A stretch of DNA of 64,000 nt from positions 224,001 to 288,000 of the forward strand of contig OZ241329.1 of NCBI GenBank assembly GCA_965199825.1. Reading direction: 5' to 3'. The notes beneath the pieces are model-generated. The model was not told the DNA's origin, searched no databases, and was given only the letters and a program-made list of their open reading frames with translations. The position numbers and the translations under genes were made by a program. This DNA is from Bdellovibrionales bacterium (lineage in GTDB: Bacteria; Bdellovibrionota; Bdellovibrionia; Bdellovibrionales; UBA1609). Below, piece by piece: positions 1 through 64,000 of the stretch. Position 1 is the first letter of the stretch. Every line of letters begins with the position of its first letter.

Positions 1-787
1 GTGCGCCACTTGCTGCACTCAATACTTGAGTGGTTGATCCATTAAAATATTTTACTGTTCCTGAGGTTGAATCAAACCAAACACTTCCCGCAAGCGGCGA
101 AGCCGGTGGAGTCGAAGTTGAAAAACTGGGAAGCGATGCTCCACTTGATGTGGTCGACGTAACATAGTTCCCACCACCCGCAAGAAGCGAGGTCAGTTTT
201 GGATAATTGGTATTTGAAAATACCGAAGATAAACTCGATTGATTGAGCTGTGTTGATGAATCGGCTTGAAGAATATTTCCTGTGGTGATGCCATTTAAAC
301 TTTCGGCCACCACTGCGGAAGGAACCGAATTTAATTTCATGTCGGGCGCAAGTGTTACTTGCACATTGGTTGTAGATGGAAGAACTACCACGCGGAGAAA
401 TCTTTGGTCTCCCGCTACGGGCACATAACTGCAAGCTCCACCATTTGTGACTGAACGACCATTGATCGAAGCTAAATTTTGAAATACACCAGCCATATAA
501 TTGCCGGAGTCGATGCTCGATCGTTTTGAATCTGTGGTGGCCGAACCTACCGAAATATTAAAATATCCATTGCTTGCACTGGTGCTGACGTTTTGGGTTT
601 CTTCATAAAGTATACAATTTTTGTTTGGATCAAGAATTTGCAGGCGAAGATTTATCGAATTATCTAATAAAGGACTTGATCCGGCCGAAGAATTATATAA
701 TCGTCCATCAAGTGTAAAACCCTGCGGGCCCTCACTTAAACTAAATGAGTTTATACAATAAAATATGATAAGAATAAGACGTGTCAC
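1..787 (-). CDS. 5' part of a third giant fibre/adhesin paralog (runs off the left edge of the window)
   Basis: Not in the ORF track. Manual translation from GTG at 787 gives MTRLILIIFYCINSFSLSEGPQGFTLDGRLYNSSAGSSPLLDNSINLRLQILDPNKNCILYEE..., closely matching the N-termini of the two neighbouring giant ORFs. Confidence 0.9.
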   Translation of the reverse strand, partial: MTRLILIIFYCINSFSLSEGPQGFTLDGRLYNSSAGSSPLLDNSINLRLQILDPNKNCILYEETQNVSTSASNGYFNISVGSATTDSKRSSIDSGNYMAGVFQNLASINGRSVTNGGACSYVPVAGDQRFLRVVVLPSTTNVQVTLAPDMKLNSVPSAVVAESLNGITTGNILQADSSTQLNQSSLSSVFSNTNYPKLTSLLAGGGNYVTSTTSSGASLPSFSTSTPPASPLAGSVWFDSTSGTVKYFNGSTTQVLSAASGA

Positions 788-794
788 GTCTAAC

Positions 795-821
795 TTATCG
801 ACAATTTATGGATATTATTGA
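795..821 (-). promoter_or_regulatory. Putative sigma-28 (FliA)-type promoter, TCAA-N15-GTCGATAA
   Basis: Resembles the TAAA-N15-GCCGATAA consensus. The GTCGATA box recurs just before all three fibre genes. Confidence 0.45.
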
Positions 822-890
822 GCAGTTCAGTTCGAACTCGTGGAAACACGTCCAAAGGTCTTGATACGACAAGACGATGGTCAAGCCGAT

Positions 891-1595
891 TTATTTTGAA
901 CGAAACGAAGCCATGACCATGTCATAACAACTTGCGGGCGAAAACGTATTGGCAATCGTTGTCGCACCCGTGTTGTTCTGAATTTTATATTCAACAGCAT
1001 TTCCGTTTTGTGTCGATGCTGAAATAAAGGGTCCACTCGGGGTCGCAGTTTGAAATGCGATGATGTACGAAAATATCATCGCTTTATTATTATTCACAAC
1101 TAAAGTTGGGGAAAATGAACTCACATCCGGCCCACTAGTTGAAGTGCCCGAATTATCCAGCTGTGTGCTGACCAATGGATTTTTAAATTCGTGACACGAA
1201 ATTTCTCGGTGGGTGTTACTTCCACTCATTGTCATTGTGGTTTTGAAAGTCGAGCCACCCGTCGTGACCTTGGTATAATAAATCGCCATGTTTGTGGCCG
1301 AATCGCATTGCTTACTTGCACCAGGAAAGTTGACCGCTTGAGTGTAGGTGTTCGAGCCCGTATCAGTGACACTGCTTAATGTTTTTGAGTTGTCATAAAG
1401 AATCGCACACACAATTAAATTACCCGCAACAACTGTAGAACTAAACGCAGTCGTCACAAGTGTGCTTCCGCTTGCGGTTGAATAAGCCTCTGCTTTTTGA
1501 AAGTATGTCATTTGAGGCGATGTGCGCTTCCACATTGCTGCGGGAATGACGCCCGCTTGAGCAGCAAAAAATATAAATAAGAATGGTACCATCAC
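891..1595 (-). CDS. Secreted Ser/Thr-rich beta-strand protein, probable partner of the upstream fibre protein
   Basis: 234 aa, signal peptide ending AQA. Starts 7 bp after the stop of the 1603 gene, with a GGGAG SD. Confidence 0.8.
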   Translation of the reverse strand: MMVPFLFIFFAAQAGVIPAAMWKRTSPQMTYFQKAEAYSTASGSTLVTTAFSSTVVAGNLIVCAILYDNSKTLSSVTDTGSNTYTQAVNFPGASKQCDSATNMAIYYTKVTTGGSTFKTTMTMSGSNTHREISCHEFKNPLVSTQLDNSGTSTSGPDVSSFSPTLVVNNNKAMIFSYIIAFQTATPSGPFISASTQNGNAVEYKIQNNTGATTIANTFSPASCYDMVMASFRSK

Positions 1596-1602
1596 ACTCC
1601 CC

Positions 1603-4600
1603 TTACAGACCTGTTACCCATGACACATACAAGTCTGTGCCCATAACAAGGAAGGTGTAAAGCGTATGTTTCGATGCTGTGGTCGCTCCATGATCAGGCG
1701 GCATATGAACTGTCAATGCAGTCGTGCCCGCATCGCTGTAAGCCAAAAATGAACATGTGCCCGATGTTGCCGACTTCACCGCAAAAGAATAAGCGCCGCC
1801 GTCTTTTAAATTATTTAATTTAAAGTTCGAAGCACACGTTGCGGTAGTAAATTGCAAATTGCCGGTTGAGAAATCGACTGCTGTGGTAGTGGGTGCACCC
1901 CATGAAGAGGCAGGACCATTGATCGATGCGCCTGCAACCTCTAACGCTGCACGAGGAGTTGTTGTGCCGATGCCGACATTCCCGCCACTCGTGATTCGCA
2001 TCCGACCCGTCGACCCAGTTTCAAAAGAAAGATCTTGTGATCCACCTGTACCGATACGACCCAAGGGTGTGGTGTCGTATTCAATATAAACATAATCACC
2101 ACTACCGGAGTTAGGCCCGAATAAAGAGCCCGAGTTTGAGTTGGTGAAGAATCCGTTTGTGCCTCTGATGTTTCCTGCGACGTCCAGTTTTTGTCCCGGC
2201 GTCGTCGTACCGATCCCGACATTTCCAGAGCTTAGAATCCGCACTTTCTCCGTACCAGCGGTAGCAAAACCAAGAATTTGAGTTCCGCCCAAGAACATCC
2301 CGGTGTCACCACCGTTTGTAAATGTGAACGAAGGTGCAGCAGCAGACCCGTTTTTACCAAGGATTGCCGCTGAGCTTTGTATATCGCCTGTGACATCAAG
2401 TTGGACAGCTGGGTTGGTTGTCCCAATACCAACTTTCCCGCTCTGATCAATTCTAAATCGCTCGGTGACGGCACCCGCACCATTGGCGGTTGTTGAGAGT
2501 GCGATGTAGGATCCATGAGCGGTGCTTGACCAATTTTGAGTTGCTCCAAATATGACATTTGTACCCACGTTATTGGCTTGACCACCACCCGTTGAACCCG
2601 ATCCATAAATTTCACCAAGAATGTCTCCGCTTTGAATAGCTGAAGTTGGACCAACGAAAGTGCCTCGTAGATTAAGTAAATTGAGTACCGGATATCCAGA
2701 AGCGGCAGAGCCCATGTAGTTGACAGCTGCCAACGATGGATTTTGCGAACTTGATGAATCACGATTCATAACTGCCATCACTGGCGATGCATTAGTGGCG
2801 TCGACATCTAAAAGATAATTAGGAGCGGTGGTTCCAATTCCAACATTGCCGCTTGCCGTAACTCTCATGGCTTCTACGCCATTCGTAGATAAACCAACTG
2901 TGTTTGCAGCTGGCGAAAACATTCCAGTATTTGTATTTCCCGAAAACGCATACCCAGGAGCCGCCGCAGTTCCTGCAGCTGCAGGTAACCCACCACTAGC
3001 AGCAGACCATGATGGAATTCCACTTGCGAGAGTTAAAACTTGTCCGTTCGTGCCCGCGGGCAATCGTGAAAGTGCGGTGGTTGACGAAGCATAAAGTAAA
3101 TCGCCTACTGCATAATTGGTTTGACCTGTTCCGCCATTTGCCGCTGCAACTGAACCAGTGATTTGAGAAGCAGGCAGACTAATGTTTGCACACGACATCA
3201 CATCGCCCACTGAGTTGTAAGTCAGTGTTTGATTGCTGAGACATGACGATGCAAATTGATTTGTTCCAGTGATGGTTGAGCGCAAATCTGTAATCGCAAT
3301 AAAATTTGGAGTCCAAGCTGACCCGCTCCATCTGAGGGCTTGTCCAGCTGTCACAGGTGTGGTTGCGCTCACTGCTGAGCCTTGCAGTTTAGTGACAGTG
3401 AATGCGCCAGCATCGGTCATTGTTGCATCACCCGAAGGAGTCACAGCGGTTGCGACTCCGCCACTATTTCCAACATAGATTTTTCCATCAGCAAGAGCTG
3501 TGGACATTTTTCCGTTGAATGTTGTGTAGTCCGCATTCGAAAGGAGACCCGCAGTCACCGAGGCTGCTGAAGCTAGAGGAATATTTAATGTGTGAGTGCT
3601 TGTAGCTGATGAAAAGGCCGGAGCAGTTCCGGTTGTGCCGATTGCAAATGTTTGAGATGCCGTAGTTAATCCATTTAAACTTGAGATACCAGTTCCTGCA
3701 GGAGTCGACCACGCGAGCACGCCGCTGCCATTTGTGGTAAGCACTTGGTTAGCGCTACCATCGTTCGCAGGCAAGGTCCAAACGGTGCTGCCCGCTGCGG
3801 CTGCAGGTTGAAATCCTGTGTATCCACTGGTGGACCCCGACATACGGATTGCACCTTTGACGTCGAGTGTGGCGCCTGGGTTTGTGTTATTGATACCCAC
3901 GTTCCCAGCGGCCTGTATTGTTATTCTCTCAGCCGCATTTGTGAAGAGTCCCATTTCTAGTGCGCGTGGCTGTTGGATAAATGTAATCGAATTGCTTGGT
4001 GGAGCTGCACTACTCTGTACAGAATCGAATGCGAACCAGCCCGCATTCACGTCACCATGATAAACTTGAAGTTTGCCAGCAGGTGCCGTAGTCCCGATCC
4101 CAACATTTCCCGCGGGTGATGCAAGTGTGCCGTTCATCCCAGTGGCAAAAATCGCATTTCCAATATTTAAAAAATTATTTGTGGCCGCAGCTGGAGTGTC
4201 GACAGAATTGCTTGTACCAATCAAAATATTGTTGCTGCCTGTTTGCAATGTCTGTGAGCCGACACTATTTCCAACAGCAACGTTACTTGAACCTGTGCTA
4301 TTTTTTGATAATGCAAAATAACCGAGTGAAGTATTGTTATTTCCAGAGGTTGTCCCATACTGTGCCTGCCAACCAAAAGCGGTATTACTTGATCCGCCCG
4401 CATTTTGAATCAGAGCCTGAGCCCCTGTTGCTGTGTTGTAGTTTCCGGCTTGATTCAATTGTAGAGCTTGATATCCGAGAGCGGTGTTATTGCTCCCACC
4501 TGTGTCTTGCTGAATAGCTTCAAAACCGATCGCAGTATTTGAGACGGCAGCCGTCGTCATCGATCCACTTGCTAAAGTAAAATAACCAACTGCAGTATTT

Positions 4601-7600
4601 CCATAGGCTGCGGAGGAGGGTTGGTTACCCAATGCGCCTGCACCTATTGCGATACTTGCACCTGCACCATTTGAATCACTTGATGGAAACGAAATCCCAT
4701 TTAAACCGGCAATATTTATCGCGCCATTCACATCCAAAGTTGCCGATGGATTTGTAGTTCCAATTCCAACCTTACCACTAGGCAGGATGCGCATTGCTTC
4801 AACACCATTTGTTGATAAACCTAATGTGTTTGTAGCAGCATCGAACATTCCAGTGTTTGTGTTTCCAACAAAAGCATATCCCGGAGCCGTCGCCGTCCCT
4901 GCAGCTGCAGGTAATCCACCACTTGCAGAAGCCCATGATGGAAGTCCGCTGGCCAAGGTCAGCACTTGTCCATTCGTGCCCGCAGGCAATCTCGAAAGCG
5001 CAGTGGTTGATGAAGCATAAAGCACATCCCCAACCGCATAAGTTGTTTGACCTGTTCCACCATTTGCTGGCGTGACCGATCCAGTAATCTGCGATGAAGG
5101 TAGACTGATATTGGTGCACGACATGACGTCGCCTACAGAATTGTATGTTAGTGTCTGATTGCTCAAACAGGAATTTGCAAATTGGTTCGTGCCCGTCACT
5201 GTTGAACGAAGATCTGTCATTGCGATGAAACCTGGAGCCCATGCAGAGCCACTCCATCTTAAAGCTTGGCCCGCAGTTGATGGAGTTGTTGCACTCACGG
5301 CGCTGCCTTGTAATTTTGCGACTGTAAAAGCGCCGGTGTCGGTCATTGTTGCATCACCTGATGGTGTGACAGCTGTTGCGACACTTGATCCATTTCCAAC
5401 TAAGATTTTACCATCGGCTAGTGTTGCACTCTGTTTAGCTGCGAAATTTGTGTAGTCCGTATTGGAGAGGAGACCCGCAGTCACCGAAGCCGTTGCTGCT
5501 AATGGAATATTTAATGTGTGAGTACTTGTTGCAGATGTGAACGAAGGTGCAGTTCCAGATGTTCCGTTTGCAAAAGTTTGTGAATTTGATGTCAGACCAT
5601 TCAAGGAAGATATGCCAGTTCCTGCAGGTGTCGACCATGCAAGCACGCCACTGCCGTTTGTGGTGAGAACTTGATTGGCTGTACCATCGTTCGCAGGTAA
5701 AGTCCAAACTGTGCTGCCTGCTGCAGCTGCAGGTTGAAACCCTGTGTAGCCGCTGGTAGAACCCGACATGCGGATCGCACCTTTGACGTCGAGGGCAGCG
5801 CCAGGGTTTGTGTTATTGATACCCACATTTCCAGCGGCCTGTATCGTTATTCTCTCAGCCGCATTTGTGAATAAACCCATTTCTAATGGGCGTGGCTGTT
5901 GGATAAACGTAATTGAATTACTTGGTGGTGGAACACTATTTTGTACAGAATCAAATGCGAACCAACCCGCATTGACGTCGCCATTATAAACCTGAAGTTT
6001 GCCTATGGGCGCTGTTGTTCCGATTCCCACAGACCCTTGCAGATTTGCTAAAATAATATTTCCATTTGTACCAGTGCCGTTCTTAGCGCCACCGTTCAAA
6101 ACAATATTGCCACCAACGCCGTTGGGCAATCCACCGTTACCTGCAGTGACAGTGACAACTCCACCTTTAGCGTTGCCACCCGCATTACCCGCCGTAATAT
6201 TAATTGGGCCACCAGGATTCGCACCCCCACCACTCGCACTTGAGATATTGAGGCTGAGTGGAATTGCTGTATCTAACGATTTACCAGACGATATATTCAT
6301 ATTGGCGCCCGCTTTAAGCGTCATATCACCGTCGGGTGACTCAATATAAACCGTACCTGCAGTTTGTTGCCCAGAACCAGAAATTAAAGAGATTGATCCA
6401 CCAGCGTTCGGATTCCATCCATAACCGCCCTGAACTTTCAAAGCATATGAACCTGTGACCGAAGGATCAGCTTGTACAATATCGAGCAACGCTCCAGGAG
6501 TTGTCGTTCCAATTCCCACATCTCCGCTTGGAAGAATTCGCATGGCTTCTGCACCATTTGTCGAAAAACCTAATGTGTTTGTCGCTGCATCAAACATCCC
6601 TGTGTTTGTGTTGCCAACAAACGCATATCCTGGTGCTGCTGCTGTTCCGGCTGCTGCAGGAAGACCGCTCACTGATGCACTCCACGCAGGAATTCCGCTT
6701 GCAACTGTAAGAACTTGGCCATTCGTGCCCGCAGGCAATCGTGATAGTGCAGTTGTCGATGAAGCATAAAGCACATCACCAACAGCATAAGTTGTTTGGC
6801 CGGTTCCACCATTTGCAGGCGTAACAGATCCAGTAATTTGCGATGAAGGAAGACTGATGTTCGTACACGACATCACATCGCCCACCGAATTATAAGTCAG
6901 AGTTTGATTACTCAAACATGAATTTGAAAATTGATTTGTACCTGTCACAGTCGATCGCAAATCGGTCATGGCGATAAAGCCTGGAGACCATGCAGAGCCG
7001 CTCCATCTTAAAGCTTGTCCTGCAGTCGTTGGTGCAGTGGCACTGACGGCGCTGCCTTGGAGTTTTGCAACTGTAAATGCACCGGTATCGGCCATCGTGA
7101 CATCACCCGAGGGGGTCACGGCGGTTGCGACACTTGAGCCATTGCCGACTAAGATTTTTCCGTCAGCAAGTGTTGAACTTTGTTTTCCTGCAAAGTTTGT
7201 GTAGTCCGCATTTGAGAGGAGACCTGCAGTCACTGACGCTACCGATGCTAATGGAATATTTAATGTGTGAGTGATTGTCGCAGATGTGAACGCAGGTGCC
7301 GTTCCGGTCGTGCCCGTCGCAAAAGTTTGAGATGTTGCAGTTAAACCATTTAAGCTTGAGAGACCTGTGCCCGTTGGCGTTGACCAAGAAAGAATCCCGC
7401 TGCCATTTGTTGTTAATGTTTGATTGGCTGTACCATCGTTCGCAGGCAAAGTCCAAACTGTGCTGCCTGCTGCAGCTGCTGGTTGGAATCCTGTGTAGCC
7501 GCTGGTAGAACCCGACATGCGAATTGCACCTTTGACGTCGAGGGGGGCGCCAGGTGTGGTCGTGCCGATTCCCATTTGCCCAGAAGAATCAATAACCATA

Positions 7601-10356
7601 CGAGTGAGATTTGAGGTGCGATCGACGACGTAATATTTGTTCGCCACTCCGTAGGTTGCTTCAGCTGCGTTTCCGGCTCCTGCTTCCCATGCGCGTCCCG
7701 ATCCATAATAAAGAATGCCGGTCCGCCCAGTTCCGTCCTGTTCGGTGAGTCTAATTTGTGGTCCAACACCCGACGGCATATTCGCCGTGATCGCTTCCGT
7801 TCCAGATGAAGTCGAAGCGACAGTGAGAGCAAATCCCGGCGCCGTCGTTCCAATCCCAACATTCCCCGAAGCATCCACACGAATGCGCTCCACCCCGCCC
7901 GTACTCGCCGCAAGCGTCGAAGCCAGCGGCCTGAACCAACCCGTCCCGGTATCACCAGCAAAAGAATATGTCGGAGCCGCAGCAGTTCCTGCAGCAGAAG
8001 TCACAGATGCTCCGCCCGTCACGGGCGAAACCATTCCAGAACTTGATAAATTAAATATGTTTGTACCGCCGGCTGACACACCGATGACGTCATTAGATCC
8101 AGAATCATAAAAACCAGTATTGGGATCACCAGAGAAAGCTAGAGTTGGCGTGCTCGCTGAGCCTGCGCCTGCACCCACAGTGCTGTAACTTGCCGATCCA
8201 CCACTTAACGGAATCGCGGTGCGTGTGGTCCCAACAGTTAAATAATAATTTGTACCATCGTACTCAACCGCACCATCTTCGGCGGTGCCAAGCAAAGGAC
8301 CCGAAGTCATTTTGAGTGGTGCAGTTCCAGCAGCCGTCGTGCCCGCTTTCAATTGCAAAGCAGCCGAAGGATTTGTGGTGCCCACTCCCACTTTTCCAGA
8401 AGGAAGAACGGTAAGGCCTACAACATTGTTTGCTTTTAGCGAGAAACTTGTCGCATCGGTCGTGCCCACCGAAGCGTTACTTCCAAAGGCATTGCCACCA
8501 TTTTTAAAATAGGTAGTGTCGTAACCACCCGCGGGCAAATCACTCGAAGCCAAAGCACGAAATGTTGGAGCACCTGCTCCGCCCGTTGAAGGGCCCGCAA
8601 GGATCGCATTCTGAGCTTGCGATCCAAAGTTCGAAGCGCCAACAGAAATTGTGGCGCAAGAAAATGTATCGCTCACTGCTGAATACGTAAGAGTTTGTGA
8701 CGACGTGCAATTGGTCGGAAACATTTGGGCATTGCCGGCAAGCGAAGATCTTAAATCGGCAATACCTAAAAATGCAGGTGAATATTGTGTCGATCCATCA
8801 TAGCGCAACACTTGGCCCGCCGACGTCGGAGTGCTCGATGACACGGGTGTTGATTGAATTCCCGCCACTCGTGGTGCTGGATAATTTCCTGAAAGATCAC
8901 CACTTGCAGCGCCAGTGCTTCCTGTCGATGAAATCGTGATTGAGCCTGCTCCATTGGTAATCGCAACACCTGTTCCGGCTGTTAAACTTGCAGCCACAGG
9001 TGCAGCACCGGTGGATCCCACAAAAACTTGACCGTTCAACAAGGGTGCGGCTTCAACTATTGCACCACCAGTTGAGGTCATCAAACGATTATTATTTAGA
9101 GCCGCGGTCGAATTGGTTCCGCCATTTGCAACAGGCAATGTGCCTAATGCTAAAACTCCAGTGCCACTATTGTAAGATAAAGGTGCGGTTGCAGAAATCG
9201 CTGCACGCGCATTGGTATCACCATAAGGTGTGGTCCAAGACAAAACGCCTGCAGTGGTGCTTGTCAAAACTTGTCCGTTTGAAACAGGAGCAGCGGTTGG
9301 CCATGTTAAAGTGTACGAAGCAGAAACTGCCGAAGGCGCCTGAAGAGTTACTGAGTTTGAGGCGCCATCGCGAGCAACTATCGAACTTGTCGAAACACTG
9401 CTTGCCGAAAATCCACCAGATGAATCTCGCCGAACAATCATGCTGTTGGTGTTATTTGGTGTTGCTGAGTTCGCTAGCAATTCCGCCGCATGAACATTCG
9501 AAGCTGTGGATCCACCTACCGTTGCGACGGTCGTTGCGCCCAGAGTTCCTGTGACATCGCCAGACAAAGCTCCACTTGCTGTGCTGAGAGCTTGAGTGGT
9601 TGATCCATTAAAATATTTTACGGTTCCTGAGGTCGAATCAAACCAAACGCTTCCCGCAAGCGGCGATGCCGGCGGCGTGGACGTAGAAAAACTAGGAAGT
9701 GATGCTCCACTTGATGGGGTTGATGAAACATAGTTTCCACCACCCGCCAATAACGATGTGAGTTTTGGATAATTGGTATTCGAAAATACCGACGACAAAC
9801 TCGATTGATTGAGTTGGGTTGTCGAATCCGCCTGGAGAATATTTCCGGTAGTAATTCCATTTAAAGTTTCGGCGACTACTGCTGAAGGCACCGAATTTAA
9901 CTTCATATCGGGTGCAAGCGTCACCTGAACATTTGTGGTCGAAGGGAGAACGCTCACTCTTAAATATCGAGTATCACCAGGTTGTGGGGTGATGTTGCAG
10001 TTTTGCCCGTTGATGACGAGTCGTCCATTAATACTGGCAAGATTCTGATACACACCTGCCATCGAATTTCCGGTATCGACACTCGAGCGTTTGCCATCAG
10101 TGGTGGCCGATCCCACATTGATATTAAAATATCCATTGCTTGAGGCCGTGTTGATGACTTGAACTTCTTCATAGAGTATACAAGTTTTATTTATATCAAG
10201 AATTTGAATTCGTAAATTGACTGAGTTATCTAAAAGCGGATTTGAACCCGCCGAAGAGTTGTAGAGTCGACCGTCGAGTGTAAAGCTTTGCGGCGCTTCG
10301 CTCAATGCGAAAACCTGCCAACTTGAGAATAAAAGAGCTAAGATTATACGTGCCAC
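1603..10356 (-). CDS. Giant secreted tail-fibre-like adhesin (~2900 aa) without an S74 domain
   Basis: Signal peptide, many GxVGIGTTxP motifs, three internal ~350 aa repeats and an NTAxG beta-roll tract. Start placed at GTG 10356 by analogy with the paralogs (track start 10374). Confidence 0.9.
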   Translation of the reverse strand: MARIILALLFSSWQVFALSEAPQSFTLDGRLYNSSAGSNPLLDNSVNLRIQILDINKTCILYEEVQVINTASSNGYFNINVGSATTDGKRSSVDTGNSMAGVYQNLASINGRLVINGQNCNITPQPGDTRYLRVSVLPSTTNVQVTLAPDMKLNSVPSAVVAETLNGITTGNILQADSTTQLNQSSLSSVFSNTNYPKLTSLLAGGGNYVSSTPSSGASLPSFSTSTPPASPLAGSVWFDSTSGTVKYFNGSTTQALSTASGALSGDVTGTLGATTVATVGGSTASNVHAAELLANSATPNNTNSMIVRRDSSGGFSASSVSTSSIVARDGASNSVTLQAPSAVSASYTLTWPTAAPVSNGQVLTSTTAGVLSWTTPYGDTNARAAISATAPLSYNSGTGVLALGTLPVANGGTNSTAALNNNRLMTSTGGAIVEAAPLLNGQVFVGSTGAAPVAASLTAGTGVAITNGAGSITISSTGSTGAASGDLSGNYPAPRVAGIQSTPVSSSTPTSAGQVLRYDGSTQYSPAFLGIADLRSSLAGNAQMFPTNCTSSQTLTYSAVSDTFSCATISVGASNFGSQAQNAILAGPSTGGAGAPTFRALASSDLPAGGYDTTYFKNGGNAFGSNASVGTTDATSFSLKANNVVGLTVLPSGKVGVGTTNPSAALQLKAGTTAAGTAPLKMTSGPLLGTAEDGAVEYDGTNYYLTVGTTRTAIPLSGGSASYSTVGAGAGSASTPTLAFSGDPNTGFYDSGSNDVIGVSAGGTNIFNLSSSGMVSPVTGGASVTSAAGTAAAPTYSFAGDTGTGWFRPLASTLAASTGGVERIRVDASGNVGIGTTAPGFALTVASTSSGTEAITANMPSGVGPQIRLTEQDGTGRTGILYYGSGRAWEAGAGNAAEATYGVANKYYVVDRTSNLTRMVIDSSGQMGIGTTTPGAPLDVKGAIRMSGSTSGYTGFQPAAAAGSTVWTLPANDGTANQTLTTNGSGILSWSTPTGTGLSSLNGLTATSQTFATGTTGTAPAFTSATITHTLNIPLASVASVTAGLLSNADYTNFAGKQSSTLADGKILVGNGSSVATAVTPSGDVTMADTGAFTVAKLQGSAVSATAPTTAGQALRWSGSAWSPGFIAMTDLRSTVTGTNQFSNSCLSNQTLTYNSVGDVMSCTNISLPSSQITGSVTPANGGTGQTTYAVGDVLYASSTTALSRLPAGTNGQVLTVASGIPAWSASVSGLPAAAGTAAAPGYAFVGNTNTGMFDAATNTLGFSTNGAEAMRILPSGDVGIGTTTPGALLDIVQADPSVTGSYALKVQGGYGWNPNAGGSISLISGSGQQTAGTVYIESPDGDMTLKAGANMNISSGKSLDTAIPLSLNISSASGGGANPGGPINITAGNAGGNAKGGVVTVTAGNGGLPNGVGGNIVLNGGAKNGTGTNGNIILANLQGSVGIGTTAPIGKLQVYNGDVNAGWFAFDSVQNSVPPPSNSITFIQQPRPLEMGLFTNAAERITIQAAGNVGINNTNPGAALDVKGAIRMSGSTSGYTGFQPAAAAGSTVWTLPANDGTANQVLTTNGSGVLAWSTPAGTGISSLNGLTSNSQTFANGTSGTAPSFTSATSTHTLNIPLAATASVTAGLLSNTDYTNFAAKQSATLADGKILVGNGSSVATAVTPSGDATMTDTGAFTVAKLQGSAVSATTPSTAGQALRWSGSAWAPGFIAMTDLRSTVTGTNQFANSCLSNQTLTYNSVGDVMSCTNISLPSSQITGSVTPANGGTGQTTYAVGDVLYASSTTALSRLPAGTNGQVLTLASGLPSWASASGGLPAAAGTATAPGYAFVGNTNTGMFDAATNTLGLSTNGVEAMRILPSGKVGIGTTNPSATLDVNGAINIAGLNGISFPSSDSNGAGASIAIGAGALGNQPSSAAYGNTAVGYFTLASGSMTTAAVSNTAIGFEAIQQDTGGSNNTALGYQALQLNQAGNYNTATGAQALIQNAGGSSNTAFGWQAQYGTTSGNNNTSLGYFALSKNSTGSSNVAVGNSVGSQTLQTGSNNILIGTSNSVDTPAAATNNFLNIGNAIFATGMNGTLASPAGNVGIGTTAPAGKLQVYHGDVNAGWFAFDSVQSSAAPPSNSITFIQQPRALEMGLFTNAAERITIQAAGNVGINNTNPGATLDVKGAIRMSGSTSGYTGFQPAAAAGSTVWTLPANDGSANQVLTTNGSGVLAWSTPAGTGISSLNGLTTASQTFAIGTTGTAPAFSSATSTHTLNIPLASAASVTAGLLSNADYTTFNGKMSTALADGKIYVGNSGGVATAVTPSGDATMTDAGAFTVTKLQGSAVSATTPVTAGQALRWSGSAWTPNFIAITDLRSTITGTNQFASSCLSNQTLTYNSVGDVMSCANISLPASQITGSVAAANGGTGQTNYAVGDLLYASSTTALSRLPAGTNGQVLTLASGIPSWSAASGGLPAAAGTAAAPGYAFSGNTNTGMFSPAANTVGLSTNGVEAMRVTASGNVGIGTTAPNYLLDVDATNASPVMAVMNRDSSSSQNPSLAAVNYMGSAASGYPVLNLLNLRGTFVGPTSAIQSGDILGEIYGSGSTGGGQANNVGTNVIFGATQNWSSTAHGSYIALSTTANGAGAVTERFRIDQSGKVGIGTTNPAVQLDVTGDIQSSAAILGKNGSAAAPSFTFTNGGDTGMFLGGTQILGFATAGTEKVRILSSGNVGIGTTTPGQKLDVAGNIRGTNGFFTNSNSGSLFGPNSGSGDYVYIEYDTTPLGRIGTGGSQDLSFETGSTGRMRITSGGNVGIGTTTPRAALEVAGASINGPASSWGAPTTTAVDFSTGNLQFTTATCASNFKLNNLKDGGAYSFAVKSATSGTCSFLAYSDAGTTALTVHMPPDHGATTASKHTLYTFLVMGTDLYVSWVTGL
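2822..7555 (-). repeat. Three copies of an ~1.06 kb intragenic module (~2822-3880, ~4745-5806, ~6495-7555); fourth copy at ~11983-13045
   Basis: The near-identical peptide LDVKGAIRMSGSTSGYTGFQPAAAAGSTVWTLPANDG...PGYAFxGNxNTGMF...EAMR occurs four times, with high DNA similarity. Confidence 0.9.
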
Positions 10357-10543
10357 ATAATCATATCGACACAATTGGCCAACTTCATAAGTCTTGGTTT
10401 GAGACGAATCTGCGAGACAAAGGTCTATTTAAGGCAGTTGGTAAACATCAGCGGCGCGAGTAACTTGCGCGGTTGGCCACTGAGCCTGATATCGATGTAG
10501 AGATTCAACTTCCACGCTTACATCTTTACTAACCACAACTGGA

Positions 10544-13500
10544 TCACTTGTACTTGTGGAGCATATTTTCAATTCGGTCCAATCGAGATTTGATTTCAGC
10601 ATTTTCTTGTTTAAGCTTTTTGTTCTCGTCCTCGAGTTTTTGAACCTGAGTATCCACTTCCACTTTATCAACCTTCGAGGCGATCATTCGGTCCTGGATA
10701 ACTTGATGACTCTTCATGCCTGTGATGCGGTTGTTGAGTGTTTTTATAGCCTCTGTAATCCAAGGAATAAAGGCGTCATAATAAACTTGTAAGAAGCCGT
10801 CTTCATCTTGACGAACGAATTCAGGCGCAACCTTTTGTACCTCTTGAGCTTTGTAACCCGTTTTGCGGTTGTCGGCTGACGAAGTCTTGAAATTATAAGT
10901 CACGGCCTGAAGTTGCAGGATCCGATCAAGAGCAAAATTGCTTGAAACATCCTGGAAGTTTTCTTTGAGTCGTTCATCTGAAGAACAGGCGATGCCTGAA
11001 CCCGAAGAAGCCGGTGTGATTGTGCATGTTCCATCAACGTTTTGGAAGTTTGCAACTGCTACACCTGTACCGACTGAAGCACTTCCCACATGAAGAAGTT
11101 TTGCTGGAGCCGTATTACCTATGCCGAGGTTGCCGTTTGAATTGAGACGCATTTTTTCAATACCCGCTTGTTGGAACTGAAGAGGAATGCCAACGGTGTA
11201 AGTGTTGATGTAAGTGTAAGGAGTAGATAAATCTCCCGCGGCACCGACCCGCAGGTCTGAGCCATACGCCCCAAATTCTGCTTGCGCGGTCCCACCACTG
11301 CCTACATAACCATTTTGAATATTTTCACCGACGCTTCCACTTGAATTCGAACCGTTGATTTGCAGATTGGTGCTCGGGTTTGTAGTCCCGATGCCGACGT
11401 TGCCGCTGACGATCATCCCGTTAGTTGGAGCTGCCGTAGTCCCAGCATAAGATCCGACGCTCATACCGCCCGCAACATCGAGTCGAGACTGTGCAATGCC
11501 GGCACCCACTATCACATTCTGGCCAGAGCTTGACTGAAGAGAGATTTGCGATCCATCAAGGGACAAGACTTTGTATTGAAAAGCATCGTGATCATAAGCT
11601 TTGATTGATCCAGTGCCGCTATTGTAATTCATTTCTATTCCAGCACCTGTTGATGGCGACGAAGTTCCCATCATTCGAGATCCTCCAGCGACATCCAAAG
11701 TTGCTGCTGGGGCCGTAGTTCCGATGCCTACGTTGCCAGCAACGTACATGTTGCCGGAGTTATCAAGCGAACTAATTAGACCGTTTGAATTCAAATATCG
11801 GACCGCAAAAGCGGTGGTTGATGGCACTCCAGTAGTCACTTGCATTGTATAAGCGTTTCCCGAACCTGGGTTGCCGGTCACTGCGAAAACGTTTGAACCG
11901 TTATAATTCAAGGTGGCCCCATATGGCCCAACATTAAAAATATTGTTTAAGTTTGTCGATCCCACTACATCGAGCGCGTTCGAAGGAGTTGTAGTACCTA
12001 TACCAACGAATCCAGTAGAAGAGATGCGCATCGCCTCTGCCCCATTCGTCGATAAACCAATTGTATTTGTAGCCGGTGAAAACATCCCCGTATTCAAATT
12101 TCCCGAAAACGCATACCCCGGCGCCGCGGCTGTTCCCGCAGCGGCAGGAAGTCCACCACTTGCCGAAGTCCATGACGGCAATCCACTAGCGAGTGTTAAA
12201 ACTTGTCCGTTCGTCCCCGCAGGCAGTCTAGAAAGTGCAGTCGTCGATGAAGCATAAAGCACGTCACCAACTGCAAACGTTGTCTGACCAGTTCCACCAT
12301 TTGCTGGCGTAACTGATCCGGTAATTTGCGACGAGGGTAAACTAATATTCGTACACGACATGACGTCGCCCACAGAATTGTAAGTGAGCGTTTGATTGCT
12401 CAAGCACGATGACGCGAATTGGTTTGTACCCGTCACTGTTGATCGAAGATCAGTCATCGCAATAAAGTTTGGAGTCCATGCAGAGCCACTCCATCTTAGC
12501 GCTTGTCCCGCAGTTGCTGGGGCTGTGGCACTCACTGCTGAGCCTTGCAGTTTAGTCACCGTGAATGCGCCGGTGTCCGCCATTGTTGCATCACCCGAGG
12601 GTGTGACTGCGGTGGCAACTCCACCGCTATTCCCAACATAGATTTTTCCATCAGCAAGTGCTGTGGACATTTTGCCGCTGAATGATGTGTAATCTGCATT
12701 TGAAAGGAGACCTGCAGTCACTGAGGCTGCTGATGCTAAAGGAATATTTAGTGTGTGAGTGCTTGTAGCTGATGTGAACGAAGGTGCAGTTCCTGTCGTT
12801 CCATTTGCAAATGTTTGCGACGGTGCAGTTAAACCATTTAAGTTTGATATTCCAGTGCCCGTTGGTGTGGACCAAGTGAGTATTCCACTGCCGTTTGTAG
12901 TCAAAGTTTGATTTGCTGTACCATCGTTCGCAGGCAAAGTCCAAACTGTGCTTCCTGCCGCAGCTGCAGGCTGAAATCCTGTATAGCCGCTTGTGGAACC
13001 CGACATGCGGATGGCACCTTTGACGTCGAGAGATGCGCCTGGGGTGGCTGTACCGACTCCAACAAAACCATTTCCAGACGGCATAAGTATGATATTTTTA
13101 GCAGCATTATGACTGATGCCGCTTGTGATATAGGTATCACCAATTGATGAATAAGCTCTGTTGAAGCTGATATTAGAATCCGCAGCCAGAACAAGAAGGC
13201 CATCAATTAAAAACTGCCCGTATTGATCGTAAGTGACATTGCCAGCGTTGGCTGATGACATCGAAAGCACAGCACCTGTTCCCGCCGGCGGTTGAAAAAC
13301 GTGAAGCAGTGCTGAGGGTGCGGTCGTGCCGATGCCGACGTTGCCGCCGGATTTCAGATAAATAGAGTTTGCAGCCGCGCCTTTTTCAACTGTAAGTGGA
13401 ACGACGCTATTTGCGCCATCACGGATTACGAAACTGGTGTTTCCATTCTCTCCAATCAACCAAGAGGACGATTGCGCGTAGAAATTAATATTACTGTAAT

Positions 13501-16500
13501 TGGAGAAATTTGAAGTCACGAGGAGACTCGCGGTCGCACTTGGATTATTTTGAGAGGTCTCAATTGCCGCCAATGCGTTCCCTGTATTGCTGTAAACATG
13601 AAGCTGTTGGGATGGGGCTGTTGTTCCAATGCCGACGTTGCCGGACGGGTCGATACGCATGCGTTCCGCATAGGCTGTTGCACCGGTCTGTTGGCCAATA
13701 ACAATTGATGGCGTTGAGCCAGAGCTATTTGAAACCGCGCCGAGATAGGCCCTTTGAAAGGTTGCAGCTCCGTTTTTCGCATCGATCGCGATCCCACTAA
13801 ATGAATTATCCGCTTGATTGGTGTTGTCGAATATTCCGGAATATCCTGGTGGCAGACTAACGGTCGAACTCGAAGGCGCATACGGTGTAGTGTTGAAGAC
13901 ATCTGCCTGCATTGTATTTTGAAAAACGGCTTGCCCCGATGTGGAGTACGAGGCTGCAACAACGTTTCCCGCACTGTCGACTTTAAATTGGCTTGAAGGT
14001 CCAACTGCTAATAACGCTCCGGGAGACGTTGTGCCAATACCGACATTGCCCGCACTAGTTAGTGTCATCTTCGTTGTATCTGTTGTACCCGTTGTGAAAT
14101 TGATGGCGCCTTGGTGAGATGTTAGGATGAGACTGCCTGAACTCACATTACCGAAAACGATATCCCCGGCCACTGACGTCGGAGAAAAATCACCAGCATT
14201 CGATGCAATTCCCCACACACTTTCTTCAAAAGTCCTACCAAGTCCGTAAGCTGAATAATAAGAGTTGTTCCCGCTGAGAACACGGATAGCAGGATTCCCG
14301 GCAGCAACAACATCGAGCTTCGCCCCAGGCGATGTCGTCCCAATTCCCACATTCCCTGAAGCATCCATACGCATGCGCTCTAAACCACCCGTACTTGCAG
14401 CAAGCGTAGAAGCCAAAGGCCTGAACCAACCCGTTCCCGTATCCCCCGCAAAAGAATAAGTGGGAGCCGCAGCACTCCCTGCCGCAGAAGTCACGGTCGC
14501 TCCACCCGTCACCGGCGAAACCATACCCGCACTAGATAAATTAAATATGTTTGTCCCACCGGCTGCAACACCAATGACATTATTGGATCCTGAATCAAAG
14601 AATCCTGTATCCGCATCACTCGAAAATGAAAGTGAAGGTGAGCCAGCTGATCCCGCGCCTGCACCCACCGTATTGTAACTTGCCGATCCGCCGCTGAGTG
14701 GAATCGCGGTGCGTGTCGTGCCTGCGGTTAAATAATAATTTGTCCCATCGTACTCGATGGCGCCGTCTTCGGCGGTGGTCATCAATGGACCAGAATTTAA
14801 TTTTAATGGAGCCGTGCCCGCAGTTGTCGTGCCCGCCTTCAATTGCAAAGTTGCGGATGGATTCGTAGTGCCGACACCCACGTTACCCTGGACAAATAAA
14901 TTTCCATTGCTGCCAAGGCCCATTAGACGAGTGCCGCCGTTATAAAACTGGTAGCCCGACAAAACATGATTGGCGCCGAAATAAAAATTTCCGCCGTTTG
15001 TATCCATCGAGATGTCATTTCCATTGCTGCCGAATGAGAATCCCGTGACTCCATGAGTTTGCATTACAAACTGTGAACCGCTTGCCGCTGCCGCATTGGT
15101 ATTGTTGATCAATATTGCTGAGGGCGCACCGCCCGCTGCATTCACATCGATTTCTAACTGAGCATTCGGAGATGTTGTTCCGATGCCCACTTTTCCTAAT
15201 GGCGAAAGCGTCATCCCAACAACATTGTTCGATTTCAAAGATAAATTAAAATTGTCTGAGGTCCCGAGTGCAGCGTCTGCACCAAAAGAATTTCCACCAT
15301 CTTTAAAATAGGTGGTGTCGAATGCACCAGTGGGTAAATCTGCTGCAGTCAATGCACGAAATGTGGGCGCGCCCACTCCACCGCTCGATGGGCCTGCGAG
15401 AACCGCGTTCTGCGCTTGGTTGGCAAAATTTGTTGCACTCACCGAAAGGCTCACGCAAGAAAATGTGTCGGTGACAGAAGAGTAACTTAAAGTTTGTGTG
15501 GAGGTGCAGTTTGTTGGCAGCAGCTGTGCACTACCCACTAAGCTTGAGCGCAAATCGGCAATGCCTAAAAATGCTGGCGCATATTGGGTCGATCCGTCAT
15601 AACGCAAAACTTGACCCGCATTTGTTGGGGTCGAACCAGAAATCGGTGTGCCTTGAAGCCCCGAAACTTTTGGCGTGGGAAAGCTTCCTGATAAATCGCC
15701 AGCCGCTGTTCCACTTAGTGCAAGGACTCCTGTGGTCGAATTATAATTGAGTGGTGCGGTTGCCGAAATCGCTGCGCGTGCAGCACTGTCGCTGTAAGGC
15801 GCACTCCACGACAGCACTCCTGCCGTTGTACTCGAGAGCACTTGTCCGTTTGCTAAAGGAGCAGCTGCGGGCCAAGTCACAGTGTAGGACGCCGACACGG
15901 TTGCAGGTGCACGAACGGTAACCGAGTTTGAAGCACTGTCGCGCAAAACTAATGACGAAGCTCCTACCGCACTGCCCGAGAAATTTCCCGAAGCATCGCG
16001 CCTAACGATCATGCTGTTGGTATCTGCAGAGGTTGCCGAGTTTGCCAACAATTCGGCGGCATGAAGATTCGATGCCGAAGATCCACCCACCGTTGAGACA
16101 GTGTTTGCACCCAAGGTGCCCGTCACATCTCCAGACAATGCGCCTGAGGCTGAACTCAAGACTTGAGTGGTTGTGCCGTTATAATATTTCACTGTGCCCG
16201 ATGTCGAATCATACCACACGCTGCCTGCAGTGGGAGTCGTGGGGGGACTCGTAGTCGCATAGCTCGGAAGAGTCGCTCCAGCCGATGAACTTGAAGACAC
16301 ATAGTTGGCATTGCCCGCAAGAAGCGAAGTCAGTTTGGGATAGTTCGAATTTGAAAATATATTAGAGAGATTAATTTGACTCAATTGAGTCGCGGAGTCC
16401 GCTTGCAAAATATTTGTTGTCGTAATGCCGTTGAGGCTCTCGGCCACTAATGCTGTGGGAACCGAATTGAGTTTCATGTCGGGCGCTAAAGTGACCTGAA

Positions 16501-16927
16501 TATTTGTGGACGATGGTAGAACAATAACCCGAAGATAGCGCATCTCTCCAGGTTGCGGATTGTAAATGCAAACTTGGCCGTTTGAAACAAGACGCCCATT
16601 GATCGCACTTAAATTTTGATAAATATTTGCCATGCTGTTGCCAGCATCGGTGGTTGAGCGCTTTGCATCCGTAGTCGCAGAGCCCACGTTGATATTAAAA
16701 TAACCATTACTTGCCGCGGTGTTGACGAGTTCAGACTCTTCATAAAGAACACAAGTTTTGTTGCTATCTAAAATCTGAACCCGAAGATTAACCGAATTGT
16801 CCATCAGCGGATTTTGGCCATTAGCCGAATTATAAAGCCGACCATCCAAAGTAAAACTTTGGGGCGCTTCGCTTAAAGCAGAAGCTTGAAAACTTATGAG
16901 AATAAGAAGAGAGATCAAATTGTCCAC
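10544..16927 (-). CDS. Giant tail-fibre-like adhesin with C-terminal peptidase S74 intramolecular chaperone and coiled coil
   Basis: 2127 aa, signal peptide, GxVGIGTTxP repeats. C-terminal SSDERLKEN...GYKAQEVQKVAPEFV...Y is the S74 signature. Confidence 0.92.
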   Translation of the reverse strand: MDNLISLLILISFQASALSEAPQSFTLDGRLYNSANGQNPLMDNSVNLRVQILDSNKTCVLYEESELVNTAASNGYFNINVGSATTDAKRSTTDAGNSMANIYQNLSAINGRLVSNGQVCIYNPQPGEMRYLRVIVLPSSTNIQVTLAPDMKLNSVPTALVAESLNGITTTNILQADSATQLSQINLSNIFSNSNYPKLTSLLAGNANYVSSSSSAGATLPSYATTSPPTTPTAGSVWYDSTSGTVKYYNGTTTQVLSSASGALSGDVTGTLGANTVSTVGGSSASNLHAAELLANSATSADTNSMIVRRDASGNFSGSAVGASSLVLRDSASNSVTVRAPATVSASYTVTWPAAAPLANGQVLSSTTAGVLSWSAPYSDSAARAAISATAPLNYNSTTGVLALSGTAAGDLSGSFPTPKVSGLQGTPISGSTPTNAGQVLRYDGSTQYAPAFLGIADLRSSLVGSAQLLPTNCTSTQTLSYSSVTDTFSCVSLSVSATNFANQAQNAVLAGPSSGGVGAPTFRALTAADLPTGAFDTTYFKDGGNSFGADAALGTSDNFNLSLKSNNVVGMTLSPLGKVGIGTTSPNAQLEIDVNAAGGAPSAILINNTNAAAASGSQFVMQTHGVTGFSFGSNGNDISMDTNGGNFYFGANHVLSGYQFYNGGTRLMGLGSNGNLFVQGNVGVGTTNPSATLQLKAGTTTAGTAPLKLNSGPLMTTAEDGAIEYDGTNYYLTAGTTRTAIPLSGGSASYNTVGAGAGSAGSPSLSFSSDADTGFFDSGSNNVIGVAAGGTNIFNLSSAGMVSPVTGGATVTSAAGSAAAPTYSFAGDTGTGWFRPLASTLAASTGGLERMRMDASGNVGIGTTSPGAKLDVVAAGNPAIRVLSGNNSYYSAYGLGRTFEESVWGIASNAGDFSPTSVAGDIVFGNVSSGSLILTSHQGAINFTTGTTDTTKMTLTSAGNVGIGTTSPGALLAVGPSSQFKVDSAGNVVAASYSTSGQAVFQNTMQADVFNTTPYAPSSSTVSLPPGYSGIFDNTNQADNSFSGIAIDAKNGAATFQRAYLGAVSNSSGSTPSIVIGQQTGATAYAERMRIDPSGNVGIGTTAPSQQLHVYSNTGNALAAIETSQNNPSATASLLVTSNFSNYSNINFYAQSSSWLIGENGNTSFVIRDGANSVVPLTVEKGAAANSIYLKSGGNVGIGTTAPSALLHVFQPPAGTGAVLSMSSANAGNVTYDQYGQFLIDGLLVLAADSNISFNRAYSSIGDTYITSGISHNAAKNIILMPSGNGFVGVGTATPGASLDVKGAIRMSGSTSGYTGFQPAAAAGSTVWTLPANDGTANQTLTTNGSGILTWSTPTGTGISNLNGLTAPSQTFANGTTGTAPSFTSATSTHTLNIPLASAASVTAGLLSNADYTSFSGKMSTALADGKIYVGNSGGVATAVTPSGDATMADTGAFTVTKLQGSAVSATAPATAGQALRWSGSAWTPNFIAMTDLRSTVTGTNQFASSCLSNQTLTYNSVGDVMSCTNISLPSSQITGSVTPANGGTGQTTFAVGDVLYASSTTALSRLPAGTNGQVLTLASGLPSWTSASGGLPAAAGTAAAPGYAFSGNLNTGMFSPATNTIGLSTNGAEAMRISSTGFVGIGTTTPSNALDVVGSTNLNNIFNVGPYGATLNYNGSNVFAVTGNPGSGNAYTMQVTTGVPSTTAFAVRYLNSNGLISSLDNSGNMYVAGNVGIGTTAPAATLDVAGGSRMMGTSSPSTGAGIEMNYNSGTGSIKAYDHDAFQYKVLSLDGSQISLQSSSGQNVIVGAGIAQSRLDVAGGMSVGSYAGTTAAPTNGMIVSGNVGIGTTNPSTNLQINGSNSSGSVGENIQNGYVGSGGTAQAEFGAYGSDLRVGAAGDLSTPYTYINTYTVGIPLQFQQAGIEKMRLNSNGNLGIGNTAPAKLLHVGSASVGTGVAVANFQNVDGTCTITPASSGSGIACSSDERLKENFQDVSSNFALDRILQLQAVTYNFKTSSADNRKTGYKAQEVQKVAPEFVRQDEDGFLQVYYDAFIPWITEAIKTLNNRITGMKSHQVIQDRMIASKVDKVEVDTQVQKLEDENKKLKQENAEIKSRLDRIENMLHKYK

Positions 16928-17001
16928 TTGAGCTTATCGACATGTTGCAAAACCAAAAGAGTCTTGCTCAATTGATTAAAGACTTAAGTCCAATATCGAT
17001 T

Positions 17002-18000
17002 CTACTTCATGTCGTAATAAGTTTTCGACCATGCATTCACCCAGACGTCTTGCTCTTCAGAATTTGCACCAGCCAAGATAAACTGATCTGCCGGCGCCCA
17101 ACTCGAGTAAACAGAAAATATAAAAAGATTGCCCAGTGAGTTCATCCAATGAATTGCCGAGGTGATGTAAGCCGCATCCCCACCGCCTGCTCCCCATTCT
17201 GAAAGCCCCACTTTTACATTTTGGCTTTGAGCAAATGTGACCAACCAATCTAAATCGAAGGCTCCACCGCTTTGAGTTTTTTGCCAGTTGCCGATGTTGG
17301 TTTGGTAAATATCCATCGACACCACATCCACATACTGAGAACCTGGCCAATAATCGAGTGGTGTGCCCGCATTTGAACCGTCGGAATAAGTGTAGGGCCC
17401 ATCTTCCCAGTTTGTGCAAAATTCGATTTGCACACCGGGAACAGTGGTGCGCAAAATTCCGACGATGCGCCTAAAAGTTGCGATGTAATTGGCTGCGGTG
17501 TTGTTTGTGCCCGCAGGACCACCGATCGACCAGGGATACCAATTTCCATTCATTTCCCAACCAATGCGAACAAACATCTTGTTGCCAGCTTGCGCTAAAG
17601 TTTGGGACATTGCGATGTAATGAGAATCATAAGCTCCCGATGCCGCCTGTCCCAAATCGGTTGCACCCACACTGTCCCAACCCGAAATCGAAAGCATCGG
17701 GAACGAAACATCAACCGCATAAGATTTTGGAATCCCACCCCACCACCATCCACTCATAACGATTGTTGCCGCACTCATATCCAGTGGACGCCCAAGCCAA
17801 GCATTCACCGATGCGAGATCTTGTTCTGCGGTGTTATCGCTTGCTGTGTAACCAATGCGGTAAGGGATCGCGACGCGGTCAGAGGCGGAACTAAGGCCTC
17901 CGCTCGACTCCAAATGTGAAGATGAAATCTTTGAACAGTTAACGAAAAAGCAAAGACTGAAAGTGCTTAAAAAAAGTGCGAGAGATTTTCGGCTGGCCAT
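17002..18000 (-). CDS. Lipoprotein, glycoside hydrolase family 26-like
   Basis: FFVNC lipobox; RIGWEMNGNWYPW, YWPGSQYVDVVSMDIY and LSEWG motifs typical of GH26. Confidence 0.8.
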   Translation of the reverse strand: MASRKSLALFLSTFSLCFFVNCSKISSSHLESSGGLSSASDRVAIPYRIGYTASDNTAEQDLASVNAWLGRPLDMSAATIVMSGWWWGGIPKSYAVDVSFPMLSISGWDSVGATDLGQAASGAYDSHYIAMSQTLAQAGNKMFVRIGWEMNGNWYPWSIGGPAGTNNTAANYIATFRRIVGILRTTVPGVQIEFCTNWEDGPYTYSDGSNAGTPLDYWPGSQYVDVVSMDIYQTNIGNWQKTQSGGAFDLDWLVTFAQSQNVKVGLSEWGAGGGDAAYITSAIHWMNSLGNLFIFSVYSSWAPADQFILAGANSEEQDVWVNAWSKTYYDMK

Positions 18001-18182
18001 TGCTCAATTTTAACTCACATCAACGAATGACACATTGATATTTCGATTTTAAATCTGAAAATGAGACAATATTTAGTAAATACCTTCGTTCACTTTATAT
18101 GTATCAAACTGGGAAGTCTTCGCCTCAGCATCAGAAACATGCTATTCTTAAAGCTAACCTGAATAATGAATCGAAATTTTTT

Positions 18183-20411
18183 ATGCAGCCCAATCGAACA
18201 AAATTATTTAAATCACTGGGCACTGCTGGATTGCTTTTTTGCCTTTTGATTCCATTTCAAAATTGCGGAAAATTATCGGCGATTTCGACTCACCTACTCG
18301 ATAGCAGCAGCACCGCCCCGACCCCGCAAGTTTTTCTGCCAGCGCCCAATGCTGAGCCCACCACAAGTTGGTTTGGCAATAGTTTCGGTAAAGCCCCTCA
18401 AGTGATGCCTCTTGATGTTGAATCTCTTTTTGTTGATCCAACGGGACATGTGTTTTCAAACGCCTATTGGTCCGAAACAGGAAATCAAAGCGGAATATTC
18501 AAAGAGGGATCAAGCCTCGCCTTTATGGAAGGGCTTCAAGGTTGGGGGCGCACCGGCGGCTATGCGGTCGCAGCCAGTGACAATTTCGTTTTTATCGCGA
18601 TGACTCAATCCGGTTGCGATGGGGGCAATGATCTTCTCAACAGCAACGGCGTGCGACAGTATCCTCCCTGCGGCACTGCTTGGATTGCGATTCGCCGTTA
18701 TGATCGCAGTGGTCATGCCGCACCGTTTGCTGGTGGCGTGGGATACGATGGTTCGATGAAAATCATAAATTCGCTCAGCACCAACGACGGTCATGTGATT
18801 CAACCCGCGATCCCGCGAGGTATGCATGTGCTCGGCACAAATCTTTATGTGGCCGACCCTGTCTCCAATCAGATTTTAATTTATTCCATTTCGGATTTGA
18901 GTGCGGTTTCGAGTTTCAATGTCACTTCGCCTTTATCAATTACCCATGATGCAAATAATTTTTTGTGGATTGGACAAACAGATGGATCGATCCGTCAATA
19001 CACCGTCTTAGGAGCGCTGACTGGACTGAGTGTTCATGTGCCAAATTTAGTCGGTCTTGCTGTGGATTTACAAAATCGGCTGCTGGTTGCCGATGGCGGA
19101 CCGGATCAAAATATAAAAATCGTAACTGGCCTCACTGCAACTCCAACTGTCACCGGATCCATCGGCGAGGTTGGTGGCGTTGGTGGTGGAAGTCTTCCCG
19201 GAGCTCTTGGTGATTTAAAATTTAATGGACTAGTTGGGGTTGGTGCCGACAACTCAGGAAATATCTACGTCGCACAAAACGGCAAAGGTGTGGCGCGCGA
19301 TGCCGGATTTAATTTTAATGTAGAAATCAAATCGTTAAGTCCAAACCTCTCTGTCAACTGGCATCTGTTTACCAATGAGTATGTCAACGGCGGAGTTTTT
19401 GATCCTCTCGGTGACGGCCAAAGTGTGTACACCACATTTATGCACTACACTTCGAGTGTTGCGGATAGTGCGACGTTCAGCCGATTTGGATTTCCCGACG
19501 ATCCCCGAAATCATATCGGCCGGGGATTTTTACATCCGATTGCTCTTCGCTGGATCAATGGTAAAAAGTTTTTGTTTATGAGCGGAATGTTTCCGGCAGG
19601 TTTATTTATTTTTAAATTTGATGGTGAACTCGCAACTCCCTCTGGCATTTTATCATCCAGTTTAATTTCAGATTCTAATTCGCAGCCCTGGCCTGTGAAT
19701 CAGCCGACCGCCAACAATGGAGCCTGGATCTGGCGCGATCAAAATGGCGATTCAAGCCAAAACAGCAACGAGTACGAAGCGGGCGACTCCGGCGGCAACG
19801 ACCGGTATGGATGGTGGGTGGATCTGAATGGCGACGTCTGGCAAGGAACTCAAGATGGTGTACGAAGGTATCAGATCCAAAGTTTAGATCCCAACGGCAA
19901 TCCGATTTATCATCTGGCCAACTCCACATTGTTTCCGCTGCCCGCAAATTTAACTTGGATTGGTCGCCTCATCCACCAAGAGGCCACCGATACCGTTTTT
20001 ATAACGGGCTACCAAGGATCTGAAACCGATGACGGATGCTGGGGCACACTCGGAAAAACTCTTGTACGATTGGATCACTTCACCACTAACCCCACAATCG
20101 CTTGGCAAACAAAAATGCCTTTTAACTGTTCCACTGGCGAAGCGCCAAAGGCGATGGACATTGCCGGACAAGCTTTGTTTACCGCAGAGTCGACAGATGG
20201 TGGCAGCGGCGGCGGATATGTGCGGGTGTATGACATCGCAACAGGAATACAAACGGTGCAATTTTATCCAGGCTCGGCTGTGGGAGGATCAAACGGTGTG
20301 AGCTGGACCGATATTCCTTATGCTCTTCATGCCTTTGAACGTCGCAACGGACAATATTTACTTTTAAATGAAGACGATCTTTTTGGAAAAATTCTGTCGT
20401 ACTCGTGGTGA
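18183..20411 (+). CDS. Lipoprotein with NHL/beta-propeller-like repeats
   Basis: IPFQNCG lipobox; GLAVD..LLVAD, LYVAD and GVGADNSGNIYVA repeats. The start is more likely 18183 than 18099. Confidence 0.75.
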   Translation: MQPNRTKLFKSLGTAGLLFCLLIPFQNCGKLSAISTHLLDSSSTAPTPQVFLPAPNAEPTTSWFGNSFGKAPQVMPLDVESLFVDPTGHVFSNAYWSETGNQSGIFKEGSSLAFMEGLQGWGRTGGYAVAASDNFVFIAMTQSGCDGGNDLLNSNGVRQYPPCGTAWIAIRRYDRSGHAAPFAGGVGYDGSMKIINSLSTNDGHVIQPAIPRGMHVLGTNLYVADPVSNQILIYSISDLSAVSSFNVTSPLSITHDANNFLWIGQTDGSIRQYTVLGALTGLSVHVPNLVGLAVDLQNRLLVADGGPDQNIKIVTGLTATPTVTGSIGEVGGVGGGSLPGALGDLKFNGLVGVGADNSGNIYVAQNGKGVARDAGFNFNVEIKSLSPNLSVNWHLFTNEYVNGGVFDPLGDGQSVYTTFMHYTSSVADSATFSRFGFPDDPRNHIGRGFLHPIALRWINGKKFLFMSGMFPAGLFIFKFDGELATPSGILSSSLISDSNSQPWPVNQPTANNGAWIWRDQNGDSSQNSNEYEAGDSGGNDRYGWWVDLNGDVWQGTQDGVRRYQIQSLDPNGNPIYHLANSTLFPLPANLTWIGRLIHQEATDTVFITGYQGSETDDGCWGTLGKTLVRLDHFTTNPTIAWQTKMPFNCSTGEAPKAMDIAGQALFTAESTDGGSGGGYVRVYDIATGIQTVQFYPGSAVGGSNGVSWTDIPYALHAFERRNGQYLLLNEDDLFGKILSYSW

Positions 20412-20412
20412 T

Positions 20413-21753
20413 TTAAAAAAACGAATCAAACGAAGTCACCTCAAACTTTTGTTTGAGGTACATAAAAAACGCAATGAGGGCAGCCGCATCTTTTGGATTT
20501 TTTGATTCTAGTGACATTTTGTCTGAGCTGAAATTTTCCTTAAACATCTGCGGACGACGTCCAAAGATTTGATTAAATTTCTTCGTCTGAATTTGAACAA
20601 AAGCTCGAAATCGAATCCTATCAGAGTCATCAAAATAATTTTCGATCCCCTCTTCGGTTACAAAGTGTAGCTCAAGGTCGACCGAAACTTTACCATCAAA
20701 TGTTCGTCCCAAAACTAAGGATAAAAGATTCTGACCTTGTTCGTTTTTGTAAATCAACAAAGGAGGCGAAAAATAGACATCTATTTCGTTAAGCTCCTGA
20801 TTGCGAATGGCTTGAGCCCATGGAGCGGTCTCTCGCCAAAATGGCAAAAGCTCTGAGAAGGCACTTAAAAAATAAAGCTGATCGTCGCTTTCAAGCAACG
20901 AGTCCAACCTCTGACCTTGAACCAACAAGCGGCGAACGAGTGAAGTGTCGAGAAGCATCTTCATAATTCTTTCCACATCCCAATCATTCTCAAGCGTTTG
21001 GGCGCCTTCGATTGTTCGACTCTTCTGGATGCTCTCCACTGTGAATTTGAACGGCAATCGAAGACTTGGAGTTAAACTCCGCCTGTCACGAGCGATTTGC
21101 ATCGCCTCAGAGGACGATTCAAATATAAAATTTAAATATCTCCATGGATCTTTGGGCTGATCAATTCCGGTGATTTGGTCAAAAAATTTGGCTTGTCTCT
21201 CAAGATGGGGATGTCGAACTTCATTGCCAGTGAGATAGCGCCGCACTGCCAATTGCTCCGACGGAGCTTGGTCCGTATGACTTTGAGTTGCAAGTGCGAT
21301 CCTTGTGTCCACATTCTGTGAGCGCACCCCTTCCATGTAGGCCAAAAAACTATTTCGCAACCGAGTGTGAATATCTTTAGAAAATCCGTTGACCACTTCA
21401 CCCCGTGACATCGACATAATGCTCTCACGTGCGGCATCCACATCGGCAACACTGTGAGATAATTCTTTCCACTGCGTGTATTCGTCTTCGGTCCAAAGCG
21501 TAGGTCCATACTCTGAAATAAAGATGATATTTTTTTGAAAAAGATTTTGTGAAACGCCTAAAAGTTCATTTTTCCAAACACTTTTAGGGTTTGATTTAAG
21601 AAAGGCTTGAATATCTTTCGGCGATTTCAAGATTAAAAATTTTTTAGCGGGCTTCTCATAAATTTTGAGGACAGAGGTCGTCAAAAAGAGCCGACACATC
21701 GACCGCTCTTGCGCGTAAGAACTGAAAGACAAAAAAATGAATAGGGCAACCAT
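20413..21753 (-). CDS. Secreted hypothetical protein
   Basis: 446 aa ORF with signal peptide (SYA|QE). Confidence 0.75.
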   Translation of the reverse strand: MVALFIFLSFSSYAQERSMCRLFLTTSVLKIYEKPAKKFLILKSPKDIQAFLKSNPKSVWKNELLGVSQNLFQKNIIFISEYGPTLWTEDEYTQWKELSHSVADVDAARESIMSMSRGEVVNGFSKDIHTRLRNSFLAYMEGVRSQNVDTRIALATQSHTDQAPSEQLAVRRYLTGNEVRHPHLERQAKFFDQITGIDQPKDPWRYLNFIFESSSEAMQIARDRRSLTPSLRLPFKFTVESIQKSRTIEGAQTLENDWDVERIMKMLLDTSLVRRLLVQGQRLDSLLESDDQLYFLSAFSELLPFWRETAPWAQAIRNQELNEIDVYFSPPLLIYKNEQGQNLLSLVLGRTFDGKVSVDLELHFVTEEGIENYFDDSDRIRFRAFVQIQTKKFNQIFGRRPQMFKENFSSDKMSLESKNPKDAAALIAFFMYLKQKFEVTSFDSFF

Positions 21754-22206
21754 AGAGCGGCTTTAAAGCAATTCAAAGGCCAGTTAGTGAGTTGGGAAAT
21801 TTTAAGATGATTTCCTACAAATAGACGGAGTAGTTGATCAAATGGTTTTTGGAAATTTTGACTACAGGTCAGATTTCGATTCTTAAGGTAGTTTGAACCC
21901 CTACGGCATGGAGCAGTTTAACACAGTGCTATGATTGCAATGTGATGTGTCTGCTGTGACCACTCCGGCGAGAACATTCTTTTGGCATGTTGCGCAGACC
22001 TGATTCAAGTGCTGGTTCACACGTTGGCAAAATATTGAAGTCAGTGTGATGCGATTGATGAGTTTTCTTGAGTGACAGTGCTGTCAGGGTTGGTAAACTT
22101 GGTTAGAGTTTTCGTGCTCTTTTAGGTTTGAAGTCGAAACGAGTAAGAGGTTTTATTTTTTCACAAAATAATGACACTGCCCCGAATTTTTGTTTTCGTT
22201 TTCACT

Positions 22207-22858
22207 CGAAGTTATCGTGCCCGCCCGAAGTTATCGTGCCCGCCCGAAGTTATCGTGCCCGCCCGAAGTTATCGTGCCCGCCCGAAGTTATCGTGCCCGC
22301 CCGAAGTTATCGTGCCCGCTCGGCTACAAAATCACGTTTCCCAGTTTAACCAAAGAATTTCCAAAGGTGTTCAAAACTTTATTAAATAATTAGCTTCTGC
22401 TTCTCGTGTCCGCCAATTTTAAAATTAAACCAAAGACTAACACCGCCGGAAATTTTGTCGTGCCCACTGAAAGTTGTCGTGCCCACTGAAAGTTGTCGTG
22501 CCCACTGAAAGTTGTCGTGCCCACTCAAAGTTGTCGTGCTCACTCAAAGTTGTCGTGCTCACTCAAAGTTGTCGTGCTCACTCAAAGTTGTCGTGCTCAC
22601 TCAAAGTTGTCGTGCCCGCTCGGCTACAAAATCACGTTTCCCAGTTTAACCAACAAATTTCCAAAGGTGTTCAAAACTTTATTAAATAATTAGCTTCTGC
22701 TTCTCGTGTCCGCCAATTTTAAAATTAAACCAAAGACGAACACCGCCGGAAATTTTGTCGTGCCCGCTGACTTTGTCGTGCCCGCTGACTTTGTCGTGCC
22801 CGCTGACTTTGTCGTGCCCGCTGACTTTGTCGTGCCTACTCACTTTGTCGTGCCCACT
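22207..22858 (+). repeat. Three tandem-repeat arrays (6x19 bp, 9x19 bp, 6x18 bp; core RTCGTGCYCRCT) separated by two copies of an ~135 bp spacer
   Basis: Counted directly: CGAAGTTATCGTGCCCGCC x6 (22207-22320); GTCGTGCYCACT[G/C]AAAGTT x9 (22457-22620); GTCGTGCCCGCTGACTTT x6 (22757-22858). 22321-22456 is repeated at 22621-22756. Confidence 0.97.
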
Positions 22859-22999
22859 AAAAATTAAGAAACAAAACCACAATACTGCACTCAATTTTTT
22901 CTAGAAAAATGACATTGCCCCAACATTTATAAATCAAAAATATTTTTATCAAATTCAATTTTGATTGCATTTCTTTATACATAAATATAGTTTATAGAA

Positions 23000-23539
23000 A
23001 TGAAACAGCTTCCACTTTTTTCGCTTTCAAATCAGAAATCTTACGGCGGCAAAATGAAGGGGTGTCGAAAAATCATGCGACCACTCGACAAAAAACGATT
23101 ACACCATGTGATTCTAAAATCTCAGCATGCCAAAGGTGATCGAAGTTTTAAAAAATTCGACATGCAGATCAAATATAAAAATTTGATTTATTCAAAAGCT
23201 AAAAGATATGGCGTGCGAATTGCTGCATTCAGCAATGTGGGCAACCACTTTCACTTGCTCATCAGGTTTCAAGACCGCGCTCTTATCAAAACTTTTTTTA
23301 AAGTTGTTGCGGGTTTAATCGCTAGACTCGCAGCGGGCGCCCAAAAAGGTAAAAGGTTTGGTAGATTCTGGGATTCGGTGCTGTTCACTCGGATTGTGAG
23401 CCAAGGCCGTGATGAAGCTCGAATGTTTGATTATTTAGAAGCAAACTTAATTCAGGCCCACTTTGGAAAACAGGCTCGCAGTCATTTTGAATTTATCTGT
23501 AAAGAGTATTGGAAGGATCTTTCTAAAACCTCTCCTTAA
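23000..23539 (+). CDS. Y1 HUH transposase, IS200/REP-associated tyrosine transposase (RAYT)-like
   Basis: 179 aa; HHVILK, HUH motif GNHFHLL, RFW and putative catalytic Tyr in DYLEAN. Confidence 0.85.
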   Translation: MKQLPLFSLSNQKSYGGKMKGCRKIMRPLDKKRLHHVILKSQHAKGDRSFKKFDMQIKYKNLIYSKAKRYGVRIAAFSNVGNHFHLLIRFQDRALIKTFFKVVAGLIARLAAGAQKGKRFGRFWDSVLFTRIVSQGRDEARMFDYLEANLIQAHFGKQARSHFEFICKEYWKDLSKTSP

Positions 23540-23734
23540 GACCTCGATTCACTTCGCGATTGAGCATCATTTTTCTAAAATCACTTCTTAAGATCTCTTG
23601 TCATCCGCAATCAAGTCCGATCTTTCCAAAGCCCCGCGTGAGACTTTCAGTCACTTCAAAATCAATCATGATCTAACAAAATTGAGCACAAAGATTCGCT
23701 TTTTAAAGAGGTTAAACGATCACTCTTAAACGAC

Positions 23735-24271
23735 TTAATTCGAACCAGGCTTCTCGACTAAACTTTTAAGATTATTCAATCCCTTTTCAAACATGCCACC
23801 TACAAGCTTGTCCATGTTCATAAACAAACACATCAAGCGACTCATAAAATGATTTTCGCCGTGCACCTGCCACGTGACCACGGTTGAATCGCCTTTGGAT
23901 TCGAGAATGTATTCGGCATTTTGGGTCATGGTCATTGGCTTCGTGTAATCAAGCTTGATCCGAATATTTTTATTCGCAAGAGATTCAACAATGGTGGCGC
24001 TCCCCGTTCCGAGTTTTCCATCGCTCTCCCAAGAGGCTTTTGCGCCCACGCCTTCGTCAATTCCTGAGTAAACCATTTTTGCATGAGGGTCGACCTCGGG
24101 CCAAGGACTCCACTTTTCACTCATTGCCTGATTATTCAGATAAGGAAAGATTTTTTGGGCGGGGGCATGAATTTCGATTGAGCGTGAGATGAGATAATTT
24201 TTTGGCTTCAAAGCCGCACACAACAAAACGGTCAACACCAGTGCGGTTAAAACAAAAATTCCGTATTTCAT
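23735..24271 (-). CDS. SRPBCC / polyketide cyclase family protein
   Basis: RSIEIHAP..IFPYL..WSPW..DP, GVGA..W and DKLVGGMFEKGLNNLK motifs. Likely start MKYGIF at 24271. Confidence 0.85.
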   Translation of the reverse strand: MKYGIFVLTALVLTVLLCAALKPKNYLISRSIEIHAPAQKIFPYLNNQAMSEKWSPWPEVDPHAKMVYSGIDEGVGAKASWESDGKLGTGSATIVESLANKNIRIKLDYTKPMTMTQNAEYILESKGDSTVVTWQVHGENHFMSRLMCLFMNMDKLVGGMFEKGLNNLKSLVEKPGSN

Positions 24272-24278
24272 ATTTTCC

Positions 24279-25955
24279 TTATCCGAAAGTAAATGCGTAA
24301 ACCTCAGCCTCAGAATCTTCAAACTCAATTTCTAAAAGATGATTTTTGTTGACCTCATCTTTTTTAATTTTGATCAATTGATACAGTCGGTGCCCATCGA
24401 TCGCGCCATGACCCTCTTGATCAATATCAAGACCATGATCTTCTCCTGGAGCTTTGCCGTCCAAACGAATTTTAAAACCAATTTTTTTATTGCCACCCAA
24501 AACCAAGTGGACCGCTTCGGCATTAAATTCTAGGGCAAGTGAGGCGTGAGGTTTTTGAACCACCGCTCGCTCATTCTCAACCAACCACTCGCCATCGAGA
24601 GTCCATTCGTTAGGATTTAAAGTTTTGGCTCGTTGATATTTTTTGGTTTCGTTTTCGTTGATCTCATCGGCGGGCACAAAGTTTTTGGCTCGTGACCAGC
24701 CGATATAAGTTTCGGGCGTGCGCTTTAACGCCTTGGCTTGATCTTCAATTCCGATCGCCTCGATCTTTGCCAAATCTTGCGAGACCGATCCCTCTTCACT
24801 CAGTAATTTTCGAATCAGCTGCTCGGACTCTTCATAAGCGCCTTCGCCAAAATGATGATGGCGAACTTGTCCTTTGCGATCTATAAAATAATGGGCCGGC
24901 CAAGCCTGATTTTTAAATTCGTTCCAAACCAAAAACTCATTATCAAGTGCAACCGGATAAGTGATCTTTAAATCGGTCACCGCTTTTTGCACATTGCCCA
25001 AATCTTTTTCGAAACCGAATTCGGGAGTGTGAATCCCAATAATCACCAATCCATCTTTTTTATAAGTCTCATACCAAGCTTTTAAATACGGCAAGGTTCG
25101 TAAACAATTAATACATGAGTAGGTCCAAAAATCGATGATGACCACTTTACCTTTGAGCGAATCAGGAGTGAGGGCATCAGAATTGATCCAGTTTTTTGCA
25201 GCCGCAATCGAAGGCATTGGACCTTCGCTCACCGCTTTGGTCTCAAGCCCCGCATATTGAATCAGCTTTTGCTCGATTGATCCGGTTTCAAATTTCGACA
25301 ACTGGGTCAGTAAAGTGCGATCAAGATTAAACGCAATAATCACCACACCAAACAAAACCAAAACACCCAAAGTTTTTTTGACGATGCGGTCGTAGCCCAA
25401 AGATTTTTTCATCACCTTAAATGCCCGATTGCCCGCGAGCAGTGCGACTGACAAAGATGTGGCCGAGCCCAAGGAGTACGCAACCAAAAGTCCAATCGAC
25501 TTTGATAAGCTGTGTTGCGAAGCCGCACCGGTGAGGACCAAACCTAAGATCGGCCCCGCACAGGGCGCCCATAAAAGACCAGTTCCAACCCCGATGAGGA
25601 TTGAGCCTTTCACACTTGTGGAGTCGGCCTTTTGATTGATGTTCGAGCCGAACTGAGTGAGTGGTGCAATAAATGATTCAAGCGTGTGTGGAAATAACAG
25701 CGACAGCCCTAAAAGAGTCATCATCACCAAAGCCAGAATGCGCCCGTAATCATTGGCCCGCCCGATCCAATCTGCGCCTGCAATTGCAACCACCGAAAAA
25801 ACCGAAAAGGTCAGCATCATTCCAAACAGCAAGGGTAAACCCGTTTTATAGAATGAGCCTTGCGACTTAGAAAATACAAAAGGCAAAACAGGCAAAATAC
25901 ACGGGCTTAAGATGGTGAGCACGCCTGCAAGATAAGTTATGATAAATAAAATCAT
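24279..25955 (-). CDS. dipZ: DipZ-type CcdA(DsbD)-thioredoxin fusion
   Basis: LSPCILPVLP and WAPCAGPILG (CcdA); DFWTYSCINC thioredoxin motif; C-terminal RLYQLI...AFTFG. Confidence 0.92.
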   Translation of the reverse strand: MILFIITYLAGVLTILSPCILPVLPFVFSKSQGSFYKTGLPLLFGMMLTFSVFSVVAIAGADWIGRANDYGRILALVMMTLLGLSLLFPHTLESFIAPLTQFGSNINQKADSTSVKGSILIGVGTGLLWAPCAGPILGLVLTGAASQHSLSKSIGLLVAYSLGSATSLSVALLAGNRAFKVMKKSLGYDRIVKKTLGVLVLFGVVIIAFNLDRTLLTQLSKFETGSIEQKLIQYAGLETKAVSEGPMPSIAAAKNWINSDALTPDSLKGKVVIIDFWTYSCINCLRTLPYLKAWYETYKKDGLVIIGIHTPEFGFEKDLGNVQKAVTDLKITYPVALDNEFLVWNEFKNQAWPAHYFIDRKGQVRHHHFGEGAYEESEQLIRKLLSEEGSVSQDLAKIEAIGIEDQAKALKRTPETYIGWSRAKNFVPADEINENETKKYQRAKTLNPNEWTLDGEWLVENERAVVQKPHASLALEFNAEAVHLVLGGNKKIGFKIRLDGKAPGEDHGLDIDQEGHGAIDGHRLYQLIKIKKDEVNKNHLLEIEFEDSEAEVYAFTFG

Positions 25956-26443
25956 TATTTTTTATCAAAGAGTTTTTCAAACTCCTTGTATCCTTCTTTT
26001 TTTAAATCTTTTTTTGCCACAAATTTAAGTGCTGCAGAATTGATGCAGTAACGAAGGCCCGTAAGTTTTGGCCCATCCTTAAACACATGGCCTAAGTGAG
26101 AGGTTTGGCTGCGCACTTCGGTTCGCTCTGAGACCATACCGTGATCGGTTTTTTCGATGATGCTCGTCTTATTTATAGGTTTAGTAAAACTTGGCCAGCC
26201 TGTGTGTGAATCAAACTTGTCGGTCGAGCTAAATAAAGGCTCACCCGTCACGATGTCGACATAGATCCCAGGCTCTTCGTTATGGAAGTATTCGTTTTGG
26301 AACGGCCTCTCGGTGCCCTCTTTTTGGGTGACTTCGTATTGGATCGGGGTCATCTTTTTTTTAAGCTCTTCTTGGCTATAAGTCTTTTTTGGATTTTGCC
26401 AAGCAAGCGCAAACAACATGGAGGTCAAATAAATATGAAGCAT
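25955..26443 (-). CDS. msrB: Peptide methionine-R-sulfoxide reductase, probably exported
   Basis: [27 protein letters not shown] and RYCINSAAL motifs. Start at 26443 or 26419. Confidence 0.93.
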
Positions 26444-27070
26444 TTGTCTATTGTGCGCGAGAGAATTTTGATTGTGCAAGTCTTGCTTCTTTTTTTTATA
26501 CCTACCTTCGTTCAAGCTTTAGAGACCGCAACCTTTGCAGCCGGTTGTTTTTGGGGAAGCGAGGAGTTTTTTAAAAAAATTCCTGGTGTGGTTTCAACCC
26601 AAGTGGGCTACGCGGGGGGTAAGACCTCTCAGCCAAAATATTCTGAGGTTTCAAGCGGCACAACAGGCCATGCCGAATCGGTACAGGTCCAGTTTGATCC
26701 GAAAAAAGTAAGTTACGAGCAACTGCTCAACTCGTTTTTTAAAATGCATGACCCCACCACAAAAGATCAGCAAGGCAATGACCGCGGGAGCCAGTACCGC
26801 TCGGCCATCTTTTACCAAAACGACTCCCAGAAAAAAACCGCCGAAGAATTTATGAAGAGAGTCGACAAGTCTAAGGCTTGGAAAAAACCGGTGGTCACCG
26901 AAATCTCAAAAGCTGCTCAATTTTGGCCCGCCGAAGACTACCATCAAAATTATTTAACCAAAAATAAAGGGGGCTATGACAACCATTACTTAAGAGATAT
27001 TTCCTTTGGGATAACTCCGGCTGCGCCAGAGGATGGGAAGCCCAAGAGCAGTTTGAAACAGAGCCACTAG
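26435..27070 (+). CDS. msrA: Peptide methionine-S-sulfoxide reductase, probably exported
   Basis: [27 protein letters not shown] and AEDYHQNY motifs; GGAGG SD before ATG 26435; signal-like N-terminus. Confidence 0.95.
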
Positions 27071-28012
27071 ACTTAAAACCGCAAAGAAAACCATATTGAG
27101 CGGCGCAAATACAATTCCGAGTGGTGAAAAGTTACCGTGCTGCTTTTGTATGACAAATAAAGCGATCATCGCATAAACAAGAAATCCGTCTGGATTTAAA
27201 AACAAACGCACAATCAAAAAAACTTCGCAAAAAATAATTAGACTTGAGTACGGAAGTCCAAGTCTAAAAAGTCGAATCCAGCCATTCACAAATTCTTTAA
27301 GATTTAAAAACATCTGCACCTGGTAGAGTGTTGCAAAGGGGTAAAGGGCTATTTTTTTATTATTTTTTATAAATAAACGCCCAAGCTCAATATCATCCAC
27401 CAAATTGTGGGCAATCGCTTTGTGTCCTCCGACTTCGAGATAACTTGAGCGCTTCACCAAAATATACTGGCCAATCACAAACAATCGATCAAAGGTTGGC
27501 CGTTTTAAATAGGCGGTGGTGAGCAAAAGCATCAGATGAAAAAGCCCGCTCAGCTTTTCAAAACCGACCTCACAGCGATGATAGGGAGGCGCCGAAACCA
27601 AGTCGGCCTTTTGCTGATTCAAAAAACTAAGTGCCGTATTTAAAGAATGGGGCAAGTGCAAGGTGTCGGCATCGGTAAATAATAAAAATGGTGAATCCGA
27701 ATTTAAAAAACCTTGGTGACAGGCCCAATTTTTACCGGCCCACCCTTCTGGTTTTGGCCCAGCATCAACCACCTTTACAAAAGAAAATTGGGCGGCAACT
27801 TCTCGGGTGCGGTCGATTGAACTGTCATCAACCACAATAATTTCTTGATTAAAATTTTTTAAAGTTGGCAGCAAGCGCGCAATATTATTTTCTTCATTTC
27901 GACAGGGAATAATAATGCTGACCTTGGCATCAACAACCGCAAGTCCTTTTTCTTTTCGCCATGGCTTAAATCGCCACAAAAACAATGCTAGACCTACAAC
28001 AGATAACTTCAC
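26990..28012 (-). CDS. GT2 glycosyltransferase, carotenoid-associated (CrtQ/CruC-like)
   Basis: SIIIPCRNEE, VVDDSS.D, P.GWAGKNWAC and FTDAD motifs; last gene of the crt operon. Confidence 0.85.
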   Translation of the reverse strand: MKLSVVGLALFLWRFKPWRKEKGLAVVDAKVSIIIPCRNEENNIARLLPTLKNFNQEIIVVDDSSIDRTREVAAQFSFVKVVDAGPKPEGWAGKNWACHQGFLNSDSPFLLFTDADTLHLPHSLNTALSFLNQQKADLVSAPPYHRCEVGFEKLSGLFHLMLLLTTAYLKRPTFDRLFVIGQYILVKRSSYLEVGGHKAIAHNLVDDIELGRLFIKNNKKIALYPFATLYQVQMFLNLKEFVNGWIRLFRLGLPYSSLIIFCEVFLIVRLFLNPDGFLVYAMIALFVIQKQHGNFSPLGIVFAPLNMVFFAVLSLVALFQTALGLPILWRSRSYPKGNIS

Positions 28013-28812
28013 GAGTAGGCTTTCCGAATTCCTTTAAGCGCTAATCGCAGCTTGGGTAAAAATGGAATGGTCATGCGCATATCAAGAGCGGATGGCCCTT
28101 GGCGCAAAATTTTACGGCCAATCTCGGCGTAAATTTCGCTTGCGATACTCACCGCGACCGCGGCTCGAAAAGGCAAAAAGTGATATCCCCTTTGACCTTC
28201 GCGGTACAATTCCTCAGCCCGGTAAAGAAGTTTTTGGACCACAGGAAAAACCTTTTCGTTTTCAAGCGGTATGCGCTCTTCGCTCACACCCGCATCGCGA
28301 AGCCATTGGAGTGGCAAGTACACACGTCCTCGGGCATGATCCTCTGTCACATCACGAGCGATGTTTGTGAGCTGCATTGCAATACCTAAACTTTTTGCCG
28401 GCGCCATCGCTCGTTGATCTTTCACATTCATAATATGAGACATCATAAGGCCCACAGTTCCCGCGACCCGATAGGCATAAACTTCAAGATCTTCGAGCGA
28501 AAAAAATCTTTCGAATTTGGCATCTTGATCAAAACCAGAAATCATATCGAGCGCCAAAGTTTTTGGAATCTGATATTTGTGACAAAGCTGATCGAAGTCA
28601 TTAAAGATCGGTGTCGATCCTTTAAGTGTTTGATCCAAAATATCGGCCACGGCCTGAGCGGGATTCGCGGTGTGGTCAACCAAATCATCACAGTGCCTGC
28701 ACCATCGGTAAAGAATCCAACAGGCTTTTCGCATTCGCTTTGGAAAAAACAGGCTCGCAAGAAAAAAACTTTTCGATCCTTTAAATATGATCGAAATTAG
28801 AGAGTGCTTCAA
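28009..28812 (-). CDS. crtB: Phytoene synthase
   Basis: GSKSF, LY.WCR.CDDLVD, Y.VAGTVG and LGIAMQLTNIARDV.ED..RGRVYLP motifs. Confidence 0.93.
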   Translation of the reverse strand: MKHSLISIIFKGSKSFFLASLFFPKRMRKACWILYRWCRHCDDLVDHTANPAQAVADILDQTLKGSTPIFNDFDQLCHKYQIPKTLALDMISGFDQDAKFERFFSLEDLEVYAYRVAGTVGLMMSHIMNVKDQRAMAPAKSLGIAMQLTNIARDVTEDHARGRVYLPLQWLRDAGVSEERIPLENEKVFPVVQKLLYRAEELYREGQRGYHFLPFRAAVAVSIASEIYAEIGRKILRQGPSALDMRMTIPFLPKLRLALKGIRKAYS

Positions 28813-30290
28813 CTCAAGTCCTGTTGAACTAGCGCAGCGGTGGCTTTGGCCGATGAGATCACCCCCGGCACACCCGCACCGGGATGAGTTCCTGCACCCA
28901 CGAAATAAAGACCTTTTAAATGATCATCACGGTTGTGAGTTCTAAAAAAAGCACTCTGAGTTAAAATCGGCTCTAACGAAAAGGCCGAGCCCACATGGGC
29001 ATTCAATTCTGTCTTAAAATCCATAGGTGTAAATATTTTTTGAAACACGATCGACTCTTTTAATCCCGGCATATACTTTTGCTCTAAATAATTTAAAATC
29101 TTTTCGGCGTAGCGTGGTCCTTCAACTGCCCAATCCATTTCCATCAAACCCAGATGAGCCACCGGCGATAAAACATAAAATCCTTGATGCCCTTTAGGCG
29201 CAAGGCTCGGATCCGATTTGGTTGGCATATGGAGATATAAACTAAAGTCGTCGGGCAATACTCCATTCTTAAAAATATCTTTGAGCAATTCTTTATAACG
29301 TGGACCAAAAATAATATTGTGATGCTCAAGATTTGGAAAATCTTTGTTTGTTCCAAAATAAATCAAAAACAACGACATGCTTTGCCTCATATGATTGAGA
29401 CGATTGCCAGTGGAGGCCACCATTTTTTCATCTTTTAAAAGATGCTGATAGGTGTGCACCACATCGCCATTGCTGATGATGGTATCAAATTTTAAAACCT
29501 CACCCGACTTGACTTGCAGACCACCCACCTGACCCTCAACCGTAACAATCTTTTGGATTTCGCTATTGAGGTGAAGCACTCCTCCTAAATCTTTAAACAA
29601 ATTGACCAAGGCCCACACCAAGGCGCCCGTCCCACCGCGCGGAAAGTGCACTCCGCCTTTGCGTTCTAGATAATGAATCAATGTATAAATCGATGAGGTG
29701 TTAAATGGATTTCCACCAACAAGTAGACTATGAAAACTAAATGCCTCACGCAGTTTTTCATTCTTAATAAAATGGGCAACAGTTTGATACACACTGCGAT
29801 CGGCCCGGAGCTTCATCAACTGTGGCGCAGTTTGAATCATGCTCCACCAATTTAAAAAAGGTTTATGGGCAAGCTTGGTAAACCCCTCGTCGTAAACTTC
29901 TTTAGAGTAATCAAGAAATTTTATGTAACCCTCTTCATCACTGGGAGACATCTTGCGGATTTGCTTCAAGGTGGTTTCGAGACTGCCACTATAATTAAAA
30001 ACAGTACCGTCATCCCACATCAATTTATAAAAGGGATCGATTGGCATCATCTCGACATAGTCGCTCATCTTTCGACCACTGAGTTCAAAAAGCTCACTCA
30101 AAGTTTCAGGTGCGGTGATCACGGTGGGGCCGGCATCAAAGGTAAAACCTTTTTCGCGATACACATAAGCCCTGCCGCCGGGCTGATCGCGTTTTTCAAA
30201 AACGGTAACCTGATAGCCCGCACTTTGTAGACGGATCGCTGCTGCCAATCCACCAAAACCCGAACCAATTACCGCAATTTTTTTAGTCAT
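28809..30290 (-). CDS. crtI: Phytoene desaturase
   Basis: IGSGFGGLAAAIRLQ, FDAGPTVIT and GAGTHPGAGVPGV motifs. Confidence 0.96.
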   Translation of the reverse strand: MTKKIAVIGSGFGGLAAAIRLQSAGYQVTVFEKRDQPGGRAYVYREKGFTFDAGPTVITAPETLSELFELSGRKMSDYVEMMPIDPFYKLMWDDGTVFNYSGSLETTLKQIRKMSPSDEEGYIKFLDYSKEVYDEGFTKLAHKPFLNWWSMIQTAPQLMKLRADRSVYQTVAHFIKNEKLREAFSFHSLLVGGNPFNTSSIYTLIHYLERKGGVHFPRGGTGALVWALVNLFKDLGGVLHLNSEIQKIVTVEGQVGGLQVKSGEVLKFDTIISNGDVVHTYQHLLKDEKMVASTGNRLNHMRQSMSLFLIYFGTNKDFPNLEHHNIIFGPRYKELLKDIFKNGVLPDDFSLYLHMPTKSDPSLAPKGHQGFYVLSPVAHLGLMEMDWAVEGPRYAEKILNYLEQKYMPGLKESIVFQKIFTPMDFKTELNAHVGSAFSLEPILTQSAFFRTHNRDDHLKGLYFVGAGTHPGAGVPGVISSAKATAALVQQDLS

Positions 30291-31293
30291 AGTTACTCAT
30301 CAATATTTGTTTAAATTTTTTAAGCTGCTCAAATTCTTCAGTATTCAAAGTCAATTCATGTTTGAGATCTAAGATCGCTTGATCCAAAAAAATCTCGGCA
30401 CTTTGACGTGCTTGTTTTAAAACTCCGGTCTGATCCAAATAATCTTTGACCTCTAAAAACGTCAGAGGCAGCTCGGCACACAATTTTTTAAATTGCGAAA
30501 ACTGCTCGGACGTCATCAGTCGTGCCGCTTGCGCGATAATATATCCCAGCCGTTTGAGTTTGAGATCTTCGGCCTTTTTGGCCGGATTGTGGAGCGAGGT
30601 CACGTTCCCGATATCATCAAACATTTGAAGGGCCATTCCCAAGCGCGAGCCCAAATCCTCGATGCAATCGGCGACTTTGGCGTTAGCTCCCGCAACGATC
30701 GCTCCAGCTTTTAAAGCAAACCCCGCAAGTACACCCGACTTGAGTTCAATGGTTGCAAGCGAGGCTTCATAAATTCGCTCTTGTTCTAATTCACTACTCA
30801 TCACACCCACATCAAGAGCTTGACCAAAATGCGCCCTCAACAAAGTGCGATGACACTCGTGCATCAGGAGTGAGCGGCTTTGATCCGAAATTTTTAAATT
30901 ATTAATTTTTTGAAAGGGCAAAAAATAAAGCCAGTTGGCCGCATTCAAAGCAATCGGCACACCAAAAAGAGTATGGACTGTGGGTCCCCCCCTGCGATTG
31001 GTGCTGCCATCTTCAATATCATCGACAATCAATGATCCCGCATGAAGGAGCTCAATAATTTCGCTCACGCTATAAATTAAATCTTCAGAAATCGATTGCT
31101 CAGACCGGGCCGCTCCCACCTGAAAGCCTAAGAACACAAGATCAGATCTTAAACTTTTTGCGGGTCGTGAGGTGATAGTTTCGATGGGTGAAAATAAAGA
31201 GCGATCAAATAGATCCTCGAGCTCAGCCTGATGTCTGAGTCCCAAAAGATCTTTAAGTTCTTGCCCCTTAGGAAAAAAGTTTTGAAGCCTCAT
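30283..31293 (-). CDS. crtE: Polyprenyl (GGPP) synthase
   Basis: ELLHAGSLIVDDIED...RRG and QMFDD aspartate-rich motifs; first gene of the crt operon. Confidence 0.88.
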   Translation of the reverse strand: MRLQNFFPKGQELKDLLGLRHQAELEDLFDRSLFSPIETITSRPAKSLRSDLVFLGFQVGAARSEQSISEDLIYSVSEIIELLHAGSLIVDDIEDGSTNRRGGPTVHTLFGVPIALNAANWLYFLPFQKINNLKISDQSRSLLMHECHRTLLRAHFGQALDVGVMSSELEQERIYEASLATIELKSGVLAGFALKAGAIVAGANAKVADCIEDLGSRLGMALQMFDDIGNVTSLHNPAKKAEDLKLKRLGYIIAQAARLMTSEQFSQFKKLCAELPLTFLEVKDYLDQTGVLKQARQSAEIFLDQAILDLKHELTLNTEEFEQLKKFKQILMSNYD

Positions 31294-31375
31294 GAGTGCT
31301 TCAAACTCATCTTTAACGAATCGGGATCGGTCATACTTGCTTGTCTAACGGACCTTGAACACAGTCAAGAAATGC

Positions 31376-32512
31376 TCAACTGTCCGAGATATTAAAAAAC
31401 GAATTGTTGAGCAGCCTTAGGCAATTTGAAACACGCAAGGGCTCGCCGTGCTTTAAAACAGTATTAGACACCTTTGGCAGCTGTGCTCTTAAAGCTTGAA
31501 AGTCGCGATTGATCCAGTAATCGCGATCTTGGGCATAGCCCCACCATTTGATGCCATTAAAAAAATCATTCGTCTCTGTAACAGAAAAAATGGCGTTACG
31601 CGGATCCGTATGACTTTTGTAAAGCCGAATTGCCGACCACATCTCTTTTGTTTTGTTTAAATCAAAGTCCTGAAATTCGGTTAAGGTTATCAAGCGTTCA
31701 ATATGCCGCCACATCCGATCAAAATAAATCAGAGCCACAAAATGACTATGATACTCAAACCGACTTGTGATGTTGCCTTCTTTTTTTACCGAATTCAAAA
31801 TCGACATGGGCTCAAACCCGTGAGAGAAAAATTTTGATTTATGACCCAAGCTCGCAAATTTTTTAAGCTCAAATGAATCAATCAATGCGTAATACTTGTC
31901 ATCTTTATCAACCAAAAACCACGCGGGCGCAAAACCGGGCTGAGTTTTAGCCTGATCTGTAAATTGATTATTTTTATAAACAATTCTCATTTCTTGCAGA
32001 TCCCGCACTGTCAATAGCCGTTCGCCTGCCATGACGGTTGGAGGAGTTAGCGTATCTGGCTCAGCCGGTCGAATATAAATTGGATAAAATTTAACCAACA
32101 CATTGAGGGCTTGCCATAAGTTTTGAATTTGAACTCCATGAAGCCCGCTTAAAAGATTTTGCTTATTTGTGGCAAAATCAAGGATGCGCTCAGGGCCCTC
32201 AATCAAAACTTTCTTTTGTTTTTTAAAATCGTCTTCAATTGCAGCAACGTATTTTTCAAAATAAGTGCGTCCGTAGCTACTCACCTCATGAGCGAAAAGC
32301 TCATGACCGAATTTGCTTAAGAGCGCAGGATCCAACTTGTAAGTTTGATTAAAAATCTTTGAAGCTCCTCGATATTTCGGCTGTGGTGAAAGCAGCAAAT
32401 CCCATAAAACTTTGGTGGACATATCGAGCTGAGCTGACGCTTCGATGGGTTGAGGCATCGAAGCCGACGCAGAAATACAAAAAAAACTAAAAGCCAGAAA
32501 TAATTTGATCAT
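31376..32512 (-). CDS. Secreted hypothetical protein
   Basis: 378 aa ORF, signal peptide (ASA|SM), C-terminal NCLRLL. Confidence 0.75.
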   Translation of the reverse strand: MIKLFLAFSFFCISASASMPQPIEASAQLDMSTKVLWDLLLSPQPKYRGASKIFNQTYKLDPALLSKFGHELFAHEVSSYGRTYFEKYVAAIEDDFKKQKKVLIEGPERILDFATNKQNLLSGLHGVQIQNLWQALNVLVKFYPIYIRPAEPDTLTPPTVMAGERLLTVRDLQEMRIVYKNNQFTDQAKTQPGFAPAWFLVDKDDKYYALIDSFELKKFASLGHKSKFFSHGFEPMSILNSVKKEGNITSRFEYHSHFVALIYFDRMWRHIERLITLTEFQDFDLNKTKEMWSAIRLYKSHTDPRNAIFSVTETNDFFNGIKWWGYAQDRDYWINRDFQALRAQLPKVSNTVLKHGEPLRVSNCLRLLNNSFFNISDS

Positions 32513-32772
32513 GGGTTGAGCTTGTAACCAGACTTTTTTAATAATTCAACGATTAGTAAGCAATCGCTTGGCAGCTTTGAAAAGATGATTTGCGGTGGTG
32601 GTTCTCTGATAGCGTTTAACCCGCTGCTCGGTAGGCCTCGTGTGCGACTGACTTTTTGTGGATAGCTTCCTGGATTGGGAGGTTCGGCACAGGGAACAGC
32701 TCAGCGAATAGTTAATTTAACCAAGTGGTTCCAATTTCTTTTCGGTGTAATTAAATGACTATTTCCAAAACT

Positions 32773-33591
32773 TTAGTGAACGATGGTATGGCGGGCACGA
32801 TGGTGTCCCGCGCACAAGAGTGTGAGATTGGTGATGTCATGAGTGCCTCCCTCGGACCTCGGTTTTATATGATGAATATCCAAATGTCTTTTCTGCGGGC
32901 AACGCTCCCCCTTTTTGTTGATATACGTGCACTGACCTTGGCAGTTGTGATGAACTTGCCTTTTTTTAATTGGCGACAAAGTGTCGGAATTTTTAGGCGG
33001 GCACGATTTTATAAGCGGATCCAATTCCTTATGAAGGTGATCGACCGCGGTGCTGCAAACATCATAGTTAGTGGCGGGTCGTTTTAGTTTTTGGCTTAAA
33101 AGATCTTTGGTGCGCTCAAAGGTTTTAAATTCTTCTTCTGTCAGTGTATAAGAAATTTCGATTCTCACAGTGTCGCCAGCTTTACAGTATCGTGCCCGCT
33201 CAGGAATCGCTTTGTCGGGCTGAGCTTTAGCGATCTGTTTTTCTAAATTTCGCTTTGGGCCTTGGGCGATTGGAATCCAAACATCGCAATTTTCCTTAGT
33301 GATCACACTACAGACGCGATTGCCCTTAGAAACAGAAATCTCGCCCGATGCGATCTGAGCCTTAAGCTCAGGCACTTCAATAAATTTCTTGGCGAGTTTA
33401 TTGTAGATGCTTGCGAGCTCTTCAGAAAGTTTGAGCTGTTGGGTCGAGTATTCAAAAAGAGAGCTGCAGCCATATTGATAAAATGTTTTGTTGCGCCAAA
33501 TTTCTTCAAGAGCGCTCAGCAATTCCATTTCGGCTTTGCGATGGTTGGCGGCAGCAGTAATGGCGTTTGAATGTCTGCGAGCGTGATCCAT
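32773..33591 (-). CDS. HNH endonuclease with helical (DUF222-like) N-terminal region
   Basis: C-terminal C-x9-C...DIHHIKPRSEGGTHDITNLTLLCAGHH HNH motif; N-terminal GCSSLFEY...LKLSEE; AGGAG SD. Confidence 0.9.
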   Translation of the reverse strand: MDHARRHSNAITAAANHRKAEMELLSALEEIWRNKTFYQYGCSSLFEYSTQQLKLSEELASIYNKLAKKFIEVPELKAQIASGEISVSKGNRVCSVITKENCDVWIPIAQGPKRNLEKQIAKAQPDKAIPERARYCKAGDTVRIEISYTLTEEEFKTFERTKDLLSQKLKRPATNYDVCSTAVDHLHKELDPLIKSCPPKNSDTLSPIKKRQVHHNCQGQCTYINKKGERCPQKRHLDIHHIKPRSEGGTHDITNLTLLCAGHHRARHTIVH

Positions 33592-33823
33592 AAATATCTC
33601 CTATTTAGATAATGTAACACGAGTTTTCGAAAGGCTTTTTCATGTTGAGTACTGATGGCCATTAGTGCCGCTGTCGTGCATTCTTTTTTGGCTGAGAATC
33701 TTGTTGTAAGGAGCTTTTAATCTTAAAAAGACCATCACCATGGCTAATTGGCTTGATCGACATTTGAGTGGGCATAAAAAACCTGTCAAACAAATTTTAT
33801 TTTTTTCTTATTGTTTAGTTGAG

Positions 33824-34060
33824 GAGCGGGCACGACACCTTGAGCGGGCACGACACCTTGAGCGGGCACGACATTTTGAGCGGGCACGACCAACTTTGAG
33901 TGGGCACGACAACATTGAACGGGCACGACAACATTGAGCGGGCACGACACTTTGAGCGGGCACGACAACCTTGAGCGGGCACGACAACCTTAAGCGGGCA
34001 CGACAACCTTAAGCGGGCACGACACTTTGAGCGGCCACGACAACTCTAAGCGGGCACGAC
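33824..34060 (-). repeat. Tandem array of 13 copies of GTCGTGCCCGCT (minus strand), period 18-20 bp
   Basis: Plus strand reads (G/A)AGCGGGCACGAC plus a 5-7 nt linker. Copies start at 33824, 33842, 33860, 33878, 33898, 33917, 33936, 33954, 33973, 33992, 34011, 34029 and 34048. Confidence 0.97.
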
Positions 34061-34133
34061 CAACTCAAGAACAAAACTCAATCAAGCCAAACAACCTACC
34101 AGATAAAACCAAATATAAAGGCATAAAACATCG

Positions 34134-34961
34134 TTAGATAGGTGCAGGGTAAGAAGCCAGTATCCAGTCTTCCAATAAACCCGCACGCTCATACTGCAAA
34201 TATTTTTTGATTGTTTCTCGCATGCGCTGAGCTGGGCGATTCAAAAGGTGTAAGGTGCAATCATCAAGAAGAGCGTTATTTAAAATTTCAAGATTTAGGC
34301 TCATCCGAGTTTTAAAGATCCATTCCTGGGCGCTTAAGACCTCGACACCGTTTTTACCTAATCCCAGATACTGATCCTGATCCACCCGAATCAACCACTG
34401 CGATTTGTTTCTTAAAGGAGCTTGAATCAAAAATTGAAAAGCTTGAGGATGATTTATTTTAATCTGCGCAAAATCGATTTCAAAAAGTTCGGCCGCAAGA
34501 TGCGGCATAAGAAAAGCACCATCAAATAATTTTTGTTTAGGCTCATATATGCGGTTGTTGAGAATCATGGCCGCAACTTGAGCAAAAAAAGCTCCATCAA
34601 GAAGAACTTTTCCCTGCACCTTTTTGATATTTTTCAAATAAGACAATACGGGCCGACGAAAGTACAGCAACTGCACCCCACCAATTTTTTGAATTTCGGC
34701 ACTGCGATAGAAAAAAGCGTTGTGGTTATCTTCGCCATTCCACAATTCAAATTGAAATCCCAAGCTTTCAATCTTGCCTAAGGCGGTAGCTGGAAACATT
34801 TGCTCGGCCGATAAGTTAAAACCTAAGCACAGCAAAGCAAAGAGTGTCACCAGCTTCAAGTTTTTCAGATCGACCCCCTTCAACCGGGATCTCACCATTG
34901 TGTTTTGATTTTGCAAAGCTAAAAATGAATCAAACGCCGAATCGAACTCAACCTTTTGCAA
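34134..34961 (-). CDS. Hypothetical protein, probably secreted (true start may be ~30 codons downstream)
   Basis: 275 aa ORF with an internal signal-like stretch KLVTLFALLCLGFNLSA. Confidence 0.6.
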   Translation of the reverse strand: MQKVEFDSAFDSFLALQNQNTMVRSRLKGVDLKNLKLVTLFALLCLGFNLSAEQMFPATALGKIESLGFQFELWNGEDNHNAFFYRSAEIQKIGGVQLLYFRRPVLSYLKNIKKVQGKVLLDGAFFAQVAAMILNNRIYEPKQKLFDGAFLMPHLAAELFEIDFAQIKINHPQAFQFLIQAPLRNKSQWLIRVDQDQYLGLGKNGVEVLSAQEWIFKTRMSLNLEILNNALLDDCTLHLLNRPAQRMRETIKKYLQYERAGLLEDWILASYPAPI

Positions 34962-36351
34962 TCTCCCGCGCAGCTCTCAAACCCGACGCCGCAGCCGAAT
35001 TCATAAATCCTCCCGAATCAAGATCTGCGTGTTCACCCGCAAACAACAATCGACCATTCAATTCTGAAAGCGGCATCACATTTTGAAATCGTGTGACGTC
35101 CCCAATCCCATAGGCGAAGTAGGCCCCTTTACTCAGAGGTTGAGTTGCCCAATTCCAGGTGAGGGCATTGCCGTCAGGCTCAAGCCCAGAAAATATTTGT
35201 TTGTCGGCTCCCAAATACAGTGGCTGCTGCTCGGGTTTTAAAGCTAAGCCCGCCTTGCCGCCCACAAAATTTGTAAGCAAACCCGACTTCCCTTTTTGTG
35301 TCCTTCCGCTGTCGTAACAATTTTGGGATTGCAGATCACTGTAGACCATCCCATTTGATTTTTTGCCGCTCACCATCCACTCATGATTTTTGAAACCCAA
35401 AATCACTTTGCCTGAAGTGTTGTAGGTGCAATTTAATATACAATCTTTTTTGGTGGGTCTGAGATTGAGCTTTTTGATTCCCTCCACATATCTCAAGACC
35501 GAAAACGGCAACGTGCAAATCACCCGGTGAAAAGATTTTTGCTTTCCATTTTCAAACGAGAATTTGAGGTGAGTTGCGGTCTCTTCTATTTTGGAAACAT
35601 GATGATTCAAATAAATTGATTTTTTATTTAGAGCTTCACTGATTGCCTCAATTAATTTTGTTGAGCCGCCCCGAATACAATAGGCTTGGTCGCTCTCGCC
35701 ATAAATAGAAAATGGCTTTTCGGGATCGCTCCCAATACTTTGCAGCAGTGTCAGAGCTGACGCCTGATCGAGATCAATCCCCGCTTCGCTTGTCATTGCC
35801 ATAGCCAAAAATTGGATAAACCATTTTTCGGTCATTTCTGAAAATCCACTCAAGTATTTTTCTAACGGCAGACGATCAAACTTTTTTAAAATTGCCGGCT
35901 GATCCAAACTCAAAACATCTTTGCGAATTAATCCCGAAATCGATTTGTAAGCTTTTGCTGCATCTTGATCTGTGTAAGCCTGATGATTAAAAAAATAAAT
36001 ATTGGGCTCGAGCCCTTTTTGATGATCGGCGTATTTATCAAGTGGGATCTTAAAGTTCTCACACAGATGTCGAATTGCATGGTGATTGCTATCAACAAAT
36101 TCACCACCTAAGTCCACACACATTTTGTCGCTGTTGAAGTTGGGGACGGTCAAAATTCTTCCACCCAAGCGCGATGCCGCCTCATAGATCCCAACAGAAT
36201 AGCCTTTGCGGTGAAGCTCAAGTGCAGCGGTGAGACCCGCTATTCCTCCACCTAATATGGCGATGGGTTTTTGTGTAGCCGCTTCAAGATAGCGCAGCGA
36301 AATGGGAAGTAAGGCGGCCGATGTTAAAAATTGCCGACGGGTCAGTTTCAT
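34948..36351 (-). CDS. Tat-exported flavin monoamine/amino-acid oxidase
   Basis: TRRQFL twin-arginine signal; GGGIAGL, RLGGR, DLGGEF and FAGEH...GFMNSA motifs. Confidence 0.9.
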   Translation of the reverse strand: MKLTRRQFLTSAALLPISLRYLEAATQKPIAILGGGIAGLTAALELHRKGYSVGIYEAASRLGGRILTVPNFNSDKMCVDLGGEFVDSNHHAIRHLCENFKIPLDKYADHQKGLEPNIYFFNHQAYTDQDAAKAYKSISGLIRKDVLSLDQPAILKKFDRLPLEKYLSGFSEMTEKWFIQFLAMAMTSEAGIDLDQASALTLLQSIGSDPEKPFSIYGESDQAYCIRGGSTKLIEAISEALNKKSIYLNHHVSKIEETATHLKFSFENGKQKSFHRVICTLPFSVLRYVEGIKKLNLRPTKKDCILNCTYNTSGKVILGFKNHEWMVSGKKSNGMVYSDLQSQNCYDSGRTQKGKSGLLTNFVGGKAGLALKPEQQPLYLGADKQIFSGLEPDGNALTWNWATQPLSKGAYFAYGIGDVTRFQNVMPLSELNGRLLFAGEHADLDSGGFMNSAAASGLRAAREIAKG

Positions 36352-36388
36352 AACTTCAAAAGATACCAGCTCAATAAAAAAAGCTATT

Positions 36389-36946
36389 TTATTTTTTAGA
36401 CATCAATTGAGCCGCAAGCTGAATAAATTCTTCGGCATACTCTTCATCAAGACTGCCAATAATTTGGGTCGAAAGATTTAGAGCAATCGAGAGCACCCCA
36501 ACAAATTTACTTAAATCTTTGCGCCAACCTTGGATCTGCACCCCATCCTTGTGAAATTTGGCAAGCTCTTCGCGAAATTCTGAACTGACCAGGGCCTGGG
36601 TTAATATCACTCGCATCAATTTTTTATGCTTTTTAACAAAGTCGTAACGCGTACGAAGGTAGTGGGCCACTTCGTCGCCGATGTTTTCACCTTTATAGGC
36701 AAGGTGCTGTTGCGAGGTCTGCTCACGAAAGGAATTGAGCAAAGCAATTAACAATCCCATCTTGCCGCCAAAATATCTTTGGATCAGCGAGTCGTTCACA
36801 TCGGCCTTTAACGCAATTGCCCGAGTGGTTGCTCCCTCGTAGCCACATTTTGAGAAAATATCTAACGCGGCCTTTAACAAACGCTTTTCGCTATCTTCCT
36901 TGTCATATTTTTTACGGAGCTTCACATTTATCCCCTTTTGATTCAT
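36389..36946 (-). CDS. TetR-family transcriptional regulator
   Basis: LLKAALDIFSKCGYEGATTRAIA...LIQRYFGGK HTH; divergent from the efflux operon. Confidence 0.92.
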   Translation of the reverse strand: MNQKGINVKLRKKYDKEDSEKRLLKAALDIFSKCGYEGATTRAIALKADVNDSLIQRYFGGKMGLLIALLNSFREQTSQQHLAYKGENIGDEVAHYLRTRYDFVKKHKKLMRVILTQALVSSEFREELAKFHKDGVQIQGWRKDLSKFVGVLSIALNLSTQIIGSLDEEYAEEFIQLAAQLMSKK

Positions 36947-36979
36947 CTTGTATCATTATCGGTCCACATTCAAATTTTT

Positions 36980-37043
36980 GTAAGCAAGCGCTTGATTTTC
37001 GATCTTTTGACGCCGACAATAGATTGTAAGCAATTGATTACAA
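36980..37043. promoter_or_regulatory. Two palindromic candidate TetR operators
   Basis: AAGCAAGCGCTTGATT (36982-36997) and TTGTAAGCAATTGATTACAA (37024-37043) lie between the divergent tetR and tolC-like genes. Confidence 0.65.
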
Positions 37044-37056
37044 ACCGGAGTTGATC

Positions 37057-38364
37057 ATGAGCGCATCTTTGATACTCGCATTCTTTTTAAGCTTTGCTTT
37101 CGCCAATGAAAGCCAACCGTTTTTGACATTGGATGAAGCCTTACAAGAGTCGCTTCACCAATCTCCGGATATTCAAAAATTAGAGGCTCATCGTTCGGCC
37201 GTCGCATGGAAACATTTTGAAGCATTGGGCACCGGATTTTTGCCCAAACTCTCCCTCGATGCTCATCACTTTTTTGATGAGAAATATTCGTACACCACGA
37301 TCAATTTTGGCGGCAGCCCCACTCCATTTGCCGGATTTTACCCCGCCAACGAAGCCACTCTTAAAGCAAGCATTCCGATCTTTGATGGTTTTAGCAGTAT
37401 GAAAATGCTTAGTGCATCGGCGCTCGAAAAAGAAGCCGCAACCGCGCAGCTCGATTTTGCCCAGTTTCAATTGCGTCAAGAAGTGCGCCTCGCATTTTTT
37501 AGAGCACTTGCCGCAAGCGAACTTCAAAATGTGGCCCAACAAAACGTCACCACACTCGAAGATCATTTAAAACAAGTCGACAATCAAAAAAAGGGTGGCG
37601 TGGCCACAAGCTATGATCTTTTACGAGTGCAAGTGCAGCTGAGTGAAGCACGTGCCGATGCCATCGATGCCGAAGACAACGTGATTATCGCCCGAAAAAA
37701 ATTGACTCAATTGATGGGTCAAGAGGTGGATCAAAGAAATCTGATGGGTCAACTTCCGGTTCCCGAAACCCAAAAAGTAAAAGACTTGAAATGGGAAGCC
37801 ACGGTTAAAGATCGAAAAGATTTGCAAGCGATGAACTATCAAGCCCAAGCCGCAGCCAAAGAACATGATGCGGCAAGTACTTGGCTCGTCCCATCGATTT
37901 ATCTTGGTGGCCAGTATGGATTTTATGAATCACAAATTGTTGATAGCTCTGTCCACAACACTGGCAATTATAAAAATGCCTATAATGTTGGTGTTTACAT
38001 GCGATGGAATTTGTTTGATGGCGGCGTGAGTCTCGCAAAAGCCAAAGAGGCAGCCTTTCGTCAAGTCGAGTCCGAACGCGCTGTGCAATCAGCTCAGCTC
38101 CAAGTTCCCACCGATTTTGAATATTGGAAGCGCCGATTTTTGAGTAATTCTGATCATTACACTTCTAAAAAATTCGATATCGACCGATCAAAGGAGAGTG
38201 TTCGACTTGCAAAAGAAGAACAACGCGCCGGAACAAGAACCAGCACCGAGACTCTCGATGCTGAACTTGATTTGTTTCGTGCACGAGCGGGAGTGGTCAA
38301 TGCCCTCCTGAATTCAGCCGAAGCAAAAATACGACTCGAACAAGCCTTAGGAAGGGAAATATAA
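37057..38364 (+). CDS. TolC-family outer membrane efflux protein
   Basis: Signal peptide; LTLDEAL...SPDI, FLPKLSL, WNLFDGG and GTRT..E.LDAE motifs. Confidence 0.92.
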   Translation: MSASLILAFFLSFAFANESQPFLTLDEALQESLHQSPDIQKLEAHRSAVAWKHFEALGTGFLPKLSLDAHHFFDEKYSYTTINFGGSPTPFAGFYPANEATLKASIPIFDGFSSMKMLSASALEKEAATAQLDFAQFQLRQEVRLAFFRALAASELQNVAQQNVTTLEDHLKQVDNQKKGGVATSYDLLRVQVQLSEARADAIDAEDNVIIARKKLTQLMGQEVDQRNLMGQLPVPETQKVKDLKWEATVKDRKDLQAMNYQAQAAAKEHDAASTWLVPSIYLGGQYGFYESQIVDSSVHNTGNYKNAYNVGVYMRWNLFDGGVSLAKAKEAAFRQVESERAVQSAQLQVPTDFEYWKRRFLSNSDHYTSKKFDIDRSKESVRLAKEEQRAGTRTSTETLDAELDLFRARAGVVNALLNSAEAKIRLEQALGREI

Positions 38365-38365
38365 A

Positions 38366-39274
38366 GTGGCCACCATGAACGCAATTCCAACACCAAAAGA
38401 AGATCCAATCAGCCCACCAAAGTCGAACACTCGACGCAATCAACTTCTCACAGTAGTGGGACTGTTGCTGGTTGCTGGCGGATGTTATTTTGTTTACGAC
38501 GCCTACTTTTTTGTCTCCACCGACAATGCGATGGTGCAGGCCCAAACCACTTTGCTTTCAGCACGTGTGGGCGGCTTGATCGTCAAAGCCGAAGTTAAAG
38601 AAAATCAAAAAGTGAAAAAGGGCGATGTGCTGGTTGAAATCAAAGCCGAAGACTATCAAGCCATGGTTGATCTTTCTTCTTCTGATCATGGATCACTTGC
38701 CGATCAGGTACATGGTGCAGAAATCAACTATCGCCGAACACTTGATCTTTTGCATAAAGGGGCTTCAACCCAAGAGCGTCTTGATGCGGTCGAAACCCAA
38801 TACCGCAGTTTAAAAAATAAATTAAAAGCATCCGAAGCCCTAATGACCACGGCCTCTTTAAATTTAGGCTACACAAAAATCACCGCACCTGCAGATGGTG
38901 TGATTGGTAGAAAATCTTTTGAAGTGGGAATGCTCGCAAGTCCAGGTCAACCGCTCTTAGGTTTTGTTGAGGGCAATGAGCGCTGGGTTGTCGCAAATTT
39001 AAAAGAAACCGACATGGACCATATTGTTCCAGGAAATAAAGCTAAAGTCAGCGTTGACGCTATCTCTGGTCGAGAATTTGAGGGCGAAGTCGAAAGCATT
39101 AGCCCCACCACGGGCGCCACATTTTCGTTACTTCCTCCCGATAACGCCACGGGAAATTTCACAAAAGTTGTGCAACGAGTTCCTGTTCGCATTAAGCTTT
39201 TAAACTTAAGCGAAAAAGATATCGATCGTTTACAATCCGGCCTCTCAGCCGAAGTAAAGATTCGAGTTCACTAA
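38366..39274 (+). CDS. emrA: EmrA/HlyD-family membrane fusion protein
   Basis: STDNA.V and TGATFSLLPPDNATGNFTKVVQRVPVRI motifs. Confidence 0.93.
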   Translation: MATMNAIPTPKEDPISPPKSNTRRNQLLTVVGLLLVAGGCYFVYDAYFFVSTDNAMVQAQTTLLSARVGGLIVKAEVKENQKVKKGDVLVEIKAEDYQAMVDLSSSDHGSLADQVHGAEINYRRTLDLLHKGASTQERLDAVETQYRSLKNKLKASEALMTTASLNLGYTKITAPADGVIGRKSFEVGMLASPGQPLLGFVEGNERWVVANLKETDMDHIVPGNKAKVSVDAISGREFEGEVESISPTTGATFSLLPPDNATGNFTKVVQRVPVRIKLLNLSEKDIDRLQSGLSAEVKIRVH

Positions 39275-39284
39275 AGGAACTTAA

Positions 39285-40838
39285 ATGAATGTACGCGTAG
39301 TTCTGATTGTCATCACAGCGGCGATTGCGTCGCTTCTTGAAATCATCGACTCCTCTATCGTTAACGTTGCCATTCCCACCATGATGGGAAATATCGGAGC
39401 AACCCTCGACGAAATCAGTTGGGTCACAACGGGCTACATGATCTCAAATTCCATCGTCTTACCCATTGCTGCTTGGCTCGGCACTCGACTGGGCCGCAGA
39501 AATTATTTTACCGGCGCCATTCTTCTTTTTACTTTGTCTTCACTCGCATGCGGACTCGCTCCGAACCTGACCCTCTTAGTTTTTTTTAGAATCATTCAAG
39601 GTATGGCGGGCGGCGCACTTCTCCCCACCTCCCAAACTTTAATTCAAGAGGCATTCCCTCCCGAAAAACGCGGGATCGCCATGGCCATTTTTGGTTTAAG
39701 CGTGATGGTTGGCCCAGCACTTGGGCCCACACTCGGCGGATATCTTACCGACAACTTTGGTTGGCGCTCGATTTTTAATGTGAATGTTCCATTGGGATTA
39801 TTGGCCGCGGGCTTAGCGTGGGCCAACGTTCACAATGTCAATTACGAACAAAAAGGTTCGAGCAAGGTCGATTGGACCGGCCTCTTTTTATTGTGTGTGG
39901 GCGTTGGATGTTTTCAATATATTCTTGAGCGTGGTGAGACCGAAGGTTGGTGGGATTCAAACATCATCAAAACGTGTAGCGTAGCTGCGGTATTTGGAAT
40001 CGTAGGATTTATTTATTGGGAACTCAAAATCCCTAATCCAATTATGAACCTTAGACTTTTTAAAAAAAATGTTTTGCGTGCAGGAACACTTTTGATGCTC
40101 GCACTGGGCGTGATGCTTTATGCGTTGACCTTTGCGGTCCCCGTTTTTGTGGCGCGTGTGATGCCTCAAATGAATGCCACCCAAACCGGTCTTTTATTTA
40201 TGCCCGGATCGATTGCAACAGCTCTATTTATGTTGCCTGTGGGAATGCTCACCCAAAAAGTAAATCTCAAAGTGTTAACCCTCTTTGGAATTTGTATGGG
40301 CGAAGCTTCGGTTTTATTTATGGCGCATTTTAACACCGACACTGGCGTTAATATGATTTTGTTTCCGCTGATTTTGCGCGGGATCGGCATGGCGTTTTTG
40401 TTTATCCCCATCAATCAAATGGTGTTGGGCGATTTTGACGGCGCAGAGCTTGGCCAAGTGTCAGGAATGCAAAACTTTTTTCGTCAAATGGGTGGAAGTA
40501 TAGGCATTGCCTCGCTCGACACTTTGCTCACCCGGTTTGGATCACAAAACTATAATGATTTAATGAGCCAAGTCTCGGCACTCAATCCCACCGCTTATAA
40601 TACCTTTGTCCAAAACGCGGCGATGTCGGGAACCAAAATGTCGAGCGCTGTGGGACTGTGGAGTCAAACCACAATGGCCACCAAAGCGCTTGCGGGCCGA
40701 GTGGGCCAGCAAGTTTTTGTGATGAGTTTTGATCAATTGTGCTGGGTGATTTTTGGAATCGTTGCACTCAGTCTAATTCCACTCGCCTTGATCAAACCCT
40801 CGCGTCGCGGCGGCGGACCCATCCTCGATGCGCATTGA
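39285..40838 (+). CDS. emrB: DHA2 MFS efflux permease (EmrB/QacA)
   Basis: EIIDSSIVNVAIP, WVTTGY, GPALGPTLGGYLTD and WRSIFNVNVP motifs. Confidence 0.93.
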   Translation: MNVRVVLIVITAAIASLLEIIDSSIVNVAIPTMMGNIGATLDEISWVTTGYMISNSIVLPIAAWLGTRLGRRNYFTGAILLFTLSSLACGLAPNLTLLVFFRIIQGMAGGALLPTSQTLIQEAFPPEKRGIAMAIFGLSVMVGPALGPTLGGYLTDNFGWRSIFNVNVPLGLLAAGLAWANVHNVNYEQKGSSKVDWTGLFLLCVGVGCFQYILERGETEGWWDSNIIKTCSVAAVFGIVGFIYWELKIPNPIMNLRLFKKNVLRAGTLLMLALGVMLYALTFAVPVFVARVMPQMNATQTGLLFMPGSIATALFMLPVGMLTQKVNLKVLTLFGICMGEASVLFMAHFNTDTGVNMILFPLILRGIGMAFLFIPINQMVLGDFDGAELGQVSGMQNFFRQMGGSIGIASLDTLLTRFGSQNYNDLMSQVSALNPTAYNTFVQNAAMSGTKMSSAVGLWSQTTMATKALAGRVGQQVFVMSFDQLCWVIFGIVALSLIPLALIKPSRRGGGPILDAH

Positions 40839-40974
40839 TCGTTAGATTTCACGTTTTTTCAACAACACACATACTGCAAACATTTATGAATCACTCATCT
40901 CTTATTTAAGGGATGAGCGTGGGCTTTAAATTTGCTAAGTGAATTCAAAGCCTATTCAAAATTTTTTGGAGTTG

Positions 40975-41595
40975 ATGATGTTTTCTGTTGTCGCCCTTTT
41001 AGTTAGTGTTGGAATTGCCAATCAAGTTGCATTTGCCGATGTGAAAGCGTCAGTTGTGGAGCAAAAATTTGCGGCGGTCACCACCCAAAAAACTCCGACC
41101 GGTGACTACACTCTTGGTGATGTGAGGGTGTCGCAACGAGAACTCTCTCCGCGTCAGGTCACTTTTTACGTGGACCTCTTAGAATCGATTTTGAGAGAGC
41201 AAGTCAATAAAGAGAGCATCTTGCTCCTCGCTCCCCCAAACCAAAAAACCTCTTTAAGTTATAAAAAAGAAGATATTCATCTTGTTGCTGGCGTACGAAC
41301 ACAGCGTAAGATTCAATTCGAACCGGGTTCTTTCACGGCTCAAACGACCAAATCTGTACTTACCGGACCGTTTTATTTGCAGACGGCCACCAAGTATTGT
41401 CGTGTCTTCGAAGAACAGAATAAAAATTTTGGTACAACTTCGTTTATACCCACATTTTGGAAAGCATCCGGATCTACGCGGCTCATCGTTGAATGTATCA
41501 CTGACTCCACAAAAAGTGATCAAGGCATTGAAACCTACATTTTGGTTTTAAACTCGAAGACTCCTGATCTTAGCGAGACACCTTTTTATCCCTAA
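40975..41595 (+). CDS. Secreted hypothetical protein
   Basis: Signal peptide (AFA|DV); GGAG SD before ATG 40975. Confidence 0.65.
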   Translation: MMFSVVALLVSVGIANQVAFADVKASVVEQKFAAVTTQKTPTGDYTLGDVRVSQRELSPRQVTFYVDLLESILREQVNKESILLLAPPNQKTSLSYKKEDIHLVAGVRTQRKIQFEPGSFTAQTTKSVLTGPFYLQTATKYCRVFEEQNKNFGTTSFIPTFWKASGSTRLIVECITDSTKSDQGIETYILVLNSKTPDLSETPFYP

Positions 41596-41940
41596 CTTTT
41601 TGATTGATTGACCACAGCATTTTGTTGCGAATACCAATTGCCCGCAAATGAGATTTTTTGTCGAACTCTCACTCACACAATTTTCACTGTGTTCTTAAGC
41701 TCGGAGCGATTACTCAATCAAAAGCTAGACCATGACATGCCACAACTGAATAGCCTTTCATGGCAGCCGCTAGAGGAATGGGACAAGATCGGTCGTCAAA
41801 GCCAAGTAAGATCAGTTTCTTCCGATGTTGGTCTACTCGTCACACCACAATTTTTTTATTTCGCGATTAGACCTAAACAGAAAGTCCACACGGATTGCAA
41901 TTGCCGAATTCTTAAAGTCTTTACATCTAGCTTCAAAACC

Positions 41941-43104
41941 TTAGTTGTTGGCTTTCGTTAAGTCACCCGCTAAATATAATTCGCAAACCGACGACCGAAT
42001 CATTTCACTTAACCTACGCTCGACAATCTTGGGATCATATATTTTTATCGCTGTGGGTAACATCCTCGCGAGATTCAGTTTTAAATACTTGTCGAACTCT
42101 GCAACCGCCATCGAAAATTGAGCGATGTTTTCAGCCTCTTCATAAACTTGCCCGCGCATTTTAATGGTTTTATAAACGGTCATTTGGGCCCGTACTCCAT
42201 GAGCGGTGAGATAAGCTTGATTCACCACAAACCGAAAATTAATACTTAAGTGATCCTTCAAACCCTTTTCGATCAACACCGATTGCCAAGAGATCTTAAG
42301 AGCGGCAACTTGATCAATTAAAATTTCTTTAAGTCGAGCATCGTAAGCCATAAATCTTTTTTGTAGGTCTAAAGAGATGCCGCTATCAGCAGGTAACTCA
42401 ATCTGCGCATTTATTTGTCCCGAGGACATCAACTGATACGCGTGGCTCAATGTTTTTTCTGCCAAGATTTCGGGAGTGGCCTGTTTTGCAAGCTGCAACA
42501 AAGGGATCATTTTGGCTTTGAGATTTTTTTCTTTTTCTTCAAGCTCCACAACTTGAGCCTGCAGAGCCTCAAGTTGTTTTTGAGCCTCAGCGATTTCTTG
42601 AGCTTGAAAACTTAAACTCTCAGGAATATCGATCCCGCGATCAATGGCCTCGGTTAAAATTTGCTCTAGGGTGAGGGTTGATTCTTTAACCCGTACCCGA
42701 AGCCGCTGAATCTTTTCTGGAAAATTTTTAAGATCCTCAGCAATTTCATTTCGTCGAATTGCAAAATCAAGATGCGGATAATGCAGATCCTCTAACGAAG
42801 GCCGAACGACCTTTATTAAAAATGAAATCTCGTTTGCGGTTAGTTTTGAAACTTCTAGACCGCGCATTTGTGTTTCTGCTTCGTTCAGAGCTTCGGTACA
42901 AAGTCTCAAGGTCAACCGAATCGCCTGATCCTCTGCGAGCCCTGTGCGGTCAGCATCAAGCGAGATCGCCTGAATCAATTTGGATTCCAAACGAACCGCA
43001 ATCTCAATCGCTTTGACTTCGTTCTCGGCAAGTAAAAAATCTTTTTCATTGCTTCGAGTTTGAGCAAAACTAAAGCATGACAAAAACAAAACAATTTTTA
43101 GCAT
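41941..43104 (-). CDS. Secreted coiled-coil hypothetical protein
   Basis: Signal peptide MLKIVLFLSCFSFA; heptad-rich middle; C-terminal VCELYL. Confidence 0.7.
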   Translation of the reverse strand: MLKIVLFLSCFSFAQTRSNEKDFLLAENEVKAIEIAVRLESKLIQAISLDADRTGLAEDQAIRLTLRLCTEALNEAETQMRGLEVSKLTANEISFLIKVVRPSLEDLHYPHLDFAIRRNEIAEDLKNFPEKIQRLRVRVKESTLTLEQILTEAIDRGIDIPESLSFQAQEIAEAQKQLEALQAQVVELEEKEKNLKAKMIPLLQLAKQATPEILAEKTLSHAYQLMSSGQINAQIELPADSGISLDLQKRFMAYDARLKEILIDQVAALKISWQSVLIEKGLKDHLSINFRFVVNQAYLTAHGVRAQMTVYKTIKMRGQVYEEAENIAQFSMAVAEFDKYLKLNLARMLPTAIKIYDPKIVERRLSEMIRSSVCELYLAGDLTKANN

Positions 43105-43236
43105 AACCGCGTTTATACCGTGACTTAGCCGCGAGATATAGAGCGTGAGCCCTTTTACAAAAACTGTCCAAAACGTTAACACTTTACAAACTAAAAATCG
43201 GCCCCATGTTTAACGGATTCAATCTAGGAGGATTCT

Positions 43237-45585
43237 TTGAGATATCTACCCGTATTGCCTGTGAAGGGTTTAGTGTTATTCCCCAATATGAGTATTCCAT
43301 TGCGCATTAAAAGGCCGATGAGTGTTGCTGCGGTTCAAAATGCGTACAATGCCGATCAAACAATTTTAGTAGTTGCCCAACGCGACGATGCCGAAAAACT
43401 TGACCAGAGCAATCTGTTTCAAACCGGTGTGCTCGCCAAAATAGAATCCCTAAAAGGAACTCCTGAAGAGGGATTTCAAATTCTGCTCAGGGGTTTAAGT
43501 CGATTTCAAATCGAAGAGTATCAGACTGATCAGTACATCAAAGCTATGGGTGTTGAAGCTCCCGATCGCGATGATTTGGATCCCCAAACCAAAAATGCCT
43601 TGATCACAACTCTAAAAACAATGGCCCAACAGACCTATGGATTAATTCCTGTGGACACGCGTCAATTGTCTGAGCTTGTTTCGGGAATCGATGATCTTTC
43701 AACACTTGTTGATGTGTGCGCGACCCAACTCGACTCCGATGTTTTACAAAAACAAAAATTGGTTGAGATGATTGATCTCAAAAATCGATCGCTTGAGCTT
43801 TTGACCATGATGCAAAAACAAAAAGAGCAGCTCGAAGTTCAAAGCGATATTCGTGAGCGCCTCAACACAAAGCTGGGGCAACAGCAGCGCGAGAATATTT
43901 TGCGCGAACAACTCAAAACCATTCGTGAAGAGTTGGGTGAGACCCAATCAAAGACCGACTTGCGTTCAAGTATCGAAAAAGCTCAGATGCCGTTGGATGT
44001 CCAAAAAATAGCACTGGATGAACTCACCCGCATGGAGAGTATGGGCCCCAGTTCGCCCGAGTCTCACATGATTCGCACCTACATCGAAACTTTGATTGCG
44101 ATGCCGTGGGCAATTTCATCGGGTTCTGATTTTGCCAATCTTGATATTGAGCATGCTAAACAGATTTTAAATAAAGATCATTATGGTTTAGACAAAATTA
44201 AAAAACGAGTCCTTCAGCATTTGGCGGTACTCAAACTTCGTCAATCCAACCGCGGTCAGATTTTATTATTGGTTGGTCCTCCAGGAGTGGGTAAAACCAG
44301 TCTCGGCAAAAGTATTGCCGATGCGATGAACCGCAAGTTCGTTCGTGGAAGTCTTGGTGGCGTGCGCGATGAATCTGAAATTCGTGGACACCGTCGCACT
44401 TACATTGGCGCCTTGCCGGGACGAATCCTTCAGGGATTAAAACGTGTGGGACAAAACGATGCGGTCTTTATGTTGGATGAAATCGACAAATTGGGTCGCG
44501 GATTCCAAGGTGATCCTGCGTCTGCTCTGCTGGAAGTTTTAGATCCAGAGCAAAACTCAAACTTTTTGGATCATTATTTGGATGTGCCCTTTGATTTGTC
44601 GAACGTGTTTTTTATTGCCACCGCAAATAGTCTCGACACCATTCCTGGGCCTTTGCTTGACCGAATGGAAGTGATCGAAGTCAACGGCTACACCACAGCC
44701 GAAAAACTTCACATCGCAAAAAACCATTTGTTTAAAAAACAAATCAAAGAGCATGGAATGTCTGAGTCACAACTTAGTATTTCAGACGAAGCATTGTTGC
44801 GGGTGATCTCCTCCTACACTCGCGAAGCGGGGGTCAGGGATCTCAATCGGCAACTTGCAACGATTTGCCGAGGCATGGCTGAGGCTGTGGTCACAAGCCA
44901 ACGGCCTGTGCATGTGGAAGTCCAAAATCTCTTGGAACTGCTTGGGGCCGAACGTTTCGCTCACGAGGTGGCCGAGCAAGTTTCGGCGCCTGGAGTTGCC
45001 ACCGGTTTGGCGTGGACACCGATGGGCGGAGAGATTTTGTTTATCGAAGCCAATAGCATGCCCGGAAAAGGCAATTTGATTATTACAGGTCAATTGGGTG
45101 AAGTGATGCGCGAATCGACACAGATTGCTTTAAGTCTTGTGCGGTCTCGACTTGCACATCTCATTCCCAACTTTGAGTATTCGACCAAAGATATTCATGT
45201 GCATGTGCCAGCTGGAGCAATTCCAAAAGATGGTCCCTCTGCTGGGGTCACCATGTTAACTGCGCTTGCTTCGCTTTTGACCGATCGAGGTGTCAAACCC
45301 AAACTCGCAATGACGGGTGAGCTGACGTTGCGGGGTGCGGTCACTCCGGTCGGGGGCATAAAAGAAAAGGTCATTGCGGCTCACCGTGCAGGTGTCGAAA
45401 CAATTATCTTGGCCGAGAAAAATCGCAAGGACCTCCTCGATATTCCAGAGGAGATCAGATCAAATTTAAAATTTCATTTTGTCAGCACCGCGAGTGAGGT
45501 TTTAAAAATTGCTCTTGATTTGGATTGTGTCTCGCTCAAGGTGGCTGCAACCCCGGCAGTTTCTACTCCGGCTGCGGCGTCTTAG
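43237..45585 (+). CDS. lon: ATP-dependent protease La (Lon)
   Basis: GPPGVGKTS Walker [19 protein letters not shown] and PKDGPSAG catalytic Ser motif; AGGAGG SD. Confidence 0.97.
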
Positions 45586-47218
45586 GTCTTTGTTTAAATA
45601 AAATAATCTCACAGATATGATCTGGAGGTGTTGGGACTAAATGTTTCAACACCTCATGATTCTCGCTATGAGATATCCACCAAACTCCCAAAAGTTTTTT
45701 TAACCGTTCACCCCGCCGCGAGGGCGATTGATTTAATATAACAAAAAGCTCTCGAGTGTGAATGGGATCGTCCAAGTGTTTGATCAGTGAGTCTTGGACC
45801 TCAACGTTGGAATTCTTAAGATCAGCGGCAAGCAATATTCCCAAACTTTTATTTTGTCCCTGGAGCTGCACCAGTTTTAAAACCATCGCTTCGCTTAAAG
45901 GCAAAGATTGATCACTCGCACGAAGGTACTCTGCCAAAATTTCACTCAAGCCCTTTGTGTGACTTCCTTTTAGAGAGTTGTCGGTAAGAAATGAAACCGC
46001 ATTCTCCTGAAGTTTTTGGGTAAATCGAGATTGCTGAAGAGCTGCCAAATAAACCTGACTTAAGAATGCAATTTGCGACAGCGTGCTGGGCTCAAAATTT
46101 TGCACCGTGGGCACATCGAGGATGGGCGTCTGACTTAATTCACGATTGATCTCTTCGGCTTTTCTGAGATCTGAATCATTGGTGTTTTGGTGATCATTCA
46201 AAAACTTAGCATAGTAATGGGGTGCAAAAATTAGCATCTCGGCTCGATGACGGTCACTCAAATGGCCTTTCAATGCACCGACCGGACTCATTTGCGAGCT
46301 ATTAATAATTTTAAGGTAAAATACTCGTTCGAGCTCATTCAGCACTCCTACAACAACGTCCTCAATACTGGATTGCAACTCAGGCCGATCTTCGATGATT
46401 TCCTTAATTAATTTTTCGCGCCCAGGAATTTTTGATTTCATGATCCTTGTTAGATTTGATGAGTTGCGCGGAGCTTCAGAAATAAAGCTCACCACATCAT
46501 CGATAAAATCTTGGACAATAATTGAGGTCTCAAATTTTGATCTCACCTGATTGATTGAATCAATATAGGGCCGTAGATCTGCGCCAAAATTTACGAATTG
46601 CTTCCAAAATTCTAAAATTCCCAGCCGCTCCTGCATCTCTTTATAAGAAAGGGGTGGCGTACTGATGTATTCTTTTATGACCTCTTGGACGTCAGTAGCG
46701 ATTGCTCTATGAATATGTCCAGGAGTCGTCCTCATTTCTTGCTCATTGGCCACAGCAAGATTTTTTGTACGCACCTTAGCTTCAATCTTTCGACTGAGTT
46801 CTTCAGGTAAATTGTAATTATAAAATTGAGTCGAATTAAAATATAAAATAAATGAAACAATCTCGGGCGTTTTCTTGGTTTGAAGCGCAAACGTTCTGGC
46901 TACCTCAAAATCTTGAGTCACCAATAAATAATTTTCGACGAGTGGCGCAAGGTCAGGATCGCTGAGAGTATCGTCCTGTCCAAAATGGCGATACACAGCA
47001 TGGACATATTGCCTCATGGCCTCATCTCTTTGAGCACCATTGCCCTGCATTTGATTGATCAACTGCCAAATAAAAGCGGTCTTTTTTTTATCATCTCGAC
47101 GCACCAAAACATGCGGCGCTTTTTCGACCCGCTTTTGATCAAGCGAATGGATCGAGGCTTGTGTAAATGAACCCACAACTATGCTGGCTATAAAAACGAG
47201 ATTTTTAAAATTTTTCAT
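45563..47218 (-). CDS. Secreted hypothetical protein
   Basis: 551 aa, signal peptide (TQA|SI), C-terminal ICEIILF. Confidence 0.72.
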   Translation of the reverse strand: MKNFKNLVFIASIVVGSFTQASIHSLDQKRVEKAPHVLVRRDDKKKTAFIWQLINQMQGNGAQRDEAMRQYVHAVYRHFGQDDTLSDPDLAPLVENYLLVTQDFEVARTFALQTKKTPEIVSFILYFNSTQFYNYNLPEELSRKIEAKVRTKNLAVANEQEMRTTPGHIHRAIATDVQEVIKEYISTPPLSYKEMQERLGILEFWKQFVNFGADLRPYIDSINQVRSKFETSIIVQDFIDDVVSFISEAPRNSSNLTRIMKSKIPGREKLIKEIIEDRPELQSSIEDVVVGVLNELERVFYLKIINSSQMSPVGALKGHLSDRHRAEMLIFAPHYYAKFLNDHQNTNDSDLRKAEEINRELSQTPILDVPTVQNFEPSTLSQIAFLSQVYLAALQQSRFTQKLQENAVSFLTDNSLKGSHTKGLSEILAEYLRASDQSLPLSEAMVLKLVQLQGQNKSLGILLAADLKNSNVEVQDSLIKHLDDPIHTRELFVILNQSPSRRGERLKKLLGVWWISHSENHEVLKHLVPTPPDHICEIILFKQRPKTPQPE

Positions 47219-47264
47219 TTGAGTGGTGGCGAACTTAGCCCAACTTAAATTTTTAAGCGAACTA

Positions 47265-47290
47265 AAAAGCCGCTGATCTCAGCGGCTTTT
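47265..47290. terminator. Rho-independent terminator, potentially bidirectional
   Basis: Perfect hairpin AAAAGCCGCTGA-TC-TCAGCGGCTTTT just downstream of the minus-strand yccA-like gene. Confidence 0.85.
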
Positions 47291-47323
47291 CAATAATACA
47301 ATTCTGTTTATTTTAACAGTTCT

Positions 47324-48070
47324 CTAACGTTTTGAAAGTTTGCTCAAAAGCCGGAGCATTTCTAAATAAACCCAAACAATTGTGATCATCAGTGCAAATC
47401 CACAATACCATTCCATATATTTTGGGGCTTTCATTTTCGAAGCACTTTCGATCATACCAAAATCCATAATAAGATTAAGCGATGCCACACCAACCACAAC
47501 TAATGAAAACACAATCCCTACTGGACTACCCTCATGAATAAAGGCCATAGGATGACCAAACATCATCATGACCAGATCCACAACATAGCAAAGTCCAACA
47601 GCCATAGTTGCACCCACAATAGTGGAACGAAAACGATCGGTAGGTTGCAAGATCCTTAAACGATAAAGACCGAGCATGAGTCCCAAACAGCCAATGGTCA
47701 AAACCATCGCATTGAACACAACTCCAGGCATGCGGTAATCATACATCGCAGAAATAAATCCGAGAGCCAAACCCTCTGCCACAGCATAGGCAGGCGCAAG
47801 AAGTGCCGCCTTTTCTTTATTGAAGGCTAAAATAAGGGCAAGGATCAGTCCGCCAATAACACCACCCATTCCGAGTGCTTGACCCGTCGGCGTCTCGGAC
47901 ATGCTCCAACTCAGTGATGCAGCAGCAGCAAGAATCACAAATAATAAACCTGTTTTATTTATTGTACCAGTCACTGTCATTGCCATCGTATCGGCGGTTT
48001 CGCCAAACATAATTTGTTTAATCGTTTTTTGATTTAATACCGGATTATTTGATTCCAAATTGACCTCCAA
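47324..48070 (-). CDS. Bax inhibitor-1/YccA family membrane protein
   Basis: SNNPVL, MTVTGTINKT, YAVAEGLALG and APKYMEWY.GF.L..TIVWVYLEMLRLL motifs. Confidence 0.92.
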   Translation of the reverse strand: MEVNLESNNPVLNQKTIKQIMFGETADTMAMTVTGTINKTGLLFVILAAAASLSWSMSETPTGQALGMGGVIGGLILALILAFNKEKAALLAPAYAVAEGLALGFISAMYDYRMPGVVFNAMVLTIGCLGLMLGLYRLRILQPTDRFRSTIVGATMAVGLCYVVDLVMMMFGHPMAFIHEGSPVGIVFSLVVVGVASLNLIMDFGMIESASKMKAPKYMEWYCGFALMITIVWVYLEMLRLLSKLSKR

Positions 48071-48115
48071 GTTGAGATGATTCTAGCCCACAATTTTTTA
48101 ATATTCAGTTAATTT

Positions 48116-49231
48116 TTACTTATACAGAGGCAGCTCAGCGAGCTTAGCCAACTCAGGTCCAACATAAACATTTTGGGCCGAAACCTTACCCTCTAGCTTT
48201 TGGCTTTCGGTAGATAATTCAGAAGTCTCGGTCCTTTTGTTTCTTCTTTCGATGGGTGGGTTCAGTTTTGACGATCGCTCGACAAGCTGAGATTTTTCAA
48301 GAATTTCGCTTGGAAGATTTTCGGCTTCACTCAAAACCGCAATAAATTCATTAGCCATATAGTAATCAATTTGCACTCGCCGCTTTAAAGCATGTGACAT
48401 TTTACCAATCACAGTAACGATGCGGTCGCGGTCTTCGGGGTTTAAGCTTTCGGCAAATTCATAATCTTGGATTTTTTGCAAATGGAGCAACAACGGTCCG
48501 AGCCCCTCCGGAGTGATCACGTGAACCCGATAAGATCCCATATTCAAAAGAGTGTCGCCGATCACACCAATGGCAGAATTAGGAACCACAAAGTAAAGAT
48601 CTTTTTTGACCTCTTCGCTCTTTAAATACTTTTTTGCCGCCTCCGCCTGGGTGCGAATGTAGCTCGAAAAATTTGAAAGATCGGTTCCTTGGGGGGATTT
48701 AGAATCTAGCACGACATACTCGTCAGAGATTTTAATCACATTGTCGGGCTTACCTGAAAAAGGAAACTTTTCCTTTGTCACATAGTCCATCTGAAATTGT
48801 CGGCAGACCGCTTGGATTTTGGTTTCGACCTCTTGCTCGTGACGAAGCCAAGTGTCTTTCAAAAGTTTATGTTTTAATTCCTCAGACTCAGATTTGAGTT
48901 TTGCTTCATGCTCACGCTGTCGTTGCAAATTTTCATAAGCAATCGTTAATCGCTCAACCTGAAGGCTGACCTGCTTTTGTCTAAAAGGTTCTTGTTCTTT
49001 TAATGTTGCAAACTCAACTCTCGACTGCTCAACATTTTGCCTTTGCTCCTGAATTGAAGCCTTAAGTTCGCGGTTTTGAACTTCTAAATTTTCGATGGCA
49101 AACGCGGATCGTGCCCGCTCCTCGCGAAGTTGAACCACAATTGCGGTCAGCTCCTTTTTTTGGCGAAAAGCAAAAACCAAGGCTAGGCCCGCGCCAACAA
49201 CAATCCCGCAAAAAACGTATAGTGCTTCCAT
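48116..49231 (-). CDS. RmuC-like protein (TM anchor, coiled coil, PD-(D/E)xK fold)
   Basis: KPDNVIKI...VVLDSKSP motif after a membrane anchor and coiled coil. Confidence 0.7.
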   Translation of the reverse strand: MEALYVFCGIVVGAGLALVFAFRQKKELTAIVVQLREERARSAFAIENLEVQNRELKASIQEQRQNVEQSRVEFATLKEQEPFRQKQVSLQVERLTIAYENLQRQREHEAKLKSESEELKHKLLKDTWLRHEQEVETKIQAVCRQFQMDYVTKEKFPFSGKPDNVIKISDEYVVLDSKSPQGTDLSNFSSYIRTQAEAAKKYLKSEEVKKDLYFVVPNSAIGVIGDTLLNMGSYRVHVITPEGLGPLLLHLQKIQDYEFAESLNPEDRDRIVTVIGKMSHALKRRVQIDYYMANEFIAVLSEAENLPSEILEKSQLVERSSKLNPPIERRNKRTETSELSTESQKLEGKVSAQNVYVGPELAKLAELPLYK

Positions 49232-49307
49232 AGATTTGGTGATACCACTCAAATTAAGATGAGTCTAGTGCCATGAGCACTTAAAACATTAATTTTATCA
49301 GGTTTAT

Positions 49308-49667
49308 ATGGGTAAAAAAGCTCAAAAAAATACAATTGATGGTTTTAGTCTTGCTGAAAGAGTGCGCTATTTTCGCCAACGGCGAAATCTTTCGCAGACC
49401 GATTTGGCTCGCACCTCCAAAGTGTCTCAATCCACTATTGCCCAAATTGAGTCAGGCCGAAAAGATCCTTCGATGACCACTCTAAAAAAATTGTGTCACT
49501 CTCTCGAGGTTGAACTTGCGGTTTTATTTTCGGGCGATCAAGTTCATGTGTTTGATATGATTCGGCTTCGCAAGCGCTACAAATCGGCTCATGATTTGAG
49601 TCCCACTTTGTACAAAGCTTTGGGCGAAGTGATCCGCTTTGCGCGCACGATTGACTTTATTGATTAG
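49308..49667 (+). CDS. XRE-family HTH regulator
   Basis: LSQTDLA...VSQSTIAQIESGRKDPSMTTL. Confidence 0.9.
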   Translation: MGKKAQKNTIDGFSLAERVRYFRQRRNLSQTDLARTSKVSQSTIAQIESGRKDPSMTTLKKLCHSLEVELAVLFSGDQVHVFDMIRLRKRYKSAHDLSPTLYKALGEVIRFARTIDFID

Positions 49668-49686
49668 CGCCCGATACACAGAATAA

Positions 49687-51141
49687 ATGTCATCAGACCA
49701 AACCGAAAAGCCTCATCTCGATCGGGCACTTGGACTTTATTCGACCACAGCGCTTGTGATTGGTTCGGTCATTGGCTCAGGAATTTTTGTTTCTTCCGCA
49801 GGTATGGCTCGCGGCTTACCTAGCGGATGGATTTTGATTTCGGTTTGGGCTTTTGCTGGAGTGATGACGGCTCTTGGTGCTCTTACCCAAGCCGAACTTT
49901 GTAGCCGCATGCCCTTAACCGGCGGCTTGTATTTGTACTTTCGCGAAATCTTTGGTGACGCTTTGGCCTTCTTTTATGGCTGGGCCAATTTTATGATTGC
50001 AGGCTCGGGTGCGATTGCGGCGATCTCATTTATTTTTGCCGGCTACCTTGGCGAATTTATTCCGCTCTGGCACGCCCCTTCCGAATGGCAGACCTGGGCG
50101 ATCCATATTCCCTACGTGGGATCTTTATTTCCAGCGGCAGACCTTGGCGAAAAAATCATCGGATCTCTTTTGATTTTATTTTTGACCGCGCTCAATGTTC
50201 AGGGCGTAAAACTTGGAGCTCTGGTCCAGAGTGTATCGTCCACCGCAAAAATTTTGGCGATAGCGGTAGTTGTTGTTGCCGCTTTTATTTTTCATGGCAG
50301 TTGGTCTCATCTTGCTCAAACTCCTTCAACCAGCATCTCCTCGATCAGCCTTCTGACATTGTGTTTTACCGCAATGGGTGGAGCATTTTGGGCTTATGAT
50401 GGTTGGGGCAACGTTGCTTTTATTGGCGGCGAAATTCGCAATGCCCAAAAAACTCTTCCGCGTGCCATCGTGATGGGCGTGGGTATTGTGATGAGCACCT
50501 ACCTCGCGGTCAATTTGGCATATCTTTATGTTTTGCCTTTGGCCAATATCGCCAATGCGCCCGGCGACCGCGTTGCCTCCCTCCTGATGAATACGGTGTT
50601 AGGAAGTTACGGCACACTGATTGTTGCCTTATTGATTTTGCTTGCGACCTTTGACACCGTCAACTCAACCATTCTCACAAATGCTCGAGTTTATTTTGCA
50701 ATGGCGAACGAAGGTTTGTTTTTTAAAGCGGCGGGCCAGATTTCTCCAAAACATCACACACCGGCATTCTCATTGTGGATGCAATGTGCTTGGTCCATCG
50801 TGCTGCTAGTGAGTGGATCTTTTGACCTTGTCACAAGCATGTACGTGTTTATCAATTGGTTATTTTATTTTTTAATTCCTGTAGCTCTTTTTATTTGGCG
50901 CAAACGTCCCTTAGGGCGATTCGATGCGACCTTTAAGGTTCCATTTTATCCTTGGCTGCCCCTTATTTTTGCCATCTTTACTTTTGCTTATGTGGTGCAA
51001 ACGTTTGTGGGTGACGTGCAAGCTTATCAAGCGGGCGAACAACCCACCGTAAAAAGTCTGATGGGCCTTATTTTGGTTTTACTTGGCACACCTGTTTTGC
51101 TCTATCTTAGACGCCAAAAATTTTGCTCAAATAAACAATAA
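49687..51141 (+). CDS. APC-family amino acid permease
   Basis: GSVIGSGIF, AEL..RMP.TGG.Y.Y and WAYDGW motifs. Confidence 0.93.
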   Translation: MSSDQTEKPHLDRALGLYSTTALVIGSVIGSGIFVSSAGMARGLPSGWILISVWAFAGVMTALGALTQAELCSRMPLTGGLYLYFREIFGDALAFFYGWANFMIAGSGAIAAISFIFAGYLGEFIPLWHAPSEWQTWAIHIPYVGSLFPAADLGEKIIGSLLILFLTALNVQGVKLGALVQSVSSTAKILAIAVVVVAAFIFHGSWSHLAQTPSTSISSISLLTLCFTAMGGAFWAYDGWGNVAFIGGEIRNAQKTLPRAIVMGVGIVMSTYLAVNLAYLYVLPLANIANAPGDRVASLLMNTVLGSYGTLIVALLILLATFDTVNSTILTNARVYFAMANEGLFFKAAGQISPKHHTPAFSLWMQCAWSIVLLVSGSFDLVTSMYVFINWLFYFLIPVALFIWRKRPLGRFDATFKVPFYPWLPLIFAIFTFAYVVQTFVGDVQAYQAGEQPTVKSLMGLILVLLGTPVLLYLRRQKFCSNKQ

Positions 51142-51313
51142 TTATTTAAATAATGATTTACGATTCTGCGCGTTGATTTTTGCGAGATGTGGCGAATACT
51201 CACTCGAGGGGAAATTTTGAACTCGATTTTCAATCCTAATAGGGTTTGTGACCTGTTCAGATGGGTCTAGCGCTTGCAGCTTTATGTGTTCTAACCTAAC
51301 TAGGAGATTATAA

Positions 51314-51496
51314 ATGGATAACAAAAATTCTAATGACAAATCGTTACGCGACAAAGTTGGCGGAGCAGTAGAAAAACTCGGCCATAAAATCGCCGATGCT
51401 GGTGCCGAAAAACTAGGCCAAAAAATTCATGATTTGGGCGACAAGATCGAAGACCATCATAAAAACCCCGCTCATCCTCACACAATTAAAAAGTAA
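51314..51496 (+). CDS. Small hydrophilic protein (CsbD-like general stress type)
   Basis: AGGAG SD; 60 aa with repeated EKLG.KI.D.G. Confidence 0.6.
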   Translation: MDNKNSNDKSLRDKVGGAVEKLGHKIADAGAEKLGQKIHDLGDKIEDHHKNPAHPHTIKK

Positions 51497-51524
51497 TTGT
51501 TCGAGTTTTTAGGGTCCGCAGGCT

Positions 51525-52370
51525 ATGTTTGCGGACCTTATGTCTTTAAGTACCGGATTTCATTTCGACCATCGGCAGTTTCGCTTTTCTGGCTATTCAA
51601 TTGCCGGCACCTCCACCAGTCTCGTTTTTAAAAATGCTAAATTTTGCTTCGATGTGGGTCAGGGGCTTCCATTTCAATTATTGGCCGAGCATTTTTTTAT
51701 TTCGCACGGACATCTTGATCATGCCGCTGGCATTCCGTGGGTCGTCTCTCAACGGAGTATGCGGGGGCTCACTTCCAATTTTTATGTTCCAAAAAGTTTG
51801 GTCGTTCCCTTAACAAAAATTATGGAGACATGGGAAGAGGTCGAGCAGTACAAATTCAATTATCATTTGCAAGCTCTTGAAGCGCCGATCGAAATTGATT
51901 CTTTTTTGATTAAACCCTTTAAAACATTTCATCGCATCGATTCTCAGGGGTATCTGGTTTATGAAAATAAAAAACGGCTAAAATCTGAATATCAAAATTT
52001 TAGCCAAAACCAAATTCGTGAGATCTATAAAAGTGGCCAGAGCCCAAGCGAGCATTTTTTTTCGCCGGTATTTGGATTTACAGGTGACACCCAAATCGAA
52101 TTTCTAAAGAGCGATCCAGATCTTGCGAATGCAAAAATTCTTTTTGTCGAAGCCACATTTTGGGATGATAAAAAAACAATCGAACATGCCCGTCAGTGGG
52201 GACATCTTCATGTGGATGAGATTATTCAATCGCTGGATCGATTGCATAATGAAAAGATCGTGCTGATCCACACCTCGGCCAGATACTCAAAAAAAGATCT
52301 TGATCAATTTCTGGAACAAAAATTAAGTCCACAACTGCAAGACCGGGTTTTGCTCTTTCCTCGGGATTAA
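51525..52370 (+). CDS. Metallo-beta-lactamase-fold ribonuclease Z (short form)
   Basis: SHGHLDH, TGDT, VEAT, GHLH and LIHTSARY motifs. Confidence 0.82.
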   Translation: MFADLMSLSTGFHFDHRQFRFSGYSIAGTSTSLVFKNAKFCFDVGQGLPFQLLAEHFFISHGHLDHAAGIPWVVSQRSMRGLTSNFYVPKSLVVPLTKIMETWEEVEQYKFNYHLQALEAPIEIDSFLIKPFKTFHRIDSQGYLVYENKKRLKSEYQNFSQNQIREIYKSGQSPSEHFFSPVFGFTGDTQIEFLKSDPDLANAKILFVEATFWDDKKTIEHARQWGHLHVDEIIQSLDRLHNEKIVLIHTSARYSKKDLDQFLEQKLSPQLQDRVLLFPRD

Positions 52371-52846
52371 GCTTTACGCAAAAACAAAGATAACCAAAAT
52401 TCTCCGATATCAGCATTACAGCTAAACAACAAAGCTTGTTTAGCCACCGACTGCTGATGCATCGCCAAGCCTTTCCCGGTAATGGTCGATGGGATAGCTA
52501 ATCCAAAATCAAAACCTTTTTCGTTGATTGGACGTCGGGCGGTGCCATAAATAATATTAAGAAGTTCGCTACAGGCATCGCAATTGTCGCCGTCGATTGC
52601 CGCCACTTTTTCGCCAAACAATTTTTCGAGCATCATCAAAAAAGATTTTTCGGGAAAGCTCAAGGCGAGGGATCCTACAAAATGGGTCGAGCTTAAAGAC
52701 AATGTGCTCAACACTTCACTTCTAGGCAAAGCTTTGGCATCGGTCATTTTGTATTGCACGTCCACGTCGATCTTGGCCTGAATATCAAAGGCTTTTTTGA
52801 TCGCATCCTTAAAGTAGCCGCAGAACACTTCTAAGCTATTCGTCAT
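52367..52846 (-). CDS. cheX: Chemotaxis phosphatase CheX family
   Basis: DACSELLNIIYG (ExxN) and IPSTITG motifs; GGGGGA SD before ATG 52846. Confidence 0.82.
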   Translation of the reverse strand: MTNSLEVFCGYFKDAIKKAFDIQAKIDVDVQYKMTDAKALPRSEVLSTLSLSSTHFVGSLALSFPEKSFLMMLEKLFGEKVAAIDGDNCDACSELLNIIYGTARRPINEKGFDFGLAIPSTITGKGLAMHQQSVAKQALLFSCNADIGEFWLSLFLRKA

Positions 52847-52859
52847 CAATCCCCCTATT

Positions 52860-53423
52860 TTACTTATGTGCGGTAAAGACAAAGGCTGGAGGGATATTTC
52901 GCCATTCAACAGCCGAACGTTCAACCGATTTAAATTTTTTGTTGAGTTGATTCAAAAAATGCTGTGCTGCGGGCGACCACACAACCGTTAAGCAGACGTA
53001 AGTAATAAATCTTCCTCCTGGCTCTAAAGATTCATAAATAGCATCGAGTGTGGATTGCCGCAAAGATTCAGGAAATATAGACCAAGGCAAACTCGACACC
53101 ACATTGCTTACCGAATTTTTTTTGACATGATCTAATAGTTTGTCTGCACCGCACTGTTCAAAATGAAGTTTGGGATAGTGCTCACGCATAAAGCTCACCA
53201 TCTCAGGACTAATCTCAATGCCTAAATATTTTGATTCGATTCGTGGCGCTAAAAATTGGGTGATCGCTCCCGTTCCCACACCAACCTCGACAATCAGGTC
53301 ATCGAATTTTGGAATCTGTTTGAGCATCCTTTGAGCCAAAGCTTTTGAGGTGGGAAAGATAGTGGACACTTCCATTGGATTTTTGATTGCCGCTTTTAAA
53401 AACTCCGCAATGTCTTTTTTCAT
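52860..53423 (-). CDS. Class I SAM methyltransferase, phospholipid N-methyltransferase-like
   Basis: PTSKALA..M, VEVGVGTGAIT, VVSSLPW and WRNIPPAFV motifs. Confidence 0.85.
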   Translation of the reverse strand: MKKDIAEFLKAAIKNPMEVSTIFPTSKALAQRMLKQIPKFDDLIVEVGVGTGAITQFLAPRIESKYLGIEISPEMVSFMREHYPKLHFEQCGADKLLDHVKKNSVSNVVSSLPWSIFPESLRQSTLDAIYESLEPGGRFITYVCLTVVWSPAAQHFLNQLNKKFKSVERSAVEWRNIPPAFVFTAHK

Positions 53424-54512
53424 TTAGAAAATATCCTTTTCATGCGGCTCCTTCGAGATTCCCACTTTTTTTTCAAGCTCAATCAATCGCTTGCGCATTT
53501 CGGCCACGGTCTTCATCGCATTGATGTTTCGCATGTACTCGGCCATCGGCAACAGAGGCAATCCGGCATAAACCCCTGGTTTTAAAACATTCTGCACAAC
53601 TCCGGCCCGATGAGCAAAAATCACATCATCTGTAATTTTAAGATGATCAATAATTCCTGTTTGGCCACTGGCGCGTACCCGATTTCCGATTGTGGTCGAG
53701 CCCCCCACACATAAGCCCGCGGTCAAAAGACAATCTTCGCCAATTTGTACATTGTGTCCAATGTGAATTAAATTATCTAATTTGGTTCCGGCACCAATGC
53801 GTGTCTCGCGGTATGCAGCGCGATCAATACAATTGTTTGCACCAAGGCGAACCCGATCTTCTAAAACAACAATTCCTGTTTGGGGGATGTAAATACTTTT
53901 GGCTTTTGAGGTCTGTGCAAAACCATAACCCTCTGAGCCCACCACACTGCCTGCACCAATCACACACTCATTACCAATAAGGCTGCCGTGATGAATAACC
54001 GCTTTAGGGTGAACGATGGTTTCATTGCCGATTTGAACATCATTTTCGATGACCGCACCGGCCATAATTCGACAATGCCTGCCGATGCGAACATTTTGGC
54101 CGATCACCACATGCGGCTCGATCACAGTGAGATCGCCAATGATCGCTGTTTCATGAATCACACTGGTCGAATGAATTCCATCAAACCCCGTCTGAGAAAA
54201 ATCGCGCGAAGCATAGCTTTTCTTTAAGATCGCGTGAGCAAGACCGACGTTATCCGCAATCAATAGGCCGATTTTTGGTTTGTTGCGAAAGCTCTCGGCC
54301 AAAGATGGGGTGGTCACCACTGCGGTAAATTCACGTGCGAGGACAGGTGCAACGTATTCTTTTTTATCAACAAAGATCAAATCACCAAGTTGACAATCCT
54401 CAACCGGTGACAGTTGGGCGATCAAATGATCTTGCTCGCCTTCAACACTTTTGATCAGTCCAGATGCCAAAAACTCTTGGGTAAAATCGCGAATCGTTTT
54501 GTTAATCAGCAT
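53424..54512 (-). CDS. lpxD: UDP-3-O-acylglucosamine N-acyltransferase
   Basis: Hexapeptide repeats; GSEGYGFA, IDRAA and TKLDNLIHIGHNVQIG motifs. Confidence 0.92.
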   Translation of the reverse strand: MLINKTIRDFTQEFLASGLIKSVEGEQDHLIAQLSPVEDCQLGDLIFVDKKEYVAPVLAREFTAVVTTPSLAESFRNKPKIGLLIADNVGLAHAILKKSYASRDFSQTGFDGIHSTSVIHETAIIGDLTVIEPHVVIGQNVRIGRHCRIMAGAVIENDVQIGNETIVHPKAVIHHGSLIGNECVIGAGSVVGSEGYGFAQTSKAKSIYIPQTGIVVLEDRVRLGANNCIDRAAYRETRIGAGTKLDNLIHIGHNVQIGEDCLLTAGLCVGGSTTIGNRVRASGQTGIIDHLKITDDVIFAHRAGVVQNVLKPGVYAGLPLLPMAEYMRNINAMKTVAEMRKRLIELEKKVGISKEPHEKDIF

Positions 54513-54668
54513 GTGTCTCCCTTACGCTCAAGGACTACCTTGAATTGACAAAAATAATCTACTTCAAACCAATCATATTTGGTCCTCGACAAACGTCAGC
54601 ATGTTTGTTGCGAGATGTGAAAGACAATCAAAATATGGCATAATACTTTTTCAACAAGGAGAAAACTC

Positions 54669-55280
54669 ATGTCGACCGCGCCCCTCATTGCTCTATTTTC
54701 TTTAACATTTGCCGCATACGCAGTGGATTACACGCCAGGAAAATATTCTGTAGATCCTGCCCATTCGAAAGTGGGATTTGAAATTCCACATTTGGTCATC
54801 TCAACTGTCGAAGGCCGTTTTTCAAAATTTGATGGCGAGATTGAACTTGATAAAAAATTTGAAAAATCAAAAGTAAATGCCAATGTCACTATCGAATCTG
54901 TTGATACCAATGAACCCAAACGCGATGAGCATCTTCGCAGTGCCGAATTTTTTGATACCAAGCAATTTCCTAAAATGACTTTTAAAAGTACAAAACTCGA
55001 AGGAAAGCCTGAGTCGTTTAAAATCACTGGTGATCTCACAATCAAAGGCCACAAAGAAAAAGTGACCTTTGATGGAAAATATTTAGGAACTGTTGCTGAC
55101 GGCTACGGTAAACAAAAAGCGGTATTTAATGCATCAACCAAGATCAGTCGCAAAACTTATGGCTTAACTTGGAATAAACTTGTTGAAGCGGGCCCTGTGG
55201 TTGGTGATGAATTGACCATCGATCTTAAAATTCAAGCAGCGGCTGCAGATGCGCCTGCCAAGAAGACCGCCGCAAATTAA
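54669..55280 (+). CDS. YceI-family protein
   Basis: VDPAHSKVGF, RDEHLRSAEFFD and GDLTIKG motifs; signal peptide; AGGAG SD. Confidence 0.93.
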   Translation: MSTAPLIALFSLTFAAYAVDYTPGKYSVDPAHSKVGFEIPHLVISTVEGRFSKFDGEIELDKKFEKSKVNANVTIESVDTNEPKRDEHLRSAEFFDTKQFPKMTFKSTKLEGKPESFKITGDLTIKGHKEKVTFDGKYLGTVADGYGKQKAVFNASTKISRKTYGLTWNKLVEAGPVVGDELTIDLKIQAAAADAPAKKTAAN

Positions 55281-56143
55281 GAGTGCACCACGAGCACCGG
55301 AACTGGCGCGTGAAGGATAGCTTCACGCGTGGATTCGCCAAGATAAGACCGCAGTAAAGCATTGCGACTACGAGATCCCATCACAATCACTTCGTAGGGA
55401 TTTTCGAATTCCTCTTTCAAACTTTCTTTTAAATCTTTTTTAACAATTCGGTAATTAGCCCGAATACTTTTTTTGCCCATCAACGCCACTTTGGCTTTGA
55501 GTTGCTTTTCGGCTTCGCGATAAATTTCATCAGAATCTTTATCAAAACTTTTAGGCGCGGAGTCGTTGATAAAATGATCTTCTTGTTTGAGCTGGAGCTC
55601 GTCGTACAACGAATGAAAAAGAATGAGTTCAACCCCAAGCCTCGATGCGAACGACAAAGCGTAGAGTTCAGCAGCACTGCTTGTTTTTCTTAAATCGGTG
55701 GCCACCAACACCGCCTTTTTATTTTTTAGAAACTGCGCACTCACCTCTTGTGAAACTTTTGGTCCCACAATCAAAACCGGTTTAGAGCTACTTCGCAAAA
55801 CTTCTTCTGATACCGAAGTCGGCTCAGAGGTCATCACAATCAGCTCGGGCTCAAATTTTCCTTGAGAAAATTTCAATATCTCTTGGGCCGCATGGCCTGT
55901 TTTGAGGTGCCCCTCGCACCCTTTCCAATATTGTTTCATGAGCTCATCGAGTTGGCTTTGATGTTGGGAATGCCAATTCTTCATCGCGCTCAATGGTTGA
56001 AGCCGCCGAAATGAATTTAAGTCCTCTACACAGACCACATGCAGGTCGGCATGATAGGCCTTTGCAAGATTCGCCGATAACAGCTGGGCGGGTTGTGAGG
56101 ACAGGTCAAGATTTTCGGCAAAAAGTACGGTTTGTTTCAGCAT
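55277..56143 (-). CDS. Tandem-domain universal stress protein
   Basis: VLVATDL and IVMGSR...LGEST..AILHAPVPVLVV motifs. Confidence 0.88.
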   Translation of the reverse strand: MLKQTVLFAENLDLSSQPAQLLSANLAKAYHADLHVVCVEDLNSFRRLQPLSAMKNWHSQHQSQLDELMKQYWKGCEGHLKTGHAAQEILKFSQGKFEPELIVMTSEPTSVSEEVLRSSSKPVLIVGPKVSQEVSAQFLKNKKAVLVATDLRKTSSAAELYALSFASRLGVELILFHSLYDELQLKQEDHFINDSAPKSFDKDSDEIYREAEKQLKAKVALMGKKSIRANYRIVKKDLKESLKEEFENPYEVIVMGSRSRNALLRSYLGESTREAILHAPVPVLVVHS

Positions 56144-56273
56144 AGATTTGGTTTTAACACTCTTTAGCTCAAGGCTACAACTTGACCGGAACTCGAAGTC
56201 ATTTTACATTAGCCGGACCCAAGCTTTAATTATTTCAATCGCACATACTGGCCACAATTTTGAATTACAGAGG

Positions 56274-57815
56274 ATGACTATGCCTTCGCCATTAGAAATT
56301 TTAAAGCAGCACTTTCATTTAGAAGTTTTTCGAAAAGGCCAAGAGGGCATTATCGATTCTGTGATTCGCGGCAAAGACGCAATGGCCGTGATGCCCACGG
56401 GTGGTGGAAAATCTCTTTGCTATCAACTGCCCGCTGTTTCTTACAATGGGCTTGTGGTGGTGATTTCACCGTTGATTGCCTTAATGAAAGATCAGGTGCG
56501 AACCCTTACCAAGTTGGGGATTCGGGCCGGCGCCATTCATTCAGGTCAAGATCTCGCCGAGAAAAAAGCGGTGTTTGAGCTTTTTAAAAAGCGCGGACCT
56601 TTTGTTCTCTACATGTCGCCCGAACGGGTTCAACACGAAGGCTTTAGTGGTTGGGCTGCAAAACAAAATATTCGATTGTTTGCGATTGATGAGGCCCATT
56701 GTGTGTCGCAGTGGGGTCCTGACTTTCGCAAAGATTATCATAAGCTCAGCGTGCTTAGAAAAATAAAGCCTGACACTCCAATTTTAGCGCTGACCGCAAC
56801 CGCCACGCCTCAAGTTCTTAACGATATTCAAAAACAATTGGGACTTGATGAGCCGGATCGTCATGTGCACGGGTTTTATCGGCCCAATTTGTATTATCAA
56901 ATGGAGACCTGTCAGGACGAAAACGAAAAGATCGCATTCTTGCGTAAAGCGGTCGTTCAAACTCCTAAAGGTCGAATACTTATTTACTGCGGCACTCGTC
57001 AACAAACCGAAACCACAGCCTCACGACTGCAACGCGAGTTTGAAGGTGTCGGATATTATCACGCTGGGATGTCGGCCGAGTCGCGAAAAGAAGTGCAGGA
57101 AAAGTTAGATCGCAATGACCTTCGAATTTTAGCCGCCACAAATGCCTTCGGGATGGGAATTGATTATCCCGATGTGCGACTCGTGGTGCATTTGCAAATG
57201 CCCGCAAATATCGAATCTCTTTATCAAGAAATGGGTCGTGCGGGTCGGGATGGACAGATGTCGACGTGTCTTGTGCTCTCATCTAAAAAAGATCGCGGGC
57301 TTCACTCGTTTTTTATTCAACGAACCAAAGCTTCGGCTTCGGTGATTCGTCAGCGTTGGAATTCGCTCACCGCAATTACCCAATTTATTGAGAGCGAAGA
57401 GTGTCGTCACGGCGCAATCTTGACCTACTTTCGTGATGAAGATCGCATCATTGCCTGTGGACATTGTGATGTCTGCGCGCCGACTTCACCACTCAAAGTC
57501 GAAGCTCCTTTGCCTGATGAATTGCCGCTGACCTCACGCCTTAAAAAAGCCAAAAAACCGTTGGTGAAATTTGAGTTGGATTCGCCCGAAGCTCAGGCTC
57601 GAGCACTCGTCCTCAAAGATTGGCGCAAGGCCTACGCGCGCGAAAATGATTTGCCTGCGTTTGTGGTTTTTAGCGATAAAACTCTTGTTGATTTGTGTAA
57701 TAAAAATCCAAAAGATCTTGAGGCACTTTCTCAAGTTTATGGATTCGGACCAGCAAAGATCGAGCAATTTGGTCAGCTTGTTTTGGGCGAGTTGGGGATT
57801 AAACCATCGATTTAA
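56274..57815 (+). CDS. recQ: ATP-dependent DNA helicase RecQ (Zn domain and HRDC)
   Basis: MPTGGGKSLCYQLP, DEAHCVSQWG.DFR, QEMGRAGRDG and CGHCDVC motifs; C-terminal HRDC. Confidence 0.95.
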   Translation: MTMPSPLEILKQHFHLEVFRKGQEGIIDSVIRGKDAMAVMPTGGGKSLCYQLPAVSYNGLVVVISPLIALMKDQVRTLTKLGIRAGAIHSGQDLAEKKAVFELFKKRGPFVLYMSPERVQHEGFSGWAAKQNIRLFAIDEAHCVSQWGPDFRKDYHKLSVLRKIKPDTPILALTATATPQVLNDIQKQLGLDEPDRHVHGFYRPNLYYQMETCQDENEKIAFLRKAVVQTPKGRILIYCGTRQQTETTASRLQREFEGVGYYHAGMSAESRKEVQEKLDRNDLRILAATNAFGMGIDYPDVRLVVHLQMPANIESLYQEMGRAGRDGQMSTCLVLSSKKDRGLHSFFIQRTKASASVIRQRWNSLTAITQFIESEECRHGAILTYFRDEDRIIACGHCDVCAPTSPLKVEAPLPDELPLTSRLKKAKKPLVKFELDSPEAQARALVLKDWRKAYARENDLPAFVVFSDKTLVDLCNKNPKDLEALSQVYGFGPAKIEQFGQLVLGELGIKPSI

Positions 57816-58014
57816 CATTTTCATCGATCATTACTGGGATTGTTTTTAGTGTGATCGGATATTATGTCTTTCGCGCGGGCAAAAAAAAGGTCGATTATCA
57901 GATTTTGTTTATCGGAGTCGCACTGATGATTGCCCCACCCTTGGCGCCGCTTGCTTGGCAGCAGTGGTCGATCGGGATTGGCTTAAGTATTTATGCCTAT
58001 TTTGTTTGGCCGCC

Positions 58015-59988
58015 TTAAACCCAAAATAATCTTTGCGGTCGCTTAAAAACTTTTCTCCAAAACAGACGATAGATTCTTGATCGCTGCGAGGCTTCCACAT
58101 CGCGAGCGCGCAAGGCCACAAACATCGAACAGAAAAAAGCTGAAGTCACATTGCAAAATCCAATTCCTAATATACCGAGGAACACCCAAAAAAATTCCCA
58201 ACTCCAGAGTGAATCGATACCAAGACTAAATATCGCAGCCGTAATCATTCCGGTGGATAAAGTGACGTGTCGAATATCGAGTGGAATTCCAAAAAATTGA
58301 AAGACCACGGGCAGTAGGCCTAAAAATAATCCGAGTGAGAAATTACTCGCAAATCCGCCAATGTTTTGGCCAAAAAATAAAGCCACTCGAGCCGCCGCCG
58401 ATTCACCAAAAACAAATTGAAGTTTTCGATTGTGTCTCAAGGCTGCACTCATTTTTCGAAACACCCACCAATTGTCGATCCATCCCCCGACTTGACTTGA
58501 AGCAAATAAAACCGCTCCGGTAAATATGGCGTAAAATGCGGCGGGTCCTAAAAATGTCACACTCTCCATCGAATGAGCCGCATGATCTTGATCGATCAAA
58601 TGACGATGAAAAACAAGGAGACCAAATAAATCCAAAACAAATACTGTGGGAATCACCGAGAGCATATTGCCAAAAATGCCGATCACCTGGGAGCGCACAA
58701 GATGAACAATCTCATCCACCAGATTATTTAAACCTTTTAAGTCTTCCAAATCTTCCATCTTGGCGGCAAGTGCCGATGCGGTCATTGAGGGCTGCTTGGT
58801 CGCAAGTGTAAAACCAAAAAGTTGAATCACAATAAAACTAATAGCGTAATTAAGTGAAGCTCCAAGGCCGATCAAAAATGGTGCAAGCGGCATCATCACA
58901 ATCCAAAATTTTATCATAGTAGTAAAACCAGTGATAAATCCGCCACCAAGGGCTCGCCTTAAGTACTCTTGCTGCTCATCGCGGGTGCGGGTGATATAAT
59001 GATCACCAGTTTGCGCGGTTCGATCCGAAATCTTTTTTGATAACAAAGAAAGATTTTGTGAAAATAAAGCACCAAGACTTCTTGATCGCTCCATATCTTG
59101 AACCAAAGTGCCAAGTAGTCGATGCACATGTTCAACATTTGATTCTTTGAGCAACTGCACAAGCAATGTCATTCGCTTAAGTTGCAGCTCAATGCGGTCC
59201 AACTCATAAACAATCGAAACACTCACACCGAATTCATTAAGATGATTGTAAACATCTTTAAGCGAAGTTTGGCAGTCTTGGATTGCGGTCAAAACCTCTT
59301 CGGCCTTGCCCGCTTCTTGAGAGTGCCCCAAAAAGTCGTGGGCATAATCGCCAAGCATAAAAAAAGAAATTTTTCGTAATTCTTTTTGGGTCAGACGCTC
59401 TCGAATGGGTGGCAACAAACCACTTGCCCGAACATTGATGGACAAAAGATAAATTGCGTCTTCAATTTGGCGATGAAAATGATTTTTAAGTTCTGCCGAA
59501 CTGAGCATTTCAAAAAACTGACGAAAGGTTTCGCGATCCATTTTTTTAAGCCAGTTGCGCACCGGCTTGTGGGCAAAACCTTCGACCACCGCTAAAGATA
59601 AATCAAAATCTTGTGGGGGCTGAGGTAAAAATCGAAAATGCATCCGCTCAACCAATTCGGTAATAAAACCGGCATGGTTGGGAACGCCGGTTTTTACGAG
59701 GAGCTCCACTGCATCTGATTTTAAAAAATAGTGCTGCACCGCTTGCACAAAATTTTGTTTAAAATTCTCACTCTTTTGAAGCGACTTTAAAAGTTGATCC
59801 AATCGCTGATCGATTGCGAGCAAGGTGGGGGCTTGAATCCAATCCAAAATGTCGAGCATCCAAGAGCGCCGCTGCCGATGGGAATCCACCACAGTGGGAG
59901 TATTAAATAAAATTGTTTCGAGGTTGCGTTGGCCAACGCTTAAAGTTTGCCAACGTTCATACCATTTTTTGATTCGGCTCACGCTCAA
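58015..59988 (-). CDS. Membrane protein of the 'site-specific recombinase' (Gcr/SpecificRecomb) family
   Basis: GDHYITRTR.E, SLNYAISF, TLATKQPSMTA, RSQ....GN and PLDIRHVTLSTG motifs. Confidence 0.85.
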   Translation of the reverse strand: MSVSRIKKWYERWQTLSVGQRNLETILFNTPTVVDSHRQRRSWMLDILDWIQAPTLLAIDQRLDQLLKSLQKSENFKQNFVQAVQHYFLKSDAVELLVKTGVPNHAGFITELVERMHFRFLPQPPQDFDLSLAVVEGFAHKPVRNWLKKMDRETFRQFFEMLSSAELKNHFHRQIEDAIYLLSINVRASGLLPPIRERLTQKELRKISFFMLGDYAHDFLGHSQEAGKAEEVLTAIQDCQTSLKDVYNHLNEFGVSVSIVYELDRIELQLKRMTLLVQLLKESNVEHVHRLLGTLVQDMERSRSLGALFSQNLSLLSKKISDRTAQTGDHYITRTRDEQQEYLRRALGGGFITGFTTMIKFWIVMMPLAPFLIGLGASLNYAISFIVIQLFGFTLATKQPSMTASALAAKMEDLEDLKGLNNLVDEIVHLVRSQVIGIFGNMLSVIPTVFVLDLFGLLVFHRHLIDQDHAAHSMESVTFLGPAAFYAIFTGAVLFASSQVGGWIDNWWVFRKMSAALRHNRKLQFVFGESAAARVALFFGQNIGGFASNFSLGLFLGLLPVVFQFFGIPLDIRHVTLSTGMITAAIFSLGIDSLWSWEFFWVFLGILGIGFCNVTSAFFCSMFVALRARDVEASQRSRIYRLFWRKVFKRPQRLFWV

Positions 59989-60001
59989 AAAAGGCTAGCA
60001 G

Positions 60002-61261
60002 CTAATTATCCTTAAAGCTATAGCGCTCAATCAATCGCGCTCCGCGCTTAAAAGTAAAATAAGACCAGGTCCACTGCATCAGTACACTCAATCGATTACG
60101 AAATGTGATGGTGTAGAAAATGTGAATCAATAACCAGGCAAGCCATGCGAGCACACCACTCATTTTAAAATTGTGATATTGCAAAACCGCTTTGCGCCGG
60201 CCGATGGTCGCCATCTGCCCTTTATCAAAATATTTAAAATTTTCTCGAGGTTGCTTTTTAAGTTCGCGCTGAATCACACGGGCCACAAAACGCCCCTGCT
60301 GCATCGCCACCGGAGCCAGGCCTGGCAAAGCTTTGCCGGTTGTTTGATCCACCACTCGAGCTTGATCACCAATCACAAAAGCTTCAGGGTAACCGGGTAA
60401 AGAAAGATCGGGATTTACAATCACTCCCCCGCTTTTATCGAGCGACACACCCTCAAGATGGGTCGAAAGCGTTGAGGGTTTCACACCGGCAGCCCACAAC
60501 ACCACCCGCGCTTTGATTTCGCGATCGATCAATTTCACAGTGGTTGAGGTGATATCGAGAACCCGACTTTGTGTCAGTACGGTCACCCCCAATTTTTCAA
60601 GATCACGAGTGGCTTTTTGCGACAAGCTCTCATCAAAACTTGCAAGAATGCGAGGGCCCGCCTCGATCAATAAGACCTGAGCATTTTTAGGATCGATGTG
60701 ACGAAAATCTTTTTCTAGAGTGAGCCGGCTAATTTCGGCGATCGCTCCGCTCAACTCCACACCGGTGGGGCCACCACCGACCACCACGAAAGTCAGATAC
60801 TCTTGCTTAATTTTTTGGTCTGTCTGGCGTTCGGCCTCTTCGTAACTGAGAAGTATCCGACGACGGATATCAATGGCCTGTCCTAGAGTTTTAAGGCCTG
60901 GCGAAAATTTCTCCCACTCGTCGTGACCGAAATAACTGTGAGTCGCTCCACAAGCCAGAATCAGATAATCGTACTCTCTCACCATCTGGTTTTTTAATTT
61001 TAGATTTTTATTTTTGAGATCAACGCTCACCACATCGCCTAAGAAAACTTCGACATTCGAATTTTTTCGAAACACCGAGCGAATGGGTACCGCAATATCA
61101 GCGGGCGACAACCCTGCGGTGGCAACTTGGTAAAGGAGAGGCTGAAACAGATGATAATTGTTGCGATCTAAAATAGTGATCTCAACATCTTTTGTTTTGG
61201 CTAAGGCTTTGGCCGCACTCATTCCGCCAAAGCCTGCACCCACGATTACGATCTTAGTCAT
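60002..61261 (-). CDS. ndh: Type II NADH dehydrogenase
   Basis: GAGFGG, FQPLLYQVAT, GGGPTGVELSG, WAAGV and APVAMQQG motifs. Confidence 0.93.
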   Translation of the reverse strand: MTKIVIVGAGFGGMSAAKALAKTKDVEITILDRNNYHLFQPLLYQVATAGLSPADIAVPIRSVFRKNSNVEVFLGDVVSVDLKNKNLKLKNQMVREYDYLILACGATHSYFGHDEWEKFSPGLKTLGQAIDIRRRILLSYEEAERQTDQKIKQEYLTFVVVGGGPTGVELSGAIAEISRLTLEKDFRHIDPKNAQVLLIEAGPRILASFDESLSQKATRDLEKLGVTVLTQSRVLDITSTTVKLIDREIKARVVLWAAGVKPSTLSTHLEGVSLDKSGGVIVNPDLSLPGYPEAFVIGDQARVVDQTTGKALPGLAPVAMQQGRFVARVIQRELKKQPRENFKYFDKGQMATIGRRKAVLQYHNFKMSGVLAWLAWLLIHIFYTITFRNRLSVLMQWTWSYFTFKRGARLIERYSFKDN

Positions 61262-61853
61262 TCATCAATCCTGAAGTTTGAATATCTAAATCGAGAAGTT
61301 TGATTCGAACCGCTCTTAAATCAATTCCGTTTGCCGATGTTTTTGAACCATAAAGGGCGTCACCAATAATCGGGCAATGAATCTTTGAAAGCGTATAACG
61401 AAGTTGATGAGACCGCCCCGTTTTTGGTGAAAGGGTCCAGTGCAGTCGATTGTTTTTTTGACTCAAAATCTTACCCGAAGTTAAGGCGCGTTTGCCGTAA
61501 GGGGCTTCAAAACTTCGTCGCTTGCCTCGGACTAAACGAAAATCCCAAAAGAATTCCTCTTGAGCGTCAAATCCGGCAGGCTTTTCGGTGATCGCTTCAT
61601 AAGTTTTTTGAACTTCGTCATTGGTGAAAGCCAGATTGGCGGTGCGATGAGCCAACTTATTTTTTGCAAACAACACGATACCAGAGACTTCAAAATCCAG
61701 ACGATGAACAATAAAGAGAGGTATGCCGAGCTGCTTTTGCAAAATCAGGTTTAAACTTTCCCTGCCATCGGCCACCCGCGGAGGAATTGTGAGCATCAGG
61801 CTTGGCTTATCCACCGCTACAAAATCATTCGACTCAAATAATATTTTAACCAC
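61254..61853 (-). CDS. RluA-family pseudouridine synthase
   Basis: VDKP, VHRLD..VSG, TGRSHQLR and PIIGD.LYG motifs. Confidence 0.92.
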   Translation of the reverse strand: MVKILFESNDFVAVDKPSLMLTIPPRVADGRESLNLILQKQLGIPLFIVHRLDFEVSGIVLFAKNKLAHRTANLAFTNDEVQKTYEAITEKPAGFDAQEEFFWDFRLVRGKRRSFEAPYGKRALTSGKILSQKNNRLHWTLSPKTGRSHQLRYTLSKIHCPIIGDALYGSKTSANGIDLRAVRIKLLDLDIQTSGLMND

Positions 61854-62418
61854 GATATTTTAGTCCTATCAAAAAAATTTCCTTGCTCTCTTTGCGCGTG
61901 CTTTCGGGCTTCAGGGCCTCGATTTTGACGAATTCATTTTTTAATTGTTTTTTAAATTGATCAAACTCTTGGCCATGAAACAGTTTGCAAATAAAATGCC
62001 CCTGAGGTTTTAGATTTTTTTTAGCCACTGTCAAAGCCATTTCGCAGAGCTCAAGAGATTTTGTTTGATCAACAAATTTTATTCCGGTGGTGGAAGGAGC
62101 CATATCCGACATCACCACATCGAAATCGGTATAAGGGAGCTCAGTCATTTCGAGCATGTCGCCCACAACAAACTCCGCATTGGGCAGAGTGATCTCGAGC
62201 CGCTTTAAATCGACACCAAAGATAAATCCTTGAGAGCCAATCTTCTTTGAGGCGTACTGTGACCACGAACCGGGAAAACATCCCAAATCCAGAACACGCT
62301 GATTAGATTTAAAAATTTTTAGTTTTTGGTCGATCTCTTCGAGTTTAAAGATCGAACGGGCAACATAGTTTTGGGATTTTGCTTTTTTAAAAAATCGGTC
62401 GCGAGGATTATAAGTCAT
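61846..62418 (-). CDS. rlmE: 23S rRNA Um2552 methyltransferase
   Basis: ARSIFKLEEID, DLGCFPGSWSQY, SDMAP and KPESTRKESKE motifs; likely start MTYNPRD at 62418. Confidence 0.93.
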   Translation of the reverse strand: MTYNPRDRFFKKAKSQNYVARSIFKLEEIDQKLKIFKSNQRVLDLGCFPGSWSQYASKKIGSQGFIFGVDLKRLEITLPNAEFVVGDMLEMTELPYTDFDVVMSDMAPSTTGIKFVDQTKSLELCEMALTVAKKNLKPQGHFICKLFHGQEFDQFKKQLKNEFVKIEALKPESTRKESKEIFLIGLKYRG

Positions 62419-63967
62419 GAATGGGCACAACACCTTTAGCAACGCGAAATCGCACTGCATCGATGGTATGCCCTTTGGAATTTCGAATCTCAAGATGAAA
62501 ATGCCCTTCGCGCGGCTTCCATGCGGTAAACTGTCTGACAGGCGAAAGAGCTTTGCCATTTAAGAACCAATAGGAATTTATTTCGGGCGATCTCACCTGA
62601 AAAAATAGTGGCTTTGGATCGAACGCCAATTCCGAGCGATCGGTGGGATAAATAATTTTTTCGGCCGCAATGCTCTTTGGCATATTTTCGGTGGTCGAAA
62701 TAAAGAATTCATTTTTCAATCGAACCACATTTTTTGGCATTTGGGGCGCAGGACTCTTTAAATATTGATGGAGCCCTTGAGCAATTTTAAGCAAATATTT
62801 TTCATTTAAGCCGCGACTCACCATTGTATACTGTTGAGACATCAACACTTGGGTGTCGATGCCTTTGTAGGTGGCATACCACTGTCGATCAAAATAGCGG
62901 GTCAAAGCATCCAAAATCAAAAAGCTCGCCTCTTCGCTAAATACACTTCTCTTTATCACCTTTGAATCCATTTGCCACTTGAGACCTGAAAGTTCTCCGG
63001 CATGAACAAAGGTACGAAAGGCATTGCCCACATCAACCAGCGAGACTTTATCTTTCAGATTTAAATTTTGCAGAGTATCTAAAAATTGATCCTCGCCAAT
63101 CAGTTCTAAAACTTCGGTGGTGGCGCTAAAGTGATGGGTCTGTAAAGCTTCGCGCGCCGATAGGTTTTCTCTATACTCTGGGCCTAAGGGAGCATCGTGC
63201 AAATTTGTTTTTAGGGTGATCGCCCGTTTATCTAAAGCTGTGGCAAATAGAAAGGGAGCAAACATCTCGTGCAGACTACTTCGCGAAGTCACATCGTTAA
63301 TGGCCGAAAGAATTTCGCCCGTGCGATTATCAATCAAAACAAAGGATTCATTTTTTTTAACAAAGTGTTGAACGTAATTTTGTAGAGGAAGATCAAAAGT
63401 GAGTGTTGCTTTTTGGTTGAGGTCGACATTTTGTCGAAAGGCTTGGGGCATCTGCCGTTTTTTATGGTGACGAAGTGCCGATCTGCGGCCCACTGGATTT
63501 TTTATTAAGGATTGAAGAGTCAGAATATCTTTCGAATTTAAATCCCCCACCGACTTTTCGAAATATTCAAAACTTGCAGCCGAAATTCCCTGGACGCTAG
63601 AGCGGTATTCTACGAGATTGAGGTAGGCCTCAAGAATTTGCTCATTGCTCCAACGCGATTGAATCGCCCGAACCATAAGTCTTTGCGAACGATTGGGATA
63701 AAGAAGCGAGACCAATGCTTCGGCCGACGCATTGACGTCGATCGGAGTTTTAAATTCTTTAAGGCTCGCCCACCCGCGCGTGCGGGTTTTTCCAAACTGC
63801 TCGTCTTGTAAAAGTGGAGTGCCCCTTCGATCGACAAAGGAAGACAGTGGATAGCGAGCTTTGACTTGTTCAAAAGTTAAAAGCTGTTTGCTTAAAACAT
63901 GAAATGAAAAAAAACAACCCGCAGCCAAAACCGAAACCAAAGATGTGAGCACAATTAAAATTCGCAT
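62408..63967 (-). CDS. Degenerate PBP1c-like protein
   Basis: N-terminal TM, DRRGTPL, EQILEAYLNLV.Y...VQGISAAS..YF.K, PFLFATALD and C-terminal WFLNG...W.P..G. Confidence 0.72.
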   Translation of the reverse strand: MRILIVLTSLVSVLAAGCFFSFHVLSKQLLTFEQVKARYPLSSFVDRRGTPLLQDEQFGKTRTRGWASLKEFKTPIDVNASAEALVSLLYPNRSQRLMVRAIQSRWSNEQILEAYLNLVEYRSSVQGISAASFEYFEKSVGDLNSKDILTLQSLIKNPVGRRSALRHHKKRQMPQAFRQNVDLNQKATLTFDLPLQNYVQHFVKKNESFVLIDNRTGEILSAINDVTSRSSLHEMFAPFLFATALDKRAITLKTNLHDAPLGPEYRENLSAREALQTHHFSATTEVLELIGEDQFLDTLQNLNLKDKVSLVDVGNAFRTFVHAGELSGLKWQMDSKVIKRSVFSEEASFLILDALTRYFDRQWYATYKGIDTQVLMSQQYTMVSRGLNEKYLLKIAQGLHQYLKSPAPQMPKNVVRLKNEFFISTTENMPKSIAAEKIIYPTDRSELAFDPKPLFFQVRSPEINSYWFLNGKALSPVRQFTAWKPREGHFHLEIRNSKGHTIDAVRFRVAKGVVPIHDL

Positions 63968-64000
63968 AAGACCCTTTGCGTTACTTTTATTGTGACTGCA

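Follow-up and report, generated by a model that had tools for sequence, protein, structure and literature searches.

A 17-bp spacer is a basic rule of bacterial promoters. Promoters made from two parts are found in the insertion sequences IS3, IS30, IS256 and IS110, in which the halves of the circle-junction promoter lie at opposite ends of the element and are joined on circularisation. Frpo and the phage minus-strand origin are single-strand promoters. Among nuclease genes, the DUF222-HNH/REP13E12 family of Actinomycetota is multicopy and combines a helical domain with a C-terminal HNH domain. Arrays of short units are known from TIGR-Tas, for which the accessible part of PMC12045711 gives two alternating 8-12-nt repeats with 9-nt spacers.

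We analysed a stretch of 64,000 nt from a Bdellovibrionales bacterium (the window; C1:224001-288000 of a 2.84-Mb genome), in which an HNH nuclease gene is separated from a tandem repeat array by two promoter-like boxes 170 bp apart. Our preferred reading, drawn from sequence and given a probability of about 0.4, is that the boxes may form a loop-gated σ70 promoter that makes the expression of mobile-element enzymes conditional. The novelty lies in this split-promoter module, and the HNH element is one carrier of it. The first-pass annotation had proposed an undescribed system; we found no description of the module or the element in the literature listings searched, which cover mainly journals without subscription.

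The HNH gene and its dispersed copies

The locus has the following features:

32773..33591 (-), HNH nuclease gene, 272 aa, one of about 27 paralogues
33597..33602 (-), ribosome-binding site AGGAGA, read from the sequence
33611..33628 (-), right box: A-tract, CTCG and TG-n-TACATT, an extended -10 with TG at 33619-33618
33629..33775 (-), interior of fixed length, an excess of ~148-150 bp
33776..33815 (-), left box: A/T-rich UP-like tract, TTGACA (33789-33784) and T-tract
33824..34060 (-), 13-copy tandem array with units of 18-20 bp and the core TCGTGCCC(G/A)C; the element's left end adjoins the last copy
32791..32800 (-), in-gene core in His-Arg-Ala codons close to the stop; the mobile unit has its right end here
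32997..33006 (-), in-gene core in the linker between the ribbon-helix-helix (RHH) and HNH domains, KSCP codons, read from the sequence
33190..33199 (+), in-gene inverted core in the linker between the helix-turn-helix (HTH) and RHH domains, ERAR codons, read from the sequence

The 272-aa reading frame matched PF01844 HNH in a Pfam profile search (E 2.9e-8), and the model of the protein had a pLDDT of 87.8 and a pTM of 0.47. In fold searches, residues ~16-125 resembled the DNA-binding domains of KorB, ParB and Spo0J (Z 6-7; for KorB, Z 7.0, rmsd 3.3, 96 aligned) and residues ~144-197 resembled RHH proteins (Z about 5; for TraM, Z 5.1, rmsd 2.2, 49 aligned). Residues ~200-272, with Cys/His zinc ligands, resembled the HNH domain of IscB (Z 7.2, rmsd 2.5, 59 aligned) and those of GVE2 HNH and McrA (Z about 7). 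Because all of these matches are below Z 8, the domain assignments count as predictions, and the predicted architecture is a ParB/KorB-like HTH followed by RHH and HNH domains. A Foldseek search with the model returned nothing at E up to 0.001. In 19 sequences, the His, Asn and Cys residues for catalysis and zinc binding do not vary, and the first recognition helix is acidic in the source genome. The family comprises 1,384 clusters at 50% identity (E up to 1e-30) and is present in 40 of the 109 family genomes, often in many copies; no relative of the protein was found in the plasmid collection. Against the PADLOC defence proteins there were only short matches over the HNH-containing part, in three proteins, and none over the full length, and a known anti-phage system was therefore rejected.

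A tblastn search of the source genome found 27 long HNH copies and one fragment (48-70% identity). Intact reading frames of >250 aa were taken from 24 copies, and the three broken copies were excluded from the codon analysis. The genes deoC and deoA, which are neighbours in 8 of 11 relative loci, are separated in the source genome by an HNH paralogue at C1:904299. The element is therefore likely to be selfish, and the locus in the window is one of about 27 dispersed copies. Homology among close paralogues has ragged ends and extends mostly from 5-35 nt before TTGAC to near the stop codon; as it starts at the last repeat, the array is largely outside the mobile unit. By eye, and with neither an identical pair nor an exact empty site at hand, we saw no transposase, terminal inverted repeat or target duplication at the ends. 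Logan contigs of run X1, possibly the source sample, are the same as positions 22807-33853 and 33995-38000, with 0 differences, and runs X3, X4 (small share) and X6 (PolyA) contained only scraps of the stretch; among the sequencing runs listed as containing it there was no RNA run.

The repeat core within and around the gene

The first-pass annotation had described a 272-aa HNH reading frame about 230 bp from 13 co-oriented repeats, and TRF (33824-34060, period 19, 12.7 copies, score 325) and Pfam bore this out, the distance from the array to the gene start being 233 bp. The degenerate copy that it placed at 33764 (TTGAGTGGGCA) and the palindrome at 33651 (ACTGATGGCCATTAGT) were both located, and both lie within the interior of the split promoter. 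When the array was split on its core, we obtained 13 cores with intervals of 8-10 nt. Four interval sequences are present twice (CACCTTGA, CAACATTGA, CACTTTGA and CAACCTTAA), so the linkers are not unique spacers. With no cas gene among the 24 nearby proteins (carotenoid, transport and unknown genes), the array was rightly set apart from CRISPR-Cas. It was also rightly set apart from a hairpin REP: contig C1 contains 0 copies of GTGCCCGGGCAC or TGCCCGGGCA, and the array folds worse than shuffles (z +2.35).

The 8-mer TCGTGCCC has 522 copies in C1, 231 of them near an HNH start, and is found within 700 nt upstream of all 27 HNH paralogues. The strand count took in 26 of these 27 loci; here the 8-mer was on the coding strand in 26/26, in 1 to 26 copies, compared to 2.3% of random windows. 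The 10-mer core has 415 copies in the genome, in 100 clusters. Single cores also occur in coding regions, for instance in the giant genes with which the window begins; these probably reflect Val-Gly-Thr codons and were left out of the array counts. An HNH start lies no more than ~1 kb away from 5 of the 15 arrays with at least five core copies; 2 others are at the Y1 gene of the window, and 8 stand alone. Unit lengths are 16-42 bp across loci, and the linkers are locus-specific and locally duplicated. The proposed tie between a selfish nuclease family and the repeat is supported, with the core upstream of every paralogue; a guide role and defence are not. A tandem array as the defining part is not supported either, only 5/15 long arrays being near an HNH start.

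Inside the gene, the core sites are in frame at both domain linkers and in the last helix; in another HNH clade, an inverted core at codon 202 takes the place of the copy in the RHH-HNH linker. The codons that spell these sites are nearly fixed among intact paralogues (R265 is CGT in 24/24 and A266 is GCC in 23/24), as is the R134 codon of the inverted core (CGA in 21/23), whereas the median top-codon share elsewhere in the paralogues is 0.5. The in-gene core is therefore selected as DNA. The three in-gene cores, the roughly 27 paralogues and the split promoter were not part of the first-pass annotation.

Outside the source genome, no array of this core was found in 83 homologue loci (51 inspected by eye), so the expectation of upstream arrays in homologues failed. 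Many homologue loci carry 10-20-bp palindromes upstream and in a gene linker, for example GTCCCACGTGGGAC and GTCCCGGGAC. These palindromes are clade-specific, with several kinds even within one genome; other homologue lineages had no palindromes that we could see. Linkage by itself would lead one to expect such a correspondence of motif and protein clade.

We consider the array likely to be a DNA binding site and not a guide RNA. In the reading that we favour, the ParB-like domain would bind the short repeat as ParB binds parS, and nicking beside the repeat followed by repair would multiply it into local tandem arrays and promote the spread of the element. Transcription of the array into short guide RNAs for the nuclease, in the manner of CRISPR or TIGR-Tas, is suggested by the adjoining HNH gene and the IscB-like HNH domain, but it is very improbable: the unit length is variable, most long arrays are far from HNH genes and the array is largely outside the mobile unit. 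There was no Rfam match in the window, and this, the array-less homologues, the poor fold and the recurring linkers led us to reject a guide-RNA array.

The same core lies before a Y1 gene of the window:

22172..22921 (+), composite repeat region before the Y1 gene, with three core arrays at 22207-22319, 22455-22621 and 22754-22855
22172 and 22910, Y1-type motifs TGACAnTGCCCC in the composite region
22441 and 22741, CACCnCCGGA motifs in the composite region
23000..23539 (+), Y1 HUH transposase-like gene, 179 aa, PF01797

The three arrays at 22207-22855 have, as the first-pass annotation had said of the core, the same orientation relative to this gene as the array has to the HNH gene. The gene has 14 close copies in the genome, itself included; among the matches listed, the motif of the other close Y1 copies is a different one, AAATGACATTGCCCC. 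A third motif is common to both array types. The repeats might be REP-like and written by Y1 HUH enzymes, which would at the same time mobilise the HNH gene in trans in the way that TnpA of IS200/IS605 mobilises TnpB or IscB. The core before the Y1 gene and the third motif would be explained in this way, as would genome G161, in which HNH and Y1 genes share the split-promoter module at the same 167-bp spacing with interiors 53-55% alike. We nevertheless find this origin rather unlikely, as the other Y1 genes listed have their own motif, the core of the source genome is not palindromic, and distinct HNH clades of one genome carry distinct palindromes.

The putative split promoter before unrelated enzymes

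At the locus in the window, the distance from TTGAC to TG is 170 bp, compared to 20 bp in a normal promoter. The right box has no -35 and the left box no -10 at the normal distance, and no canonical σ70 promoter (16-18 bp between the -35 and -10 hexamers) was found before the HNH gene. The general pattern is an A-tract, TTGACR and a T-tract, followed 166-171 bp on by AAAAnnYR-TG-n-TAnnn and then by a ribosome-binding site. The boxes resemble σ70 elements in the style of each host (TGCTAGAA in Myxococcota, TGnTATnnT in IS66 copies), and only the two boxes and their distance are universal. The split promoter is the most conserved cis feature of the locus.

The pattern was discovered on HNH homologue loci and then tested on others. 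Of 117 non-duplicate homologue loci in which the upstream DNA was long enough, 84 had a spacing of 166-171 bp, and these 84 loci belong to 23 genome groups in two phyla (Bdellovibrionota and Myxococcota). Matrices added four homologue loci at the main distance and three at 186-187 bp, and the rest had no module. The spacings form two classes, a main class of about 166-173 bp and a second of 185-189 bp. Matrices trained on 59 loci outside the source genome found 25 box pairs at 166-171 bp in the source genome, where ~1 was expected, and 24 of the 25 were ~200 bp before HNH starts; as for non-autonomous copies, there was one unlinked match, which is at chance level.

When the pattern was searched as DNA only in 201 phylum genomes, we obtained 34 matches (0 with the reversed control). 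Outside the source genome there were 22, of which 13 preceded HNH-family genes (by HMM) and 9 preceded Y1 genes (by eye, 2 of these calls resting on the first codons only). In the 109 family genomes, the matches (control in brackets) were 1 (3) at 19-21 bp, 2 (4) at 136-165 bp, 38 (0) at 166-173 bp and 87 (4) at 174-203 bp, the first two being at chance level. All listed matches but one in the last bin were at 185-189 bp, and 73 came from one genome, G008. Among further loci with the main spacing, 19/22 matched the HNH profile; 7 of them had also belonged to the discovery set. The Myxococcota version of the pattern gave 24 matches (control 0); 18 of the 20 retrieved loci were before HNH-family genes and the other 2 had <300 nt of downstream DNA.

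A metagenome scan gave at least 120 loci, and among the matches listed 13 were HNH and 7 Y1 genes (by HMM) and 27 were IS66-like (by eye). The IS66-like locus L172 is the one confirmed by Pfam and NCBIfam, and its relatives include Desulfobacter and Desulfobulbus entries. In the IS66 copies, the module begins 30-45 bp inside the left terminal repeat. An IS4-like reading of another locus, L233, was rejected, as it starts with the N-terminus of the HNH family. Not assigned to the HNH, Y1, IS66 and ISNCY families were 73 of the at least 120 metagenome matches and all 18 viral matches; most of these look like chance in AT-rich DNA. In the long class, 11/12 loci preceded HNH (5), Y1 (4, one of them read over just 8 codons), IS66-like (1, by eye) or ISNCY (1, NF033593) genes.

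We did not find the split promoter at the Y1 gene of the window or at any other Y1 gene of the source genome, nor in 6/6 plasmid ISNCY/IS66 relatives (rhizobia, Microvirga, Acaryochloris and Bacillus). As about a quarter of the homologue loci also have no module, it is dispensable. Kin are not independent, and the counts therefore show the reality and spread of the split promoter, not independent origins. In these phyla, the pattern can serve to mark mobile elements from DNA alone.

The length of the interior is fixed while its sequence is not conserved, and interiors of IS66 elements are no more alike to those of HNH or Y1 elements than shuffles. With assumed twist values, TTGAC and TG are 15.9-16.0 helical turns apart (SD 0.1) in three enzyme classes and 17.6 turns apart in the long class. 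The AT/GC content of the interior has a weak 10-11.5-bp periodicity. Intrinsic curvature was rejected, the bend (estimated with assumed wedge angles) not being above shuffles (z -0.2 to +0.3). A structured non-coding RNA in the 170-bp region was also rejected: 11/12 alignments of the upstream 190 nt had no conserved RNA fold or covariation, and the exception was a weak -2 kcal/mol fold. In the right box, a final T at -7 is present in 28/29 loci of the IS66 set (two other loci included), is weaker in HNH loci (51/110) and is rare in Y1 loci. Just before the ribosome-binding site, this box resembles the AACCT Z-element as given in the available text of PMC3173786. The left and right boxes share a pseudo-inverted core.

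If the two boxes act together, they would be read by σ70 RNA polymerase, and a loop of 14 turns (about 16 in the long class) would bring them into register. Supercoiling or a DNA-bending host protein would favour the loop; a single polymerase would bridge it, and expression of a harmful enzyme would thereby be tied to DNA topology or to the bending protein. We favour bridging by one polymerase because only the two boxes and their distance are universal. Several observations speak against the loop: there is no 10.5-bp ladder of spacings, which a free loop would allow, the long class at 17.6 turns is slightly off phase, there is no intrinsic bend, the module is dispensable, and the T at -7 is weak or rare in two classes. 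An extended -10 with a Z-like element could also work alone.

This leads to the main rival of the loop model, in which the boxes are two separate sites held apart by a ruler. The right box would be a self-sufficient extended -10/Z-type promoter, the left box would serve RNA polymerase or another host factor as a decoy, roadblock or loading site, and a protein spool or an unstructured transcript of fixed length would set the distance. Two discrete spacings ~19 bp apart in place of a ladder fit a ruler, as do the pseudo-inverted core common to both boxes, a weak TAnnnT 15 bp after TTGACR in HNH loci, and the ability of the Z-element to replace -35 contacts (PMC3173786, in the part available). 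Yet the left box has the -35 consensus together with a UP-like tract and is in helical phase with the right box, and no RNA fold is conserved in 11/12 alignments. A histone spool, suggested by a 147/167-bp coincidence, was rejected: a histone-fold gene (PF00808) is present, weakly, in only 2/5 carrier genomes, and the accessible part of PMC11789641 contained nothing relevant to it. On balance the ruler is possible but doubtful.

The boxes could also belong to a DNA switch, in which ~148-150 bp (or 165-168 bp) of interior is excised between the T-tract and the A-tract and a normal 17-bp promoter exists in a short-lived subpopulation or on the excised circle. Joining the tracts would indeed restore a canonical distance of 14 bp from TTGACR to TG, and the two boxes make up a pseudo-inverted repeat. 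The closed form itself was rejected, as it was at chance level in the 109 family genomes (1 match against 3 in the control). It is not found in G008 despite 73 long-class copies, and when 9 ISNCY left ends of G008 were read through, 7 were intact, 2 passed into other sequence and 0 had the deletion. The X1 contigs, which drop rare variants, contain no such joint, the T-tract is missing in many Myxococcota copies, and there is no linked recombinase. Excision is accordingly improbable. Still less probable is a single-strand promoter that folds the boxes together while the element is single-stranded in transfer or replication. Its carriers are mobile and include Y1 enzymes, which act on single-stranded DNA according to the portion of PMC6006769 available, but the arms have no complementarity beyond base composition (mean folding z -0.5 in 42/84 loci), and single-stranded DNA would not need a length fixed within 3 bp. 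Both are less likely than the loop and two-site readings.

Returning to the looped promoter, a broader and somewhat more tentative proposal, again from sequence, is a new promoter class in which σ70 RNA polymerase would read both a -35 and, beyond a loop of 14 or 16 turns, an extended -10. It might act as a topology sensor of unrelated HNH, Y1-HUH, IS66 and ISNCY elements in Bdellovibrionota, Myxococcota and probably Desulfobacterota; one carrier would be an undescribed element that has no transposase, in which the ParB-like domain binds a clade-specific site of its own and the nick made by HNH spreads site and gene. Whichever explanation is right, four unrelated enzyme families are preceded by consensus boxes whose separation takes one of two exact, long values, and this points to an unrecognised mechanism, for which a looped promoter, a protein ruler and a DNA switch are the candidates. 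In addition, a large uncharacterised HNH family gains candidate natural protein-site pairs.

Comparison with known systems

The right box has the form RTG-n-TAnnnT with AAACC at about -22 to -18, as in the extended -10/Z-element promoters (PMC3173786, as far as available); what sets the module apart is a conserved orphan -35 of consensus sequence, with a UP-like tract, which lies 148-152 or 165-168 bp further upstream than it should. TIGR-Tas likewise has a short-unit array beside an HNH-bearing protein but differs, by the accessible part of PMC12045711, from the single core, recurring linkers and 16-42-bp units found here, in arrays that homologues do not conserve. No Pfam family for a Nop domain was matched in 19 proteins, and the fold searches list ParB, RHH and HNH, with no Nop or DUF222-like fold among the matches listed. 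REP/REPIN-RAYT systems (PMC6006769, in part) also have a short genome-wide repeat that clusters at a single-gene element and is amplified into local arrays; our core, in contrast, is a direct-repeat half-site and not a hairpin, is mainly tied to HNH genes and is selected inside them. Terms for tandem direct repeats at Y1 genes do not occur in PMC6006769 as far as available. The Y1 protein of the window scored below the RAYT cut-offs (NF047646, 19.4 bits against 80; NF033573, 19.1 against 55).

IscB/TnpB of IS200/IS605 (OMEGA) is likewise a multicopy HNH gene, and Y1 transposase genes in the same hosts share the left-end module. Unlike IscB, the HNH protein has no detected RuvC and has predicted ParB-like and RHH domains; the IscB profile NF040563 gave 31.5 bits against a cut-off of 175, over the HNH part only. 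Searches for an omegaRNA gave neither an Rfam match nor a conserved fold or covariation in the upstream 190 nt. The DUF222-HNH/REP13E12 genes share the multicopy state and the order of a helical domain and a C-terminal HNH, but membership was rejected, as PF02720 had 0 matches in the source genome at E 0.1 and none in the 19 proteins; it occurs in 14% of the members of one look-alike Atlas cluster. With ParB-parS, Noc-NBS and KorB-operator pairs, the element shares the predicted HTH fold and, in homologue loci, 10-20-bp palindromes; unlike these proteins, the HNH protein has no CTPase domain, is fused to RHH and HNH domains, and has its sites in and around its own gene.

By analogy, the split promoter would work most like the conditional two-part promoters of circle-forming IS elements. 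In IS3, IS30, IS256 and IS110, as would be the case in the module, two σ70 halves make the expression of the enzyme conditional; unlike the circle-junction promoters, both halves of the split promoter lie inside the left end, at a fixed distance of ~169 or ~187 bp.

The split promoter at other elements and its absence from some HNH loci

We found the split promoter (the module of separated TTGAC and TG-n-TA boxes) at elements of several kinds. G008 (loci L304, L317-L326), another genome of the same family as the source genome (G000), has an ISNCY-family element with a 185-bp module, the left box of which was counted at n = 59, and a second, IS66-like element with a module spacing of 188 bp. 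G008 is a good natural test genome. Two metagenome matches, L259 and L180, each contain a perfect module; that of L259 lies upstream of a candidate transposase-like ORF of a different family, and at L180 there was no clear ORF.

The module was absent from the HNH homologue loci L080, L058, L059, L067, L075-L078 and L081, as well as from a divergent HNH pair in G000 (contig C1, 805042 and 799110), the left end of which is short (∼140 bp). Judged by eye, L080 has a seemingly normal promoter (TTGACA-14-TG), which is possibly the ancestral state. Many HNH homologue loci also contain simple tandem repeats of 6-9 bp, either between promoter and start codon or adjoining the element:

L011, L026, L033, L055, L068, L069, L079, L368: HNH homologue loci with simple repeats

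Repeats of the Y1 and HNH families

The Y1 HUH family has a separate upstream repeat, AAATGACA(T/C/G)TGCCCC, found at window 22172-22921 and, among 13 other close Y1 loci of G000, at those listed. Its copies lie 50-170 bp from one another (n = 46 in C1 by motif count). The N-terminus of the Y1 consensus protein reads QLPLF, which resembles a clamp-binding motif. Repeat regions of the HNH type share a third motif with those of the Y1 type; its core was counted 55 times in C1 as a whole:

window 22441, 22741: third motif, AACACCnCCGGA(G/A)TTT

At some sites it forms inverted pairs.

Eight arrays of the core, the short unit repeated upstream of the HNH gene, stand alone in C1 (9-34 copies each, periods of 16-20 bp), lying between genes that are either housekeeping or of unknown function:

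G000 C1 484400, 751483, 809104, 953715, 1355531, 1538411, 1576080, 1618395: stand-alone core arrays

These arrays are possibly traces of lost elements, or sites multiplied in trans.

Surroundings, an apparent mosaic protein and parS-type sites

The HNH element is enclosed by a carotenoid-type cluster and flanked by two single-copy genes without family assignment:

window 26990-36946: carotenoid-type cluster (glycosyltransferase, phytoene synthase, two desaturase-like oxidoreductases, polyprenyl synthetase, TetR)
window 31376-32512 and 34134-34961: flanking genes
window 1603-16927: a pair of giant ORFs, of 2923 aa and 2127 aa, likely fibre-type genes

The single cores inside the giant ORFs are probably Val-Gly-Thr codons. 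The ENA protein P0015 is an apparent mosaic of two G000 paralogues (N-terminus as C1:475593, C-terminus as C1:2566095), which looks like gene conversion or an assembly chimera. Finally, two palindromes of the parS type at G000 C1 964355-964933 differ from the HNH-linked motif.
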